This document shows, one piece after another, positions 1 through 64,000 of a DNA stretch of 64,000 bases. The position numbers and the translations under genes were made by a program. Each line of letters starts with the position of its first letter. Position 1 is the stretch's first letter. The stretch comes from Candidatus Elulimicrobium sp. (GTDB lineage: Bacteria; Patescibacteriota; Minisyncoccia; Phycocordibacterales; UBA918): NCBI GenBank assembly GCA_022730015.1, contig DZBU01000001.1, positions 1,307-65,306 of the forward strand, written 5' to 3'. Under the pieces are notes generated by a model that saw only the letters and a list, made by a program, of their open reading frames with translations, searched no databases and was not told the DNA's origin.

Positions 1-1
1 T

Positions 2-760
2 GAAGAGTTTACCGTCTCGGCCGAGACCATTAAGGATGGGCTTCAGTATGTGAGCGTTAGCTTCAAAAATCAGGTTGGTTGGGGAGCGGTCACCAATCGT
101 AAGCTCAAGATTGACACCACTGCACCAGAACCGTTTGCTATCAATGTGCAAGCAGGCAATTCTCCAACTTCATTCCCGCTTCTACGGTTTGAGGCAAAGG
201 ATCTTACTTCTGGAATCGAATACTACGAGATGACGATCGCGGACAAAGAACCGCTTCGCATCACTCCAGACGAGGCACGACTTGGGTACATGCTTAAGGA
301 GCTTGAAGATGGTACCTACACGGTGAAGGTGGTTGCGACTGATATGGCTGGTAATGTTCGAGAGAGTAGTGTTGCGGTTTTGATCACTGCTGGTTGGGTT
401 AAGCCGATTGAAGTAGTAGAGGAAAGTTCATTCTGGGATTTTCTTACTCCGATCAACCTCTTCATCTTCTTCTTGATCGTCATTATTCTGCTTCAGGTTA
501 TATACTTCTGGTACGAGCACAAGGCACTCAAGGAACGAGAAGAGAAGCTTCGTCGAGAGATACGTGAGATTCAAGACCAGATGGAAAAGATCTTCTCGGC
601 ACTTCGGGATGAGATCTACGACCAGATCAATATGATCACTAAGCGCAAGCGACTATCAGCCAAAGAAAAAGAAGCGGTTGAGGCGCTCACGCAAGCACTC
701 GAAGTCTCAGAAACACTCATCGAGAAGGAAATCAATGATGTGAAGACTGTACTAAAATAA
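2..760 (+). CDS. 5'-truncated CDS: C-terminal part of a surface protein (Ig-like domain + TM helix + cytoplasmic coiled-coil tail). Paralog of the C-terminal half of the cohesin-like protein at 28320..30080.
   Basis: The frame is open from nt 2 with no stop before the track's GTG at 50. 'FKNQVGWGAVTNRKL...TAPEP...GTYTVKVVATDMAGN' aligns with 'FKNDEGWGKVTHYRL...VKPTA...GYHAVIVEAFDKAGN' of 28320..30080. A hydrophobic helix (INLFIFFLIVIILLQVIYFW) is followed by a K/E/R-rich heptad-like tail. Confidence 0.6.
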   Translation, partial: EEFTVSAETIKDGLQYVSVSFKNQVGWGAVTNRKLKIDTTAPEPFAINVQAGNSPTSFPLLRFEAKDLTSGIEYYEMTIADKEPLRITPDEARLGYMLKELEDGTYTVKVVATDMAGNVRESSVAVLITAGWVKPIEVVEESSFWDFLTPINLFIFFLIVIILLQVIYFWYEHKALKEREEKLRREIREIQDQMEKIFSALRDEIYDQINMITKRKRLSAKEKEAVEALTQALEVSETLIEKEINDVKTVLK

Positions 761-867
761 GGTTTTGTTACGGCGTCTGCTCCGCGAGTGTGCTAGAATA
801 CATTGACCAACTCAATAACTAGTAGGGGAGTCATATTTACGGAGTGATTTCCACAGTAGCAAGGTAA

Positions 868-898
868 TACCGCGCGTTCCCGAAGGGAACGCGCGGTA
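868..898 (+). terminator. Perfect 14-bp GC-rich stem with a 3-nt loop (taccgcgcgttccc-gaa-gggaacgcgcggta). It has no downstream T-tract, so it is a terminator or regulatory hairpin between the upstream gene and the giant ORF.
   Basis: Read directly as a reverse-complement match. It lies 108 nt after the stop at 760. Confidence 0.45.
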
Positions 899-933
899 TA
901 CTTATACTGCACCTCATTATACCTGCATGGTAT

Positions 934-3900
934 TTGGTGCATTGTGTAGTGAAGAAAAAACATCCTTACAACACAAACGGAAACAGAATAATAACGATAT
1001 TTAAGGCGCCAAAATGGATATTGCAGCGTTTTTCTAGTGCCACGTATGTACTATTTTTGATATTTACCCTGTTGGTATTTACCCATGCTGAAACCGCTTT
1101 TTCTAAACGACCGCTCGAGATAACATTTGGCACTCAGCAAACTCTCAATTTATTCCCAACTCAGGTTAATACCACTGATTGGGCTGGTATTGAAAACGTG
1201 CTTATCCAAGACCTTACTGACACAGCGTTGTATCAAGATTTTGGTGCTCGTACCTCAGCATACGTACCACAAGAAAAGTTGATCATTCCGAGCTCAGCGG
1301 GAGTGCCTACTGAGTATGTTCCGGTAATCGAAGGCGCGACGGCATCGTCTGTCGTAGACGGTCAGGCTGTTCCTGAGGAGGGCGGGGCTGGTGTCATAGG
1401 AAGTCAACCTGAAGTAGTGGCTCCGATCGAACCTACTCCAGAACAACTACCAGTAGAGACACAAGTTTCACCAGAACCAGGAGCAGTCTTAGAACCACCA
1501 GCAAATGAAAGTGTTGTTGAGCCAGTATCGATGATCGAGCCGAGCTCGACAGCCGTTTTCGCACCAGCCTGGGGACTGTTTCCGCTAGCGCAATTATCAG
1601 TCGTGACTTCAACAGAGACTGCCGCTCAAGATATTGTGGATGTCGCAGCGCCTACCGAAACAGCACAAACACCTGATACAGCTATCGTTGAAGACCTCTC
1701 TCAGCCGATCAGTGGCGTCGAGCAGGTGGTGGGGGTCGTATCGACTTCATCTGAAAGCGCGGCACCAGAACAATCATCTGCTGAAACTACGGTTACTGAA
1801 GGATCTGTTGTACCGCTAGCAACGCCAGCTGCCGCTACTGTAGAAACAGAAGTTCACGAGATCACTCTTTCAAATTTTGGTAGTGCACCACTTGAGCCTG
1901 GTCAGTTTGTTAACGGTATGCGTTTGACTCTTTCACTCGCTGCGCAGCTTGAGCAGCCGGCATCGGGAAGAATTCCGTACATTGAAGTATTGTATGGTGC
2001 TTCAAGTACACCCGAAGTGGTTGGTATGATCTTGCTCGAGGACGAGGTTTCAAATGCACTCAATGGCGGATACTTTTTCTTTGCGTTGCCGACTGTCTCA
2101 GATGTCTCGGAACTAGCAGATAAGACAGTCACCTTGCGCTACCATGGTGCGCACGATGACCTTGACGGCATGTTCCTTGATGCGGTTTGGCTTGAGATCG
2201 ATACTCGCACTGTTACCAAAGAAGACCTTCGTGCTCGTGGAATTGCCGGAGCGCTTGCAGAGTTACAACTTCCTTCAGTTACTACGCTCATTAGTGAAAA
2301 ATCAAATTTCCGTCGCGACGAGAATCCGATTTTCAACCTTCGCTATAATTCTCAGCGTAATTTCATCGTCCGCGGCCTGCGTCATATGTTTGGTCGAGAG
2401 CTGGTGTCGGTGGAATCAGTTGAGGTGCGTCATCGGTCGTTTGGATCGCTCGGCATCGAGCCAGAACTCACTGTTACCAAAGACGGTCTTTTGACCATCG
2501 AAATTCCTGATGCTTCGCTCAAAAACATGCGTCCAGGAGCATACGAGATCACTCTTACACTCAACGAGGGAGGACGAGAATTCACTGACACTTTTGATTT
2601 CCAGTGGGGAATCTTGACCATGAACCCGAATAAGTCTGAGTACCAAACGGGAGAGACGGCACATATTTCAATCGGAGCGTTGACGCCAAATGGTCATACG
2701 ATCTGTGAAGCGGCTCTCGATCTCTATGTGACCGACCCGACAGGGATAATCTCTCGCTACGCTGTGAATCCATCGGGTCAGTGTAACGGTAACAATGTGG
2801 TCGATGTGCCTGATTTCAGTGCACTGGTACCGGTAGTTGAACCTGGTGTTTATGAATTATACCTAGAGCGTCTAGATGATGCTGGTGCGGTGCTTGGTTT
2901 TACTACTGATACATTTAACTCTGTTACAAATCAAGAGTTGTCAATCGAGCGCACTGGTCCAACTCGTATCTATCCACCAGCACCGTATCCGATGACGTTG
3001 ACCGTTTCAACGACTAAATCATTTATCGGTACACTCACTGAAACCGTACCAGCTAGCTTTGGTATTTATGATACTGACGCGTACATTGTTTCAGACGGTG
3101 TGTGGCAGACACTGACCTGGGATCTTTCTATCCTCGGCGCTGGTAAGGAGAGTGTGAGCTATCGCTTTGATGCCCCAGACATTTCACCGTATCTATTTAC
3201 ACTCGGTCCGGCACGACTCGATACTGAGAGAGTTGCTCCAGCCGACATACCAAACGCCTCGACTTCGGCTACAAGCTCACCAGGGATTTCTTCTCCAGGT
3301 ACGAACGTATTCATCGAACATCGCCGCTGGCAGATCGCTTCTGACGCGGTAGGTAAGATGTTGCTTTTCTGGCCAGACGGAGCGACCGTACCGGCCGGTT
3401 GGCTGTGTGTGTCGTGTACTTCTGGCGAGCCATTCTTCCAGCGTTTTGTCATGGGTAGCTCAACCTACAATACTACTGGTGGTGCAGCTACACATACTCA
3501 TACTGCAACTGGCTCGGTGCTTGCTACTTCAGACATCACAACTGAAAACACGGGATCAGGTGTAATCGCAATCGGTACGCACACCCATACGTATACTCCT
3601 ACGATTAGTGCCGTTTCTAATTTGCCAGCATACCGACAGTTACGAGTGATCCGCTACGATGCTGCAGCAGGGGAACCACCAACTATTCCAGCCGGCGCGA
3701 TTGGCGTCTTTGATGTTGCCTCTTCCTCGCTACCAAGTGGCTGGAATCGTTATGCAGCGCAAGATGGTCGGTACATTTATGGTGAAAACACGCCAGGTAC
3801 AACTGGAGGATCAAATACTCATACTCACACCATTACTGGTACAGTCGATGCTGCTTCAGGAGGAAGCTACCAGAGTCGCGGCCCTGACGCTGCGAACGGT

Positions 3901-6900
3901 TCATCGCCAACTCATACGCACACGGTGAGTAGTAGTACGGGCAGTGTTTCAAACGAACCACCATACATAGAGGTTTTGCTTGGACAGATCACTAGTGATG
4001 CAGTGCCGCCAAACGGTCTCATTGCTATGTGGGATGAGGCAGTCGATAGTGGTTGGCTAGATGTTTCTTCTGGTCCTACTGATCCATTCAATCAACGTTT
4101 TCTTAAAGCCTCGACCACATATGGCGGCACCAACGACACTCGTTCACATGCGCACAGTAATGTGACGGGACTCACGTCGTCTGTACCGAGTGTTACTGTC
4201 ACTACGGCTCGTGCTGGCTCGGGTGGTGCAAGTGATGTGCACACGCACTCCGTTTCGGTTACTGATTTTTCTATCAGTGATCATCTACCACCGTATCTCA
4301 CGGTAGTCTTTGGGAAACGACAAGGAAATGATCCTGTGTATCAGCAAGTGTCTTCACGTTGGTATACCAACACCAACGCAGAGACACCAACTGATGCGTG
4401 GCCAAGTGGCGCACTTAATCTTATTGAACGTGAGCCGATCACTGCAACGAGTACTCCGGTCAAGGATGGGGATGAAGTTCGATTACGTCTTAATGTTGGG
4501 GTGTTAAATGCGACCTCGACGGTTGGCAGTAGTTTTAAATTGCAGTACGCAGCAGCTGCGGTGTGTAGCACGGCAACTGGCTGGGCAGATGTTGGTGATA
4601 CGGCTTCAACGACTCTGTGGCGTGGCTATAACAATACCTCGGTAAATGATCATGTGACACTGTCGACTTTACTCTTGAGTTCTTCAACAGTTACCGCAAC
4701 GTATGAAGAAAATGGATACGCGACCAGTACCCCAAACAATATTCCTGTCGCTGGGTATGGTGAGTGGGATTTTGTCTTGCAGCAAAATGGCGCACTAGCG
4801 GGCACTAACTACTGTTTCCGTTTAGTAGAGAATGATGGAACAGCTTTCCTTTCCTATACACATTATCCGCAGCTTTACACCAACGAAGCGCCGGCTGCTC
4901 CAGCGCTCCAAAAATTATTTGATAACGAAAAAACGGCTTCTACCACCCCATGGTTCTACTTCCTTGCGACTGATGCTGAGGGTGAGAAGGTGCATTACGA
5001 GATTGAGATTGATAATGATTTTACCTTTGCTTCACCGGTTATTGATCGTAATACCATTTCTAATTCTGCAGAGTTTGAAAACCAAGTTCTCATTTCTGAT
5101 AAGGCACCGTTTAGACAAGGTGAGTTGATTGAATTTATCCCTACCACCGCACTCAGTAACGGCACGACATACTATTGGCGTGTACGTGGCCAAGATCCAG
5201 AAGGGTCAGCTGATTGGGGTGAGTGGTCGACTATTCGAAGCTTTACTATCGATAATACTCTCGACGCGAGCGCTTGGTACCAGACTCAAGATGAACAGTT
5301 TGATACAAATATACTTGCTGGCGTACAGACAGGAAGCGATCAGATGGTGCTTATCAGTGGTTCTTCAACTGGTTCGATGATCAGTACACCGATTGATTTC
5401 ACTGATGGTGATCGTGGTACTGCGTGGGATAGCTTAGTGTTTGCTGATACGGAAACCACTGGCTCGATCTCATACCAAATTCAGTATCTCGATAACACAA
5501 GTACGTGGACACTCGTTCCAGAGAGTGCGCTCCCAGGAAACGGTACTGGCTTCGGCACATCACCGGTGTCACTGCTTGGACTTGATGTCGGAGTATACTC
5601 ACAGTTGCGCATTATCGCGAACTTCACCAATACTGGCGGTTCACCATCACTACAAGATTGGACGCTATATTGGGGTTATCGAGTAGAGACTCCGATCATT
5701 GCAAAGCTTTTCCCGAATGAGCAAGTGGGTACTACCACGCCATCATTTGAATTCAGAACCAGTGATCCGCAAAGTGACAGTTTGACCTACCAAATACAAT
5801 GGTCGCTAACCCCAGATTTCGCAGCATCAACGACTCGCTCATCTGATGTTGATCTTGGTTTTTCAAATATTGATGCTGGTGCTGATCTTGACCCGTTTAA
5901 TTCGGATGACAGTATCCAATTTACACTTCAGTCTGCTGACGCGCTGACGGGTACGACTACCTACTGGTGGCGAGTACGCGCTAAGGACACGACCGGTGAT
6001 AACGCGTGGTCATTTTGGACAGATGCACAAAGCTTTACTGTCATTCCAGGTACTGAGGTCTCTACTTGGTTCCAAACTACCGAGGAGCAATTTGCCAGTA
6101 ACATTCTCTCTGGAACGATTGCTCTGGCCTCTGACGCGGTGTCAGTAGCTACTACCGCAAGTGAAGCGATGATCGTCTATGGTGAAGGAACCGAAACAGC
6201 GCCACGATACAGACAATGGGACGGTACGAATTTGAGTACGGAAAGCACGCTTCTCGATATTGGTGCGCCAACCAGATGGGCAGTCGTACGAGCTGCCACT
6301 ACTCGGGAAGAATATGTAGCAGCAACTGTAGGAACAGATGCTGACGTGAATGTCCAAGTGTTTGCCACTGGGGAATGGGGAAATCAGGTAGAACTGACAA
6401 CAAATGTTGGAAGTGTTGCTGCTCGTGGGATTGATGTCGCGTACGAGACAACTTCTGGTGATGCTTTGGTCGTCTACTGCGACGGAGATGCTGATCCTAG
6501 CTATTATCTATGGGACGGAACAAGTTGGACAAGTGGTGGCACCATTAATCTCGCGTCTACAAATAATTGTGAATGGATTAAACTAGCTTCAGATCCGGTT
6601 TCTAACGAGATCATCCTAATGGCCCGTGATTCAGATGGTACTGTAGCTACTTCCTATGAGTTACAAGTTTGGAACGGATCTGCGTGGGGTAACTCTACAA
6701 CGCAGGGTGGTGCACGAAACAGCGCGTACGAAACCATGGCGCTTGGCTATGAAGCTAGTGGCGGTCAGGCGCTCTCAGTTTCTGGCGATGGTAACCCAAT
6801 ACGATTTGAATATAACAGTTGGAACGGTACCGCTTGGGCCGGTCTTACTACGAATACTACGATTACGGATAACCTGATCTGGGCTGAATTGAGCAATGAT

Positions 6901-9900
6901 GATGGTACCGATAATATGGCGATGTGTTACGTCAACGAATCAACAAATATTGGAGCGATCCGTTGGAACGGTACTGCATGGACGGGACAAACTAATCTTG
7001 ATACGGCTGGCAATTCTATTGCAGATCGCTCAGTTTCTTGTGTCTATGAAACTACAGCTGGTCGTGATGGTAACCTGCTTGCTGTCTATAGCGACACAAC
7101 TAATGCCCGTTACCAGGTTTGGAATGGCACGACATGGTCAGCTGAGGCATCAATTGGTACGATTACAAGTGTGTCCACTATTCAGGCGATTCGAACGGGA
7201 GCAGGTAGTGTCCTTGGTCTATTTTACGATGATGTAAATGATCGTATCGACTTTTCAGCTTGGAACGGTACGACATGGAGTACAGCAGCAACGATCGAGG
7301 CAAATGGTTCAGTTGATGCGGCGCCATATGGACAACCATTCTTTGCTGCACCACGCAACGATGGTACTGAAGGTACCACCATTGTTAGCCCAGGTGTGGA
7401 TTTCAACGCCGGAGTAGGACCATACTGGAAGACATTCTCATGGAACGATACTGTGCCGGGAACAAGTCAAATTCTATATCATTTGCAGTATCAGACGGCG
7501 ACGGGCAGCTGGGCATTTATTCAGAATGCTGCCTTGCCGGGTAACGAAGTAGGAACGACGACTGGCCCGTTCGATCTTTCTGCTCTCGATACAAATACAT
7601 ACAATGTTATTCGACCGTATGCTGAACTTTCTTGTGACGGATCAGGAAACTGTCCTTCGATTGAAGATTGGAAGATCGAGTGGGCGGGTGGTATTACTAT
7701 TTCAGGTGCCATCCAAGGATATGACCAATCAACAAACGTAACGAGCGGTACCGTCGCTGTGTCGGTCAATGGTGTTTTACAAACTGGAAAGACAGGTGCT
7801 GTTAGTGGCGGTACATGGAGCATTAGTAACGTTACGGTATTCCCTGGGGATGTGGTTTCAGTTTTTGTTACCGCAGCAGCGGATTCGAATGAAGCAGTGG
7901 CAATCGCTCGGTACGATGGGCAAGGAGATATGGATGGTTTGGTTTTGTACGAACGACATCTCACGCTTGGCTCGAATGATGCGACAACCACACCATTCAC
8001 GAATGCTGACATTGGACTCTATGATTCCACAAACACGGAAGACGTATTTTTTGCTGTAACTACTGATACGCTTTCGGTCTGTGCTGCTGGTGACTGTACT
8101 GATGCTGAGTTGTTTATCAAATCGGGAGCATACTACACTCCGGGAGGACGTATCGTAACGCATGATTTTGAAAATAACGGTACTTTCACTGCCGGCTCAT
8201 TCACGCACGAAATAAATGGATCTTGGGACAATAATGCGACAACGACCATGACTGGTTCAGCTGTTGTCTTTGCTGCCACTAGTACAACCGAGACGATTGA
8301 TAGTACTGGGGCGGTAAGTGCAAGTTTCAACAATACTACCTTTGGTACTACGACGGGAAGTGGAGTATGGAATCTCCCTTCCGAACTAGATGTAAACGGC
8401 AATCTAACTGTGTCCCTCGGTACGTTGGCGCGCGGTTCAACTAGCATCACGATAGGTGGCAATTTGGTCACTGGCGCCAATGGATATTGGACCGGCATTG
8501 GCACTACGACTTTTGATGGTGGCACGGCTGCAACGTGGAATGATCAAAACACAACAAAACAAAATGTCGGGCGGGTGGTAATAGATGGTACTAGCAAGGC
8601 AGTCAGTTTGGCTGGCAATGTCGCGACTGAGTCTGTGACCATTGGTACCAATGACACCTTTGATGCTTCGACGGGTAGCTATGACATCATGGTCTATGAC
8701 AGTTGGCTCAATCAAAACAATTTCGTAGCACGTAGTGGTGAAGTTATCTTTGCCGCAACTTCTAGTGGTAAGACCATCACGACAACAGGAGATGCGTTCT
8801 ATGACTTGTCCTTCACTGGTGTAGGTGGCGGTTGGTCGTTCACCGAGTCGACGTTACTGGTGAATAATGATCTCACTATTGCGACCGGAACAGTGACATT
8901 ACCAACCGCCACCACAACTATTGCTGGATCATTCAATGCAACTGGTGGTTCGTTTGCACATAATAATGGAACGCTGTACTTCACTTCGGCGGCGGCAGAA
9001 ACAATCACCTTCAATGGCGGTTTATTCACCAACGTCGCCCACGATCTCACTTTTAATGGTGGTGGTAGCTGGACCGTGAATGATACTAATGCTACGAGCA
9101 CTAACGATGTACGGGTGACTCAAGGTACGCTTAATTTCCCGACTGGCGTCTTCGCAATCGGCGGTACGCTGGTAGATGGTGGTGGTGTGTACACAGGCGG
9201 TGTAGGAACGGTACTTTTTTACAGCAGTGCAGCTGAGGTGCTTACTCCTGGTGGTTCGAGTTTTAATAATGTCACGTTTGCTGGCTCCGGTTCCTGGTCG
9301 TTCTCAGACTCAAACGTAGATGCAAATGGTGATTTGGTGGTACAGCAAGGAATACTCACTTTGCCAAATGGCGCCTTTACCTTGGGTGGCTCATATGACA
9401 ACAATGCAACGGTTGTACCTGGTACTGGGGTGCTCACCTTTGATGCGGCGGGTACCGGTAGGACTGTCGATTTTGGTGCCTCGAGCTTGTATGACGTTGA
9501 CTTTAATAGTGCGACTGGTGGTTGGACCGTCACCGCACCAGCTACGACAACACGCAATTTCTCTCTCACAAATACCGATACATGGACACTTGCGAGCGGA
9601 CAAGTGCTTTCAGTTGCCGGTACGTTTAGTAATAGCGTGGGTGGTGCCTCTACTACCTGGACTGGTTCGGCACTCAGTCTAGAAGCTGGAAGCTATAGTC
9701 TCAATACCAAGACTAACAATGGAGACACTTACGAGACAGTGAGAATTGCAGCCGGCACAAACATAGCGATGTGGAATTCATCAGCTGCATCATATACGGT
9801 TGACGCTGCTGGCTCACTTTACTCACAAGACCATGCTGGAATCGATGGTGACCTATACATCTTTGGAGCGTATACAAGAGGTAGTGGCACAGAGTATTGG

Positions 9901-12900
9901 AGTTACACTCAAGACTTCGATGGCGCTAGTCTTTCTGGAAGTGAGCGTCAAGTTGATGTTCGCTTTGCCTCTGGTGCGAGTGCGACTTTTTCTGGGGCAA
10001 CAGTTGAAGTAATCGGAACAAGTACTGCTTCTACAACGATCGCCAACCAGGGCGCTGGTACTTACGCTGTAAATGTTAGTGGAGGCACAACAACGGCGCA
10101 GTATTATGAGTTCGCTGATCTTGGTTTAACTGGTGTAACTCTTAGTAATGCGGTACAAGTTTCTGAGCTCAGTGACGGTTCCTATACGGTTGCTGCTCCA
10201 GGGGGCACAGCACTCACGCTTTCTTCAACAACCATCGATGCGAACCCAGGCAAGCAGATATTTAACGTTACTTTTGCTACGACAACAGTTATTACGGCAA
10301 CAAACGTCACCCAAAATGATGGAGTACCGTCTTCGTTCTGGTGGTTCCGTGATGGCTACGGAAATCTCTACGGCGAGGGGTACGACAATGATACTGGCGA
10401 TCCTGGTTCAGTGCGCTTTGATGATAGTTCACTGGTGATCACTATTGTTGGTACGGTGTACAGTGATGCGGGAACGACACCTATTGTCGGTGGTACTTGT
10501 GACGGAATCACTCCGGTAGTACGAGTAATGGTTGGTGGAGTGCTTGCTACAACAACCAGCTGTAGTAATGTCGATGGTTCATACACAGCCTCTGGTGTGG
10601 TAGTGATTGGTGATCCAACTGTTACTGTTTTCCTCAATGACGCTTCGGGTGGACAAAAGGGAAGTACAATCACTCGGACACCAACTGGAGACATCCTCGA
10701 TATGGATATTTACACCAATCGTGTAATCGTTCGTAATGAAGATATTGATGCACTAACCATTGGAAACTTGGCTGCATATGATAGTAGTGATGATGCTGAC
10801 TTACGCTTCAGTGCGGCAACCTCTACTAGTGTTGATAGTTTGAATGTGTTTGCTGGCAATGAGCTCTTTGTCTTTGCTTCGTCGACTTTTACACCAGGTG
10901 GGGTAGTGACGCTCGCGGCGAATACGGCCGCCAATAGTTACGATGGTACGTTGTATCTAGCTGGTGATGCGACGTTCAACGCACACAGTACCTCGACCGT
11001 AACGATTGGCGGCCGCCTCGAACTCGAAGCTGGTGCGGTCTTCAATGCCGCGAGCACGACCGTACTTATGAACGCCACAACGTCTGGCAAGAGTATCACT
11101 GCACCGAGTGAGATTATGTTCAATGAGCTCGTCTTCAATGGGGTGAGTGGCGGTTGGAATCTAGGGGCTGACATTCGCGTGAATGGTGATATGACCATCA
11201 CAGCTGGTACGGTCACTGGTACTGGTGATATCTATCTGCCAAACGGTTCGCTCTACGGTAATGGTGTGCTTTCACTTGGTGCTGGTACAACCACGCTCGC
11301 GGCCGCTAATTCACTTGGTGGCAATAGTGCTTGGACCTTCTATGATCTTGAACTTGGAGACACGCTCCAGGTCGGTACTACCACACCACTTTTCACTAGT
11401 ACCACCACCGTCTCTGGTCGTCTTACTATCAATGCTGCTCATTATCTTGATGCTGGTAATACAAGTTGGGATCTCTCTGGAGCCGGCATCGTCTTTGTAG
11501 AGAATGGCACTTTTATCGAAGATACCAGCACGATCCGCTACAGTGGCGCCGGCGCCAGTGTGCTCGCTACTCAATATTACAACTTAGACATCAACGCTGG
11601 TGCCAGCTCACAAACCTACATCGCGACTGGTCTTGGACTTATCGTCGATAATGATCTCACGATTGGTGGTGACGCCGCATCAACATTCGATCTCGCTACC
11701 AACGATCCGCTGCTCGATGTCAATGGTGATGTGATCATTCACAGTAATGGCACTTTGGCTGCAAGCGATACGGGCACGTTCACCATTGCGGGGAGTTATG
11801 ATAATAATGGTGTTTTTACCAGTAACTCTGGAACAACTACTTTCGATGGTTCAGGTGCAACCACAATCGCTGCGGGAAGTAGCAGTTTTGGTTCGGTGCT
11901 TGTCAATGGGACTGGCAACGTGACCGTGAGTGAGCATGCAACGGCAACCAGCAACTTCACGTTAAATGCCGCCAATACCTTCACAGTCTCGAGTGGTCAG
12001 TCACTCGCGATCGGCACAAAATTCTTTAATGCGATTGGTGGTGCAGCGACCACTTGGACTGATTCGACCCTTCGTCTTTACGGTGGTGGTAACTACAGTA
12101 TCAATGTCGCAACTACCAGCGACACGTACGCTACGCTAGATATTGAAGGCACGACGCAGATACGCATGTGGAATTCTGATGCTGCTACCTACGATGTTGC
12201 TTCAACCGGTTCGCTGTACTCACAAGACCATGCCAGTGTTGATGGTGATCTGTATATCTGGGGTGCGTACAACCAAACTAATGCCAACGATTACTGGAGC
12301 TATGTGACTGACTTCGATGGTGCCGCACTAGGCAGCCCACGCAAGGTCGATGTGTACCTTGCCTCGGGTGCGAGTGTGACCGTGACTGGTGGCACCTTTG
12401 CAGTATTCGGCGGCACCACGGCATCAACAACAATCCAGAATCAGGGTTCTGGCTCATATGGAATCGTTGTTGGTGGCAATGCGTCGTCTTCGTTTGAATA
12501 TGCAGAGACGCGTGATATGAACAGCGCTGGCCTTACTTTTACTGGCGGAGCCAAGGTCAACAAACTCTCCTACAATGATTTTTCTGTTTCGCAAAACGGC
12601 GGCACCACAATTATGATCGGTGGCACTGTCATCACTGCCAATCCAGCTAAAAACTTTACTAATAATCGGTTTTGGCTTGATGGTGTTGGTAGCGGCTTCA
12701 ACGTGACAGCGACGGGTACTAGCGTCAGTTCATGGCGTTTCGTGAATCATTACGGTGACATTGACGGTGAGTCATTTGATGTAGATCCAAACGGCGACCC
12801 AGGCTACGTCGCGTGGGATAATTCTGCCGCTCTTATCACCATTTCAGGTAATGTGTACAGCGACGAGGGTTCGACTGTTTCGGGCGTTTGTGACGGAACG

Positions 12901-15900
12901 ACAGGCAATATTCGTCTGGTGGTGGCTGGACTTTCGTCTGCTACCTCAAGTTGTAATGCTAGTACCGGCTACTACCAATTCACTAATGTTGCGTACGGCC
13001 CGACCGATCCGTTGATTGTCTACATTGACGGGGAAACCGAAAAGGGAACTTCAGTCACTAAGGAACCAGTTTCTAACATCAACGATCTTCATGTTTATGA
13101 AAATCGAATTATCGTTCGACACGAAAATACCGATCCAATGACGGTCGCTGACATGGCAGTTTACGATTCATCAGATGATGCAGATGTTCCATTTACTGCA
13201 GTAGATTCTGGTACGGACACACTGACGCTTCCAACTAATCGTAAATTACTCGTCTGGACCAATAAGGAATTTGCACCAAATGGTAATGTCACGGTCAGTG
13301 GTGGTGGAGCCGGTGCAGCCTACGATGGCACTCTTGAGCTTCAAACTGGCGCGACTTGGTCTGGCTCGGGAGCTGAATCGCTAGATATTGGTGGTAGCTT
13401 ACTGGCTGGTTCTGGTGCAGCTTTTGTGTCTGCAAACAATGGTACGACAACATTTACTACGACTGGCGCTAATCGTACTATCGACCTCAATGCCGCTGAT
13501 CTCAATAATGCTGCCTTTACCGGAAGTGGCAGCTGGACGGTTACTGACACAACATTTACCGTTGGTGGCAATTTTACGCAAACTAATGGTGTCCTCACTT
13601 TCCCTACCGCAACGACAACTTTCGGTGGTTCATTACAGGTTAGCGGTGGTAGCTTTAATTCAAATAACGGAATCACCCTCTTTAACGGTAGTGGTGCTCA
13701 GGTGATTGCACTGGCTGGTTCTTCGCTGGCAGCGGTGCAGTTCGTGAGTGGTAATTACAGTTTTAGCGATACGGCAGCGACTACTACCAAGTCGATTACT
13801 ATCTTGGGTGGAACAGTAACACTCCCAAGTGGTACGCTCACTGTTGGTGGAGACTTCGAAAACGTTGCAGGCGTTATCGCACACAACACGAATGAACTTA
13901 TCATGACGAGCACAACTATCGCACTCGTGCAGGCGTCTAGTTCAGACTTATACAGTGTTCGCTTTACTGGCGGTGGTGCCTATGAATTTACCGATGATAG
14001 CATCGCGTTACTTGGTAGTCTTACAATTGATGCTGGAGCGGTGCAGCTGGCTTCGGGTACGCTTTCAATCGGTGGCACCTTTGACGCTGCTGGTGGCACA
14101 TTTGATCACGCCACTGGTACGATCCTTTTCAATTCAGCCGATGGGGGAGAGTTCGTCGATGCTGGTGTTAGTCCTTTCTATAATGTTTCATTTAGTGCAC
14201 CCGCAGGCGGATACACGCTTGTGAGTGACGCTACGACTACCAATCACTTCACCCTGTCAGCTGTGAACAGTTTCACCACCCTTAGTGGTACGACGCTGGT
14301 TGTACAAGGAGTCTTCCTCAATCAGGTTGGTGGTGCTAATACCAACTGGGCTGGTAGCACCCTAGTGCTTGATGGAGCAAATGCATACACAGTAAATACT
14401 AAAATCGCTGGCGGTGATCAGTACGATACGCTTATCGTTGGTGAAAATAGTGACATTCGATTCTGGAATTCGGCAGCTACTACGACTACAGTTAATCAAA
14501 GTGCTTCAGTGTACTCACAAGATCACGCTAGTGCTAACGGTAGCCTTTACATTTTTGGTGATTTCCATATAGGGACTACAACTGAATACTGGAGTTATGC
14601 GACTGATTTTGATGGTTCCTCACTTACTGGTAGTGAACGATTAGTAACTGTTGCACATGCAACCAACGCCACGACGTCAGTTGATGGTGGTACGCTTCGA
14701 ATAGTTGGTATTACTGGGAATGAGACGACAATCACTAATCAGGGTACTGGCACCTATGCACTCAATGTTTCGGCTGGTACCTTGTTGGCACAATATTACA
14801 AATTCCGAAATCTTAATATTGAGGGACTTGCTCTCACAGGAACTCCCGTCATATCATCACTTGCATACGGAGATTTCGAATTGGCAGTATCAGGAGGCAC
14901 ACTCATGACAGTGGCATCAACCACACTCAACGCAAACGCCTCAATGGTATTCACAGGAAATCGTTTTGCTACTACCACCGCGATCACTGGTTACAACGTA
15001 ACATTAGTTGGTTCAACGAGTAATGCGTGGACTTTTGTCTCACATACAGGCAACTTAGATGGAGAAGATTTCGACGCTGATGGTGTGACAGCTTGTGGTT
15101 CGATCCGCTGGAGTGACAGTGCGTGTCTTCTTACCCAGCAGACGAACTATCGCTGGCGCAATGATGATGGGGGGCTCGGAGTACCAAATAATGAGTGGTA
15201 TGACGCAAGCTGGGACGCCCGCACATTTATTCGTGTAAGAAATGTTGATGCTACGAGCTATACTGATGCGGTGGTGAAAGTACCGGTTACTTACGATAGT
15301 GACATGCAAGCAGACTTTGATGACCTTCGTTTCACTGCAGGCGATGGAACAACAGTGCTTTCACACTGGCTTGGTTCTTCAACGGATAGTATTGCAGCTG
15401 AAGTTTGGGTAAAGATCCCTACGCTTGCTGCTGAGAGTACGACAAACATCTTCATGTACTACAACAATCCGTCTGCTACGACGATCAGCTCGAGTACGGC
15501 AGTCTTTATTGCTGCTGACGATTTTGAAACTGGTTCACTTGCTGCCTACAGTGGTCAGACGAGTCTCTTTACCGTCGGTACCACTTTCGCCAATGACGGT
15601 GTGTATGGGCTCGATAACAGCGGTGATGAAAGTGGCAGAGCTAATACTGGTGGTATCTATCGTTTCGATCAGGTGGTTGGCCAAGGGGAAACTTTCCGCT
15701 ACGCTCAATATGTCGATACTGTCGCAGGTTCTGGCGATGAAACCTGTACACTTTTCGGTGTTCAGTCACCTGGTTCCACCAACGAAAATTATGCAGTCTG
15801 TATTGAGCAATTCGGAACAGATCGTCTATCGTTGGTCCGTGATGCGATCGATAATGACACCTCAGGTGTGGTTTTGGCTTCCACGACAGTGAGTTACGCA

Positions 15901-17424
15901 ACGGGTTGGTATACCGTGGAGGTTGATTGGGGAATTGACGACAGTTTCTTAGTCTCGCTATATGATGCCTCAGGGACTTTAGTTGCGACAACTTCCGCTA
16001 CCGATAGTAATTATTCTACTGGTGGTATTGGATTTACTTACTGGTTTCATTACGGTGGTTGGGATAGTGTCAGCTCTCGCCCAACATTAACAACGGAACC
16101 AACAATACTGCTTGGTGTAGAGCAGACTGATGGAGGCGCAACCTGGAAAGCAGCGCAAAACACTGCTGCTACTTATGATACGAGTGATGTTGCTCGACTG
16201 CGCTTCGCGATTGAAAATACCGGTCTTGCCATTGTTGATCAACAATTCCTTCTTGAGTATGCATCGATGGACAGCGCTCCAAGTTGTGAAGCGGTCGATC
16301 CAACTGCCTATATTTCAGTACCTGTACAGGCAAGTTGTGGTACTGCTCCAGTGTGTATGCAATCGTCCACGCTCATTACCAATGGTGCAGGAACGATTGA
16401 TCTTCTGACTGGGGTGGAAGGAGTGTTTGTTCCTGGCGAAGCTCGCGAAGATCCAACAAATATCACTAGCGCGATCGATATCGATCAGAATCAATACACT
16501 GAACTGGAATACGCAATCACTCCGACCACAAACGTTACTGATGAAAACCTTTGTTTCCGAGTTACCGATAATGGTGCTGAATACGATACGTATCTCCAGG
16601 TGGCTCAAATGAATCTGCGCTTCGTGCCGGTGGTCAGTACGATCACTTTGAATGATGGTCAACCGATCTCGCTCTTGCCAGGAACTACCACTAGGGTTTA
16701 TGCGACAGGTACCGTAAGTGATCTTAATGGCTATGCAGATTTGGTGTACGCGACTTCAACTATCTATCGTGGTGGTGTTGCTGGTGGAGCATCGTGTACA
16801 CCAAACAATAACAACTGTTACGTTTCTACGACAGAAACAGCGGCTTGTTCGTTTGTCGATTGTTTGGGTGAAAGTTGCACGGTCGAGTGTTTCGCTGATA
16901 TTTATTTCCACGCTGACCCAACCGATGCTGGTGATTACGTGGGACAAGAATGGTTTGCTTTTGTTGAAGTAGAGGACGCTACTGCTGGGTATGATTTTGC
17001 AACCTCACCTGGAGTGACCCTGAGCACTCTCCGAGCGATCGAAGTAAATGGTGCGATCGACTATGGTGCACTCGCGGTGAATGCTGATACTGGATCGTAC
17101 AATGCATCAACATCGATTTTAAATCTTGGTAATGTGGGAATCGATATTGAAATCACAGGTACTGATCTTTCGGACGGTCTCTCATCGGTTATTCCGGTTG
17201 ATAAGCAAAAGTTCGCTACCTCTACCTTTACGTACTCAGCCTGTGGTGCAAGTTGTGAATTGCTTTCAAGTACAACTCCAGTCTCGATTGATGTCGATCT
17301 TGGTAAACCAGCGACTGATAATCCACCAATTTCTGATGATGTCTATTGGGGTATCGCGGTACCGATCGGTGTCAGTAGTGTGCCTCACCAAGGAATTAAC
17401 GTCTTTACGCCAGTCACACCGTAA
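934..17424 (+). CDS. Giant secreted multidomain surface/adhesin-like protein (5,496 aa as tracked). The likely true start is TTG 1021, giving MQRFSSATYVLFLIFTLLVFTHA|ETAF as a signal peptide.
   Basis: Single uninterrupted ORF of 16.5 kb. It has a signal-peptide-like h-region, a P/E/V/T-rich linker, recognisable domains (see findings) and a C-terminal module shared with three other proteins in the window. Confidence 0.85.
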   Translation: MVHCVVKKKHPYNTNGNRIITIFKAPKWILQRFSSATYVLFLIFTLLVFTHAETAFSKRPLEITFGTQQTLNLFPTQVNTTDWAGIENVLIQDLTDTALYQDFGARTSAYVPQEKLIIPSSAGVPTEYVPVIEGATASSVVDGQAVPEEGGAGVIGSQPEVVAPIEPTPEQLPVETQVSPEPGAVLEPPANESVVEPVSMIEPSSTAVFAPAWGLFPLAQLSVVTSTETAAQDIVDVAAPTETAQTPDTAIVEDLSQPISGVEQVVGVVSTSSESAAPEQSSAETTVTEGSVVPLATPAAATVETEVHEITLSNFGSAPLEPGQFVNGMRLTLSLAAQLEQPASGRIPYIEVLYGASSTPEVVGMILLEDEVSNALNGGYFFFALPTVSDVSELADKTVTLRYHGAHDDLDGMFLDAVWLEIDTRTVTKEDLRARGIAGALAELQLPSVTTLISEKSNFRRDENPIFNLRYNSQRNFIVRGLRHMFGRELVSVESVEVRHRSFGSLGIEPELTVTKDGLLTIEIPDASLKNMRPGAYEITLTLNEGGREFTDTFDFQWGILTMNPNKSEYQTGETAHISIGALTPNGHTICEAALDLYVTDPTGIISRYAVNPSGQCNGNNVVDVPDFSALVPVVEPGVYELYLERLDDAGAVLGFTTDTFNSVTNQELSIERTGPTRIYPPAPYPMTLTVSTTKSFIGTLTETVPASFGIYDTDAYIVSDGVWQTLTWDLSILGAGKESVSYRFDAPDISPYLFTLGPARLDTERVAPADIPNASTSATSSPGISSPGTNVFIEHRRWQIASDAVGKMLLFWPDGATVPAGWLCVSCTSGEPFFQRFVMGSSTYNTTGGAATHTHTATGSVLATSDITTENTGSGVIAIGTHTHTYTPTISAVSNLPAYRQLRVIRYDAAAGEPPTIPAGAIGVFDVASSSLPSGWNRYAAQDGRYIYGENTPGTTGGSNTHTHTITGTVDAASGGSYQSRGPDAANGSSPTHTHTVSSSTGSVSNEPPYIEVLLGQITSDAVPPNGLIAMWDEAVDSGWLDVSSGPTDPFNQRFLKASTTYGGTNDTRSHAHSNVTGLTSSVPSVTVTTARAGSGGASDVHTHSVSVTDFSISDHLPPYLTVVFGKRQGNDPVYQQVSSRWYTNTNAETPTDAWPSGALNLIEREPITATSTPVKDGDEVRLRLNVGVLNATSTVGSSFKLQYAAAAVCSTATGWADVGDTASTTLWRGYNNTSVNDHVTLSTLLLSSSTVTATYEENGYATSTPNNIPVAGYGEWDFVLQQNGALAGTNYCFRLVENDGTAFLSYTHYPQLYTNEAPAAPALQKLFDNEKTASTTPWFYFLATDAEGEKVHYEIEIDNDFTFASPVIDRNTISNSAEFENQVLISDKAPFRQGELIEFIPTTALSNGTTYYWRVRGQDPEGSADWGEWSTIRSFTIDNTLDASAWYQTQDEQFDTNILAGVQTGSDQMVLISGSSTGSMISTPIDFTDGDRGTAWDSLVFADTETTGSISYQIQYLDNTSTWTLVPESALPGNGTGFGTSPVSLLGLDVGVYSQLRIIANFTNTGGSPSLQDWTLYWGYRVETPIIAKLFPNEQVGTTTPSFEFRTSDPQSDSLTYQIQWSLTPDFAASTTRSSDVDLGFSNIDAGADLDPFNSDDSIQFTLQSADALTGTTTYWWRVRAKDTTGDNAWSFWTDAQSFTVIPGTEVSTWFQTTEEQFASNILSGTIALASDAVSVATTASEAMIVYGEGTETAPRYRQWDGTNLSTESTLLDIGAPTRWAVVRAATTREEYVAATVGTDADVNVQVFATGEWGNQVELTTNVGSVAARGIDVAYETTSGDALVVYCDGDADPSYYLWDGTSWTSGGTINLASTNNCEWIKLASDPVSNEIILMARDSDGTVATSYELQVWNGSAWGNSTTQGGARNSAYETMALGYEASGGQALSVSGDGNPIRFEYNSWNGTAWAGLTTNTTITDNLIWAELSNDDGTDNMAMCYVNESTNIGAIRWNGTAWTGQTNLDTAGNSIADRSVSCVYETTAGRDGNLLAVYSDTTNARYQVWNGTTWSAEASIGTITSVSTIQAIRTGAGSVLGLFYDDVNDRIDFSAWNGTTWSTAATIEANGSVDAAPYGQPFFAAPRNDGTEGTTIVSPGVDFNAGVGPYWKTFSWNDTVPGTSQILYHLQYQTATGSWAFIQNAALPGNEVGTTTGPFDLSALDTNTYNVIRPYAELSCDGSGNCPSIEDWKIEWAGGITISGAIQGYDQSTNVTSGTVAVSVNGVLQTGKTGAVSGGTWSISNVTVFPGDVVSVFVTAAADSNEAVAIARYDGQGDMDGLVLYERHLTLGSNDATTTPFTNADIGLYDSTNTEDVFFAVTTDTLSVCAAGDCTDAELFIKSGAYYTPGGRIVTHDFENNGTFTAGSFTHEINGSWDNNATTTMTGSAVVFAATSTTETIDSTGAVSASFNNTTFGTTTGSGVWNLPSELDVNGNLTVSLGTLARGSTSITIGGNLVTGANGYWTGIGTTTFDGGTAATWNDQNTTKQNVGRVVIDGTSKAVSLAGNVATESVTIGTNDTFDASTGSYDIMVYDSWLNQNNFVARSGEVIFAATSSGKTITTTGDAFYDLSFTGVGGGWSFTESTLLVNNDLTIATGTVTLPTATTTIAGSFNATGGSFAHNNGTLYFTSAAAETITFNGGLFTNVAHDLTFNGGGSWTVNDTNATSTNDVRVTQGTLNFPTGVFAIGGTLVDGGGVYTGGVGTVLFYSSAAEVLTPGGSSFNNVTFAGSGSWSFSDSNVDANGDLVVQQGILTLPNGAFTLGGSYDNNATVVPGTGVLTFDAAGTGRTVDFGASSLYDVDFNSATGGWTVTAPATTTRNFSLTNTDTWTLASGQVLSVAGTFSNSVGGASTTWTGSALSLEAGSYSLNTKTNNGDTYETVRIAAGTNIAMWNSSAASYTVDAAGSLYSQDHAGIDGDLYIFGAYTRGSGTEYWSYTQDFDGASLSGSERQVDVRFASGASATFSGATVEVIGTSTASTTIANQGAGTYAVNVSGGTTTAQYYEFADLGLTGVTLSNAVQVSELSDGSYTVAAPGGTALTLSSTTIDANPGKQIFNVTFATTTVITATNVTQNDGVPSSFWWFRDGYGNLYGEGYDNDTGDPGSVRFDDSSLVITIVGTVYSDAGTTPIVGGTCDGITPVVRVMVGGVLATTTSCSNVDGSYTASGVVVIGDPTVTVFLNDASGGQKGSTITRTPTGDILDMDIYTNRVIVRNEDIDALTIGNLAAYDSSDDADLRFSAATSTSVDSLNVFAGNELFVFASSTFTPGGVVTLAANTAANSYDGTLYLAGDATFNAHSTSTVTIGGRLELEAGAVFNAASTTVLMNATTSGKSITAPSEIMFNELVFNGVSGGWNLGADIRVNGDMTITAGTVTGTGDIYLPNGSLYGNGVLSLGAGTTTLAAANSLGGNSAWTFYDLELGDTLQVGTTTPLFTSTTTVSGRLTINAAHYLDAGNTSWDLSGAGIVFVENGTFIEDTSTIRYSGAGASVLATQYYNLDINAGASSQTYIATGLGLIVDNDLTIGGDAASTFDLATNDPLLDVNGDVIIHSNGTLAASDTGTFTIAGSYDNNGVFTSNSGTTTFDGSGATTIAAGSSSFGSVLVNGTGNVTVSEHATATSNFTLNAANTFTVSSGQSLAIGTKFFNAIGGAATTWTDSTLRLYGGGNYSINVATTSDTYATLDIEGTTQIRMWNSDAATYDVASTGSLYSQDHASVDGDLYIWGAYNQTNANDYWSYVTDFDGAALGSPRKVDVYLASGASVTVTGGTFAVFGGTTASTTIQNQGSGSYGIVVGGNASSSFEYAETRDMNSAGLTFTGGAKVNKLSYNDFSVSQNGGTTIMIGGTVITANPAKNFTNNRFWLDGVGSGFNVTATGTSVSSWRFVNHYGDIDGESFDVDPNGDPGYVAWDNSAALITISGNVYSDEGSTVSGVCDGTTGNIRLVVAGLSSATSSCNASTGYYQFTNVAYGPTDPLIVYIDGETEKGTSVTKEPVSNINDLHVYENRIIVRHENTDPMTVADMAVYDSSDDADVPFTAVDSGTDTLTLPTNRKLLVWTNKEFAPNGNVTVSGGGAGAAYDGTLELQTGATWSGSGAESLDIGGSLLAGSGAAFVSANNGTTTFTTTGANRTIDLNAADLNNAAFTGSGSWTVTDTTFTVGGNFTQTNGVLTFPTATTTFGGSLQVSGGSFNSNNGITLFNGSGAQVIALAGSSLAAVQFVSGNYSFSDTAATTTKSITILGGTVTLPSGTLTVGGDFENVAGVIAHNTNELIMTSTTIALVQASSSDLYSVRFTGGGAYEFTDDSIALLGSLTIDAGAVQLASGTLSIGGTFDAAGGTFDHATGTILFNSADGGEFVDAGVSPFYNVSFSAPAGGYTLVSDATTTNHFTLSAVNSFTTLSGTTLVVQGVFLNQVGGANTNWAGSTLVLDGANAYTVNTKIAGGDQYDTLIVGENSDIRFWNSAATTTTVNQSASVYSQDHASANGSLYIFGDFHIGTTTEYWSYATDFDGSSLTGSERLVTVAHATNATTSVDGGTLRIVGITGNETTITNQGTGTYALNVSAGTLLAQYYKFRNLNIEGLALTGTPVISSLAYGDFELAVSGGTLMTVASTTLNANASMVFTGNRFATTTAITGYNVTLVGSTSNAWTFVSHTGNLDGEDFDADGVTACGSIRWSDSACLLTQQTNYRWRNDDGGLGVPNNEWYDASWDARTFIRVRNVDATSYTDAVVKVPVTYDSDMQADFDDLRFTAGDGTTVLSHWLGSSTDSIAAEVWVKIPTLAAESTTNIFMYYNNPSATTISSSTAVFIAADDFETGSLAAYSGQTSLFTVGTTFANDGVYGLDNSGDESGRANTGGIYRFDQVVGQGETFRYAQYVDTVAGSGDETCTLFGVQSPGSTNENYAVCIEQFGTDRLSLVRDAIDNDTSGVVLASTTVSYATGWYTVEVDWGIDDSFLVSLYDASGTLVATTSATDSNYSTGGIGFTYWFHYGGWDSVSSRPTLTTEPTILLGVEQTDGGATWKAAQNTAATYDTSDVARLRFAIENTGLAIVDQQFLLEYASMDSAPSCEAVDPTAYISVPVQASCGTAPVCMQSSTLITNGAGTIDLLTGVEGVFVPGEAREDPTNITSAIDIDQNQYTELEYAITPTTNVTDENLCFRVTDNGAEYDTYLQVAQMNLRFVPVVSTITLNDGQPISLLPGTTTRVYATGTVSDLNGYADLVYATSTIYRGGVAGGASCTPNNNNCYVSTTETAACSFVDCLGESCTVECFADIYFHADPTDAGDYVGQEWFAFVEVEDATAGYDFATSPGVTLSTLRAIEVNGAIDYGALAVNADTGSYNASTSILNLGNVGIDIEITGTDLSDGLSSVIPVDKQKFATSTFTYSACGASCELLSSTTPVSIDVDLGKPATDNPPISDDVYWGIAVPIGVSSVPHQGINVFTPVTP
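3300..4330 (+). repeat. Three tandem phage tail-collar (MdpB-like) domain repeats inside the giant ORF.
   Basis: Three units of the form '...P.GW(L)...C..C/...FxQRF..GxxxxYGGT...THTHT' each end in 'PPY[IL]xVL/VFG': 'PAGWLCVSCTSGEPFFQRFVMGSSTYNTTGGAATHTHT', 'LPSGWNRY...GGSNTHTHT...PPYIEVLLG', 'DSGWLDVSSGPTDPFNQRFLKASTTYGGTNDTRSHAHS...PPYLTVVFG'. Confidence 0.6.
6160..7330 (+). repeat. Seven ~50-aa 'W[ND]GTxW' repeats, a predicted 7-bladed beta-propeller, inside the giant ORF.
   Basis: YRQWDGTNL, YLWDGTSWT, QVWNGSAWG, NSWNGTAWAG, IRWNGTAWTG, YQVWNGTTWS, SAWNGTTWS occur at regular ~50-55 aa spacing. Confidence 0.5.
8070..15120 (+). repeat. Three divergent tandem intragenic super-repeats (~2.3-2.4 kb each; the third is truncated). 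Each is a PATR-like parallel beta-helix section, then a 'W[TA][GD]S.L.L.G..Y..N......Y.T..........WNS.A.......S.YSQDHA...G.LYI[FW]G' domain, then a carboxypeptidase-regulatory-like 'VYSD.G...V...CDG' domain.
   Basis: Protein-level register anchors: WTGSALSLEAG at nt ~9660, WTDSTLRLYGG at ~12052, WAGSTLVLDGA at ~14348. All three copies contain 'SLYSQDHA', and the DNA shows 'tactcacaagaccatgc' and variants. The beta-helix parts show 'NVTFAGSGSWSF...GTLTLP.G.F..GG' type ~25-aa periodicity. Confidence 0.55.
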
Positions 17425-17451
17425 GTAATGGTATGATTACTGATAAATAGT

Positions 17452-19014
17452 ATGCAGCAGTTCATCAGCTTCGTTTCTCTTGTGATTCTTGTTTTTACTA
17501 ATCAGCCAGGTTTTTTGTTTGCACAAACAACAGACAAGGAAGCTCCAGATATCACCAACGTCGAGGTCTCACAAGTTTCCGAGACTAGTGTCACCGTCAC
17601 TTGGGAGACCGACGAATCTTCAGATTCAACGGTTAACTATGGTTTACAGCCTGACTACGGTATCGTCCGCATACCGGTTGCTGATCGAACACAGCACTCC
17701 ATCACGCTAGATCGGCTAGAACCTGGACGAGTCTATTATTTCCGTGTGGTGTCTGCCGACGATAGTGGTAACCAAGGAATTTCAGCTGATTATCGAGTAC
17801 AGACATCAGGTACACCGCAGACTGGTGAGGGAAGTGGTACAGGGCAGTCAACGGCTCAGGGGCAAGGACAGGGAGCAATGGCTGGTGATGGTAGTAGTAG
17901 CCAAACTCAATCTGAAACGGAATCAACGACCAGCTCACAATCACAGTCTCAAACTCAAACGACACAAGAGATCGTTGAACAGATCAATCAAATCACTGAT
18001 CCGCAGCAGCTTAAAGAGATCGTCAACGAAACCGTAAAAGCGATTCAGGGTATTACAGAGGACCTTACTATTGTTGGTCCTCCAACCGTTATTCCAGAGA
18101 CAACTACTGCGCTTGTACGCTGGACAACTGATCGAGAGGCGTCATCTAAAGTCATCTTTTCTCCATCGCGTGGTTTTGATGGAGCAACTTTTGCATACGC
18201 ACAGGAATCAACACAAGGAAACACTACTGATCATGAGGTGCAACTGATCGGACTGTCTGCCTTTACTGATTACAGTTTTAAAGTGATTTCAACCGATACC
18301 TACGGTATTACGGGTGAAAGTCGCACGTTCACCTTTCAGACAAAAGCCACCATGCCAGAAATTCGAAATTTGCGAGTGCTAAAAGTGGAAGAAGATGCAG
18401 CTACCTTGGCCTGGGATACAAACGTACCAACCAAAGCCTTGATTGAGTATCAAGATCAAACTACTGGAGAACAGCAATCAGTGGGAAGACCAACCCTTGC
18501 AACCACGCACCAGATGCGTCTGTCTAACCTAACGCTTGGTACACGTTACGTTGCTTTCGTGACTGCTGAAAACTCAGGTGGTGACCGAGTGCGAAGTCAA
18601 CCGGTCCAGTTCATTACAGTTCGTGACACCGCAGCGCCGATCATTACTAACGTGACCAATGAATCAACTCTTTTCCCGGGTGGAGAATCACGTATTCAAA
18701 CTATCGTGGCGTGGGACACCGACGAATCATCGTCGTGTCTGATGACTTATCAGGAAGGTGTCGCAGGAGGTACTGAAGCGTACACGATTGAAAAAGAACA
18801 AATATCATATAACACGAAACACGTTGAAGTGATTGTCGATTTTGCACCGGCAACGGTATACCAGTTTTATCTAACTTGTACCGATGAGGCAGGAAATGCG
18901 GTAAAGTCAGAGAATTTTGTGCTGTTCACTCCGATTCAAGAGAAGAACATCATTGACTTGATCCTAGAAAACTTCCAAAGCACATTTGGGTGGGTTAAAA
19001 ATATCGGAGGCTAA
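17452..19014 (+). CDS. Secreted protein with four fibronectin-III / purple-acid-phosphatase-N-like domains and a Q/S/T/G-rich linker.
   Basis: Signal peptide MQQFISFVSLVILVFTNQPGFLFAQT. Repeated 'VTVTWETDESSDS.V.YG...HS..L..L.PGR.YYFRV.S.D..GN' units. Confidence 0.8.
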   Translation: MQQFISFVSLVILVFTNQPGFLFAQTTDKEAPDITNVEVSQVSETSVTVTWETDESSDSTVNYGLQPDYGIVRIPVADRTQHSITLDRLEPGRVYYFRVVSADDSGNQGISADYRVQTSGTPQTGEGSGTGQSTAQGQGQGAMAGDGSSSQTQSETESTTSSQSQSQTQTTQEIVEQINQITDPQQLKEIVNETVKAIQGITEDLTIVGPPTVIPETTTALVRWTTDREASSKVIFSPSRGFDGATFAYAQESTQGNTTDHEVQLIGLSAFTDYSFKVISTDTYGITGESRTFTFQTKATMPEIRNLRVLKVEEDAATLAWDTNVPTKALIEYQDQTTGEQQSVGRPTLATTHQMRLSNLTLGTRYVAFVTAENSGGDRVRSQPVQFITVRDTAAPIITNVTNESTLFPGGESRIQTIVAWDTDESSSCLMTYQEGVAGGTEAYTIEKEQISYNTKHVEVIVDFAPATVYQFYLTCTDEAGNAVKSENFVLFTPIQEKNIIDLILENFQSTFGWVKNIGG

Positions 19015-19075
19015 GCAGACTACATCTGTGGATGGAAGAGAGTGATATTTGTGTGGGCGATGCAATAATAGGGTA

Positions 19076-20398
19076 ATGGCAAAACCACTCATTGTTGCTC
19101 GTGATCTTTCGATCATCTATAACAAAGGAAAATCAAATGAGTTTAAAGCCCTGCAGGGTGTAAATACTGATATCTATGAAGGTGAATACATCATTTTGTT
19201 CGGCCCGTCTGGTTGTGGCAAGTCGACACTTATGTACTCCATTCAAGGGTCACTTCCACCTGGTGAAGGGACACTCCTGATTAAGGGTGACGATGTGTAT
19301 TCATATCCGCCGTCAGAGCGCGTGTATTTTCAACGATATGTGATGGGAATTATTTTCCAATCTTTCAATCTTATCGGTTCGCTTTCCGTACTCGACAACG
19401 TTGCGCTACCGATGATCTTTTGTGATACCGACAAGACCACGCGCAACCGTCGCGCGCAATCACTGCTTGATCGATTTGGGGTAGGACATGTTTCTCACAA
19501 ACTTCCGGCTATGCTTTCGGGGGGTCAGCAGCAGCGTGTGTCAGTAGCTCGGTCGATGGTTAACGATCCAAAGATCCTTCTGGCTGACGAACCAACTGGA
19601 AACCTGGACTCAGTTTCAACGCAACAGGTAATGGATAAGATTGATGAGATAAATACGTTCGATCGTCGAACTATTATTATGGTGTCTCACAACGCTGCTC
19701 ACTTGAGTTACGCACACCGAGTATATTATTTGAAGGATGGTTTTATTGTCCGTGAGGTTGTTAATCCACAGCGCAAACAGATCAAACCAGTGCGCGAAGG
19801 TGAAACCATTGTGACAGAGCTTGAGCAGCTTGCTCGACTGTATCCTTATGACTCAGTGGAGACTTTACGAGTAAAGAGCATGGTAAATTTCCTGACTCAG
19901 GAGTTCACATTTGATCAGATCATTCGTATTGAACGAGCGATTGGGTTGTTTATTCAGGGACGAGTTGACCGAGATAGTCTGATCAAAAGTTTGATTCTAT
20001 CACCGGAACGCGGGGGAGTTGGTATCTCAGAGCGTGAAGCGAGGGCGATGGCAACCACGGCCGAAAAAATGATTGATCGTTCGGCTGACATCAAGCGTTT
20101 TCGTGCTCGTAAAGACAACGACAATATTTTCTTCAGTCAGCACAAACTAGCAGAACGAATGCGAGACCATTTGGTACACGAGTTCAGGATCAAGCTCACA
20201 AAAGAACAGGATGAAAACTTGATTGAACTCATTGCTGATCGCGTGACCGGTGTGGTCACTCAAGAAGAATTAAACGAACGTCTTGCAAAAGGGGTGCGAG
20301 CTCGCGGTTTGGCTTTGAGTGAAAAAGAGGCTGATACGATGACTCGTTATTTCGAGAAAATCATCGCCCAGGGAGTAGATGTGAGTTACAAGAATTAA
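19076..20398 (+). CDS. ABC transporter ATP-binding protein (MacB/FtsE/LolD-like NBD) with an unusual ~220-aa helical C-terminal extension.
   Basis: Walker A GPSGCGKST, ABC signature LSGGQQQRVSVARS, Walker B ILLADEPTGNLD, H-loop SHN. I prefer ATG 19076 (MAKPLIVARDL) over the tracked 19049 start. Confidence 0.85.
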   Translation: MAKPLIVARDLSIIYNKGKSNEFKALQGVNTDIYEGEYIILFGPSGCGKSTLMYSIQGSLPPGEGTLLIKGDDVYSYPPSERVYFQRYVMGIIFQSFNLIGSLSVLDNVALPMIFCDTDKTTRNRRAQSLLDRFGVGHVSHKLPAMLSGGQQQRVSVARSMVNDPKILLADEPTGNLDSVSTQQVMDKIDEINTFDRRTIIMVSHNAAHLSYAHRVYYLKDGFIVREVVNPQRKQIKPVREGETIVTELEQLARLYPYDSVETLRVKSMVNFLTQEFTFDQIIRIERAIGLFIQGRVDRDSLIKSLILSPERGGVGISEREARAMATTAEKMIDRSADIKRFRARKDNDNIFFSQHKLAERMRDHLVHEFRIKLTKEQDENLIELIADRVTGVVTQEELNERLAKGVRARGLALSEKEADTMTRYFEKIIAQGVDVSYKN

Positions 20399-20427
20399 TT
20401 ATTGCGCTGGTGTGCGATAATGGATGA

Positions 20428-21642
20428 GTGAGAGTGCAAGATCTAGCACAACTTTCGACACGTATGTTCAAAACCAACCCGCTACGAACGTGGTTGACGA
20501 TTTTAGGTATGGGCGTTGGTACAGGAGCAGTGGTTGTTTTGGTAGGGCTGGGGTTCGGTTTGCAGCAGATCATTCTAGAGCAGATCGTGTTCGGTGAGAC
20601 ACTGCTTTCGCTGGGGGTATCGTCGACCGGTGCTCAGGGGTTGCGACTAACTCCCGAGACAGTCGCTGAATTTGAAGCACAGGATGCAGTTCTTGATGCG
20701 GCGCCGCTCGCACGTTTCCCTGCGCTTGTCACCTATAAGGGTCTTACTGGAAACGTGTTCGTGCAAGGTGTCGAGCCACCGTATTTGCGCTTCGCTGGGG
20801 TGACAGCGGAAGCTGGGGATGTGTTTACTGACGATGATGCCGGTGACACTTCCAGTATCATGCTTTCTCCAGCGGTCTTAAAACTTTTTGGTATTGCTGA
20901 TGAGGAGGTTGCTAATTTTATTGGTCAAAAAGTATCCTTGCGACTTCTAGTGCCTGCCAATGACGGTACAGACAATGTCAATGAAATTCCAATTGATAAA
21001 GAGTACGTAGTCCGTGGTATTACCAAGGAACAGGGAGTTCTTAATGTCATGATGATGCTTCCTGAGCTTCGTAATTATGTTGCTGTTAATGAATACGAGC
21101 GGATCCAGGTACGAGTTGATTCAAATGAAAATCTACCGTTGGTTGAAAAAGCATTGATAGAGGAAGGGTATCGAGTATCCGCACTGTCAAAAACTGTTGA
21201 GCAAGCGTCAAAAATATTCCAAGGAATCCAGATCGTCTTGGCGACTTTTGGTGGTATCGCACTCATTGTGTCAGCGATCGGTATGTTCAACACGATGACC
21301 GTGACCTTGCTCGAGCGCACTAAAGAAATCGGTATTATGCGCACGATCGGTGCTTCTCCCAATGACGTAAAGTACCTGTTCGTTTCAGAATCGATCGTGG
21401 TGGGTTTTTTGGGAGGAGTGAGTGGTATTCTGATGGGGCTTACTATTGGAATTACAGTTAATTTGTTTTTGAATTTTATTGCCGGTCAATTCGGGGGACA
21501 GGCAGTAAAATTATTTTCATTTCCACTCGATTTCCTAACTTTTATTGCGCTCTTTTCAGCTGGAGTTGGTTATCTTACCGGGGTCTTTCCAGCCCGTCGA
21601 GCCTCAAAACTCAATCCGCTTGATGCTATCAAGTATGAATAG
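20428..21642 (+). CDS. ABC transporter permease, FtsX/MacB-like, with one N-terminal TM helix, a large extracytoplasmic domain and a 3-TM FtsX C-terminal domain.
   Basis: It directly follows the NBD gene. The N-terminal TM is LRTWLTILGMGVGTGAVVVLVGL. The C-terminus 'IALIVSAIGMFNTMTVTLLERTKEIGIMRTIGAS' is a typical FtsX motif region. Confidence 0.8.
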   Translation: MRVQDLAQLSTRMFKTNPLRTWLTILGMGVGTGAVVVLVGLGFGLQQIILEQIVFGETLLSLGVSSTGAQGLRLTPETVAEFEAQDAVLDAAPLARFPALVTYKGLTGNVFVQGVEPPYLRFAGVTAEAGDVFTDDDAGDTSSIMLSPAVLKLFGIADEEVANFIGQKVSLRLLVPANDGTDNVNEIPIDKEYVVRGITKEQGVLNVMMMLPELRNYVAVNEYERIQVRVDSNENLPLVEKALIEEGYRVSALSKTVEQASKIFQGIQIVLATFGGIALIVSAIGMFNTMTVTLLERTKEIGIMRTIGASPNDVKYLFVSESIVVGFLGGVSGILMGLTIGITVNLFLNFIAGQFGGQAVKLFSFPLDFLTFIALFSAGVGYLTGVFPARRASKLNPLDAIKYE

Positions 21643-21745
21643 ACATGAATATCCCTGTGTATAAATAGGTAAAATCATGTGTATAACTTGGTAATTACTC
21701 TCGCGCACCCTGTAAAATATGTATAAAGCTAATTAGTTATTTATT

Positions 21746-23602
21746 ATGTCGTACAACAACGAGAATCTGCCGCACTACGTTCGAACAGCAGGAAAGATAA
21801 CCATGATCACTGCCGTCGCAGGACTCCTGGTGTTCTTGTTTGCCTTCGTTTTTGATATTGGTACTCAGGAGCTCAATCGTGTCTCAGCTCAAACAGCCAC
21901 CACGACACTGACCGTGCTCAACACTCCTCCGGCATTCACTCTTAATCCGTATGAAGTTATTGAATCCTCGACATCAACTCCAACAAACTCAGGGAGCGTC
22001 ATTCAATGGTCTGCGATAGGTACAGATGCCAACGGTGCTGACTATTGGCTTCTGATCTGTAGCACAAGCGCTGTACCGACTCCCAATGCATCAGCAGCTC
22101 CGACCTGTGGTGCTGGTGCAGTGCAGTGGGGTGTCTCTGCACAAACGACAAGTGGAGCTCTCGCTACTGTTTCGACTACTACCCAGCAGTGGGGAGTTGG
22201 TCAGTTTGCAGAAGTGAATGTATGGTACGCATATGTTTGTGACGGTGACGCAGTAGACCCACGTTGTATCATTACACCAGAGCAGGGTGATTACGCGACA
22301 AGCTCTTCACCATTTAATATCAACAATCGTCCGGTGCTTGCCAACTTTGTCAATGACGGACCAGTAGACCCAGCCGGAGTATTGAATTTCTCCTCAACAT
22401 CAAGCGACCCTGACACAGCGGGTGGTGAAGACGACATACTCCTTGTAGTTTGTGGAACAAACACTGATTACAATGCAACCACTAACACCTGTAACAGTAA
22501 CTTCATTGCATCGACAACAATCAGTATGACTAGTGACGCGAGTGCGACCTACACCCTAGCGTCAATCGTTCGAGATGACACGTACGGAGCATACGGCTAC
22601 ATTGTTGACCAACACGGCCATGAAGCAACCGCAAACCCTCTCAATGCAGACTTTAACGTTAACAACGTTGCTCCGACTGTTCTTGGTGGTGATATAGACC
22701 TTAATGGAGGAGTGAATCTTTCTCTTTCAATTCCTGGTGGAGAAACTACCGGATTCACGCTTGGTTTTACAATTAGAGATGCCAATAGCTGTTTGAACGC
22801 TGCTTCTACAAGTGAGATAACTGCTTACGACGTTGCACTATTTAGATCTAGCTACGGAACTACCACCTGTAATGGTACCGGTGGATCATATGATCCAAAC
22901 TACTGTTATCCAAATGGCATTGCTACAACAACATGGAATCTGTCGTGTGCACCTACTACTACTTGCGCAAGTCCGCTCCAAGATTACATGGATTACACTT
23001 GTACCTTCCCACTATGGTTCGTAGCTGATCCAACCGATCCAGGACCTAATACGCCAGCATTATTTGCAGGTGACAATTGGTCAGTCGGTATTGCTGGGGA
23101 AGATGACGACACCTTGGTTGGAGCGATGTCGACCACCTCTAGTCCAGTTGAGTTGGTAAGCTTTAGTGCAATTGATATCCTCGATGCGCAAATCGCCTAC
23201 GGTGGGATTGAACCAGGAAACGATTCTGGAACCCTGTCCTCAACTTCTACTGCTCAAAACGTTGGTAATACCGGTCTTGATCAAGAAATCGTCGGTGAAT
23301 CCATGTGTGGTACCTTCTCAGTTTCAAATGAATGTATTACCTCAGCAACTTCAACTATTCCGGAGGATCAACAAAAATTCTCGACTACGTCTCTCGCTTA
23401 CGTAAGTCCGTTTGCCCAGATCCTTTCATCGACTACGCCAAACGAACTTGAACTTAACGTACCGAAGACAACATCAACATCAACTCCTAATGAGGGTACT
23501 ACTTACTGGGGTATCGCAGTTCCGATCACCATTACTCTGGCTGGAAACTACCAAGGTCTCAACACCTTTACTGCGGTAACGGCAGAAGCAGCAAACTGGT
23601 AA
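21746..23602 (+). CDS. Secreted/membrane-anchored Cys-rich surface protein with a WxL-like C-terminal module.
   Basis: N-terminal hydrophobic anchor ITMITAVAGLLVFLFAFVF and many paired Cys. The C-terminus '...AQNVGNTGLDQEIVGES...QQKFSTTSLAYVS...TTYWGIAVPITI...NTFTAV' is shared with the C-termini of 934..17424, 26030..27148 and 33372..38894. Confidence 0.7.
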   Translation: MSYNNENLPHYVRTAGKITMITAVAGLLVFLFAFVFDIGTQELNRVSAQTATTTLTVLNTPPAFTLNPYEVIESSTSTPTNSGSVIQWSAIGTDANGADYWLLICSTSAVPTPNASAAPTCGAGAVQWGVSAQTTSGALATVSTTTQQWGVGQFAEVNVWYAYVCDGDAVDPRCIITPEQGDYATSSSPFNINNRPVLANFVNDGPVDPAGVLNFSSTSSDPDTAGGEDDILLVVCGTNTDYNATTNTCNSNFIASTTISMTSDASATYTLASIVRDDTYGAYGYIVDQHGHEATANPLNADFNVNNVAPTVLGGDIDLNGGVNLSLSIPGGETTGFTLGFTIRDANSCLNAASTSEITAYDVALFRSSYGTTTCNGTGGSYDPNYCYPNGIATTTWNLSCAPTTTCASPLQDYMDYTCTFPLWFVADPTDPGPNTPALFAGDNWSVGIAGEDDDTLVGAMSTTSSPVELVSFSAIDILDAQIAYGGIEPGNDSGTLSSTSTAQNVGNTGLDQEIVGESMCGTFSVSNECITSATSTIPEDQQKFSTTSLAYVSPFAQILSSTTPNELELNVPKTTSTSTPNEGTTYWGIAVPITITLAGNYQGLNTFTAVTAEAANW

Positions 23603-23623
23603 TTGCTTTCAAAAGCATATAGC

Positions 23624-23675
23624 ACAACAACCATTGTTATTCGACAATGGTTGTTGCTTTTTATGCTCTTTTTTT
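23624..23675 (+). terminator. Rho-independent terminator.
   Basis: 12-bp stem acaacaaccattg/caatggttgttg with an 8-nt loop, followed by ctttttatgctcttttttt. Confidence 0.65.
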
Positions 23676-23696
23676 CGATAATAAGGAAACATATAC

Positions 23697-24644
23697 ATGG
23701 TTAAAATCCTGCGTAATCTCCTGATGATTGTTCTTCTAATGCCAGTGCTTTTTGTGAGCCTTGGTGTCACAGAAGTATTTGCCGGTTTCGGAATTACGCC
23801 TCCTTATGTTAGTAATACTAGCCTGACTAGAAATTCTACTTACGAACAGCAAGTCCTTCTAGTTCGTAGTGAAACTAACATTTCGCAGAAAGCGGAAATT
23901 ACTATTGATGCACCTGAGATACAAGATTGGATTCAAATTGTTGAAGGTGATGTCATCAAGATGCCTCGAGGTGAACAAAAGGTCCCAATGACCGTCCGTA
24001 TCACGGTACCTGAGGATGCTGAATTCAAGGATTATAAAGGAGCTATCCGTATCAGAACACTTCCTGATGACGATCAGGTTGCGCCTGGTGCAGTTAGTAT
24101 TTCTCTTGGTGCTCTGGTCGATATTGATCTGTCAGTCATTGATCGAAAGATCTTTGATTTTAGTGTGCGTAAGATCTCAGCTGCTGACCTCAATGAAGGA
24201 CATAAGCTTTTCTGGTTGTTCTTCCCTGGAAAGATCAATTTCGATATGATGATTGAGAATACGGGTAACGTCGATATTGTTCCGAGTAAAGTAGAATTCC
24301 GTATCTTTGATCGAGCTGGGAAGGTGTTGCTCGAAGAAACAAAGAATATTGGTAAAATCAAAAAGATTAAACCGTACGCCACGGAAACGGTGACGGCAGA
24401 ACTCCCAACCCGTTTACCCGCAGGTAGTTATGTGGCACGTTACCGAGTCTTCAACGGTGAGGATGTCAAACATGAAGGTGATATTAGTTTAAATATTCTT
24501 GCGGCGGGTACATTAGAGACTGCTAATTTCGGTTTTGCTGGACTCTCAATTGCTCATAAGGTATCAGTCTTGCTGCCTGTGTTTGCTCTTATCATTGCTG
24601 CAATCTATATCTGGCACATGCGTCGTCGATCATCAAGAAGGTAG
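23697..24644 (+). CDS. DUF916-like cell-surface protein: signal peptide, ~270-aa ectodomain, C-terminal TM helix and a short basic tail.
   Basis: N-terminus MVKILRNLLMIVLLMPVLFVSLGVTEVFA. The ectodomain starts 'GFGITPPYV...' in the same pattern as the 38900 and 39894 proteins. C-terminus VSVLLPVFALIIAAIYIWHMRRRSSRR. Confidence 0.65.
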   Translation: MVKILRNLLMIVLLMPVLFVSLGVTEVFAGFGITPPYVSNTSLTRNSTYEQQVLLVRSETNISQKAEITIDAPEIQDWIQIVEGDVIKMPRGEQKVPMTVRITVPEDAEFKDYKGAIRIRTLPDDDQVAPGAVSISLGALVDIDLSVIDRKIFDFSVRKISAADLNEGHKLFWLFFPGKINFDMMIENTGNVDIVPSKVEFRIFDRAGKVLLEETKNIGKIKKIKPYATETVTAELPTRLPAGSYVARYRVFNGEDVKHEGDISLNILAAGTLETANFGFAGLSIAHKVSVLLPVFALIIAAIYIWHMRRRSSRR

Positions 24645-24645
24645 T

Positions 24646-25752
24646 ATGAGACTATTCTGGCTACTTTTTTTAGGCACTATGATAGTGACGCCAGAAGCCG
24701 TCACTGCCCAGACTAATTTATATTCTACGACCACCCTGACAGTCAGTATCTGTGGTAATGAAATCGTTGATGATGGTGAACAGTGTGATGTACTAGGAGA
24801 AACTGGCGTGTACAGTCAGACGATTGCTGGACGACAGTGTACGGTCTCCTGCATGTTTGGGCCCTATTGCGGAGACGGTATTCTGCAAACTCTTAACGAG
24901 GAAGAGTGTGACGATGGTAACAATGATAATTTAGACTTCTGTTCTGCCCTATGTAAGATCGAACCGGCCGGTTCCGGTGGTGGTGGTTCGTCAGGTGGTG
25001 GTTCTGGCGGCGGCGGGGGAAGCTCTCGCGATCTTGGGGATACTATCATTAGTGTAATTGGACGTGCGTATCCTTCGCGAACAATTAATTTTTTACTTGA
25101 TACGGTTTCGGTCGGTTCCGTGCGTTCGAGTAGTGACGGACGCTTTGAATTTTCGACTGCTGCTTCGCCTGGTACTGCGACGCTTGGTATTTGGGCAACA
25201 GACGCTGATGGCAATCGTTCGATCACGCTCAACAATACCTTTGATATCACACAAGGTGCTATCACAAACCTTAACGGTATTATTCTTCCACCAACCCTAC
25301 GTGTGCCGTCACAAAATATTGATCCAGGTGCGGTGCTCATTGTCTCTGGTGAGAGTGTGCCGAATGCCTCGGTTGAACTGCATGTTGATAATAGTGCGAT
25401 AGTAGAAAGCGCCGCTGTTGGCGCGGATGGAAAATGGACCGTCTCACTTAATACCAGTCGTTTATCGATTGCGGAACATACGCTACGAGCACGCACTATA
25501 GTTGGCACCCCACCACTTACCACTACAAGTAGTTTCAGTTCGTCAATGCAACTATTTGTTGGTGTTGAAGGTCGTGCAACATCACCTTCTGACCTTAACC
25601 GAGACGGATCGGTCAATTTGATCGACTTTTCTATTATGATCTTTTGGTGGGGAACCAATGGTGGAGATTCTGATCCACCAGCTGACATAAATGGTAATGC
25701 TAGAGTCAGTCTTGAGGACTTTTCTATTCTACTGTTCAACTGGACTGGATGA
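24646..25752 (+). CDS. Secreted dockerin-bearing protein: Myxococcus-type Cys-rich repeats, a Gly/Ser linker, Ig-like region(s) and a C-terminal type-I dockerin-like pair.
   Basis: True start ATG 24646 (MRLFWLLFLGTMIVTPEAVTAQ), which overlaps the preceding stop. 'CGDGILQTLNEEECDDGNNDNLDFCSALC', 'GSGGGGSSGGGSGGGGGSS'. Dockerin repeats 'DLNRDGSVNLIDFSIMIFWW' and 'DINGNARVSLEDFSILLFNW'. The TGA stop shows the standard code. Confidence 0.75.
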   Translation: MRLFWLLFLGTMIVTPEAVTAQTNLYSTTTLTVSICGNEIVDDGEQCDVLGETGVYSQTIAGRQCTVSCMFGPYCGDGILQTLNEEECDDGNNDNLDFCSALCKIEPAGSGGGGSSGGGSGGGGGSSRDLGDTIISVIGRAYPSRTINFLLDTVSVGSVRSSSDGRFEFSTAASPGTATLGIWATDADGNRSITLNNTFDITQGAITNLNGIILPPTLRVPSQNIDPGAVLIVSGESVPNASVELHVDNSAIVESAAVGADGKWTVSLNTSRLSIAEHTLRARTIVGTPPLTTTSSFSSSMQLFVGVEGRATSPSDLNRDGSVNLIDFSIMIFWWGTNGGDSDPPADINGNARVSLEDFSILLFNWTG

Positions 25753-25759
25753 TGAAGTA

Positions 25760-25785
25760 AAAACAGCTGCCATGGCAGCTGTTTT
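25760..25785 (+). terminator. Rho-independent terminator (perfect palindrome aaaacagctgccatggcagctgtttt, then T-rich).
   Basis: Read directly. It follows the stop at 25752. Confidence 0.6.
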
Positions 25786-26029
25786 GTGTATAAGTGACAC
25801 ATAAATTTCTTTCGGCATCGTACAATGAATGAGTATCTGCAAAGGAGGTAATCAATTAGTATTACTGCACGCGCTTTTTTAGCACGTGAGCACTTCAGCC
25901 GAGTGTGACTTTGTAGGTATACTTACAGTACGCATACATTAGAAGCGGAGTGGAGACCACTTCTAAGCACGATATTTCGTCTGAATCCTCACTATATAAA
26001 TTCAGGCTGTAAGGTAATACAACGTAGAT

Positions 26030-27148
26030 ATGCACAGAGCGTCAAACACGTTCTCAGTGCTCCAAGCTACCGCAGCGATAGTTGCCATGGCCATCATTCT
26101 TTGGTCCCTTGGCATCTCATCGATCCGCTTCGCGGAAGCTGCAAATGTCACCTCATTTAGTGATACACTGTCGAGCTCAGCTCCGACAGTCGCATCAGAC
26201 CACACCATTACGTTTACTACTCCTACTGGAGTAACAAACGGACAGACGATCACTGTTGATTTCTCAAATGGTCCATTTGTAGTCGGTTCAGTTGATTTTA
26301 CTGATATCGACGTCGCAACAACCTCTGGTGAATTTACTCTAGCCGCTGACTGTGCAGGCACAGACATGGCTAGTGCAGCATTTGCTGGAACTCTTCTTAC
26401 CATCACGATGTGTGCTGGTGACGGAGGTCTTATTGTTGCAAATGGAACTACTACCATTCAGATTGGTTTGAATGCAGCTGGCGGTAACGCTCAGCTCACA
26501 AATCCAGCTATTGGTTCTTACGAAATCAATTTGACCGCTGGTGCGTCTGACTCAGGTTCGACTCGAGTAGCAATCATCAGTACAGTTAACGTCACTGCTT
26601 CTGTTGATACCCTCTTTACCTTCTCGGTAACTGGTGTCGCAGGAAACCAAACAGTGAACGGAACTACTACTGGAGCTACTACTACAGCAACACTCATTCC
26701 ATTTGGAGTGCTTGATGCTGGCGTAGCTAGTACTGCTGCTCAAGATCTTTCCATTGTCACAAACGCACGAAATGGTTTCGTCGTTACTGTGACTGCAGAC
26801 GGGCAGCTCGATTCATCAACCGGTGCTGACATTGATGGTTTCCGTAATGGAAACTACGCTGCAACACCAGTTGCGTGGGAAGGACCAAGTTCTGCAGTTG
26901 GCTCAGAAGAGACGTATGGTCACTGGGGTCTAACCTCAGACGATACTGACCACTTCGCAGCCACACAGACCTATGTGTCAGCCTCAACCACACCGGTTGA
27001 AGTGTTTACACACTCGGGTCCGACAGATGGAACAACTACCGGCCAGGGTACTACCCGCGTCGGATACACCGTACAAATCGGCTCGCTTCAAGAAGCAGCT
27101 GATGACTACACTGCTACGCTGACATACGTAGCAACGCCAGTTTTTTAA
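26030..27148 (+). CDS. Secreted protein with a WxL-like C-terminal module. The N-terminus resembles a SipW-cognate/TasA-type signal ('...IRFAEA|ANVTSFSDTLSSS').
   Basis: The signal has n/h/c regions. 'IVTNARNGFVVTVTADGQL', 'HWGLTSDD', and the C-terminus 'DDYTATLTYVATPVF' is comparable to 'AGDYQTSIVYMSIPVF' of the 33372 protein. Confidence 0.7.
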   Translation: MHRASNTFSVLQATAAIVAMAIILWSLGISSIRFAEAANVTSFSDTLSSSAPTVASDHTITFTTPTGVTNGQTITVDFSNGPFVVGSVDFTDIDVATTSGEFTLAADCAGTDMASAAFAGTLLTITMCAGDGGLIVANGTTTIQIGLNAAGGNAQLTNPAIGSYEINLTAGASDSGSTRVAIISTVNVTASVDTLFTFSVTGVAGNQTVNGTTTGATTTATLIPFGVLDAGVASTAAQDLSIVTNARNGFVVTVTADGQLDSSTGADIDGFRNGNYAATPVAWEGPSSAVGSEETYGHWGLTSDDTDHFAATQTYVSASTTPVEVFTHSGPTDGTTTGQGTTRVGYTVQIGSLQEAADDYTATLTYVATPVF

Positions 27149-27149
27149 A

Positions 27150-27215
27150 AAATTGGCTCCAAGCTTGGAGTAAAACAAAAAACCCTATCTCCCACCACGA
27201 GACGGGTTTTTTGTA
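27150..27215 (+). terminator. Terminator region: palindrome ctccaagcttggag plus the hairpin ccctatctcccaccacgagacggg followed by ttttttg.
   Basis: Read directly after the stop at 27148. Confidence 0.5.
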
Positions 27216-27263
27216 TGTGTACAGGACAGCGAGGAGACGTTAATCCACTGCTATACTAGTATC

Positions 27264-28310
27264 ATGAAATGGAACCTTACCTTTTTATCGCTGCTTTTTT
27301 TTGGGTTTGTAATTACGACACTTCCGCAGACAGTGACTGCTGCTTCACTCTATATTGATCCAGCGACCAGTGTCGTCAATCGTGGCGACTCGATTACCCT
27401 GGCAGTTCGCCTCGATACTGACGAGGAAAATGGTGAATGTGTAAACACTGTTGACGGAACCATAAAATATTCAGAAAACATTGAAGCAGTAGATACTTCA
27501 ATTGGTGATTCTATATTTCGTTTGTGGATAGAAGCGCCCACTATTAATCCTGCCGATCGTACGATTACTTTTGCTGGGGGGATACCAAATGGTTACTGTG
27601 GTCGAGTCGCTGGAGATCCACGTTTGACCAATGTGCTATTTGAGATTGTTTTGCAGTCACCAGGCTTTTCAGTGGGAAGCGGAGGAACAACGGCTACGAT
27701 CGATTTTGCTCCAGAAAGCTCAGCGCTTTTAAATGATGGGTTTGGTACTAAAGCTGAGCTCGTAACGTATCCTGCGAAAATTGAGCTTGATCCGCGACCT
27801 GGTACATCGCTACAAAATCCGTGGCGTGAAGAAGTGTTGACTGACAGTGTTCCACCAGAAGAATTTGTTATAAGCCTTCAGTTAAAAGGTGAAGTAAATG
27901 CTGATAAGCACTACATCACCTTTAGTACAAATGATAAACAAACTGGTATAGATCATTATGAAGTAATAGAAGAACCGCTGACACAGTTTGGCTCATTTCA
28001 GTGGGGGAGGGCGGATGCACCGTGGGTGATTGTAAATGAACCAGAAAATATAAGGTATGTTCTTAATGACCAGTCACTGAATAGTATCATTCGGGTTAAA
28101 GCGATCGACAAGGCTGGCAATGAGTATGTCGCAACGTTAATTCCAGATGATTCACTCCGAACAGTTTCAGGTGATCAGTTGCTCATCATCGTTGCTGGAG
28201 TTGGTGTTGTCATTTTGTTTGCTGTGATTGGATTAGTGGTCTGGTCACGAATACGAAATCGCCGCAAGACAATCGACGTTGCGTCTACAAAAAATGATGA
28301 GCAAGCATAA
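27264..28310 (+). CDS. Cohesin-domain surface protein (signal peptide, cohesin-like module, Ig-like region, C-terminal TM, short basic tail).
   Basis: Signal MKWNLTFLSLLFFGFVITTLPQTVTA. The cohesin-like 'ITLAVRLDTDE...VDGTIKYSENIEAVDTSIGDSIF...ITFAGGIPNGY...TNVLFEIVLQSPG' resembles the Pfam cohesin consensus as I recall it ('ikYDpsvLevvsv..G'). TM LIIVAGVGVVILFAVIGLVVW. Confidence 0.75.
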   Translation: MKWNLTFLSLLFFGFVITTLPQTVTAASLYIDPATSVVNRGDSITLAVRLDTDEENGECVNTVDGTIKYSENIEAVDTSIGDSIFRLWIEAPTINPADRTITFAGGIPNGYCGRVAGDPRLTNVLFEIVLQSPGFSVGSGGTTATIDFAPESSALLNDGFGTKAELVTYPAKIELDPRPGTSLQNPWREEVLTDSVPPEEFVISLQLKGEVNADKHYITFSTNDKQTGIDHYEVIEEPLTQFGSFQWGRADAPWVIVNEPENIRYVLNDQSLNSIIRVKAIDKAGNEYVATLIPDDSLRTVSGDQLLIIVAGVGVVILFAVIGLVVWSRIRNRRKTIDVASTKNDEQA

Positions 28311-28319
28311 AAAATCATT

Positions 28320-30080
28320 ATGAGCAGCACAACAAATAAACCACTACTTCAGATCACTCGTGCTGTTGCCGTGTTTGGGCTTTTGATTGCACTTTATTTA
28401 GGTGTTCCTAGTAATGCTGATGCTGCTTCACTAGGTTTGTCACCGAGTACTGGCGTTTATACTGCTAATGGAACATTCACTGCACGTGTCATTGTTAATA
28501 CGGATGGAAAATCAGTTAATGCAGCTGAAGGAACACTCTCTTTTAACCCACGTGAATTGTCGGTTGTTTCAGTCAATCGATCTGGTTCCATCTTTAACCT
28601 CTGGGTGACCGAACCAACCTTTTCAAATAGCGCAGGTACTATTTCGTTCAGTGGGGGACTCCCGTCAGGGTACACGGGATCTGCCGGAACGATCATGAAT
28701 GTCACTTTTCGAGCAGCCGGCGCGGGAACCGCTCGAGTAAATTTTAAAAATGGGTCAGTCTTAGCAAATGATGGGCGAGGGACCAATATTCTTACAACAA
28801 TGAATGGCGGCAACTACACCATTCAGGCCCAAGCGACTACTCCTGTGCCGGAAGAAATTGAGTATGTAGCTCCTGCCAACACGCCAGCAGCTCCGCAGGT
28901 CACTTCTTCTACCCACCCGGATCAGGCCGCTTGGCACCAGATGAAGGAGGCAACACTTACCTGGAATGTTCCTGTCGGAGTTACTGCAGTTCGGACATTA
29001 CTCGATCAAAATTCTACTTCGATCCCAACCAAAGTTTATGACGATCCGATCAGATCAATTACGTTATCTGACTTGCCTGAAGGTGTTTCTTATTTTCATA
29101 TACAGTTCAAAAACGATGAAGGTTGGGGTAAGGTAACACATTACCGTCTCGCGGTTGATTCAGTGAAGCCGACCGCCATAGATATCAAGCTGGCCGCTGA
29201 CGATCTTAGTAACCCACAGCAGTCACTCAAGATTACTGTTACTGATGAGACATCGGAAGTAACTAATTTTAAAGTTAAACTTGACGCAAGTGAACCGTTC
29301 GAATTTGTTGAAGAAACCGCTTCGTCAACGATTCCTCTGCCAGCGTTAGAGCCTGGATACCATGCAGTCATCGTAGAAGCGTTTGATAAGGCCGGAAACA
29401 GTATCGTGGGTACACATTCGTTTACGATCGAGGCGTTTGATCGACCACGATTTATTGAGTACCCACAGGAGATAAGCGAAGATGTCATCCCACTTATTAA
29501 AGGTCAAACTCGTCCAAATGCCCAGGTAGATATTTTTGTAACACCACTCGGCGCTGAGTCAGTGACATATTCGATAACTGCTAATGAGACTGGGGAATTC
29601 ATCTTTATCCCAAGCGGACGTTTTACAACCGGTGTCTATGAGATTGCTGCTCAAGCAACTGATACCTTTGGAGCCAGAAGTGATATCTCCGAGTCGATTC
29701 GAATTGCGGTACAGCAACCTGGCTTTATTCGCATCGGTTCGCTGATCGTTAATGTGCTCTCGGTGCTTATACCGCTCATTGTCCTCGCTGCGATACTTAT
29801 TATTGGTGTCTGGTATCTTATAGTCTATGCTCGACGATTCCGTCGACAGGTGACTGTAGAATCAATTGAGGCACTTGAGATGTTGCGTCGTGAGTTCACT
29901 GAACTCCAAACAACACTTTCTCATCAGGAGAACATTTTAGCTGATACTCGGACGGCAAAGAAGTTAACCAAAGCTGAATCAGCAATGATCGAAGCAATCG
30001 GTATTGCACTCAAATCTTCCCAGCAAAAAGTAGAAAAGGAAATCAAAGATATTACGGCACTGACTAATAAGAATAAGTAA
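28320..30080 (+). CDS. Cohesin-domain surface protein 2 (signal, cohesin-like module, Ig-like domains, TM, cytoplasmic coiled-coil tail).
   Basis: 'ARVIVNTDGKSVNAAEGTLSFNPRELSVVSVNRSGSIFNLWVTEP...ISFSGGLPSGYTGSAGTIMNVTFRAAGAG'. TM LIVNVLSVLIPLIVLAAILIIGVWYLIVY, then a heptad-like K/E tail. It lies 9 nt after the preceding gene, so the two are likely one operon. Confidence 0.75.
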   Translation: MSSTTNKPLLQITRAVAVFGLLIALYLGVPSNADAASLGLSPSTGVYTANGTFTARVIVNTDGKSVNAAEGTLSFNPRELSVVSVNRSGSIFNLWVTEPTFSNSAGTISFSGGLPSGYTGSAGTIMNVTFRAAGAGTARVNFKNGSVLANDGRGTNILTTMNGGNYTIQAQATTPVPEEIEYVAPANTPAAPQVTSSTHPDQAAWHQMKEATLTWNVPVGVTAVRTLLDQNSTSIPTKVYDDPIRSITLSDLPEGVSYFHIQFKNDEGWGKVTHYRLAVDSVKPTAIDIKLAADDLSNPQQSLKITVTDETSEVTNFKVKLDASEPFEFVEETASSTIPLPALEPGYHAVIVEAFDKAGNSIVGTHSFTIEAFDRPRFIEYPQEISEDVIPLIKGQTRPNAQVDIFVTPLGAESVTYSITANETGEFIFIPSGRFTTGVYEIAAQATDTFGARSDISESIRIAVQQPGFIRIGSLIVNVLSVLIPLIVLAAILIIGVWYLIVYARRFRRQVTVESIEALEMLRREFTELQTTLSHQENILADTRTAKKLTKAESAMIEAIGIALKSSQQKVEKEIKDITALTNKNK

Positions 30081-30086
30081 ATCATT

Positions 30087-30773
30087 ATGAAGCCATCACA
30101 ATTTTCAAAAAAAACAACGTTAACTATCGTAGGTATTGCTTCGGTGATTGTGATGTTGGGGATCGTTCTCGTTACTGTAATGGTAAATGCTCGTCTAGAA
30201 TCTCTTGAGCAAAATATTAGACTTACCATTGCAGATCAGGAGTCAACTTTGGTTGCGATCGCAGAGATCACCGCACGCAACGGAGCGGATGTTGTCACGG
30301 AATCAGTCATAAAAGATTGTACGACAGCCGAACGAGGAGAATTTGATGATCTTCTTGGTCGACTCAATAGTGGTCTTTCACGAACTGAGCTTGTTACTCT
30401 TGAGCGTTTATTCGGTCGATGCGGATCATTCTACGCAGAGCGAAAAGCGATCATGGTTGCTCGTTTGTCGCGAGAGATCGAAGTGTATACGGCTTATGTG
30501 GCTCAGCTCAGTGCAATACGTAATGAGGATCTTCTGGTTAGTTTTAAAGTAGAACGCTGGGAGGCACTTGCTACCGAGGAGCGTAAACAAAGTCAGCTAT
30601 TTGCTGAACTGGTGGCACTACAAGACCAAATTATTTCCACATTGCTCTCAGGTAAAAGCACTGCTTCACCTGAAATGCAAGAGATACTACAACAAGCACG
30701 CGAGACACAGGAAACGTTACTGGTCGCAAATAAGCAAACAGGAACTATCCGTGCAGAACTGATTTCATTGTAA
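30087..30773 (+). CDS. Small membrane-anchored coiled-coil protein (N-terminal TM, then an alpha-helical E/Q/L-rich region).
   Basis: TM LTIVGIASVIVMLGIVLVTVMV. It sits 6 nt after the previous stop and 5 nt before the next start, so it is operon-internal. Confidence 0.55.
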   Translation: MKPSQFSKKTTLTIVGIASVIVMLGIVLVTVMVNARLESLEQNIRLTIADQESTLVAIAEITARNGADVVTESVIKDCTTAERGEFDDLLGRLNSGLSRTELVTLERLFGRCGSFYAERKAIMVARLSREIEVYTAYVAQLSAIRNEDLLVSFKVERWEALATEERKQSQLFAELVALQDQIISTLLSGKSTASPEMQEILQQARETQETLLVANKQTGTIRAELISL

Positions 30774-30778
30774 TCGCC

Positions 30779-31522
30779 ATGGACACGATCCGTCGTCATA
30801 TTCAATCGTATACAAAGGCTAGGACGGGGAGTGCCACTGTTCATTTTTTATACCCCACTTTTTTCATGACGGCGATCATCTTTGCCATCGCGGTCACGAC
30901 TGGAAATGATGTCTCATATGTTCGCCTCGAAACTTCGGCGGCTACCGTTGAAGCTGGTAGCCGCTTCACTGTTGATGTGTATGCGTACGCTCATGTTCCG
31001 GTAAATGCCGTTGACATAACTTTACGCTTTGACTCCGCCGCGGTTGAGGTGCTAGAGGTTGATCGTGGACAGTCAGTGTTAACTATTTGGACAGAAGATC
31101 CAGTGATCGAAAAAGATAGGGTTATTCTCCGTGGGGGCACTTTTAGACGAGGGTTTATTAAAGAACATAAGATTGCCTCTATCGATCTAAAAGCAAAACA
31201 AACTGGTCAAAGTGACTTTAAAGCAACGGATGTCATGCTACTCGCGGGTGATGGAGCTGGTACCCCTGTCTCAGTGGCTGAAGCTCTCGATTCAGCGGTT
31301 AGCTTGTATATCTATGATGAAAATACTAGTCCCGAGAGTATCGGGGTGGATGTAAACGTCAAGATCCTTACTGATCTTGATGGTGACGGGAAGGTTACGC
31401 TTAAAGATATCAGCGCCTTCATGTCCTCATGGCATACAAAAGATAAAATGTATGATTTTAATGGCGATGGACGAATGAGTTTTCGTGATTTTTCGATAAT
31501 TTTAGCTACTTTCTTTTTTTAG
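30779..31522 (+). CDS. Membrane-anchored protein carrying both a cohesin-like module and a C-terminal dockerin-like pair (adaptor-type).
   Basis: 'TVDVYAYAHVPVNAVDITLRFDSAAVEVLEVDRGQSVLTIWTEDP'. Dockerin repeats 'DLDGDGKVTLKDISAFMSSW' and 'DFNGDGRMSFRDFSIILATF'. Confidence 0.75.
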   Translation: MDTIRRHIQSYTKARTGSATVHFLYPTFFMTAIIFAIAVTTGNDVSYVRLETSAATVEAGSRFTVDVYAYAHVPVNAVDITLRFDSAAVEVLEVDRGQSVLTIWTEDPVIEKDRVILRGGTFRRGFIKEHKIASIDLKAKQTGQSDFKATDVMLLAGDGAGTPVSVAEALDSAVSLYIYDENTSPESIGVDVNVKILTDLDGDGKVTLKDISAFMSSWHTKDKMYDFNGDGRMSFRDFSIILATFFF

Positions 31523-31635
31523 AGACTAACTCCTGTTGATAGTTTTACTCAAAAACCGTTTGGTCACCTGTTATTATTAGTTTGTGGTGTGCCTCGCCAC
31601 AACAACGTACAACGTAGAGCGTATTCATTCTTGTA

Positions 31636-33360
31636 ATGCGCTCGCAAAAACATTTTGGTACAAATCGGGGGAGCCACCATGCGTGGTTGTATTCTCTTGT
31701 GTTTAAAGGAAGATTCTCAGCGTTTGCTGTGGCTTTTTTGTTTTTGTCTTTTTTGATACAACCATTCCACCAAGCACTGGCCAACGAAGCGATTGAAGAA
31801 GTAGAAACTGAAGCTGTTTTGCCTGAAGAAGTTGCCGAGCAACTACCAAGTGTTGTTATTGAAGGAGAGACAGAGGAATTGACGACAGTTGATGAACTAA
31901 TAGAAGGGCAATCAGATTTAAATATTGAGGAGTCTGCGCCCGAGAGTATAGAGCAAGAGTTTTCTGTTGACCCTGTAATCAATGATGAATCTGCTGCTTC
32001 ACCAAACACGGGGACGAGCAATGATGGTGCGGAAATAATCGTGAATGAACAGCTTTCTGAACCATCTGTAATTTCTAAAGAAGAACAGCTTCCTGATGTT
32101 GTAACTACTGAAGCAAGTGAGTCAGCTGGTGGAGATTCCGGTTTAGATATCAGCGCAGAAGAGCAAGTGTCGAGCTCAAATATTGAAGATGACGATACCC
32201 CTTCAACATCCAATGAGCTAATCGACGAAAAAGCTATCGAAGCCGGAGTCAATGACCTGGTTGGTAGTGTGGTTAATGAAGTGGTTACGCTGACGAGGCA
32301 AATGGTAACTGAAGAGAATTTCTATCAGTTTAGTCGGCAGTCGTGTGTGGCAGTTGGTGACGGTACCTTTCACTGTACTTCTAAGGAGCGCGCTACGTTA
32401 GACCCAGATAGCGCTGTCTATGCCGATCGTGATGAGGCAGGAGATATGGAAATATACATGCGAACCTCAAAAGGCGATATTAAGCAGCTTTCTGATAATG
32501 ACTACGATGATACTGCTCCAGATATGGACCTCGCTTCTATGCGGGCAGTGTGGCAACGATTGGTTGACGGTCGTTATCAAATTATTTCGTATGATCTTGA
32601 GGAACGAAAAGAGACACAGCTTACATTTTCTCGTACCAACAGCATGGAGCCAAAAGTGGCAAAGGAGGGGGTGGTGTGGCAGGCGTGGGATGGTAATGAT
32701 TGGGAAATAATGTTTTTCGATGGTCAGGTCACTGATCAGATCACTGATAATGAAATACAAGATGTAACACCCGTTATCGAAGATGGCTACGTGCTATGGA
32801 GTGTCCTTGGAGGAGAAGCGTCAGAAGCTAGGGTCTACTCAATAGAAAGCGGAGAGCTCATGACCATTACTGGACATGAAGGTGGTGCTGTAGCAAACCC
32901 GCGCTTTGTGCTTGTGTACGATACTAAGTTCGATAATGGTGATGTGATCACGCAGGGTTTTGATCCAGTGACTGGTTTGGCGACACCGCTCTCATCAAAG
33001 CCCGCTGAGCTTCCGTTCAATATTCCAGAACCAGACCCAGTAGGTGAGATTAGAGCGTTGATACAAAATAAATCAACGCAAAAAGATAAAGAGGTGATAA
33101 CCGTACCGGTGACGACCGATGGAGGTGATTTAAATCTTGCCAGTACGAGCGTCACCACCACTGATACCCTCGTGCTTAGTGGTACAACTGATCTTGGTGA
33201 TGAGACGGCGATACTTTATACAGAGCCAGAACCAGATTTTGAACTGACTGAATATGACTTGGTGATCACTAAAGAGGCTAGTTCAACTAACTCTGTATTG
33301 AATCGACAATTTTATCTAGATATCGGAGCAGTTGAAAGTGCCTCAAGTACACAGCGCTAA
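31636..33360 (+). CDS. Secreted acidic (D/E/S-rich) protein with a C-terminal beta-propeller-like region. The likely true start is TTG/GTG near 31690-31705, giving the signal ...FSAFAVAFLFLSFLIQPFHQALA|NE.
   Basis: There is no internal Met after the tracked start. The N-terminal hydrophobic segment is followed by ~180 aa of acidic low complexity. Then 'VVWQAWDGNDWEIMFFDG', 'YVLWSVLGG' and 'RFVLVYD' type blade-like repeats. Confidence 0.6.
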   Translation: MRSQKHFGTNRGSHHAWLYSLVFKGRFSAFAVAFLFLSFLIQPFHQALANEAIEEVETEAVLPEEVAEQLPSVVIEGETEELTTVDELIEGQSDLNIEESAPESIEQEFSVDPVINDESAASPNTGTSNDGAEIIVNEQLSEPSVISKEEQLPDVVTTEASESAGGDSGLDISAEEQVSSSNIEDDDTPSTSNELIDEKAIEAGVNDLVGSVVNEVVTLTRQMVTEENFYQFSRQSCVAVGDGTFHCTSKERATLDPDSAVYADRDEAGDMEIYMRTSKGDIKQLSDNDYDDTAPDMDLASMRAVWQRLVDGRYQIISYDLEERKETQLTFSRTNSMEPKVAKEGVVWQAWDGNDWEIMFFDGQVTDQITDNEIQDVTPVIEDGYVLWSVLGGEASEARVYSIESGELMTITGHEGGAVANPRFVLVYDTKFDNGDVITQGFDPVTGLATPLSSKPAELPFNIPEPDPVGEIRALIQNKSTQKDKEVITVPVTTDGGDLNLASTSVTTTDTLVLSGTTDLGDETAILYTEPEPDFELTEYDLVITKEASSTNSVLNRQFYLDIGAVESASSTQR

Positions 33361-33371
33361 CATAGGTTTTT

Positions 33372-36300
33372 ATGGCGAGCTCACGTAAAATCAAGGAACC
33401 TATGACTTGGAGTAAGCGACAGCGAGATCGTTTGCTTTCGCCAGTGGCGGGGTTTATGATCGCGCTCCTTGCCACTCAGATGCTGCATGAGCTACTACCG
33501 ACACTTGTTCCACCGCTCGTACGCACTGTTGAAGCAGCGACTGCAACCATCGATCCAAATGGCGATATTGGTACTAATACCGGCACCCGTGTCACCTGTA
33601 CCGGCACGGTCTATTTTGAATGTCTTAATGATGCCGTACGTGATCCGTCAACTCCTAGCACAGCAGGTGATTATGTTGAGTATGCTGGCGGCAATCAGAC
33701 GAACTCGGACATGACATCGGTAACAAATGTTGCCACTGCTACGGCAATAGCCGTGAAGACGTACCATCAGGAAACGGGTACTAACATGACTCTGTCTGTT
33801 TCCTTGGTGAACGCAGCCGGTACGGTGATCGCTGGGCCGACAAGCGTCACTAATCGTGCTGTCACGCAGTGGGACACTATCACCTTCTCTGGTTTAACCT
33901 TAAATCAGGCAACGCTCGATGGTCTGTGGGTGCGCCAAACCTGTACACGCTCGGGTGGTAGCTCGGCCAACCGCTGTCGATCATTTGCCATGTACGCTGA
34001 TGTTACCTACGATCCGGTCATTAATGTAACCGTAAGCTCATTAGGAACTCAGCAAGATCTCGGTATCGCCACTTCTTCTGCTTATGTCGGAGGTAGCTTT
34101 GCCATTATTGAAAATACCTCTAGCCGCAGTATCACTTCGGTCACAGTCGCCGAACAGGGAACAGTTGATGCTCAAAATAGTTTGGACAACATAAAGCTCT
34201 ACTATGATTTAGACACTTCTAGTCCATATAACTGCTCGAGTGAATCATACGCCGGAACTGAGACGCAGTATGGAACTACTGACACTGATGGTTTTTCTAG
34301 TTCAAACGGCACCTCAGTGTTTACGGGCTCGGTGACCATCAGTACGACCCAGGCAATGTGTGTGTATGTCGTACTCGATGTTCTCAGCACGGCTACTGCA
34401 GGGGAGACCTTGGAAGTACAGATCACTGATCCGACTCTAGATGTGGTGGGAAGTGGTTCGCCGGTCATTAGTCCAGCGACAGCTGTGCTCCTTCCTGGGA
34501 CAACGACTCTGCGTAAGCCACTGCTGACGCAGGAGAACTATCACTGGCGAAATGATGACGGTAATGAAACCGCTGCTAGCTCAGCCACCGGAGGCAGTGA
34601 GAATACTTCGTACGCTACTTTTCCCAAAGCAGTCACTAAACGACTGCGCGTTGCGGTTTCCAATGAGGGAAATGCTGATTCAGCTGCCTCCCAATTTAGG
34701 CTTGAGTACGCGCAGAAAGTGACGACCTGTAGCGCGGCGACCGGCTGGACTGATGTCGGCGCGAGTACTGATGATTTTGATATGTCGCCAACTGGCAATA
34801 TTACTGACGGTGATAATTCAACAGATATCTCCAATGCCATTGGCGGTGTGACCAACCCTAACAGTAGTCTCTTGAGTTCAAACGGTGGTCTTCGTGATAC
34901 CAACTCGCAGACTGGTTCACTGACCTTGACGAGTACGCAGTTTGTCGAACTTGAGTATGCAATCATCGCAAGTAGTGGTCTTACCGACGGAACGACGTAC
35001 TGCTTCCGTGTGACCAATGCCGGTACGCCACTCCCGGCGTACACCAACTACCCAGAGGCCACCATTGCGGCAGATGTGCTGGTCGACTCGATCGGTTCGC
35101 AGACCACCACGGTCACCATTCCTACTACTGGTCAGTATGCTGGCGGAGCCTTCCGGGTCACCGACCTCACTGCGGGCGCTGGGACGATATCAAGTATTGC
35201 CATCACCGCCAGTGGGAGCATCGATATTCAAAATGATGTAGCAACTATCACGCTTCGTTACGACCTCGACACGAGTAATCCCTATACCTGTGACGATGTT
35301 TCGTATGCCAATACTGACGCGTCGTTTGGCAGTACGGTTGCAAATTTTAATGGTAGTAACAAAGCGACCTTCACCGGTTCAGTCAGTAATTCACCGACAC
35401 AAACGGTGTGTCTCTATGTCGAATACAACGTGGGCACGGGCGCCAGTAACGGTGAGTTGCTCGACCTTCGTATTGTTGATCCATCGAGTGAAGTGGTGAT
35501 CAGCGGTTCATCTGTGTCGCCTAATACTCCGGTCGATATCGGGGATGTGACAACTTTTGCGGCGCCGTATGTGGAGCAAGTTAACTATCACTGGCGTAAC
35601 AACGATGGTTCGGAAACAACCGCTAGCTCTGCCACGGGTGGGACACAGAACACTCCGCTCACTGAGGTGGCCAAGAATTCTACGTACCGACTGCGTTTTG
35701 CAGTGGCCAATACTGGTCTCACGACAGCACCAGAAACGCGCTATCAGCTCGAATGGGCGCAAAAGGTGAGCACGTGTAGCGCGGTGCCGGATATCGACTG
35801 GGAGCGTGCTGATACAATACTTGATGCCTGGCAAATGTCACCGACTGGTAACCTTACTGAAGGAAACGACACGACTGACATTGTAGAGAGTACGGGAGGG
35901 GTGGGGAACCCAGCTGCAACGTTTCTGGTTAATAATAACGGTGTCAACGATACGACAGACCTAACTGCCTCTTCGACATTGCCAGCTGACAATTACCTCG
36001 ACTTAGAATATTCGATCAGCGCCACCGATGATTCAGTGCAGGGGGCGACCTACTGTTTCCGAGTGAGTGCAGCTGGTAGTGCGTTAGTAAATTATACGAA
36101 TTATCCTGAGGTGAGTATCAAACTCGATACCGACTTCAAGGTACAACGAGGAGTATCGACGATTACTGGTGACACACTGACTATCACTGCTGGAGTTGAG
36201 TACGAGGCGCCACTTACCTCGAGTAGCTCGTTCATTCGTATCACCAACACGCAACTTACCGGTGCTGGGCCGAACACTGGCAACACCAACAGCAACGCCG

Positions 36301-38894
36301 ATGACGTGACGGTGTACATCACCAACCCGTCCAACATTTTGAGTAGCATTACTTTCGCACGCGGTATTGGTGCAGTGAGTAATACTCGCGTTTCTTGGGA
36401 GATCATCGAGTACACCGGTGTAGCTGGCGGTGAGAATGAGATCATTGTGCGGCAACAGGAGGCGATCTCGTACGGAGCAGCGAATACAGCAGTTAGTGGT
36501 ACAGTGACCAACACCATTGTGGATGATACCGATGTGGCCGTGTTCATCACTGGCCAGTTCAACGCTGATACAGGTCGTAACGCCTATGGTCAGGGATTTT
36601 CAATTGCCGCTTGGAACACTACCAATAATCAAGTAGACCTTACCCGTGGGCTTTCTGGTTCAGTTTCTAGTGTCAGCTATGCGCTCGTTGAGTTTACTGG
36701 AACCAACTGGAAGATCCAGCGAATTTCACATACGTACACAGCGGCTGGTGCAGTGGAGACCAGTGCCATGACTGCAGTGAATAGTCTCTCTCGTACCTTC
36801 ACACACACGCAAAAACTAACACCTTCGAACAACCACGCTGACATTGGTCACGAGGTCTGGCTCTCGGGTATTGGCCAGGTGTCATTCTTACTCGATGCGG
36901 CAGCGGCCACTCCAAGTGGACATACCTCAGTCGCATGGGTCATTGAGAATACCCAAACGCAAGGGTTGATCATGAAGGTGTCGCGTGCCAACAGCTCGCT
37001 TGCAGCGGGTGCCACAGCCCCCGAGACAAATAATCTCAATATCGGTGTCACTATTGCTGACCTTTCTACTGCTTCGCTATTTGTGAATAACCGCAGCGAT
37101 GGTGCGACCCGTTCCTTTCCAGAACCGATCCTGGGAGCACGATTGATTTCTACAACGCAGTACGAGCTCTGGCGAAGTGACACGAGTTCAAATCTTAACT
37201 ATCGTACCGAAGTGGTCGAGTGGCCAACCGCGGCACGAAAACTTGAACAAAACTATTTCCGCTTGTACGAGGATAACAATGCTCTCACTCCAACTGTTGC
37301 TTGGCCCGCGAGTGTGGGTACTCTCGGTGAAAATACGGAAATGACTGCCGATGACAACCCGCTGGCGCTTGGTGATACTGTGCGTATTAGAATGACCATT
37401 TCTGTCACAAGTTCAGTGATGCCATCTGCGCTGGATGCATTCCGTCTTGAGTATGCTGAACGAGTGACCACTTGTTCAGCAATTTCCACTTGGAGTGAAC
37501 TCGGCGAAGTTGGTAGTACAACCGCGTCATGGCGCGGAACCAATAACGCTCCGGTTGACGGTACGGCACTTTCGACTGAGCCTCCAACCGGTGGTGATCT
37601 TTTGATCTCGATCGCGACTGTGGCGGGTACGTACGAAGAAGAAAATAACTCTGCTCTCAACCCGTACATTGCATTCCCAGGAGATGAGGTCGAATACGAC
37701 TGGGTGGTGCAACATAACGGTGCCAAGGATAAAACTGCATACTGCTTCCGCATGGTGGAATCAACCGGAACTACGTTTGAAAACTATAATTTCTATCCAG
37801 TCATTAGAACGGTTGGCTATGAGCCGATCCTCAAAACGTGGCGTTGGTATGGAGATGAAAATAATCTCACACCAACCTCAGCCCTAGCGGCGGAAAACGT
37901 GGCGCCGATCGACATTCCAAACGAGGACATCATCAAGCTGCGGCTCACTCTGCGGGAAAGTTCTGGTGCAGCTGGAAATAACAATAAGTTTATCGTCCAG
38001 TACTCCGAATATGCAGATTTTTCAGTTGGAGTGCACACCCTCACCAGTACGAGCACCTGTCTTGAAAATTCATTGTGGTGTTACGCTGATGGAGCGGGAG
38101 TAGATAATCAGCTTATCAATGCTGCGGTTATTTCAGATGCCGCTACATGCACGGCTGGTGTTGGTGTTGGTTGTGGTACGCACAATGAAGGTACGAGTAC
38201 TGCCACTGCAACTTTTGATCAGGTGGCGTTTACTACCACGGAGTATGAATTTACTTTGCAACACGCGGGTGCACGTGCCAGTGCGGTGTACTACTTCCGA
38301 CTCTACGATAGTACTACGGCAGAGCTAGTCGGACTTGGAGCAACCTCTACGTACCCTTCACTTGTGACAGAGGGTGCACAACTTGTATCGACGCTAGCGG
38401 GTGTAGATGCAGGAACTGCTGTGGCGGGGATCATTGCTGATGCTACTACTACTCCAACTTCTATTGGTTTCGGCTCGTTGCCGTTTAATAATTCCTATGA
38501 AGCCGTGCAACGCATTACTGTGACTACCAACGCCACGGAGGGCTATCAGTTATTGATGTATGCAACACAGCAGTTGACAAATACATATGGCGATGTCGTT
38601 CCTCCTGTCACGAGTACCAATGCCGCGCCAGCTGGTTGGTCAAGTGGATGTGCGGCACCAGCGATCGGCTGTTTTGGCTATCACACCACAGATGCGACCT
38701 TAGAGGGCGGGTCCGGTCGATTTGCGCCGATTGATTCTTATGCTGCACTTGATACTGCGGCACAGGAGATAATGTACAGTTCGATTCCAGCTACTGACAC
38801 TCATGACATCGTGTATCGAGTACTTGTGACGGAACAACAACCAGCCGGAGATTATCAGACGAGTATTGTCTATATGTCCATCCCCGTTTTTTAA
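33372..38894 (+). CDS. Large (1,840 aa) secreted surface protein built from about four copies of an unnamed ~180-aa module and ending in a WxL-like C-terminal module.
   Basis: N-terminal TM/signal VAGFMIALLATQMLHELLPTLVPPL. Module starts ENYHWRNDDGNE, VNYHWRNNDGSE, NYFRLYEDNN and TWRWYGDENN, each containing 'RLR..V.N.G', 'LEYA.[KR]V.TCSA' and 'YCFR[VM]'. C-terminus '...GWSSGCAAPAIGC...DYQTSIVYMSIPVF'. Confidence 0.85.
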   Translation: MASSRKIKEPMTWSKRQRDRLLSPVAGFMIALLATQMLHELLPTLVPPLVRTVEAATATIDPNGDIGTNTGTRVTCTGTVYFECLNDAVRDPSTPSTAGDYVEYAGGNQTNSDMTSVTNVATATAIAVKTYHQETGTNMTLSVSLVNAAGTVIAGPTSVTNRAVTQWDTITFSGLTLNQATLDGLWVRQTCTRSGGSSANRCRSFAMYADVTYDPVINVTVSSLGTQQDLGIATSSAYVGGSFAIIENTSSRSITSVTVAEQGTVDAQNSLDNIKLYYDLDTSSPYNCSSESYAGTETQYGTTDTDGFSSSNGTSVFTGSVTISTTQAMCVYVVLDVLSTATAGETLEVQITDPTLDVVGSGSPVISPATAVLLPGTTTLRKPLLTQENYHWRNDDGNETAASSATGGSENTSYATFPKAVTKRLRVAVSNEGNADSAASQFRLEYAQKVTTCSAATGWTDVGASTDDFDMSPTGNITDGDNSTDISNAIGGVTNPNSSLLSSNGGLRDTNSQTGSLTLTSTQFVELEYAIIASSGLTDGTTYCFRVTNAGTPLPAYTNYPEATIAADVLVDSIGSQTTTVTIPTTGQYAGGAFRVTDLTAGAGTISSIAITASGSIDIQNDVATITLRYDLDTSNPYTCDDVSYANTDASFGSTVANFNGSNKATFTGSVSNSPTQTVCLYVEYNVGTGASNGELLDLRIVDPSSEVVISGSSVSPNTPVDIGDVTTFAAPYVEQVNYHWRNNDGSETTASSATGGTQNTPLTEVAKNSTYRLRFAVANTGLTTAPETRYQLEWAQKVSTCSAVPDIDWERADTILDAWQMSPTGNLTEGNDTTDIVESTGGVGNPAATFLVNNNGVNDTTDLTASSTLPADNYLDLEYSISATDDSVQGATYCFRVSAAGSALVNYTNYPEVSIKLDTDFKVQRGVSTITGDTLTITAGVEYEAPLTSSSSFIRITNTQLTGAGPNTGNTNSNADDVTVYITNPSNILSSITFARGIGAVSNTRVSWEIIEYTGVAGGENEIIVRQQEAISYGAANTAVSGTVTNTIVDDTDVAVFITGQFNADTGRNAYGQGFSIAAWNTTNNQVDLTRGLSGSVSSVSYALVEFTGTNWKIQRISHTYTAAGAVETSAMTAVNSLSRTFTHTQKLTPSNNHADIGHEVWLSGIGQVSFLLDAAAATPSGHTSVAWVIENTQTQGLIMKVSRANSSLAAGATAPETNNLNIGVTIADLSTASLFVNNRSDGATRSFPEPILGARLISTTQYELWRSDTSSNLNYRTEVVEWPTAARKLEQNYFRLYEDNNALTPTVAWPASVGTLGENTEMTADDNPLALGDTVRIRMTISVTSSVMPSALDAFRLEYAERVTTCSAISTWSELGEVGSTTASWRGTNNAPVDGTALSTEPPTGGDLLISIATVAGTYEEENNSALNPYIAFPGDEVEYDWVVQHNGAKDKTAYCFRMVESTGTTFENYNFYPVIRTVGYEPILKTWRWYGDENNLTPTSALAAENVAPIDIPNEDIIKLRLTLRESSGAAGNNNKFIVQYSEYADFSVGVHTLTSTSTCLENSLWCYADGAGVDNQLINAAVISDAATCTAGVGVGCGTHNEGTSTATATFDQVAFTTTEYEFTLQHAGARASAVYYFRLYDSTTAELVGLGATSTYPSLVTEGAQLVSTLAGVDAGTAVAGIIADATTTPTSIGFGSLPFNNSYEAVQRITVTTNATEGYQLLMYATQQLTNTYGDVVPPVTSTNAAPAGWSSGCAAPAIGCFGYHTTDATLEGGSGRFAPIDSYAALDTAAQEIMYSSIPATDTHDIVYRVLVTEQQPAGDYQTSIVYMSIPVF

Positions 38895-38899
38895 ATGGT

Positions 38900-39925
38900 A
38901 TGATAAAAAATATGCCTAAGAGAGTCCTAATTTTAGTTGCCCTTCTGCCACTTTTTTTGTTTACGCCAGTTTCTGTTTTGGCTGGGTCAGAGATATCTAT
39001 CAGACCACTACTTATTGATGAGGTGCTTGCTCCACGTGGGGTGGTCGAGAATACTGTCACGATCAAAAGCATATATGATTATCGTAAGGCGGTGGTATTT
39101 GCGACAGTCAATGAAATTACCCTAGATACTGCCGGTGAAATAAAAGAATTCGTCTCACCAGTAATGACTGACCGCACCAATACAGTAACCAGCTGGATCG
39201 AGGTCACTCGGGGGCGAATTGAGATTCCCGCTGGTGAGACTGCTGAGATCCCGCTAACCATCCGCGTACACCCATACGCAGAACCAGGGGAGTACCATGT
39301 TTTTGTTGGCTTTGTGGAAGCAGCAAATAGACCCAGCGCCGAAGCTAGTGCACTCGCGGGGGAAGCTAAAGGTGTCATTGTCAAAGTGGTGGTCGCTGAT
39401 GAGCGTGTCGACAGCATGCGCATTTCAAGTTTTGTTGTTGATCGCTTTGTCATCGACGATGCTGATCGAACGATCGCTGTCGAAGTTGAAAACAATGGTG
39501 ATATTGCCTCGGTACCGACTGGAGAGATTATTTTTTACGATTCACGAGGGATTGAGCTCACTTCAGTTCCAGTAAACGAAGCGGCCACGAGCGTCGCTCC
39601 AAGTGAAAAGATTACCTTGCAGACTACCATTCCGCTTCAAAATAACCTTGGAAAATATAAAGCGAACGTGTTCTTAAAATATGGGAAAGACCAGCAATCC
39701 TCACTGTACGACACAGCCTATTTTTATTTAATGCCGATTCACTTACTTTTGCTTGTATTTGGTGGTACGCTGGTCATTGCTATATTGATCGCACTTTTAT
39801 TCCGTCGTGTTTTTTTTCATCACGAGGAAGACCCGGAGTTTCAGGAGGTACCAATGTATGTTCGTGATGGTAATGATTCACAACCCAAAGACCATGATAT
39901 CGATCTCAAAAACATTTCTCAGTAG
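38900..39925 (+). CDS. DUF916-like cell-surface protein (signal peptide, ectodomain, C-terminal TM, charged tail).
   Basis: 'MIKNMPKRVLILVALLPLFLFTPVSVLAGSEISIRPLLIDEVLAPRG...' follows the DUF916 N-terminal pattern. TM LLLVFGGTLVIAILIALLF. It lies 5 nt after the 33372 gene. Confidence 0.7.
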   Translation: MIKNMPKRVLILVALLPLFLFTPVSVLAGSEISIRPLLIDEVLAPRGVVENTVTIKSIYDYRKAVVFATVNEITLDTAGEIKEFVSPVMTDRTNTVTSWIEVTRGRIEIPAGETAEIPLTIRVHPYAEPGEYHVFVGFVEAANRPSAEASALAGEAKGVIVKVVVADERVDSMRISSFVVDRFVIDDADRTIAVEVENNGDIASVPTGEIIFYDSRGIELTSVPVNEAATSVAPSEKITLQTTIPLQNNLGKYKANVFLKYGKDQQSSLYDTAYFYLMPIHLLLLVFGGTLVIAILIALLFRRVFFHHEEDPEFQEVPMYVRDGNDSQPKDHDIDLKNISQ

Positions 39926-41522
39926 CATCGCGTTCTTGTTTCTGCTTGTCATATTTCCGACAGCGGTACATGCACAAACCGAGACATTGACACTCAGTGT
40001 ATCGCCGACGCTATTTGAGATGACTGCCAATCCAGAGCAAGAATGGCTTAGTACTATTCGTGTTATCAATGCCAATCCCTACGATATAACCATTTACACT
40101 GATGTGGTTAATTTTGCACCACAGGGGGAGTCGGGGCAGGGTAAATTCTTACCAGTTCTTGACGAAGAAGCGGGTGGACAAACATTTGCTGAGTGGGTAA
40201 CACTTGATCAAACTGAATTGACGATACCAGCTGAACAAACCGCAGAGATACCGTTTCGGATCAAAGTCCCTGATAATGCACCACCTGGAGGACACTTTGG
40301 AGCAATTCTTATTGGGACAAAATCACTTGATACTGGATCGGGACAGACCGTAGTAGAAACATCACAGGTTGTTACGTCATTGGTCTTTCTTCGAGTAACA
40401 GGAGACATCATTGAGGATGGTGTTATTCGTGAATTCCGTAGCACGAAACTGATTGCAGAAAGACCAGAGATGGATTTTGAGTTACGTTTCCAAAACAAAG
40501 GAAACGTACATATATTGCCGCAAGGGGAGATCAAGATTTTTAATATGTGGGGAGAAGAGCGCGGTCTCATTCCAGTCAATCGACAGACATTGTTTGGCAA
40601 TGTTTTGCCGGATAGCATTCGAAAATATTCGTTCAGTTGGTCTGGTGAGTGGTCTTTGGCTGACATTGGTAGATATACTGTCGTAGCAACTTTGGCGTAC
40701 GGAGAGGGAAGTCGGCAGTTTGCTAGTGCCGAAACCGCCTTTTGGGTCATACCATGGAAGATTACCTTGACTGTACTTGCGATCCTTTTTGCATTCATAA
40801 CGTTCTTGGTTTGGTCGATCAAGTTATACATCAGAAAAATGCTGAAGATAGCAGGTGTATCAGCAGATTCACAACAAGTAAACCGCGTCGACTATCGTGT
40901 TAAGAAAAACAGAAGCGTGTCAATGGTAGCTCCCATCGAGGAGGGAATACTTGATCTGCGGGCTCGTTTCCAAGACTCAGACTCGCTCAGAGAAAAACTC
41001 TCGAGTACATTGGCTTTTGTTTCAAAATATCGAATATTCTTCTCGTTGCTGATCCTGGTAGTGCTATTTGTGATCGCAATTATTTGGTATATCACCGCCG
41101 CCTCGACAAGTGACCGACCGTACGAAGTCGTTATTGAGGGTCTCGAGCAAGATGTCACAATTTCTTCTGAACAGCTCCAATACGAGGCGCGTAAGGAAGA
41201 AGTTGCAGCCGACAATCCTGATCTATCAGCAAAAGAATTTCCTCCTATTAAGATCGTGAACCAGAGTGGTGTTCCAGGACTAGCGGCTGACTTGCGAATA
41301 AAGTTGGAAGCGGCTGGATATCCAGTGGCAGAACTTTCTACAGATTTGGAACGAATTGAAGCAAATACTGTTGTTGTGTATGCGCCAGAGTATGACACGC
41401 AAGCACTGGAACTGAGTGCTCAAGTATATGGTGCTCTGCTTTCTTCTTACGCCGAAGCTTCAGGTACCGAAACTCCTATCATCATATATGTCGGCAAAGA
41501 TCTCGAAAATGCGGTACAATAG
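39894..41522 (+). CDS. Second, larger DUF916-like membrane protein (signal peptide, DUF916-like ectodomain, TM, ~250-aa C-terminal domain).
   Basis: Preferred start ATG 39894 (MISISKTFLSSIAFLFLLVIFPTAVHA|QTETLTLSVSPTLFEMTANPEQEWLSTIRVINANPYDITI), which overlaps the preceding gene by 32 nt in another frame. Mid-protein TM ITLTVLAILFAFITFLVWSI. Confidence 0.65.
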   Translation: MISISKTFLSSIAFLFLLVIFPTAVHAQTETLTLSVSPTLFEMTANPEQEWLSTIRVINANPYDITIYTDVVNFAPQGESGQGKFLPVLDEEAGGQTFAEWVTLDQTELTIPAEQTAEIPFRIKVPDNAPPGGHFGAILIGTKSLDTGSGQTVVETSQVVTSLVFLRVTGDIIEDGVIREFRSTKLIAERPEMDFELRFQNKGNVHILPQGEIKIFNMWGEERGLIPVNRQTLFGNVLPDSIRKYSFSWSGEWSLADIGRYTVVATLAYGEGSRQFASAETAFWVIPWKITLTVLAILFAFITFLVWSIKLYIRKMLKIAGVSADSQQVNRVDYRVKKNRSVSMVAPIEEGILDLRARFQDSDSLREKLSSTLAFVSKYRIFFSLLILVVLFVIAIIWYITAASTSDRPYEVVIEGLEQDVTISSEQLQYEARKEEVAADNPDLSAKEFPPIKIVNQSGVPGLAADLRIKLEAAGYPVAELSTDLERIEANTVVVYAPEYDTQALELSAQVYGALLSSYAEASGTETPIIIYVGKDLENAVQ

Positions 41523-41553
41523 CTGAACGATTACTCATTTAACACATAAAACT

Positions 41554-42036
41554 ATGAGTCAAAGATCTATTATTCTTATCGTCAGCTTTTTTGTGCTGAT
41601 CGTGGTAGGTATGTTCATGTACGCTAATCTAAAGAAATCTGAGCTGGAACAAGCTGCTGTTATTCCACCTGTAATTGAAGAAACCCAAGAGATTCCTTAC
41701 GCAGACATCACTCGAATTGACGCAAAGCACTATTACATTGACGGTGTGCACACTCTAGTCGGTGAACTTGCTTTTCCAACCCCGTGTGACCTGCTCCAGG
41801 CTGATGCGAGAGTGATGGAATCATATCCAGAGCAAGTCGTTGTCGATTTTACCGTGATTAACACCGCTGATATGTGCGCACAGGTAATCACAAATCAACG
41901 TTTTCGAGTTGATTTCTCTGCTGCAAGCCAGGCGAGTATAAGCGCCCGTTTTATGGGTCGTGACATAGAACTTAACCTTATTCCAGCGGGGCCAGAAGAA
42001 CGACCAGAGGATTTTGAATTATTTATAAAAGGCTAG
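41554..42036 (+). CDS. Small membrane-anchored protein of unknown function.
   Basis: N-terminal TM IILIVSFFVLIVVGMFMYA. It contains two Cys and has no family I recognise. Confidence 0.5.
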   Translation: MSQRSIILIVSFFVLIVVGMFMYANLKKSELEQAAVIPPVIEETQEIPYADITRIDAKHYYIDGVHTLVGELAFPTPCDLLQADARVMESYPEQVVVDFTVINTADMCAQVITNQRFRVDFSAASQASISARFMGRDIELNLIPAGPEERPEDFELFIKG

Positions 42037-42041
42037 ATCCA

Positions 42042-42611
42042 ATGAAGCAGTTCTCTCGAGACAGGGTCGCGACATTCATTGTAATTGGAGTAATTCTCCT
42101 CGTTGCTTTGGTGTACACACTGTTTGTGATCAGTCAAAACAAACGAGAACAAGCTAATGACAATCCTGCCAACCAGGCTTTGCAGGTGGCTGCTGATGAA
42201 GTGCCCTACACTGACCTTGCTGGGAATCCGCTGTCCTTAGATGAGTATGTAGGAAAGGTGTTGGTTGTTAATTCATGGGCAAGCTGGAGTCCAGATTCTG
42301 CTACTGAGCTAAAAATCTTTGCCGCACTTCGCTCAAAATATGACCTTGATGAAGTTGTGATACTGGCGATCAATCGCGCGGAACCCCAAACTACTGCTGA
42401 GCGCTACCTGCGTACCTTAGCGGTGTCTGATCAGGTGCAGCTAGTTCTTGATCCGACTGATCGATACTATCGATCAATTGGCGGCTTCGCGATGCCAGAA
42501 ACGATCATTTACGATCGAAAGGGAGGTATCGTTCACCATCAGCGCGGCCCGCTAACCGCAGATCAAGCGTCCGTCTATATTGACCAAGCACTGTCCAAAC
42601 AAGATGAGTAG
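42042..42611 (+). CDS. Membrane-anchored TlpA/ResA-like thioredoxin-fold protein whose CxxC active site is replaced by SxxS (WASWSPDS). It is probably redox-inactive.
   Basis: N-terminal TM. 'KVLVVNSWASWSPDSATELKIF...VVILAINRAEP' matches the TlpA-family 'V.VNFWA.WC.PC..E.P' region except that both Cys positions are Ser. Confidence 0.7.
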   Translation: MKQFSRDRVATFIVIGVILLVALVYTLFVISQNKREQANDNPANQALQVAADEVPYTDLAGNPLSLDEYVGKVLVVNSWASWSPDSATELKIFAALRSKYDLDEVVILAINRAEPQTTAERYLRTLAVSDQVQLVLDPTDRYYRSIGGFAMPETIIYDRKGGIVHHQRGPLTADQASVYIDQALSKQDE

Positions 42612-42617
42612 GGTGTG

Positions 42618-42645
42618 CTTTACAGACAGTTAACTCATGATATAA
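42618..42645 (+). promoter_or_regulatory. Sigma70-type promoter: -35 TTTACA, 16-nt spacer, extended -10 TGaTATAAT.
   Basis: Read directly: tttaca 42618-42623, tgatataat 42637-42645. Confidence 0.5.
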
Positions 42646-42736
42646 TTTGCACGGATTGGCAAGAGTCCGTTCGCGACCATCCACCTTTACGTGGAGCCTC
42701 TGTCGAAAGAGGTTTCAAAGTCGCAAGTGAGAAGGT

Positions 42737-42892
42737 ATGTTCAAAGCCATCGGATTCTTGATAGTTCTTTATGGACTGTCACATTTCTTTTCCTCAGCAT
42801 TTATAGCTCTCGATAGTGCTGCGAGCGCATCATTTAAAACACTCGAGACTGCGGCAATCGTGTCGCAAATGCAACTGCAGGAGAAATTGTAG
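42737..42892 (+). CDS. Candidate 51-aa small hydrophobic protein (MFKAIGFLIVLYGLSHFFSSAFIALDS...), not in the ORF track because it is under 60 aa.
   Basis: ATG at 42737 follows GAGAAGG. One predicted TM helix. It is flanked by the promoter at 42618-42645 and a hairpin plus T-run at 42903-42935. Confidence 0.3.
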   Translation: MFKAIGFLIVLYGLSHFFSSAFIALDSAASASFKTLETAAIVSQMQLQEKL

Positions 42893-42902
42893 ATATAGAG
42901 GA

Positions 42903-42935
42903 TCATGCCTGTGCATGGTCCTTTTTGTATCCATA
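42903..42935 (+). terminator. Hairpin ggatcatgcc-tgt-gcatggtcc followed by tttttg.
   Basis: Read directly. The stem has one mismatch. Confidence 0.4.
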
Positions 42936-42957
42936 GGGAATACTGTATACTAGCAAT

Positions 42958-44013
42958 ATGCAACTTAGTCGTGTGGTTCAATACGTATTTTTCTTCGCGC
43001 TGCTGCTGCTTGCGGGGTACATGGTATGGCTCATCATGCAGCCCTTTGTAACCGCATTAGCACTCTCGCTCATTATTGTTACGATCTGTCACCCGCTTTA
43101 CATGCAAATTAAGAAACGAGTGCCTAGGCAAAATAAATCGATTGCTGCATTCTTGACAACGTTTTTAGTGTTACTGGTTATTATTATTCCAGTCATCCTC
43201 CTTTCTTCGCTGGTAGTGCGAGAGATTGTTACTTTTTATCAGGATCTTGACGCTGGTAACCTTTCGCTCCAGTCGGGAATTACGACAATTGAAGCCCGCA
43301 TTCAAGCCTTCGTTCCTAATTTTAAGATTGATCTCAACGAACAAATAAAACAAACGGCCCAATGGTTAACTGGTAGTTTGGGGGCAATATTCAAAGGAAC
43401 ACTTTCTACTATTTTCATATTCTTCATATCGCTGATCGGTTCGTTCTATTTTTTTCGTGACGGCAGAGACTTTCTGCAGGTGTTGATTAAGGCTAGCCCG
43501 CTTCCAGATCGCGAAGATCAGGCGATTTTACAGCGGTTAGCTAAAGCAATTCGAGCCGTTGCGACTGGGACAGTGCTTGTTGCTCTGATTCAGGGGTCTC
43601 TGGTTGCTATCGGGTTCACCATCTTTGGTGTAGATCGAGCTATTCTTTGGGGTTCAATAGCAGCATTGGGGGCACTTATGCCAGGTCTTGGTACAACCAT
43701 CGTGACAGCGCCAGCCATCGTTTACCTCTTCTACGTAGGTGAGCTTTTCAGTGCTTTTGGTTTGCTGATCTGGTCAATGCTCATCGTTGGTCTGGTCGAC
43801 AACCTCATTGGTCCGTATCTCATCGGTCGAGGTAATAATCTTCATCCGTTCATTGTACTCATCTCAGTACTTGGTGGTATTGCGCTATTTGGACCGATTG
43901 GATTTATTATTGGCCCAGTTATAGTGACGCTTTTTTTGGTCTTGCTTGAAATATATAATCAGTATGTTGTGCAGGATAAATCAATCGACGAAGCTGTTAA
44001 AATCAAACTATGA
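42958..44013 (+). CDS. AI-2E family transporter (PerM/YhhT/TqsA-like, UPF0118) membrane protein.
   Basis: About 8 predicted TM segments in ~350 aa. The characteristic C-terminal region is 'GGIALFGPIGFIIGPVIVTLFLVLLEIY'. Confidence 0.75.
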   Translation: MQLSRVVQYVFFFALLLLAGYMVWLIMQPFVTALALSLIIVTICHPLYMQIKKRVPRQNKSIAAFLTTFLVLLVIIIPVILLSSLVVREIVTFYQDLDAGNLSLQSGITTIEARIQAFVPNFKIDLNEQIKQTAQWLTGSLGAIFKGTLSTIFIFFISLIGSFYFFRDGRDFLQVLIKASPLPDREDQAILQRLAKAIRAVATGTVLVALIQGSLVAIGFTIFGVDRAILWGSIAALGALMPGLGTTIVTAPAIVYLFYVGELFSAFGLLIWSMLIVGLVDNLIGPYLIGRGNNLHPFIVLISVLGGIALFGPIGFIIGPVIVTLFLVLLEIYNQYVVQDKSIDEAVKIKL

Positions 44014-44429
44014 TCTCACGAAAACACGTCGAAACTATTCTTAAAATTAACGGTGTTTCACCAACGTCAGAAGACGAGCAGATAAGATCAATTCTACTAA
44101 GTGCTCGTTACTCAAAAGATGAAGTTGACACTGCGCTCATGGTTTTGCGTGAGGATACGAAAACTAAGGTCACTAGAGTAGATGGTTTACATAAAGTATT
44201 TCGAACAGGAGAATCTCTTCGATCAGAAGAGATTGCAAATCTCCTTGGAATTGAAGTAACAATGGAAGATCGAATCGAAGAGCGAAATAAGCAACGCGCC
44301 ATCTCTTTTGCGCAGTATTTATCAGTATGGATACTATCCGTAGTTCTTGCGGTTTCGGGGATACTTTTTTACATGTACTTGCATAAAGTTGGTGTTTTTC
44401 ATCCCAGCGTCCAGTTAACACATCTATGA
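44010..44429 (+). CDS. Small protein with a C-terminal TM helix, unknown function. Its start overlaps the previous stop (ATGA coupling).
   Basis: ATGA overlap at 44010-44013. C-terminal TM YLSVWILSVVLAVSGILFYMYL. Confidence 0.5.
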   Translation: MISRKHVETILKINGVSPTSEDEQIRSILLSARYSKDEVDTALMVLREDTKTKVTRVDGLHKVFRTGESLRSEEIANLLGIEVTMEDRIEERNKQRAISFAQYLSVWILSVVLAVSGILFYMYLHKVGVFHPSVQLTHL

Positions 44430-45562
44430 TGCCTGCTGTTGTGTCACAGTCAGTCTCAGTTTTGCTGTTCGTTTTACTAATAGTTCAATTAGTGTCCCTC
44501 GAGCAAACGTTTTTATTGCCACAGCAAAGTTATGGTGTCGTTAAGGATGTGAAGACTGCAGCCTGGGAAAGTGCAGACACCAGCATGCCGACTGCCTTAT
44601 TTGCGTCAAATCCACTCGAGCGAGACTCACTTTTGTTTGTCGGGGACGTGCTATTAGCAAGAAACATTGAATCCTTAATGTTACGAAACGGTGAAAATTA
44701 TCCGTTTGCTGGTATTGACCTCGCTTCGTTCTCGCGATCAGGATACGTGATTGGAAACTTTGAATCGAGTGTTCCAGAAATACATCAACCAACAGCGACA
44801 GGAGAATTGCAGTTTTCAGTTAATGAAAAAATTTTACCCAGCCTAAGACAAGCAGGTTTCACGCATCTTTCACTTGCCAATAATCATGCTCTGGATTTCG
44901 GAGCAAAGAATTTTACTTACACAACGCAGGCTCTAACAAAGAGCGACATTATCACCTTCGGCCATCCTTCAAAAATTAACAATGATTCAGTTGTCTTTCT
45001 TGAAGCAGAGGAAGTCATCGTGGCACTGATCGGCATACATACGCTCACACACAAACCAACAGCTGCTGCGCTTGCCGAAATTTTTTCGTATGCCAGCGCC
45101 AGAAGTGATCTGCAGATCGCCTACGTCCACTGGGGTACAGAATATAAAAAAAGTAATGATCAGTCGCAACGAAATTTTGCAGAAGCGCTTGTTGCGGCCG
45201 GTGCAGATCTGATCATCGGACATCACCCACATGTAGTACAGAACGTTGACCTCATAGGTGATGTCCCAGTTTTTTACTCACTCGGAAACTACATTTTTGA
45301 TCAATATTTCTCAGCAGAGACACAAGAAGGGCTTGTGTTACATCTTGATCTAGCGACTGAGCCAATGTTGTACCTGCTTCCCGTCACCAGCCAAGCATCA
45401 CTTTCGCAGCCTCAGCTGATGAATGAACAAGAACATTTCTCGTTCTTGCAAAAACTGGCAACACAAAGCGATCCAAAACTCGCTGAGGGTATTGCGCAGG
45501 GTATCTTGCCGCTGAATAGTTTGGTTGCAACTTCATCAAAAATAGCTATGATGGTGAGATAA
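44426..45562 (+). CDS. CapA/PgsA-like metallophosphatase-fold protein (poly-gamma-glutamate capsule biosynthesis CapA family).
   Basis: N-terminal TM. Motifs 'FVGDVLLAR', 'LSLANNHALDFG', 'IGHHPHVVQ' and 'SLGNYIFDQ' match the CapA-family metal-binding motifs. Confidence 0.7.
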   Translation: MMPAVVSQSVSVLLFVLLIVQLVSLEQTFLLPQQSYGVVKDVKTAAWESADTSMPTALFASNPLERDSLLFVGDVLLARNIESLMLRNGENYPFAGIDLASFSRSGYVIGNFESSVPEIHQPTATGELQFSVNEKILPSLRQAGFTHLSLANNHALDFGAKNFTYTTQALTKSDIITFGHPSKINNDSVVFLEAEEVIVALIGIHTLTHKPTAAALAEIFSYASARSDLQIAYVHWGTEYKKSNDQSQRNFAEALVAAGADLIIGHHPHVVQNVDLIGDVPVFYSLGNYIFDQYFSAETQEGLVLHLDLATEPMLYLLPVTSQASLSQPQLMNEQEHFSFLQKLATQSDPKLAEGIAQGILPLNSLVATSSKIAMMVR

Positions 45563-45572
45563 ATCATCGTGT

Positions 45573-46124
45573 ATGTTTAATAAATTTGAATTGATGGGAG
45601 CAGCCGCTAGTGTATTTTTAATGCTTCTTGGGTTATATCTGGTTGAGGTGAAAACTACGCTGTTTCGACCTTTGGAGACCAATATGAAAGCCCAAGTGGT
45701 TAGCACTATTGATCCAGGAGTTGTGGTGGTTGGCCAGACAGATGATGTCCAAGCTGCTCGCACGGAGGCGTATTTAGAAGCAACTAATAGTCAAGGTAAT
45801 TTCTATCGTATGGTCATTGATGATATTAAATTTGGAACCGGCGCTGAGGTTCAGGAAGGTGATACTGTTTCTGTGCATTACATTGGTACATTGCAAAATG
45901 GTCAGGAGTTTGATAATTCCAACAAACGCGGCATACCATTTGAATTCACCGTTGGTGCTGGTCAGGTGATTGAGGGTTGGGAGAAGGGGGTTCTTGGGAT
46001 GAAAATCGGAGGACAGCGTACACTCGTCATACCACCCGAAATGGCGTACGGAGAACAGGGGGTTGGACCAATTCCTGGGAACGCTACCTTGGTCTTTGTG
46101 ATCGAGCTGCTAGCTATTAAGTAG
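45573..46124 (+). CDS. Membrane-anchored FKBP-type peptidyl-prolyl cis-trans isomerase.
   Basis: N-terminal hydrophobic anchor, then the canonical FKBP domain 'GDTVSVHYIGTLQNGQEFDNS...FEFTVGAGQVIEGWEKGVLGMKIGGQRTLVIPPEMAYGEQG'. Confidence 0.85.
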   Translation: MFNKFELMGAAASVFLMLLGLYLVEVKTTLFRPLETNMKAQVVSTIDPGVVVVGQTDDVQAARTEAYLEATNSQGNFYRMVIDDIKFGTGAEVQEGDTVSVHYIGTLQNGQEFDNSNKRGIPFEFTVGAGQVIEGWEKGVLGMKIGGQRTLVIPPEMAYGEQGVGPIPGNATLVFVIELLAIK

Positions 46125-46140
46125 GTTTGTTTAAAGAAGA

Positions 46141-46180
46141 GATCAAGTATTACGATACACCGGCCCTGAAAGGCCGGTGT
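46141..46180 (+). terminator. Perfect 17-bp stem with a 6-nt loop (attacgatacaccggcc-ctgaaa-ggccggtgtatcgtaat) and no T-tract. It is a terminator or attenuator-like hairpin that overlaps the tracked 5' extension of tgt.
   Basis: Read directly as a reverse-complement match. Confidence 0.45.
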
Positions 46181-46206
46181 ATCGTAATGGAGTCGAAAAG
46201 TTGTCT

Positions 46207-47409
46207 ATGAACACATCACCAATATCCTTCACTATAGAAAAACGTATACCAGGTACGCTCGGTCGGGCTGGTGTCATTCATACTCCACACGGCGATATTG
46301 AAACACCAGCTTTTGTGGCTGTCGGAACAAAAGGTACGGTAAAAAGCATTAAGCCGGAGGACATGCGAGATTACGTAGGTAATCAAGTTGCTCTCGCTAA
46401 CACCTATCATCTATTTTTGCAGCCAGGAGCGGATGTCATAAAAGAGGCGGGAGGGCTACATGCTTTTGCTAATTGGCAGCTACCTACTATGACGGACAGT
46501 GGAGGGTTTCAAGTGTTTTCACTCGGTGCAGCATTTGGAAAAGGAGTGACTAAATTTGCGAAGGGAGAAGCCGCTGAGACAACTGAAAAACAAAGTCTTA
46601 ATGTGTACTCCAAAGAATTGGCAGCGGAACACGGGAAATTGTGTGTAATTGACGAAGAAGGGGTGACCTTCACATCACATCTTGATGGCTCAATGCACCG
46701 CTTTACTGCAGAACGTTCGATTGAGATTCAACATCAGATCGGGGCTGATATCATCATTGCTTTTGATGAATGCACCAGTCCAACTGCAAGCAAGGAGTAC
46801 CAACGTGAAGCGATGGATCGGACGCATCGTTGGGCAAAGCGCAGTATTCTGGCACATAAACAAGATTATGCTTCTCTCAAGAAGCAAGGTCTGTACGGTG
46901 TAGTGCAAGGAGGTAGACATCTTGATTTGCGTGAGGAGAGTGCACGAGCGCTTTCAGCGATGGATTTTGATGGGTTCGGGATTGGAGGCAGCTTCACTAA
47001 AGAAGATCTGGGAGACGCCCTGCGCGTCGTTAATGAAATTCTTCCTGAAGATAAGCCTCGGCATTTGCTTGGTATTGGAGAACCGGAAGATATTACAGAG
47101 GGGGTGAAGCTTGGTTGTGACACCTTTGACTGTGTTGCGCCAACGCGAATCGCGCGAACCGGCACGATCTATGAGCGGACAAATCAGGGTCATCAGCGTA
47201 CAAATCTCCTCAATAGTCGATATCAGCGAGATTTTAGTAAACCAGACGAGTCATGCGATTGCTACGTTTGTAAAAATTATACGAAAGCCTATCTGGCACA
47301 CCTGTTTAGGAGTCAGGAAATGCTTGGGGCACACCTAGCGTCTCTACATAACCTTTACTACATTGTAAATTTTACCAAGCGCCTCCGGGAAGAGATCTTA
47401 AGCAGATAG
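46207..47409 (+). CDS. tgt: Queuine tRNA-ribosyltransferase.
   Basis: 'LGIGEPEDITEGVKLGCDTFDCVAPTRIARTG' and the Zn-site 'CDCYVCKNYTKAYLAHLF...H'. ATG 46207 (MNTSPISF) is preferred over the tracked start, which runs through the hairpin. Confidence 0.88.
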   Translation: MNTSPISFTIEKRIPGTLGRAGVIHTPHGDIETPAFVAVGTKGTVKSIKPEDMRDYVGNQVALANTYHLFLQPGADVIKEAGGLHAFANWQLPTMTDSGGFQVFSLGAAFGKGVTKFAKGEAAETTEKQSLNVYSKELAAEHGKLCVIDEEGVTFTSHLDGSMHRFTAERSIEIQHQIGADIIIAFDECTSPTASKEYQREAMDRTHRWAKRSILAHKQDYASLKKQGLYGVVQGGRHLDLREESARALSAMDFDGFGIGGSFTKEDLGDALRVVNEILPEDKPRHLLGIGEPEDITEGVKLGCDTFDCVAPTRIARTGTIYERTNQGHQRTNLLNSRYQRDFSKPDESCDCYVCKNYTKAYLAHLFRSQEMLGAHLASLHNLYYIVNFTKRLREEILSR

Positions 47410-47475
47410 AGGCAAAACTTGATTTCTTACAAAACTATGGCATTGTGTACGTAGTTAACTTTCAAGGAGTCCATC

Positions 47476-48123
47476 ATGGACATCGTTCTTAATGACCTCA
47501 GACGGGTTATCGATAAACATCGATACCGACATCAACTAGAAAGGCGAGTTTCAAGGATCTTTGGCGAAGGTTCTGATAAGTATTGTGTGATCATGTTAAC
47601 CATTGATTTGGTGGCAGAAACACACAACAACGGTCTTCGGAACAACGGGGACCTTCTAAAATCACATGAGTTTGCGATGTTTACTATTGCACTTGTCTAT
47701 TGTGGAATAAGAGACCTATCAATACTTTTGGCCATACTTTTACACGACATGATCGAGGATTATCCAGAGATCTGGTCACCTTGGCTCATTGCCGAGCGTT
47801 TTGGTCAGGAAGTGCTCAGGATTGACCTTGCCGTCACAAAGCCCGATAAAAGCACCTTCACCACTGAAGCGGAGTACGAAGAAGTAATTTTTGATAGTGT
47901 TCTATCCGGTGGGTGGAAAGCGGTTGTCGTCAAGTGTATTGATCGTCTTCACAACATGCTGACTCTCTATGGCGGCAAAGATAAGATGGTTAATAAGGTG
48001 TTGCAAACCATTAAGTTCGTTCTTCCGATGTCGGCGAATATCCAATTCCTAACCTTCGAACTCATGTCAGCAACGACAGAGCAAATGAGTCGTCTAGAAA
48101 TGGAACAAGACCGATTCCTGTAG
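47476..48123 (+). CDS. HD-domain hydrolase of the RelA/SpoT (ppGpp hydrolase) type, stand-alone.
   Basis: 'LLHDMIEDYPE' (HD motif) and 'KCIDRLHNMLTL' (compare the SpoT/RelA hydrolase 'K.ADRLHNMRTL'). Confidence 0.6.
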   Translation: MDIVLNDLRRVIDKHRYRHQLERRVSRIFGEGSDKYCVIMLTIDLVAETHNNGLRNNGDLLKSHEFAMFTIALVYCGIRDLSILLAILLHDMIEDYPEIWSPWLIAERFGQEVLRIDLAVTKPDKSTFTTEAEYEEVIFDSVLSGGWKAVVVKCIDRLHNMLTLYGGKDKMVNKVLQTIKFVLPMSANIQFLTFELMSATTEQMSRLEMEQDRFL

Positions 48124-48153
48124 CCAAGACACATCGTGTCTTGGCTTTTTTTA
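48122..48153 (+). terminator. Rho-independent terminator: agccaagacac-atc-gtgtcttggct followed by ttttttatt.
   Basis: Read directly. The 11-bp perfect stem starts at the stop codon of the HD gene. Confidence 0.65.
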
Positions 48154-48180
48154 TTTACTATCGCGGGGTATAGTAGCAAC

Positions 48181-50202
48181 GTGAAATTCAATATCTCAAC
48201 TGAAAAAACTCCGGCGGGAGATCAACCGCAAGCCATCGCGTCTCTGCTCGATGGTATTGCTGCTGGACATAAGCATCAGACGCTTTTAGGTGTGACTGGA
48301 TCTGGTAAGACTTTTACTGCGGCCAACGTCATTCAGGCTGTGCAGAAACCGACCCTAGTGATCGCGCACAATAAAACATTGGCCGCACAATTAGCGCAGG
48401 AATACCGTGATTTCTTTCCTGAAAACGCGGTGCACTATTTCGTTTCGTATTATGACTATTATCAACCAGAGGCCTACATGCCGACGAGTGATACTTATAT
48501 AGAAAAAGAAGCGCAGATCAACGAAGAGATCGATCGCCTTCGGCACGCGTCCACACAGGCATTACTTACCAGAAAAGACGTTATTATTGTAGCTTCTGTT
48601 TCCTGCATCTATGGACTTGGTTCACCGGCTGAATACGAACGAAAACATCTTAAGATCGAGCGGGGATTCATGACGACACGTACCGATATGCTGCGAACAC
48701 TGGTTGATCTCTATTTTGAGCGAACTAACGCTGATCTTTCACCAGGCCAATTCCGGGCAGTTGGTAATACGGTTGAGATCATGCCAACAAACGAACGGGT
48801 CATCTGTCGTCTTGGCTTTAACGCAACGGGAGTTGCTTCAATAACCAAGATCGATGCTGTGACCCGTGCAATCATCGATGAACCTGATCGATTTTTCCTT
48901 TTTCCAGCAAAACACTTCGTCACTCCAGAAGATGAGCGAAAAGTTGCCATTGCTGACATCAAGCTTGAACTTGATGAACAGCTTAAGAAATTTAAAAAAG
49001 AAGGAAAGATCCTAGAAGCGGAACGCCTCAGACGTCGCACCGAACACGACCTCGCACTGATCAGAGAGATCGGATACTGTAATGGTATTGAAAATTACTC
49101 ACGTCATTTTGACCGCCGCAAACCTGGAGAAGCGCCATATACGCTACTTTCGTATTTTCCACACACAGAAAATGGCGACCCAGATTTTCTAACAATTATT
49201 GATGAATCACACGTTACTATCCCGCAGCTCAACGGTATGTATGCTGGTGATCGTTCTCGAAAAAATACTCTCGTTGAATTTGGCTTTCGACTTCCGAGTG
49301 CTGTCGATAACCGACCACTACAGTTTCCTGAGTTTGAAGAGCGAGTGGGGCAGGTGATCTATACCACAGCAACGCCTGGTAAGTACGAATATGTAAAACT
49401 GCAAGAACTTGACAGTAAACCAGTTGAACAAATTATTCGACCGACGGGACTAATCGACCCCGAGATTGATGTTCGTGGTGTTATCGAGAAGGGTATATAT
49501 CCTGGTCAGGTTAAAGATTTCATTGAAGAATCAGTTGCGGTGATCAAAAGAAGTGCTCGCGTGCTTGTTACAACACTTACTAAGCAGATGGCTGAAGACC
49601 TAGCTGAATTTCTTACTGAAAAAAATGTGAAAGCCAAGTACATTCATAGTGACGTTGGTACTATGGAACGAATTGAGATCCTTACTGCTTTCAGAAAAGG
49701 CGATTTTGATTGTTTGGTGGGCGTTAACCTTTTACGAGAAGGACTTGATCTTCCCGAGGTAGAATTGGTGGCGATAATGGATGCGGATAAAGAAGGATTT
49801 CTCCGCAGTGAGACTGCTCTCATCCAAACTATTGGACGCGCAGCTCGCAACGTGAACGGTCGTGTCATTTTGTATGCTGATGAATCCACTAAAGCACTTG
49901 AATATGCGATAGGGGAAACCAACCGCCGCCGGGCTATTCAGCTAGTGTACAACAAAACACATAACATTACTCCAAAGACAATTATAAAAGAAATTCGTTC
50001 AATCGCAGATCAGATGCGAACAGAACACCAAGAGACAGTTGACACGCTTCTTAAAATTGACCGTGAGTTATATAAGAAAAACCCTAAAAAGGTTATCAAA
50101 GAAAAGCGCAGACAGATGGAGGAAGCTGTAGCTGCTCTAGACTTTGAAACAGCAGCTATCGTTCGAGATGAAATTCTTTACCTCGAAAAATCAAATCAGT
50201 AG
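48181..50202 (+). CDS. uvrB: Excinuclease ABC subunit B.
   Basis: 'KTPAGDQPQAI..L..GI..G...Q.LLGVTGSGKTFT', helicase motifs, 'YVSYYDYYQPEAY' and the C-terminal UVR motif 'AAALDFETAAIVRDEI'. GTG 48181 is the preferred start. The tracked 48136 start runs through the terminator. Confidence 0.9.
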   Translation: MKFNISTEKTPAGDQPQAIASLLDGIAAGHKHQTLLGVTGSGKTFTAANVIQAVQKPTLVIAHNKTLAAQLAQEYRDFFPENAVHYFVSYYDYYQPEAYMPTSDTYIEKEAQINEEIDRLRHASTQALLTRKDVIIVASVSCIYGLGSPAEYERKHLKIERGFMTTRTDMLRTLVDLYFERTNADLSPGQFRAVGNTVEIMPTNERVICRLGFNATGVASITKIDAVTRAIIDEPDRFFLFPAKHFVTPEDERKVAIADIKLELDEQLKKFKKEGKILEAERLRRRTEHDLALIREIGYCNGIENYSRHFDRRKPGEAPYTLLSYFPHTENGDPDFLTIIDESHVTIPQLNGMYAGDRSRKNTLVEFGFRLPSAVDNRPLQFPEFEERVGQVIYTTATPGKYEYVKLQELDSKPVEQIIRPTGLIDPEIDVRGVIEKGIYPGQVKDFIEESVAVIKRSARVLVTTLTKQMAEDLAEFLTEKNVKAKYIHSDVGTMERIEILTAFRKGDFDCLVGVNLLREGLDLPEVELVAIMDADKEGFLRSETALIQTIGRAARNVNGRVILYADESTKALEYAIGETNRRRAIQLVYNKTHNITPKTIIKEIRSIADQMRTEHQETVDTLLKIDRELYKKNPKKVIKEKRRQMEEAVAALDFETAAIVRDEILYLEKSNQ

Positions 50203-50255
50203 TTCCTGTGGGTTAGTGACTGAACTCTATTCGGCTAAAATGATACTATACAAGC

Positions 50256-51068
50256 ATGTCAATACTCACTAATAAAAACGTCCTCATAATAACTGGTGAA
50301 GGAAATTCTTTGCTTGATGAATTGAGTGAGTCACTCGAAGCTCATGGGGCAAAGGTGACAAAAATTTTATGCTCGAAACTTTCTTCCGCTCTGCTTGAAG
50401 AACAACAGCCTGATGTAATGCTTTGTAACTGCATGCGTGCGTCAGATGATGAGTTCTCAACAACCTTCGATGTATTACGTGAGTTCGCTACGCGTGATCC
50501 AATACCAGTTTTCACCCTTATCCAAGACACACCCGAGACGATCCAGAACGCTTTATCGCTCGGTGTTACTGACTACATCACCCCACAGGAAGATGTTCGT
50601 TCAATCCTCGCTAAGATCAAGGCTGTTTTTGGTGAGGGGGACATGTTCTCGGGTAATGCTGCTATAGACATTACTCCCAATGAAGCTCATGTTACCACTT
50701 CAGGCATCCGTGTCTTTGTCGTAGAAGATGATCCGTTGCTTAGGAATCTTCTCTCTATGAAGCTTGATAGATCTCGTTTTCCTTATGAATTTAGTAATGA
50801 TGGCAGTGACGCTGTTCCCTTGATGTATCAGTTTAAACCTGATGTCATCATATTGGACCTTATGCTACCGGGGCGAAGTGGATTTGAAGTGCTTGCGGAA
50901 ATTAAAGCAGATGAAAAATTGAAAGACATTCCAGTCATTGTATTTTCTAATCGTGATGGTCGAGAAGACAGACAAAAAGCGAGTGAGCTTGGTGCTAGAG
51001 GTTTTTACGTAAAGGCGATGACAGATCTTTCAGAGCTGATAGAAACTATAGAATCGCTGGTTGCGTGA
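50256..51068 (+). CDS. Response-regulator receiver protein with no output domain: a degenerate N-terminal pseudo-receiver plus a canonical C-terminal REC domain.
   Basis: The second domain 'VFVVEDDPLLRNLL...PDVIILDLMLPGRSGFEVL...IPVIVFSNR...GARGFYVKA' has the conserved D, D and K. The first domain has 'DVMLCNCM' where the phospho-acceptor Asp is expected. Confidence 0.7.
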   Translation: MSILTNKNVLIITGEGNSLLDELSESLEAHGAKVTKILCSKLSSALLEEQQPDVMLCNCMRASDDEFSTTFDVLREFATRDPIPVFTLIQDTPETIQNALSLGVTDYITPQEDVRSILAKIKAVFGEGDMFSGNAAIDITPNEAHVTTSGIRVFVVEDDPLLRNLLSMKLDRSRFPYEFSNDGSDAVPLMYQFKPDVIILDLMLPGRSGFEVLAEIKADEKLKDIPVIVFSNRDGREDRQKASELGARGFYVKAMTDLSELIETIESLVA

Positions 51069-51105
51069 TTTATCGACAGTCGACGTCGGTTCTGTCGTCT
51101 AGGTC

Positions 51106-53472
51106 GTGTATACTTTTAATAATATGACTATCGCTAAGAATCCGCGACAAAATACACGAAGTGTAAAATCTAGCACGACCTCTGCTGCAAAAAAAACGGG
51201 CGGTATTGTAGCAAAGTCAAAGTCACGTTCTGCCATTGATACACGCGTGCGTACTAAAAAGACAATTGCGTCACCTCGCAAAAAAAATCCAACTTCAGCG
51301 AAACGGACACATATTGAGAAGGATAAGCAGAATACTAAACTGCCACCGGTGCACCTCCCAACAAACATGAGCAAACGGGCAGTAGAGAAAAGTGCTGTGC
51401 TGATGCAAGAGTTTGAACACTATTTTAGCGATGCTATGTATCGTATCGCGTATGTTGCTGGTCTTTGTTTCATTTTAGTTGGTGCCACATATGCCTCGAT
51501 TGGTTTGATTGAAAATCCGATTCAACAAAAGGCGACCTTGACTGAAGCTGTCGATTTAAGCAGTGAAGGATTGGTTGCTGAACCGGTAAATACGATTGTA
51601 GAACAAATACCACCTTCCGAGTTCGAGTATCTCACAGACGTTCCTAAAAACATCACTGAGGCGACAGAAGTTTATTTCGAAGTTTCGCATGCCGATGAGA
51701 TAATACCCAAGCTTGTAGTAGTGGGTAAGATTGGTTTTATAGATTTACCAGCTGAAAAAATTTCAGACTTAAAGTATAGAGTCATTATTCCGGTCAAATC
51801 ACTTGCAACAAACTATTATGAACTGCGCGTTTATGTTAAACCAGCTGACGGATCCGATCAGTACGTTGAGCGCACGAACCAATTTTTCGTTGGAAGTACT
51901 GATGTTGAAAAGTGGTTTAATGAGCAACTTCTTAAAGAAGCTGTCCTTGACGAGGAAGGCAATATAGCTGAAGGCACATCGAACAACACAGGAAATGTAA
52001 CAGATGCTGCAGATACTGATGGACAAGGTGATACACCTATCAATGGAACAGGTCAGACAGAGGTGTCAAAATTTGAGATAAAATCTCGAGCTTCTGTTTT
52101 GGTGGGTATTGCAAATGTCGACGTAGCAGTGTCTGAAGATGCAACCGATATTACTTTGTACGCGAGACGCATTGACGAACAAAACTCCTCTCTAGTTGAT
52201 ATAGCAGAAAAACATTTTGAGAATAGTTGGATATTTACGTTCGATTCCACTAAACTTCTAAATGGTGAATATGAATTTTTTGCGCAGACAAAGATTGGCG
52301 TTGGCACGCGACTTTCAAATTCACTAAAGCTTTCTGTCAGTAACGTTGTTACTAATAAAAGTGGTGATGATTTCCAAATCGAACTACCTAACAAACTGGA
52401 AGAACCTGAAGCTTCCGACAGCAGTACTGAGCCATACACTCCTACGGTTACTTTTGATGAAAGAGTGTCAGACGAGACAAAAGCGCTCATTGCTGACAAT
52501 CGGGAAGATTTCAACGAACTATTAACTAATTATGCTGCTGCTAAGCAGGCAGGGGATGAGTCACTGATCAGAGTCGCAAAAGAAGCGCTTGACGCTCTAC
52601 AGGAGACAATCCTTCTTGATGTTCATCGCGAGGATCGCGTGCGTGATATTTCAGATACGATTAGTGACGAGCTTGCTAATCGCGTTCTTGATCTACAAAA
52701 CAGAATTGATACGTTTGATGAGTTGCGTAAGCAGCGTTCGAACGGAGCTATTACAGTCGACACAGATGGTGATGGTGTTTCGAATATGGATGAATCAAAA
52801 CTTTACAAAACAGACCCTGGTTTAGCTGATACTGATGACGATGGTGTAGCAGATGGTATTGAGATCATGCGAGGTTACAATCCAAGCGATGCAACGCCAG
52901 AGGCTGTCATCCGTTTTGAATCGCCCAAAGAAACATTTGGTCTAACTCGTCATGATGCGCTTGAAATCGCTGAGGTGATCCCACTAATTACTAATGGTAT
53001 TACTGATGAGCAGACATCTGTTGCGGCTGAGATAAGGGGTAAAGGTTTGCCAAATAGTTTTGTAACTTTATATGTATTCAGTACTCCGACAGTGGTCACG
53101 GTCAAAACTGATGCAGATGGTTACTTTGTATACACTTTTGATAAAGAGCTTGAGGATGGGCAACACGATGTTTATGTAACTCTAACAGATAATGTTGGCG
53201 CGATCATTGCACAAAGTAATCCGTTTACTTTTGTGAAGGAAGCACAGGCATTTACTCCAGTTTCTGCTGCCGACGAAGCAGCACTCTCTCCTCAACCGAT
53301 CACTGAGGATCCGGGGAAGGGGTATGCTTTAGCTATTGGTGTCGGCATCCTCGGGTTTGGGCTGATCTTGTTAATGCTTGGCATTAGCCTTCGAAAAGAA
53401 GAGAATGGTGAAGTTATTATCATAGAAAAACCGCTGCCTCCTGAAAAAAACGTGACTTCTGAAAGTCTATGA
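51106..53472 (+). CDS. Bitopic/secreted large protein: basic N-terminal tail, TM, ~650-aa extracytoplasmic region with thrombospondin-type-3-like Ca-binding repeats, C-terminal TM.
   Basis: TM IAYVAGLCFILVGATYASIGLI. 'DTDGDGVSNMDESKLYKTDPGLADTDDDGVADGIE'. C-terminal TM GYALAIGVGILGFGLILLMLGI. Confidence 0.65.
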   Translation: MYTFNNMTIAKNPRQNTRSVKSSTTSAAKKTGGIVAKSKSRSAIDTRVRTKKTIASPRKKNPTSAKRTHIEKDKQNTKLPPVHLPTNMSKRAVEKSAVLMQEFEHYFSDAMYRIAYVAGLCFILVGATYASIGLIENPIQQKATLTEAVDLSSEGLVAEPVNTIVEQIPPSEFEYLTDVPKNITEATEVYFEVSHADEIIPKLVVVGKIGFIDLPAEKISDLKYRVIIPVKSLATNYYELRVYVKPADGSDQYVERTNQFFVGSTDVEKWFNEQLLKEAVLDEEGNIAEGTSNNTGNVTDAADTDGQGDTPINGTGQTEVSKFEIKSRASVLVGIANVDVAVSEDATDITLYARRIDEQNSSLVDIAEKHFENSWIFTFDSTKLLNGEYEFFAQTKIGVGTRLSNSLKLSVSNVVTNKSGDDFQIELPNKLEEPEASDSSTEPYTPTVTFDERVSDETKALIADNREDFNELLTNYAAAKQAGDESLIRVAKEALDALQETILLDVHREDRVRDISDTISDELANRVLDLQNRIDTFDELRKQRSNGAITVDTDGDGVSNMDESKLYKTDPGLADTDDDGVADGIEIMRGYNPSDATPEAVIRFESPKETFGLTRHDALEIAEVIPLITNGITDEQTSVAAEIRGKGLPNSFVTLYVFSTPTVVTVKTDADGYFVYTFDKELEDGQHDVYVTLTDNVGAIIAQSNPFTFVKEAQAFTPVSAADEAALSPQPITEDPGKGYALAIGVGILGFGLILLMLGISLRKEENGEVIIIEKPLPPEKNVTSESL

Positions 53473-54827
53473 TTTCTCAGCTCTTACAAATTTTAGAAAG
53501 AGGCTTCAAGGTCATGCGTCTAAGTTCCCGCATGTTCCTGGTAGGGATTTTGGTATTCGTTTTTCCTCTTTTATACATTTGGGCCGCCCAAACCTTCTAT
53601 AGCACTGCTTATGATAATGTTCAAACTATACTCAAGTACGAAGTTGGAATCGTTAGTGATAGCCTGCAAGCCGTATTGGTCAGTACTAACGCAGACAAGG
53701 ATGTCTTGAATGCAGCGATAAAAGTCATTGTGAGTGAGAATGTTGAAACTGACCCTGTGGATATCACAGCCATTCGTATCTATACTGAGACTGCCAACGG
53801 AATGGTAGTTTTGGCTGCCGATCGTGACGAGTTTGTCGGGGAATTCGATCCATCAGCTGAAGACTTAAAAGAGATGGGTTTTACTAATACTAGACCATTT
53901 CATCAACGTGAGTCAGTGTCAAATGGTGATCGTATCTGGAGTGCATACAAACGCGTGGAAGTAGACAATCATTTCTATTACATCACCTCGGAATTTAATT
54001 TAGCTCAACTAGATAAGACTATGGCTTTTCGAAAACAGCAATCATATCTAGGTCTTACAGGGATATTTCTTTTTTTGATTGCACTAGCCTACTGGCTAAA
54101 TCGCCAGGTGCACTGGGAAAAACGTTATGAAAGACAAGTTGAGCTTTTAAATGAACGAGATCTCTTCTCGAACATGATTGCACACGAGTTTCGGTCACCG
54201 CTGACGGCAATCAAAGGATATGCGAGTTTTTTAGAGGAGTCTCAAACATTGCTCCCAGACGAGCGTCGTTTTGTTGGTAACATTAGACAATCGGCGGAAC
54301 ATCTAGTTGCCCTCGTCAGTGATTTTCTGGAGGTCGCTCGCCTGCAATCGGGTAAACTAAAAATTGAAAGACAGGACATCGATGTGAGAACGGTTGTTTT
54401 CACTGTGCTCGAAAACTTACGTGGTATGGCAACTGAAAAGGGTCTTAAACTCGAAGTTGATCCAATGTCAGATCCAATCATGTTTAAAACTGACCCAGCT
54501 CGACTGCAACAAGTTTTGACAAATTTGGTGACAAATTCTATCAAATACACCCAAACAGGCTCGATACGACTACGTTGTTCAGTCGATTATAAAGCAGTTA
54601 GTGTTCGTGTCATGGACACTGGCATGGGCATTAGTGCCGAGGATCAGCAAAAGCTTTTTGCTCCCTTTACACGAGTTGGTGGTGTTGATGCAAGCTCGAT
54701 CACTGGTACTGGCCTCGGCATGTACATCACTAAGCAGCTGGTAACCTTGCTTGGTGGTACGATCGGGGTTGAATCAATAAAGGGAGTTGGTAGTCATGTC
54801 GTTGTAACTCTTTCAGAATCAAAATAA
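53469..54827 (+). CDS. Sensor histidine kinase with two TMs flanking a ~170-aa extracytoplasmic sensor domain. Probable start ATG 53514.
   Basis: H-box 'HEFRSPLTAIKGYASFL'. N-box 'LTNLVTNSIKYT'. G-boxes 'MDTGMGIS' and 'GTGLGMYITKQLVTLLGGTIGVES'. Confidence 0.8.
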   Translation: MISQLLQILERGFKVMRLSSRMFLVGILVFVFPLLYIWAAQTFYSTAYDNVQTILKYEVGIVSDSLQAVLVSTNADKDVLNAAIKVIVSENVETDPVDITAIRIYTETANGMVVLAADRDEFVGEFDPSAEDLKEMGFTNTRPFHQRESVSNGDRIWSAYKRVEVDNHFYYITSEFNLAQLDKTMAFRKQQSYLGLTGIFLFLIALAYWLNRQVHWEKRYERQVELLNERDLFSNMIAHEFRSPLTAIKGYASFLEESQTLLPDERRFVGNIRQSAEHLVALVSDFLEVARLQSGKLKIERQDIDVRTVVFTVLENLRGMATEKGLKLEVDPMSDPIMFKTDPARLQQVLTNLVTNSIKYTQTGSIRLRCSVDYKAVSVRVMDTGMGISAEDQQKLFAPFTRVGGVDASSITGTGLGMYITKQLVTLLGGTIGVESIKGVGSHVVVTLSESK

Positions 54828-54856
54828 TTGCTCATATTGTAGTTATTTGTATAATG

Positions 54857-54866
54857 ACGACATACA
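54857..54866 (+). promoter_or_regulatory. Extended -10 element tTGTATAAT upstream of uvrA.
   Basis: Read directly. It lies ~73 nt upstream of ATG 54939. Confidence 0.4.
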
Positions 54867-54938
54867 AACCTTCACCGTCATGTGGAGGTGTTGTGGTATG
54901 GAGACAACTGGTTTACTAGGAGATATTTAGAAAAACAC

Positions 54939-57587
54939 ATGGCTGAAGCACGTAAAAAGCAAGTGAAGACAAAATGGGAAGAGCCAGCTGGTGCTGAAGT
55001 CCCGAAGATTATTGTTCGTGGTGCACGAACACATAATTTAAAAAATATCGACGTGGAAATGCCGCGAGGAAAGATGATCGCAATCACCGGACCCTCTGGC
55101 TCTGGAAAATCCTCGCTAGCATTTGATACTATTTTTGCTGAGGGGCAGCGACGTTATGTTGAATCACTTTCTCCGTACGCCCGACAATTTCTTAATAAGA
55201 TGCAAAAACCAGACGTTGACGAGATTTCTGGTTTGTCACCAGCGATCTCAATCGACCAGAAATCTGCATCAAGAAACCCGCGGTCAACCGTTGCTACTAT
55301 CACCGAAATCTACGACTATCTTCGTATTGTCTATGCCCGCATTGGCCAGCCATACTGCCTTGATGTGGATACGCCCATTCAGCGACTTTCTCAAGATGAA
55401 ATATTAAATTTAGTACTGAAATCAATTGAGGACAAGGAAGTGAAGGCGGCTACCAAAAAACAGTCAGAGCAGGTATTGGGAATAGAAGTTTCCAAGGGAA
55501 GAGTAGCGATCTTTTCACCACTGGTGGTTGGCCGAAAAGGAGAATACTATCAATTACTTTACGACCTGCTCGGGAAGGGTTACGAAACAGTCAAGATCGA
55601 TGGTCAGATTAAGCAGCTTCGAGAACGAATTGAGCTCTCAAAGACCAAGCGTCATGACATCGATGTTTTGATTGATGAGATTTACGTAAGTGAATTTACA
55701 TTTGATCCAAAAGGTTCCCGGGAGCGTCTTTCTGAAGCTGTCGAGCTGGCGCTCCATGAGTCTAATGGTTTGGTAAAAATAGAAAGCCCAGACGGTGCAG
55801 AGCGTATTTTGTCGGCAAAATTTATCTGCCCAGTTGATGGCTCCTCGTTCCCCGAGGTCGAACCACGCCTCTTTTCCTTTAACTCACCGTACGGTGCCTG
55901 TCAGGAGTGTAATGGTCTTGGGGTCGTTGGTATTTTTCAAAATGATGAGTGTCCTGTATGTAAAGGAGCTCGCCTACGCCGCGAAGCGCTTCGCGTGTAT
56001 CTTGGCGGTGATGGTACAAAAAATCTCGGAACAAACATCGTTGATTTTACTAGAATGACAGTAGCCGAAGCGGCTGACTTTGTCGAAAATTTAAAGCTGA
56101 CTAAAAAACAGGAAGAGATTGCCTGGCCAGCACTGCGAGAAGTCATCGAGCGCCTCGATTTCATGAAGGATGTAGGTATTGAATACCTGACGCTAGACCG
56201 TCGTGCAAACACGCTTTCAGGGGGTGAAGCTCAGCGTATCCGCCTGGCTTCACAGCTCGGGTCTGGCTTGGTGGGTGCATTGTATGTGCTCGATGAACCA
56301 ACGATCGGTCTACATCAACGAGATAATGACAAGTTAATAAAAACACTACGAGAACTACGTGATCTCGGGAATACCATCATTGTCGTCGAGCATGATGAGG
56401 ACACTATTCATGCTTCAGATTACCTAATTGATATCGGACCAGGGGCTGGGGTGCACGGAGGAAATGTTATTGTTTCTGACTACTTACAGAAGCTGCTTTC
56501 AGATAAGAAAAATAAGTCTGGTTCGGTAACACTCGACTATCTGCGAGGTGACCGAAGGATTGAGATTCCCGAACGCCGAACCGGCGAAAAAGGGAAGATA
56601 CAGATTAAAGGTGGAAAGGCGTTCAATATAAAAAATATGAATGTCGATATCCCACTCGGTCGTTTAATATGTGTCACCGGCGTCTCAGGCTCTGGAAAAT
56701 CAACCTTCATGTATGAAATCGTCGACAGAAATCTTAAGGCGAGACTTGAAAAGCGGTATCGAACAGCTAAGACGTACAACTGCACCAGTTTTATAGGTAC
56801 TGAATATTTAGGTCGCTCCGTGCTGATTGATCAGTCTCCGATTGGTCGTACACCGCGTTCCAACCCAGCTACTTACACTGGGTCGTTTACCCACATTAGA
56901 GATCTCTTTGCGGCGACCAGTGAAGCTAAAGCACGTGGCTGGAAACCAGGACGCTTTAGCTTCAACGTAAAAGGCGGTCGCTGTGAAGCATGTCAGGGAA
57001 ACGGCGAAATCGCGGTAGAAATGCACTTCTTGCCGACAGTATATGTCACGTGCGATGTGTGTGATGGTAAGCGTTTTACCAAAGAGACTCTGGAGATCTA
57101 CTACAAAAAGAAAAATATCTATGAAGTGCTTCATATGACCATCGAGGAAGCGCATGATTTTTTCATCGACGTTCCTGCCATTGAAGAGCGCCTACGATCG
57201 TTGCTTGATGTTGGACTGGGATACCTCGAACTTGGTCAAAGTGCTACTACGCTCTCTGGCGGTGAAGCACAACGAGTAAAGATCGCTTCTGAGCTTTATC
57301 GTCCACACACGCAAAAAACTATTTACCTGCTTGATGAACCGACGATCGGACTGCACTATGAAGATGTTCGAAAATTAATCGAGATATTGCAGCAACTAGT
57401 TAACCAGGGAAATACTGTAATGGTCATTGAGCACAATCTCGATCTTGTTAAAAGCGCTGACTATCTCATTGATATCGGACCTGAAGGTGGAACGGGCGGA
57501 GGAGAGATAGTTGCTAAAGGAACTCCTGAACAAGTGGCTGAAAATCCAAAGTCCCATACCGGTCGCTATTTGAAACGCATCCTATAA
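54939..57587 (+). CDS. uvrA: Excinuclease ABC subunit A (tandem ABC ATPase with Zn-finger insertions). At ~882 aa it is slightly short.
   Basis: Two Walker A sites ([19 protein letters not shown]), two ABC signatures ([24 protein letters not shown]) and CxxC pairs (CQECNG...[14 protein letters not shown]...CDVCDG). Start ATG 54939 (MAEARKKQ). Confidence 0.9.
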
Positions 57588-57592
57588 AGCCC

Positions 57593-58828
57593 ATGAAAAG
57601 AGTTGACCTAACTGTAAGAAACCTACCGGATGCACCAGGGGTGTACTTCTTTTTGGGAGCCAGAAAAAAAATCTTATACATTGGAAAAGCGACATCATTG
57701 CGCAATCGCGTTCGAAGCTATTTCTCAGAGGATATAAAAGAAAAACGTTCTGAGTTGATCGAGAAGATGGTGGCTGAGGCAGCTACGGTTGAGTGTACAG
57801 AGACAGACAGCGTGCTTGAAGCATTGATCCTCGAGACTAATCTGATTCGTACACATAAACCGCTCTATAATACCCGAAGCAAAGATGATAAGAGCTACAA
57901 TCATCTCGTTATCACAAACGAGGAGTGGCCTCGAGTCATGGTCGTTCGGGGTAAGGATCTCACAAACGATTTCATGAAGTATGAAGTCAAGTACCATTTC
58001 GGGCCGTTCCCTAGTGGGACACTCCTTCGTGATGCGCTTAAAATAGTTAGAAAATTATTTCGTTTTTATGATACAAAAGTGCCACTCAGTGAGGCAAAGA
58101 GTAAACTACATAAAGGCAAGATCGATTTCAATCGTCAGATTGGTCTTTACCCTGATCAAGTGTCAAAGAAAGAATACGCTCGTACAATCAAGCATTTGAA
58201 GCTCTTTTTTGAAGGAAAAAAAACACAGATCATAGCTGAGCTTGAAAGGGAGATGATGCGACATGCTAAGGCTGAACGTTTTGAAGAAGCACAACAAGCG
58301 AAAAGTCAGATCTTTGCTTTGCAGCATATCCAAGATATTGCCCTGATTAAAAACGAGTCACGGGTGTATCGTGATGAGAAACGAGTTCGGATTGAAGCCT
58401 ACGATATTGCTCACCTGCAAGGCACCGATATGGTGGGGGTGATGACGGTGATAGAAAGTGGCGAACCTGTAAAGGGTGAATATAGAAAATTTAAGATTGA
58501 ATCACTGACCAATGCGAACGATCCTGCAGCATTGAAGGAAGTATTATCTCGTAGACTGACTCATGAGGAATGGCCACTGCCGCAAGTAATCGTTGTCGAT
58601 GGTGCTGTTATACAGAAAAACGTAGCTGAACGAGTGCTTAAAGAATACAGTTTAGTAATTCCTGTGGTTGCGGTCGTCAAAGACGACCGTCACAAACCAA
58701 TTCGACTGATTGGTTCGAAGGAACTTCTTGAAACACATCAACAATCAATACTTCTTGCTAATGCTGAATCACACCGCTTCGCCATCAGTTACCATCGTGA
58801 AAAGCGTCGCAAGCGAACACGAGCGTAA
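57593..58828 (+). CDS. uvrC: Short UvrC-type excinuclease subunit (GIY-YIG + UVR + RNase-H-like domains; no C-terminal (HhH)2).
   Basis: GIY-YIG 'GVYFF...ILYIGKATSLRNRVRSYF'. UVR-like 'EREMMRHAKAERFEEAQQAKSQIFALQHI'. C-terminus '...VVVDGAVIQ...ANAESHRFAISYHREKRRK'. It is 411 aa against the usual ~600. Confidence 0.75.
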   Translation: MKRVDLTVRNLPDAPGVYFFLGARKKILYIGKATSLRNRVRSYFSEDIKEKRSELIEKMVAEAATVECTETDSVLEALILETNLIRTHKPLYNTRSKDDKSYNHLVITNEEWPRVMVVRGKDLTNDFMKYEVKYHFGPFPSGTLLRDALKIVRKLFRFYDTKVPLSEAKSKLHKGKIDFNRQIGLYPDQVSKKEYARTIKHLKLFFEGKKTQIIAELEREMMRHAKAERFEEAQQAKSQIFALQHIQDIALIKNESRVYRDEKRVRIEAYDIAHLQGTDMVGVMTVIESGEPVKGEYRKFKIESLTNANDPAALKEVLSRRLTHEEWPLPQVIVVDGAVIQKNVAERVLKEYSLVIPVVAVVKDDRHKPIRLIGSKELLETHQQSILLANAESHRFAISYHREKRRKRTRA

Positions 58829-58859
58829 CCTGCGTAGATTTAACACAGTTTCAAACAAC

Positions 58860-59759
58860 ATGAATCAAAAAAGTACGACAATAGGATTTATTGGACAGGG
58901 TTGGATCGGCAGGCATTATGCAGATGATTTTGAAAACCGCGGATATGTGACTGTTCGCTACGCACTAGAGGAACCTTATAAGCAAAATCAGGCAAGGATC
59001 GCTACCTGTCGCATCACGCTTATTGCTGTACCCACGCCGACTACTCCACATGGTTTTGATGACAGTATCCTCAAGGATGCACTGCTCAATATTGGTGCAG
59101 GAAACATTGCTGTTATTAAGTCGACAACAACTCCTGGCCTCGTGGCACAACTACAAAATGAGTTTCCTAACATATTCATTCTCCATAGTCCTGAATTCTT
59201 GGTTGAAAGAACAGCCGCTTATGATGCCGCTTATCCAAATCGTAATATTATTGGTGTTCCTGTTGATACGGAAGAATATCGAGCCCTGGCAAAAGAAATC
59301 CTTGCTGTACTTCCAAAAGCTCCATATGAAGCGATTATGACAACCCACGAATCAGAGCTAGTAAAATATGCAGGAAATTGCTTTCTTTATACTAAAGTAC
59401 TATTCATGAATATCTTGTACGATGTGGTAACCAAAGGTGGCGGTAATTTTGAGTCCGTTCGTGACGCACTTGCGCATGATCCGCGTATCGGGGAAAGCCA
59501 CACCAAACCAATCCATTACAGCGGTCACCAGGAAAATATCGGCGAAATAAAGCGTGGTGCTGGTGGACATTGCTTCATTAAAGATTTCGAGGCCTTTAGA
59601 CACCATTATCAGGGTGTCATTGGTTCTGACACTGGCTATGAACTTCTATCAAAGATGGTTGAGTTTAATAATGAATTACTGCGTACTTCAGGGAAAGACC
59701 TAGATCTGCTTGAAGGTGTGTACGGCAGTGGAGTGCTGAAGTCTGATCATTGCCTATAA
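58860..59759 (+). CDS. Nucleotide-sugar (UDP-glucose/GDP-mannose) dehydrogenase family protein, short form lacking the usual C-terminal domain.
   Basis: Rossmann 'IGFIGQGWIG'. Central-domain motif 'ESELVKYAGNCFLYTKVLFMNILYDV'. The catalytic-Cys motif 'GAGGHCFIKD' matches the canonical 'GGSCFPKD'. Only ~55 aa follow it. Start ATG 58860; the tracked 5' extension overlaps uvrC. Confidence 0.6.
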   Translation: MNQKSTTIGFIGQGWIGRHYADDFENRGYVTVRYALEEPYKQNQARIATCRITLIAVPTPTTPHGFDDSILKDALLNIGAGNIAVIKSTTTPGLVAQLQNEFPNIFILHSPEFLVERTAAYDAAYPNRNIIGVPVDTEEYRALAKEILAVLPKAPYEAIMTTHESELVKYAGNCFLYTKVLFMNILYDVVTKGGGNFESVRDALAHDPRIGESHTKPIHYSGHQENIGEIKRGAGGHCFIKDFEAFRHHYQGVIGSDTGYELLSKMVEFNNELLRTSGKDLDLLEGVYGSGVLKSDHCL

Positions 59760-59770
59760 GATGATATACT

Positions 59771-60742
59771 TTGAGCACTATGAAACGTGTCGCTGTTTTG
59801 CGAGGTGGTCCAAGTGACGAATATGCTGTCTCCATGCAGACTGGACGGGGTGTACTCGAAGCTTTGCAACAGCTAGAGTATCCGAGTAAAGACATTGTGA
59901 TAACAAAAAGAGGCGAGTGGCTTGAGGATGGGTACGTCAAACAGCCAGAGCGAGCATTAGAAGCAATCGATGTGGTCTTTGTGGCACTCCACGGTACCTA
60001 CGGTGAAGACGGTCAGATACAACGTATTCTCGAGCGAAAACTAGTCCCTTTTACTGGCAGTCGAGCCTTACCTTCGGCCATAGCCTTCAATAAAGAACTT
60101 ACCAAACATACACTTTTGCCACATGGCATACGCATGCCCAAGCATCGTAAACTACGTCGTGTTGACTTTACTGGTACCGAGAGTGAACGAGCACTACTTT
60201 TTGCTGAAATTGGCCCCGAGCTTTTTATAAAACCAGTAGCAAGCGGCTCATCATTCGGGGCCCGTTATGTTCCCAATGATGAAATCCTTCAAATAGCACT
60301 GCAGGACATATTCACCCAGTATGAGCAAGTCTTAGTTGAAGAATATATTCGAGGAAGGGAAGCGACGGTTGGAGTTTTGAGTGATTTCAGGTCGGAACAA
60401 AGCTATGTTCTGCCAACGATTGAGGTTGTTCCGCCAAATGGTGAGCCATTCTTTTCTCATGAAAATAAGTACAATGGTATGACACAAGAAATAATTCCAG
60501 GCAGGTTCTCATACCACGAGAAAGCAGAATTATCTCGCCTTGCTGCTTTAGTTCACAATGTTATCGATTGTCGACACTACTCAAGAAGTGATTTCATTAT
60601 TCGGGATGAAGAGGTTTATTTCCTTGAAGTTAATACCCTCCCTGGCCTCACTAATGAATCGCTATTTCCCAAAGCGGCTGCTGCGGTAGGACTTTCCTAT
60701 ACAGATCTAATCGGTCATCTGGTCGAGCGCGCCACTTGGTAA
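59771..60742 (+). CDS. ddl: D-alanine--D-alanine ligase.
   Basis: 'VAVLRGGPSDEYAVS', 'VFVALHGTYGEDGQIQRILE', 'FIKPVASGSSFG', 'EVNTLPGLTNESLFPK': the Ddl N-terminal, ATP-grasp and C-terminal motifs. Confidence 0.85.
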   Translation: MSTMKRVAVLRGGPSDEYAVSMQTGRGVLEALQQLEYPSKDIVITKRGEWLEDGYVKQPERALEAIDVVFVALHGTYGEDGQIQRILERKLVPFTGSRALPSAIAFNKELTKHTLLPHGIRMPKHRKLRRVDFTGTESERALLFAEIGPELFIKPVASGSSFGARYVPNDEILQIALQDIFTQYEQVLVEEYIRGREATVGVLSDFRSEQSYVLPTIEVVPPNGEPFFSHENKYNGMTQEIIPGRFSYHEKAELSRLAALVHNVIDCRHYSRSDFIIRDEEVYFLEVNTLPGLTNESLFPKAAAAVGLSYTDLIGHLVERATW

Positions 60743-60769
60743 TATTGGTGGCAAAAATACCTTGACTTC

Positions 60770-60798
60770 AGAGTTAGAGACCCGTATTATGGTGCGAC
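60770..60798 (+). promoter_or_regulatory. Near-consensus sigma70 promoter TTGACT-17 nt-TATTAT, driving a ~95-nt structured leader before tRNA-Ala.
   Basis: Read directly. The leader contains the GNRA-capped hairpin cagtaagc-GAAA-gcttgctg. Confidence 0.55.
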
Positions 60799-60900
60799 TT
60801 GAGTTTGTCTCAGGTAGTGCTGGCCCCCAGTAAGCGAAAGCTTGCTGACCCAGCTCGATGAGTGAATGTGAATGCAAGCATTCCCACTTCTCATCTCGCT

Positions 60901-60973
60901 GGGCCCGTAGCTCACTTGGTAGAGCGCCTCATTTGCACTGAGGAGGCAGGGAGTTCGAATCTTCTCGGGTCCA
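60901..60973 (+). tRNA. tRNA-Ala (anticodon TGC).
   Basis: Manual cloverleaf. Acceptor GGGCCCG/CGGGTCC has the G3:U70 Ala identity pair. D-arm GCTC-ACTTGGTA-GAGC. Anticodon arm CCTCA-TTTGCAC-TGAGG. T-arm GGGAG-TTCGAAT-CTTCT has two G:U pairs. Discriminator A. CCA is not encoded. Confidence 0.8.
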
Positions 60974-60976
60974 CAA

Positions 60977-61015
60977 TGAAGGCCGGTGAAACGTAAGTTT
61001 TACCGGCCTTTGTTA
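60977..61015 (+). terminator. Terminator hairpin aggccggtgaaac-gtaa-gttttaccggcct followed by a T-rich tract.
   Basis: Read directly. One G:U pair in the stem. Confidence 0.55.
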
Positions 61016-61087
61016 TTGCGGGTGTTTGTATCACTGATCCTTAGGGCCAGTTGCCTAGTAAAAACTATTGAAATTATTGCGTTAGTC

Positions 61088-61110
61088 TTGCGAGATTCGT
61101 GAAAACGTGT
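61088..61110 (+). promoter_or_regulatory. Promoter TTGCGA-17 nt-(TGt)CATAAT, ~14 nt upstream of the 61124 start codon (very short leader).
   Basis: Read directly. Confidence 0.45.
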
Positions 61111-61123
61111 CATAATTAAAACA

Positions 61124-61813
61124 ATGAATAACTTCAAATCAAGTGGTCCGGGAGGATTACGAGGCCGTCGTGAATTTATCGGTGGGCGTCCAAAATCGGA
61201 TGGGGAGTACGGGCCAAAGAAGCAGTTTGATAAGAAGCCTTTTGGTGGAAATCGTGGTGGCTTCGGAGGAGGAAATCGTGGTGGAGATCAGGGTAGAGGT
61301 CGTGGCAATTTTGGAGGAGGAAATCGTGGTGGAGATCGTCGCGATGTAGAGATGCATAAAGCAATTTGTTCTACTTGCGGCAAGCCATGTGAGGTACCGT
61401 TTCGACCAGACGGATCAAAGCCTGTGCTCTGTAGTGAATGTTTTGGAAAAACAAAATCTGATGACCGAGGTGGTTTTGAGAATCGTGATCGTTTCTCGAG
61501 TCATCGGCCGCAGCGTGACAATGATCGAAAATTTGATGCTCCACAAAAAGATCGAACCCCGAGCCCGGAGATGAAGGCATTGCAACAGCAAGTTTCATCT
61601 TTAGAGAATAAGCTAGATGAAATTCTTTTAATTTTAAAGAACCCCTCTCCAGAGAAAGTTATAAAAGAAAAAGGGGCAACAACACCAGTTCAAGAAGTGG
61701 TTTCAGCCAAACCTGACACCAAGAAAAAAGTTGCAAAGAAAGTTGCTGTGAAGAAAACAGTAGCAAAGAAGGCTGTGAAGAAAGTTGCAAAAAAGGTGGT
61801 GAAAAAGAAATAG
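61124..61813 (+). CDS. Gly/Arg-rich (RGG-box) protein with a central C4 zinc ribbon and a Lys/Ala/Val-rich histone-H1-like C-terminal tail. Probably binds nucleic acid.
   Basis: 'GGNRGGFGGGNRGGDQGRGRGNFGGGNRGGDRR', 'CSTCGKPCEVPFRPDGSKPVLCSEC', and a tail of 'KKVAKKVAVKKTVAKKAVKKVAKKVVKKK'. Confidence 0.7.
   Translation: MNNFKSSGPGGLRGRREFIGGRPKSDGEYGPKKQFDKKPFGGNRGGFGGGNRGGDQGRGRGNFGGGNRGGDRRDVEMHKAICSTCGKPCEVPFRPDGSKPVLCSECFGKTKSDDRGGFENRDRFSSHRPQRDNDRKFDAPQKDRTPSPEMKALQQQVSSLENKLDEILLILKNPSPEKVIKEKGATTPVQEVVSAKPDTKKKVAKKVAVKKTVAKKAVKKVAKKVVKKK
61265..61337 (+). repeat. Two perfect 25-nt direct repeats (ggaggaggaaatcgtggtggagatc) 48 nt apart, encoding the GGGNRGGD units.
   Basis: Read directly: 61265-61289 and 61313-61337. 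Confidence 0.7.
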
Positions 61814-61845
61814 GCTCTATATTGCAAACCATAAATCGCTCAAAA

Positions 61846-61872
61846 AGACGGCCTTCTGGTCGTCTTTTTGTT
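61846..61872 (+). terminator. Rho-independent terminator agacggcc-ttct-ggtcgtct followed by ttttgttg.
   Basis: Read directly. One G:U pair. Confidence 0.6.
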
Positions 61873-61956
61873 GCGTCTTCTTCCTGACAGGGGTGGTCGT
61901 GAATGATATACTAAGGAAATTACAATTTATATTCTGATTTCTAGATACGAAACTAT

Positions 61957-62727
61957 ATGCAGAAACCTTTAAAAATACTTCTACTTCTTCTCGCCGGCAT
62001 TCTCTTGGTACTGGTCGTACTTTGGATAAGCAATAAAAATAATGAGACCTCAACAGAAACTGTTGACACCTCCGAAATTGTTCCCGTTGAAGACCCACTT
62101 GATACTGTTTTAACTTTTTACAACGATTGGCTGCAAGCAGAGCAGAGTACAACAACTGATCCAATTCTAGCTGGTCTCCTCGATAGTCAAGTCTTATCAC
62201 CTGAAGTACGTGCAAATCTGGAAAAAGCACTAGCAGAGCAGTCCGAAGGATCCCTGAATCCTGTACTATGTCAGCCTACTGTACCTGCCAGAATTGGTGC
62301 TAAAGTGCTGTTTACTTTGGATACGCAGGCACAGATTATGGTGCTTGCTCGTGGGGGAGAAGAAAAATCAGCATACCAAGCAGTGGTAACCCTCAAAGCA
62401 GTAGACGGCATGTGGCGTATTGCTGAAATCGCTTGTGCAGAGGGAGATGTGGCACCTGAACGAGAGCACGATTTTGAACGAGAGGGCTTCCTTCTCAAGA
62501 GCGTACCACCGCCACTTGATCCACAGTACTGGCACCTAGTATACGAGGAAAACGGACAGCTTGGTCACACTGTTCCACTACTTTTTAGCAACGAAAGCAT
62601 CTGTGTCACTGCAAATGGGAGTGAATCAAATTGTGATGTCTCACAATTTACTGAAGCAGCAAGGGTACTCCTTCAAGCTGATATGATTGAGGTTGGTGCA
62701 CAAGTAAAACGAATTCAGTTCAAGTAA
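61957..62727 (+). CDS. N-terminally membrane-anchored protein of unknown function.
   Basis: TM ILLLLLAGILLVLVVLWI. It has four Cys. An extended -10 tgatatact lies upstream at ~61897. Confidence 0.55.
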   Translation: MQKPLKILLLLLAGILLVLVVLWISNKNNETSTETVDTSEIVPVEDPLDTVLTFYNDWLQAEQSTTTDPILAGLLDSQVLSPEVRANLEKALAEQSEGSLNPVLCQPTVPARIGAKVLFTLDTQAQIMVLARGGEEKSAYQAVVTLKAVDGMWRIAEIACAEGDVAPEREHDFEREGFLLKSVPPPLDPQYWHLVYEENGQLGHTVPLLFSNESICVTANGSESNCDVSQFTEAARVLLQADMIEVGAQVKRIQFK

Positions 62728-62750
62728 TAACATTTATACCTTTTCTGAGT

Positions 62751-63026
62751 GTGACAAAAGACCAACTCAATGAAATTGACAAAAATATGGTGCTACTGGT
62801 GGATATTCGTGAGCCAGAAGAACTTTGTGTGACGCCAACGGTACCCGGAGCAATCAACATTCCAATGAGCAAGCTTGGCGAAGTAATAGGAACTCTCACC
62901 CTTCCTCAAGACAAGAAGATTGTAACGATCTGTCGAAGCGGCGGGCGTTGCTTTATGGTAAATCAAGTCCTAAAAGCACACGGTTACGATGTTGATTATC
63001 TGGAAGGAGGTGTTATTTCTCTGTAA
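62751..63026 (+). CDS. Single-domain rhodanese-like sulfurtransferase.
   Basis: 'LVDIREPEE...GAINIP...KKIVTICRSGGRC' with the active-site Cys in the CRSGGR loop. Confidence 0.8.
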   Translation: MTKDQLNEIDKNMVLLVDIREPEELCVTPTVPGAINIPMSKLGEVIGTLTLPQDKKIVTICRSGGRCFMVNQVLKAHGYDVDYLEGGVISL

Positions 63027-63074
63027 AGCTAGTAGCTAGAGGTTTTGGTATTTTGTGCTACAATTTTGCCGCTT

Positions 63075-63147
63075 GGGCCCTTAGCTCATTCGGTAGAGCG
63101 CTTCCATGGCATGGAAGAGGCGAGCGGTTCGAATCCGCTAGGGTCCA
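63075..63147 (+). tRNA. tRNA-Ala (anticodon GGC).
   Basis: Manual cloverleaf. Acceptor GGGCCCT/AGGGTCC with G3:U70. D-arm GCTC-ATTCGGTA-GAGC. Anticodon arm CTTCC-ATGGCAT-GGAAG. T-arm AGCGG-TTCGAAT-CCGCT. Discriminator A. An extended -10 tgctacaat lies at 63056-63064. Confidence 0.85.
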
Positions 63148-63152
63148 CAAAT

Positions 63153-63182
63153 AAAATTGCGCTCGTCAGCGCAATTTTTTGT
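63153..63182 (+). terminator. Rho-independent terminator aaattgcgc-tcgtca-gcgcaatttttt. It can serve bidirectionally for the convergent minus-strand gene.
   Basis: Read directly. Confidence 0.65.
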
Positions 63183-63190
63183 TATAAATA

Positions 63191-63901
63191 TTAATCAAGT
63201 AACTCACGTAACTTGCTATACGTGTCGTTGTGGTCTTTAACTGCCACTGTTTCAATCACTCCAATGACTGCCTCATCGTTACCGCCGGGATAGAGTCCAT
63301 CTCCAAAATAGATACATTCATCCTTGTCCCAGCTCATGAGATCGATCAGTCTCTGTACGTTTGTACCTTTGTGACGATCCTTATGAATATAATCAAGGCT
63401 GGTTGATCCACCAATTTTCACGATTAATTCTGCTGATTGAAATGGTATTTGTGCCATGAGCGCTTCTCGCTTTTTACGATCGGGATCATAGGCCACTTTA
63501 TGTTCTACTGGTGCGGTGTTACCAATCGGACTGAAAGTGATCTGAGAACCACGATCCTCGATCGGTGTCCAGTCGTGATTGAGGTCGTGATCAAGAATAG
63601 TAATTATTGATTGTATATGATCCATGATCTCAGCACGATGTGCCTCATCAAGGGGGATATTCCAAAGCTCATTATTCTCAATGTCAGTCGCATGATTTCC
63701 ATTTTGGCCAAGTGTATATGAAGGCAGATCTTTGCTCTGCCACATGATTTTCTGAACTTCTTGACCAGAGACAATAATGATATCGTGTGGTAGCTCGTTA
63801 AGAAGAGAGTACATTTCAGGCAGGATCGGTTGTCGTGCTGGCGCGATCGTTTGATCCATATCAAAAAAGAAGTGTTTGTATTGTTTCATCCCCTGTAGCA
63901 T
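63191..63901 (-). CDS. HAD-superfamily hydrolase (phosphatase/phosphomutase-like).
   Basis: Motif I 'FFFDMDQTI' (DxDxT). Motif IV-like 'YFGDGLYPGGNDE'. It is the only convincing minus-strand gene in the window. Confidence 0.7.
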   Translation of the reverse strand: MLQGMKQYKHFFFDMDQTIAPARQPILPEMYSLLNELPHDIIIVSGQEVQKIMWQSKDLPSYTLGQNGNHATDIENNELWNIPLDEAHRAEIMDHIQSIITILDHDLNHDWTPIEDRGSQITFSPIGNTAPVEHKVAYDPDRKKREALMAQIPFQSAELIVKIGGSTSLDYIHKDRHKGTNVQRLIDLMSWDKDECIYFGDGLYPGGNDEAVIGVIETVAVKDHNDTYSKLRELLD

Positions 63902-64000
63902 ATACGATTTTTATATTCAGTAAATACACAACCACGGGTAACTATTGTCTATGGTACTTGCTATTATTTAGCCATGACACTATTTCTCGCTTTCGTTTCG

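Follow-up and report, generated by a model that had tools for sequence, protein, structure and literature searches.

A conserved, very basic CxxC-x17-CxxC zinc-finger protein of CPR bacteria with a Gly/Arg-rich run, a predicted coiled-coil helix and a lysine-rich tail

Is a low-complexity reading frame with internal direct repeats a real gene, and what would a protein do that consists of a Gly/Arg-rich run, a small zinc finger and a lysine-rich tail? We raise these questions for one locus in a window of 64,000 nucleotides (the whole stretch of DNA that was analysed, to which all positions refer). The coding sequence and the parts of its product are as follows:

61124-61813, + strand: coding sequence from the ORF list, ATG start, 229 aa plus stop
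61124-61240, + strand: conserved N-terminal motif, aa 1-39, MNNFKxxGPGGLRxRxEFxGGRPKSDxxYGxKKxFDKKP
61241-61342, + strand: Gly/Arg-rich (RGG/RG) disordered run, aa 40-73, 50% Gly, net charge +5, pLDDT <50
61244-61337, + strand: direct-repeat copies, in frame, at 61244-61289 and 61292-61337, 48 nt from start to start
61349-61456, + strand: zinc-finger domain, aa 76-111, PF23477 zf_Tbcl_2 / TIGR04272 "CxxC-x17-CxxC"
61466-61564, + strand: mixed-charge Arg/Asp-rich linker, aa 115-147, RDRFSxxRPxRxxxRKFDAPxKDR
61565-61639, + strand: conserved amphipathic helix, aa 148-172, three heptads, AlphaFold2 pLDDT ~95
61718-61810, + strand: Lys/Val/Ala-rich tail, aa 199-229, 16 Lys in 31 residues, no acidic residue, no proline

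The product is a CxxC-x17-CxxC domain protein of 25 kDa, very basic by composition (pI 10.2, net charge +28) and predicted to be largely disordered; the finger and the amphipathic helix are the only two parts that AlphaFold2 predicts to be folded. The first-pass annotation had described Gly/Arg units at the N-terminus, two of them encoded by perfect 25-nt direct repeats, and these are indeed present. The 25-mer GGAGGAGGAAATCGTGGTGGAGATC occurs exactly twice (61265-61289 and 61313-61337), with none expected from 100 shuffles, and the copies sit in two 48-nt units that are identical at 38 of 48 positions and encode GGNRGGFGGGNRGGDQ and GRGRGNFGGGNRGGDR. Short direct repeats inside a gene give some ground for suspecting a mis-assembly of the low-complexity segments, for instance a collapsed repeat, or a reading frame that is no real gene, a worry already voiced in the annotation. 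However, the repeats are short (25-48 nt), which we take to speak against it, and a JGI assembly and an independent Logan assembly both contain an identical product with identical flanking DNA. Furthermore, an 87%-identical homologue in another assembly has equal length and keeps the two-unit repeat arrangement, and frame and architecture are kept in thousands of homologues. We therefore reject the artefact, which is hardly conceivable on this evidence. The reading frame is a real gene, widely conserved in CPR/Patescibacteria; within the window it is an ordinary, correctly assembled gene whose domain family is already catalogued (PF23477/TIGR04272).

The cysteines of the finger are arranged as C82-x2-C85-x17-C103-x2-C106 with EVPFRPDGSKPVLC between the pairs, and the CxxC-x17-CxxC motif occurs once in all frames of the window. 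Residues 76-111 matched positions 2-37 of the 37 in the Pfam profile PF23477 with 56.4 bits (cutoff 27, E = 2.3e-15), and the NCBIfam profile TIGR04272 was matched with 56.9 bits (cutoff 36, E = 1.2e-15). With scores well above the curated cutoffs, the protein is a member of PF23477/TIGR04272. Both the family core VPF.P...(K/R)P..C and the 17-residue spacing of the cysteine pairs are present, and across 98 homologues the four cysteines as well as V91, P92, F93, P95, K99 and P100 are invariant. In two AlphaFold2 models the finger reaches a pLDDT of 85-94 and forms a hairpin and then a helix: strands 78-81 and 88-91 lie around C82/C85, and helix 104-114 starts at C103/C106. The fold is thus predicted to be a treble clef with the second CxxC pair at the helix N-terminus, in agreement with the Pfam label. 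The domain had been called a C4 zinc ribbon; the C4 finger holds, but the ribbon fold is contradicted by the prediction, in which the second pair does not lie on a hairpin. Searching PDB sequences with the 229-aa protein and with profiles of the family and of the finger gave only coiled-coil-like or trivial 'TGEKPxxCxxC' coincidences, and no solved structure of a relative of the finger was found in the PDB sequence and fold searches. Two small proteins of Methanosarcina mazei with the PF23477/TIGR04272 domain bind zinc by ICP-MS, and the small M. mazei proteins with this domain are readily detected in proteomes (PMC12704099). By analogy, the 229-aa protein would be expected to bind zinc through its four cysteines. 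Full-text literature searches for TIGR04272, PF23477 and zf_Tbcl_2 found nothing, and searches on CPR with RGG and zinc, and on treble clefs with DEAD-box, found nothing relevant.

A search for homologues had been suggested as a check on the annotation. It returned more than 1,090 homologues at 90% clustering and 6,111 related protein clusters at 50% identity (E ≤ 1e-3). The best 150 of the 6,111 clusters are all small, at 150-340 aa, and contain 1-5 finger stretches; the 43-column finger profile gave matches of 36-76 aa only and is blind to large fusions such as helicases. A link of the finger to the C-terminal domains of RNA helicases, as proposed earlier, was not shown: Pfam detected no DEAD/Helicase_C core in the 229-aa protein, the relatives seen are all small (36-340 aa), and among the best 120 and the best 150 matches, both lists being biased towards short proteins, we encountered no helicase-sized relative and no fusion to a helicase, an RRM or another RNA-handling domain. 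The family is prokaryotic (CPR bacteria, other bacteria and archaea), its pI ranges from 9.8 to 10.5 and its modular anatomy is conserved. Conservation is highest in the N-terminal motif, the finger and the helix; in the Gly/Arg run and the tail it is the composition that is conserved. A core of Gly/Arg run, finger and helix is common to CPR bacteria and archaea labelled DPANN. CPR relatives carry 2-5 Gly/Arg-plus-finger units, a repetition that points to multivalency. PHROGs gave no significant match, and tblastn against plasmids and phages gave six weak ones. A 92-aa Pusillibacter 'zinc-ribbon domain containing protein', matched by tblastn, combines a PF13451-like finger with a PF23477-type finger. 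No conserved protein-coding neighbour was detected; as no protein family recurs in more than 5 of 80 loci, guilt by association fails for this gene.

We compared the conservation of the individual parts. The N-terminal motif shows a mean identity of 0.71 in the 98-sequence alignment, with M1, G20, G21, R22 and P23 invariant. Matches to the full motif were confined to loci with the label Paceibacteria, Parcubacteria or Kaiserbacteria, and the M-x-N-F start is shared more widely. In the Gly/Arg run RGG occurs at residues 44-46, 52-54 and 68-70 and RG at 58-61; the spacing of the RGG units (5, then 13 with RGRG between) puts the run at the border of the di- and tri-RGG definitions. The run is variable in length across the family (alignment occupancy 0.67), and the stretch N-terminal to the finger ranges from 43 to 99 aa. 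The linker is moderately conserved (mean identity 0.42) and has a pLDDT of 51-58. In the helix the heptad a/d positions are occupied by M150, L153, V157, L160, L164, I167 and L171. L153, L160, K163 and L168 are at least 90% conserved, K163 being invariant, and the motif QL..IN.KLDKI is common to the 229-aa protein and DPANN-labelled homologues. Profile comparisons of the helix gave just weak, non-significant matches to GCN4-type coiled coils. The predicted helix is consistent with a short coiled coil, through which we infer that the protein oligomerises. The lysine-rich repeat tail reported by the annotation is present, with 52% Lys, 26% Val, 16% Ala and a charge of +16, and its DNA shows a 27-30-nt periodicity. 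It is kept as a composition in CPR homologues and is K-rich in essentially all of them. In DPANN-labelled homologues the tail is acidic or absent, and minimal proteins of 40-60 aa are missing it.

The gene is flanked by two signals:

61088-61116, + strand: promoter-like site TTGCGA-17-CATAAT from a consensus scan, 9/12 matches plus TG
61841-61873, + strand: intrinsic terminator, 13-bp hairpin 61841-61853 / 61858-61870 with the 3' arm running into UUUUUGUUG

The −35 element TTGCGA (61088-61093) is separated by a spacer of 17 nt from an extended −10, which consists of TG at 61108-61109, one base and CATAAT at 61111-61116. With 7 nt between the end of the −10 and the ATG, the mRNA is probably leaderless, with a transcription start judged from the position of the promoter. 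A near-consensus promoter with a very short leader had been claimed. The gene does have a promoter of its own, but with 9/12 positions and the extended TG it is not strictly near-consensus, and the leader is effectively no leader at all. The same layout was observed upstream of divergent homologues, with an extended −10 that stops 6-8 nt short of the ATG and no Shine-Dalgarno sequence. Most genes of the window are also without a Shine-Dalgarno sequence, and at several other genes a −10 box lies 6 nt ahead of the ATG. We therefore rejected the idea that a leaderless layout sets this gene apart: it looks like a lineage-wide habit and, being common in the genome, is uninformative on this gene specifically. 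The N-terminal motif, the coiled-coil helix and the leaderless arrangement had all three been overlooked by the annotation. Its statement that the gene has its own terminator was confirmed by an RNA fold: the hairpin at 61841-61870, followed by a T-run, has −25.4 kcal/mol and z = −8.1. A stop codon followed by a hairpin was also found in four other homologous loci. These results support a monocistronic stand-alone unit with its own promoter and terminator, and the sequence signals suggest that the gene is probably strongly expressed.

Compared to other small PF23477/TIGR04272 proteins the window protein has the same finger, and many of them resemble it further in a Gly-rich N-terminus and in a basic stretch that follows the finger. 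It is 4-5 times longer than the minimal proteins of the family and adds the lineage-specific N-terminal motif, the charged linker, the coiled-coil helix and the Lys-rich tail. CNBP and FUS/EWS/TAF15 are multivalent, basic proteins in which disordered Gly/Arg-rich runs occur together with one or several small fingers of the C4 or knuckle type. The window protein likewise joins a Gly/Arg run to a small finger and is basic; however, this is an analogy only. The finger belongs to a different family, with no zf-CCHC, zf-RanBP or RRM match at E ≤ 1 in Pfam, and the distribution is prokaryotic. Chlamydia Hc1, the C-terminal tail of mycobacterial HupB, Pseudomonas AlgP and histone H1 are DNA binders with Lys-rich tails. 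The tail studied here likewise shows repeats of KK plus small hydrophobic residues and a very high positive charge, whereas the protein has no linker-histone, Hc1 or HU domain and its tail is short (31 aa), Val-rich, without Pro and not conserved outside CPR bacteria. Relative to the Lys/Ala/Pro-rich C-terminal domain of linker histone H1 the charge is similar, but length and composition differ. The term 'eukaryote-style', used earlier, describes a resemblance in composition only: there is no linker-histone globular domain, RRM or RanBP2 finger, and the family is prokaryotic. Of the 'histone-H1-like KA-tail', also named earlier, the highly charged Lys-rich tail is present, and neither a linker-histone nor an Hc1 domain was matched at E ≤ 1. 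H-NS-type proteins consist of an oligomerisation coiled coil, a flexible linker and a nucleic-acid-binding end. The proposed logic is shared, a short coiled coil multimerising flexible basic binding modules, yet there is no relation in sequence or fold, and the folded binding module of the window protein would be the finger N-terminal to the helix. The C4 finger of DksA/TraR has the same cysteine spacing and follows an N-terminal coiled-coil hairpin; in contrast, the single helix of the window protein is C-terminal to the finger, and no zf-dskA_traR match was found at E ≤ 1.

Typical binders of single-stranded nucleic acids include RGG/RG runs and small zinc knuckles that expose aromatic residues, as in CNBP, in retroviral NC and in FUS and ZRANB2 with their RanBP2 fingers. 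Judged by the composition of the protein, nucleic-acid binding seems to be the most reasonable reading. We tentatively favour, with a confidence that stops just short of probable, an abundant, oligomerising, multivalent nucleic-acid binder that prefers RNA. The helix would make the protein a dimer or higher oligomer, and each subunit would offer several weak, sequence-unspecific contacts through the Gly/Arg run, through the finger, in which the aromatic and basic residues F93, R94, K99 and F107 are invariant, and through the Lys-rich tail. Because every subunit brings several such contacts, the oligomer would bind nucleic acid multivalently and may bridge, coat or chaperone it. The favoured target would be RNA, whether rRNA, mRNA or RNA in general. 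RNA is preferred over DNA because the conserved core comprises the Gly/Arg run, the finger and the helix without the Lys tail, and because this tail, the most DNA-compaction-like part, is precisely what DPANN-labelled homologues and the 40-60-aa proteins do not keep. In favour of such a binder we counted the extended −10 promoter and strong terminator, here and in divergent homologues, and the clean a/d pattern of the helix, predicted with a pLDDT of ~95 and found from CPR bacteria to DPANN-labelled archaea. Against it we counted that the 80 loci show no recurring neighbour pointing to a pathway, that the best 120/150 short-biased matches contain no RNA-handling fusion, that treble-clef fingers often bind proteins instead of nucleic acids, and that high expression is read from sequence signals only.

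The main rival to an RNA-preferring binder is a nucleoid-associated protein, whose Lys tail and Gly/Arg run would neutralise DNA charge and whose coiled coil would bridge duplexes, so that the small CPR chromosome is compacted or organised. Its model would be H-NS, with an oligomerisation helix and a DNA-binding end, plus the Lys/Ala tails of Chlamydia Hc1 or mycobacterial HupB. The charge fits well, with +16 in the 31 residues of the tail and +28 overall, as do the K-rich tail in essentially all CPR homologues, the oligomerisation-type helix and a stand-alone, strongly signalled gene layout that is typical of abundant architectural proteins. However, the tail lies outside the conserved core, given its acidic or missing counterparts in DPANN-labelled homologues and its absence from the 40-60-aa proteins; it is proline-free and, at 31 aa, unlike the H1 C-terminal domain, and neither Pfam nor NCBIfam gave a linker-histone, Hc1, HU or H-NS match at E ≤ 1. 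We consider a nucleoid protein possible though rather unlikely. A protein-binding adaptor or transcription factor is more doubtful still. Here the finger would dock on RNA polymerase, the ribosome or another protein, resembling the CxxC-x17-CxxC fingers of DksA/TraR or the TFIIB ribbon, with the disordered basic regions in an accessory role. Public records list some small homologues as 'DNA-directed RNA polymerase', but we could see no evidence behind these annotations, and Pfam gave no match to DksA/TraR, TFIIB or an RNA polymerase subunit at E ≤ 1. A Firmicutes homologue lies directly after a sigma-70-family gene; this adjacency is a single case, however, and no neighbour recurs across the 80 loci. 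The authors of the M. mazei study raise a possible role in transcription from the shared cysteine spacing (PMC12704099), and a fold search, which returned no significant neighbour, had protein-binding PHD and FYVE fingers as its best non-significant ones. Nevertheless, the extreme basic charge and the repeated Gly/Arg-plus-finger units fit polyanion binding better, and we regard an adaptor as improbable.

Beyond the RNA-preferring binder itself, a wider proposal is conceivable, which we hold with low confidence only. The Gly/Arg run, the treble-clef finger and the coiled coil might together define a major and abundant protein of ultra-small prokaryotes, present in CPR bacteria and in DPANN archaea, that serves as a nucleic-acid chaperone or in an architectural role and organises either the nucleoid or RNA, the latter on the ribosome or in condensates. 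In function such a protein would be a prokaryotic analogue of the eukaryotic RGG/zinc-knuckle proteins, with tails tuned in opposite directions, polycationic in CPR bacteria and polyanionic or absent in DPANN. The protein may also fill in for RNA chaperones or ribosomal components that are lacking in reduced genomes.

Much of bacterial diversity belongs to the CPR/Patescibacteria, tiny uncultured bacteria in which most conserved lineage-specific proteins are without an assigned function. The family described here combines thousands of clusters, module-by-module conservation and strong expression signals, and it is cheap to test. Should the protein turn out not to be a nucleic-acid binder, its conserved N-terminal motif and helix would point to another partner worth finding. 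If it is a general RNA or DNA chaperone, it would clearly illustrate in a prokaryote the RGG-plus-zinc-finger design, which is usually discussed with eukaryotes in mind, and it would give a first handle on RNA or chromosome organisation in minimal cells.

The zinc-finger gene encodes a 229-aa product in which the first-pass annotation had described a Gly/Arg run, a C4 motif and a Lys tail. That order holds, as do the promoter and terminator that it assigned to the gene; two further modules, an N-terminal motif and a conserved helix, had escaped it. Conservation was read from alignments of 23 and 98 homologues and identities are mean identities to the window protein. The features are:

61088-61116, + strand: promoter-like site (TTGCGA, 17 nt, TG-n-CATAAT)
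61124-61813, + strand: coding ORF, 229 codons, ATG-initiated
61841-61873, + strand: terminator hairpin, 13 bp, then a U-run (-25.4 kcal/mol, z = -8.1)
aa 1-39: N-terminal motif; identity 0.71; M1, G20, G21, R22 and P23 invariant
aa 40-73: Gly/Arg-rich run; 50% Gly; RGG at 44-46, 52-54 and 68-70, RG at 58-61
aa 74-114: zinc finger; identity 0.73; four Cys, V91, P92, F93, P95, K99 and P100 invariant; C4 motif C82-x2-C85-x17-C103-x2-C106, the two Cys pairs separated by EVPFRPDGSKPVLC
aa 148-172: helix; identity 0.51; L153, L160, K163 and L168 at least 90% conserved
aa 199-229: Lys-rich tail, 31 residues, 16 Lys, zero acidic residues; identity 0.53, composition conserved

Conservation is lost in the second linker (aa 173-198; 0.10), and the pI stays between 9.8 and 10.5 across the family. 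The internal 25-nt repeats reported earlier are exact: GGAGGAGGAAATCGTGGTGGAGATC occurs at 61265-61289 and 61313-61337, where shuffled sequences lead us to expect no such pair. Each copy lies within one of two in-frame 48-nt units that agree at 38 of 48 positions, and the tail-coding DNA has a periodicity of 27-30 nt. Family members have between 43 and 99 aa ahead of the finger; the range arises because the Gly/Arg run differs in length, which fits repeat slippage.

Low-complexity segments of this kind could have been an assembly artefact, as the first-pass annotation had cautioned. We give that explanation practically no weight, since a contig of a JGI metagenome and a Logan assembly built independently both contain an identical product with identical flanking DNA, and a homologue of 87% identity from another assembly has equal length and the same two-unit Gly/Arg arrangement. 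A word-indexed search returned more than 1,090 homologues, those with a named source being labelled Candidatus Kaiserbacteria, Parcubacteria or Pacebacteria. When 1.84 billion cluster representatives were searched exhaustively with a profile, 6,111 clusters came up at E <= 1e-3; 3,482 of them reached <= 1e-10, and 244 reached <= 1e-30. All of the top 150 have lengths of 150-340 aa. Relatives were present in 383 species genomes when one genome per species was scanned. The gene is real, ordinary and correctly observed, and it belongs to a catalogued domain family. The window protein scored 56.4 bits against Pfam PF23477 (zf_Tbcl_2, 'probable treble clef zinc finger'; cutoff 27) and 56.9 bits against NCBIfam TIGR04272 ('CxxC-x17-CxxC domain-containing protein'; cutoff 36). 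Judged by its sequence it belongs to the CxxC-x17-CxxC domain family, showing every defining feature that can be checked here.

With the 98-sequence alignment as input, AlphaFold2 predicted just two ordered elements, the remaining residues having pLDDT below about 60. One is the finger (strands 78-81 and 88-91, helix 104-114; pLDDT 84-91), which kept the same topology in a finger-only model from 107 diverse sequences (pLDDT 85). The hairpin knuckle carries the first CxxC and the N-terminus of the helix the second, and for this reason the predicted fold is a treble clef, as in the Pfam name; on this prediction the earlier term 'zinc ribbon' does not apply and the protein falls outside that fold class. 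Among solved structures none was related to the window protein or its finger by sequence, and none significantly by fold. Small Methanosarcina mazei proteins with this domain bind zinc by ICP-MS and rank among the most confidently detected small proteins (PMC12704099); they were the sole experimental information on such proteins that we found in the literature. Zinc binding is shown for homologues only, and the window protein is a putative zinc binder. The other ordered element is the helix at aa 148-172 (pLDDT about 95). It is amphipathic with clean heptads (a/d = M150, L153, V157, L160, L164, I167, L171), and we infer that it forms a short coiled coil through which the protein oligomerises.

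Taxon names are record-title labels, some clearly auto-assigned, and the DPANN labels are taken from titles alone. Only records labelled Paceibacteria, Parcubacteria, Kaiserbacteria and similar matched the full architecture, from N-terminal motif through Lys tail. Related proteins under other CPR labels (Collierbacteria/Microgenomates, Peregrinibacteria, Falkowbacteria, Doudnabacteria, Nomurabacteria, Yonathbacteria, Ryanbacteria) show M-x-N-F and a Gly/Arg run together with one or two fingers, the same helix (QL..IN.KLDKIL.LL) and a K-rich tail. Relatives repeat the Gly/Arg-plus-finger unit, with up to 4-5 finger stretches per protein in the profile search. Records labelled Woesearchaeota, Pacearchaeota and Nanoarchaeota (DPANN) combine Gly/Arg run, finger and the same helix with acidic or absent tails, and K163 is invariant in a 13-sequence alignment including such homologues. 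The DPANN-labelled loci L049, L058, L063-L065, L073, L076, L078 and L083 keep the run, the finger and the KLDKI helix, whereas their tail is acidic (for example ELELDYEEDSEEQSDDSDDEEEN) or missing instead of Lys-rich. In minimal proteins of 36-76 aa (P0121-P0240; loci L057, L062, L068-L072, L086) the finger stands between a Gly-rich N-terminus and a short basic end; such proteins are widespread, with labels including Omnitrophota, Chloroflexi, Acidobacteriota, Firmicutes and several archaeal phyla. Some are annotated 'DNA-directed RNA polymerase', with no visible supporting evidence. Fusion of the finger to a PF13451 finger occurs in some Firmicutes proteins. On the Pusillibacter faecalis plasmid NZ_AP023421.1 (L087, 2842-3120) a 92-aa protein pairs a PF13451-like finger (CKECGQEFVFTAGEQEFY...CKAC) with the CxxC-x17-CxxC finger; its gene directly follows one of the sigma-70 family. 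The pairing recurs in other small proteins. The conserved, putatively functional core is therefore Gly/Arg run plus finger; CPR and DPANN proteins add the helix to it, and the Lys tail is a CPR-specific addition.

A tRNA-Ala(UGC) gene with its own hairpin (60901-60974; -27.5 kcal/mol) lies just upstream, and the zinc-finger gene is therefore a separate unit. It is a conserved, stand-alone gene with a product of extreme positive charge. Divergent homologues are preceded by a -35 of the TTG type and by an extended, TGnTATAAT-like -10 whose end lies 6-8 nt from the ATG; they have no Shine-Dalgarno sequence. A loose automated TANNNT scan flagged 32 of 57 bacterial loci; on reading the sequences, about 30 have the extended -10 layout. 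In DPANN-labelled loci a TATA-like box, TTTAAATA or TTTATAAA, precedes the ATG by about 22-24 nt. From either pattern, leaderless mRNAs are predicted. The layout is not specific to the zinc-finger gene, since only 5 of 36 ORF starts examined in the window have a weak Shine-Dalgarno-like motif and a -10-like hexamer also lies 6 nt ahead of the ATG in other genes (27264, 42958, 50256). This suggests that leaderless or SD-independent initiation is widespread in the organism. In the other homologous loci inspected, the stop codon is likewise followed by a terminator hairpin.

Protein-coding neighbours are kept only among close relatives: uvrA-uvrC-ugd-ddl upstream in the window and in the homologous locus L004, and a protein of 256 aa without assigned function plus a rhodanese downstream in the window and L003. 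The 256-aa ORF (61957-62727, + strand) has an N-terminal hydrophobic segment and no Pfam match; its homologues adjoin the zinc-finger gene in L008-L010, L013 and L019, and L003 has a 252-aa ORF without Pfam match at the corresponding position. Clustering the neighbours at 80 loci revealed no protein family in more than five. The sole recurrent neighbour is tRNA-Ala, with the UGC gene upstream in the window, L007, L009, L011 and L034 and a GGC gene downstream in the window (63075-63148), L003, L016, L020-L024 and L034. One or both accompany orthologues in about a dozen related genomes, which we read as retained synteny without functional meaning. The stretch 46177-58828 (tgt, uvrB, response regulator, Ig-domain protein, histidine kinase, uvrA, uvrC, then ugd-like and ddl) is ordinary housekeeping context. 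Two giant ORFs on the + strand, 934-17424 (5,496 aa; Pfam matches only to Ig-like Ig_Rha78A_N and DUF2341) and 33372-38894 (1,840 aa; no Pfam match), may be large surface proteins.

Our leading, still tentative reading, taken as one statement, is an oligomerising, multivalent nucleic-acid binder that favours RNA. The helix would oligomerise the protein, and the Gly/Arg run, finger and Lys tail would each touch nucleic acid weakly and without sequence specificity, the finger perhaps through the invariant F93 and K99 and the conserved R94 and F107. Because every subunit would offer several weak contacts, the oligomer would bind multivalently and could bridge or chaperone nucleic acids. RNA is favoured because designs of RGG plus a small finger are classically single-strand and RNA binders, and because the Lys tail, the most DNA-compaction-like part, sits outside the conserved core. 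The main rival, appreciably less probable, is a nucleoid-associated protein. A protein-binding or transcription-factor role is improbable, and what probability remains goes to something else.

Purely by analogy, the window protein may act in the manner of CNBP or FET-type RGG/finger chaperones, or of architectural proteins of the H-NS or Hc1 type. The H1-like description fails as family membership, as Pfam and NCBIfam scans gave no linker-histone globular domain and no Hc1 domain. FET/RanBP2-finger proteins have an RRM and another finger, whereas the window protein has no RRM. The suggested comparison with RNA helicases found no DEAD-box core, and DksA/TraR gave no profile match.

Nothing in the analysis shows a new mechanism. 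It adds a map of conservation for each module, the N-terminal motif and coiled coil that had gone unnoted before, a core common to CPR and DPANN whose tails are oppositely charged in the two, and the leaderless layout, which is not peculiar to this gene. As a family, these proteins are numerous, conserved, probably abundant and easily tested.
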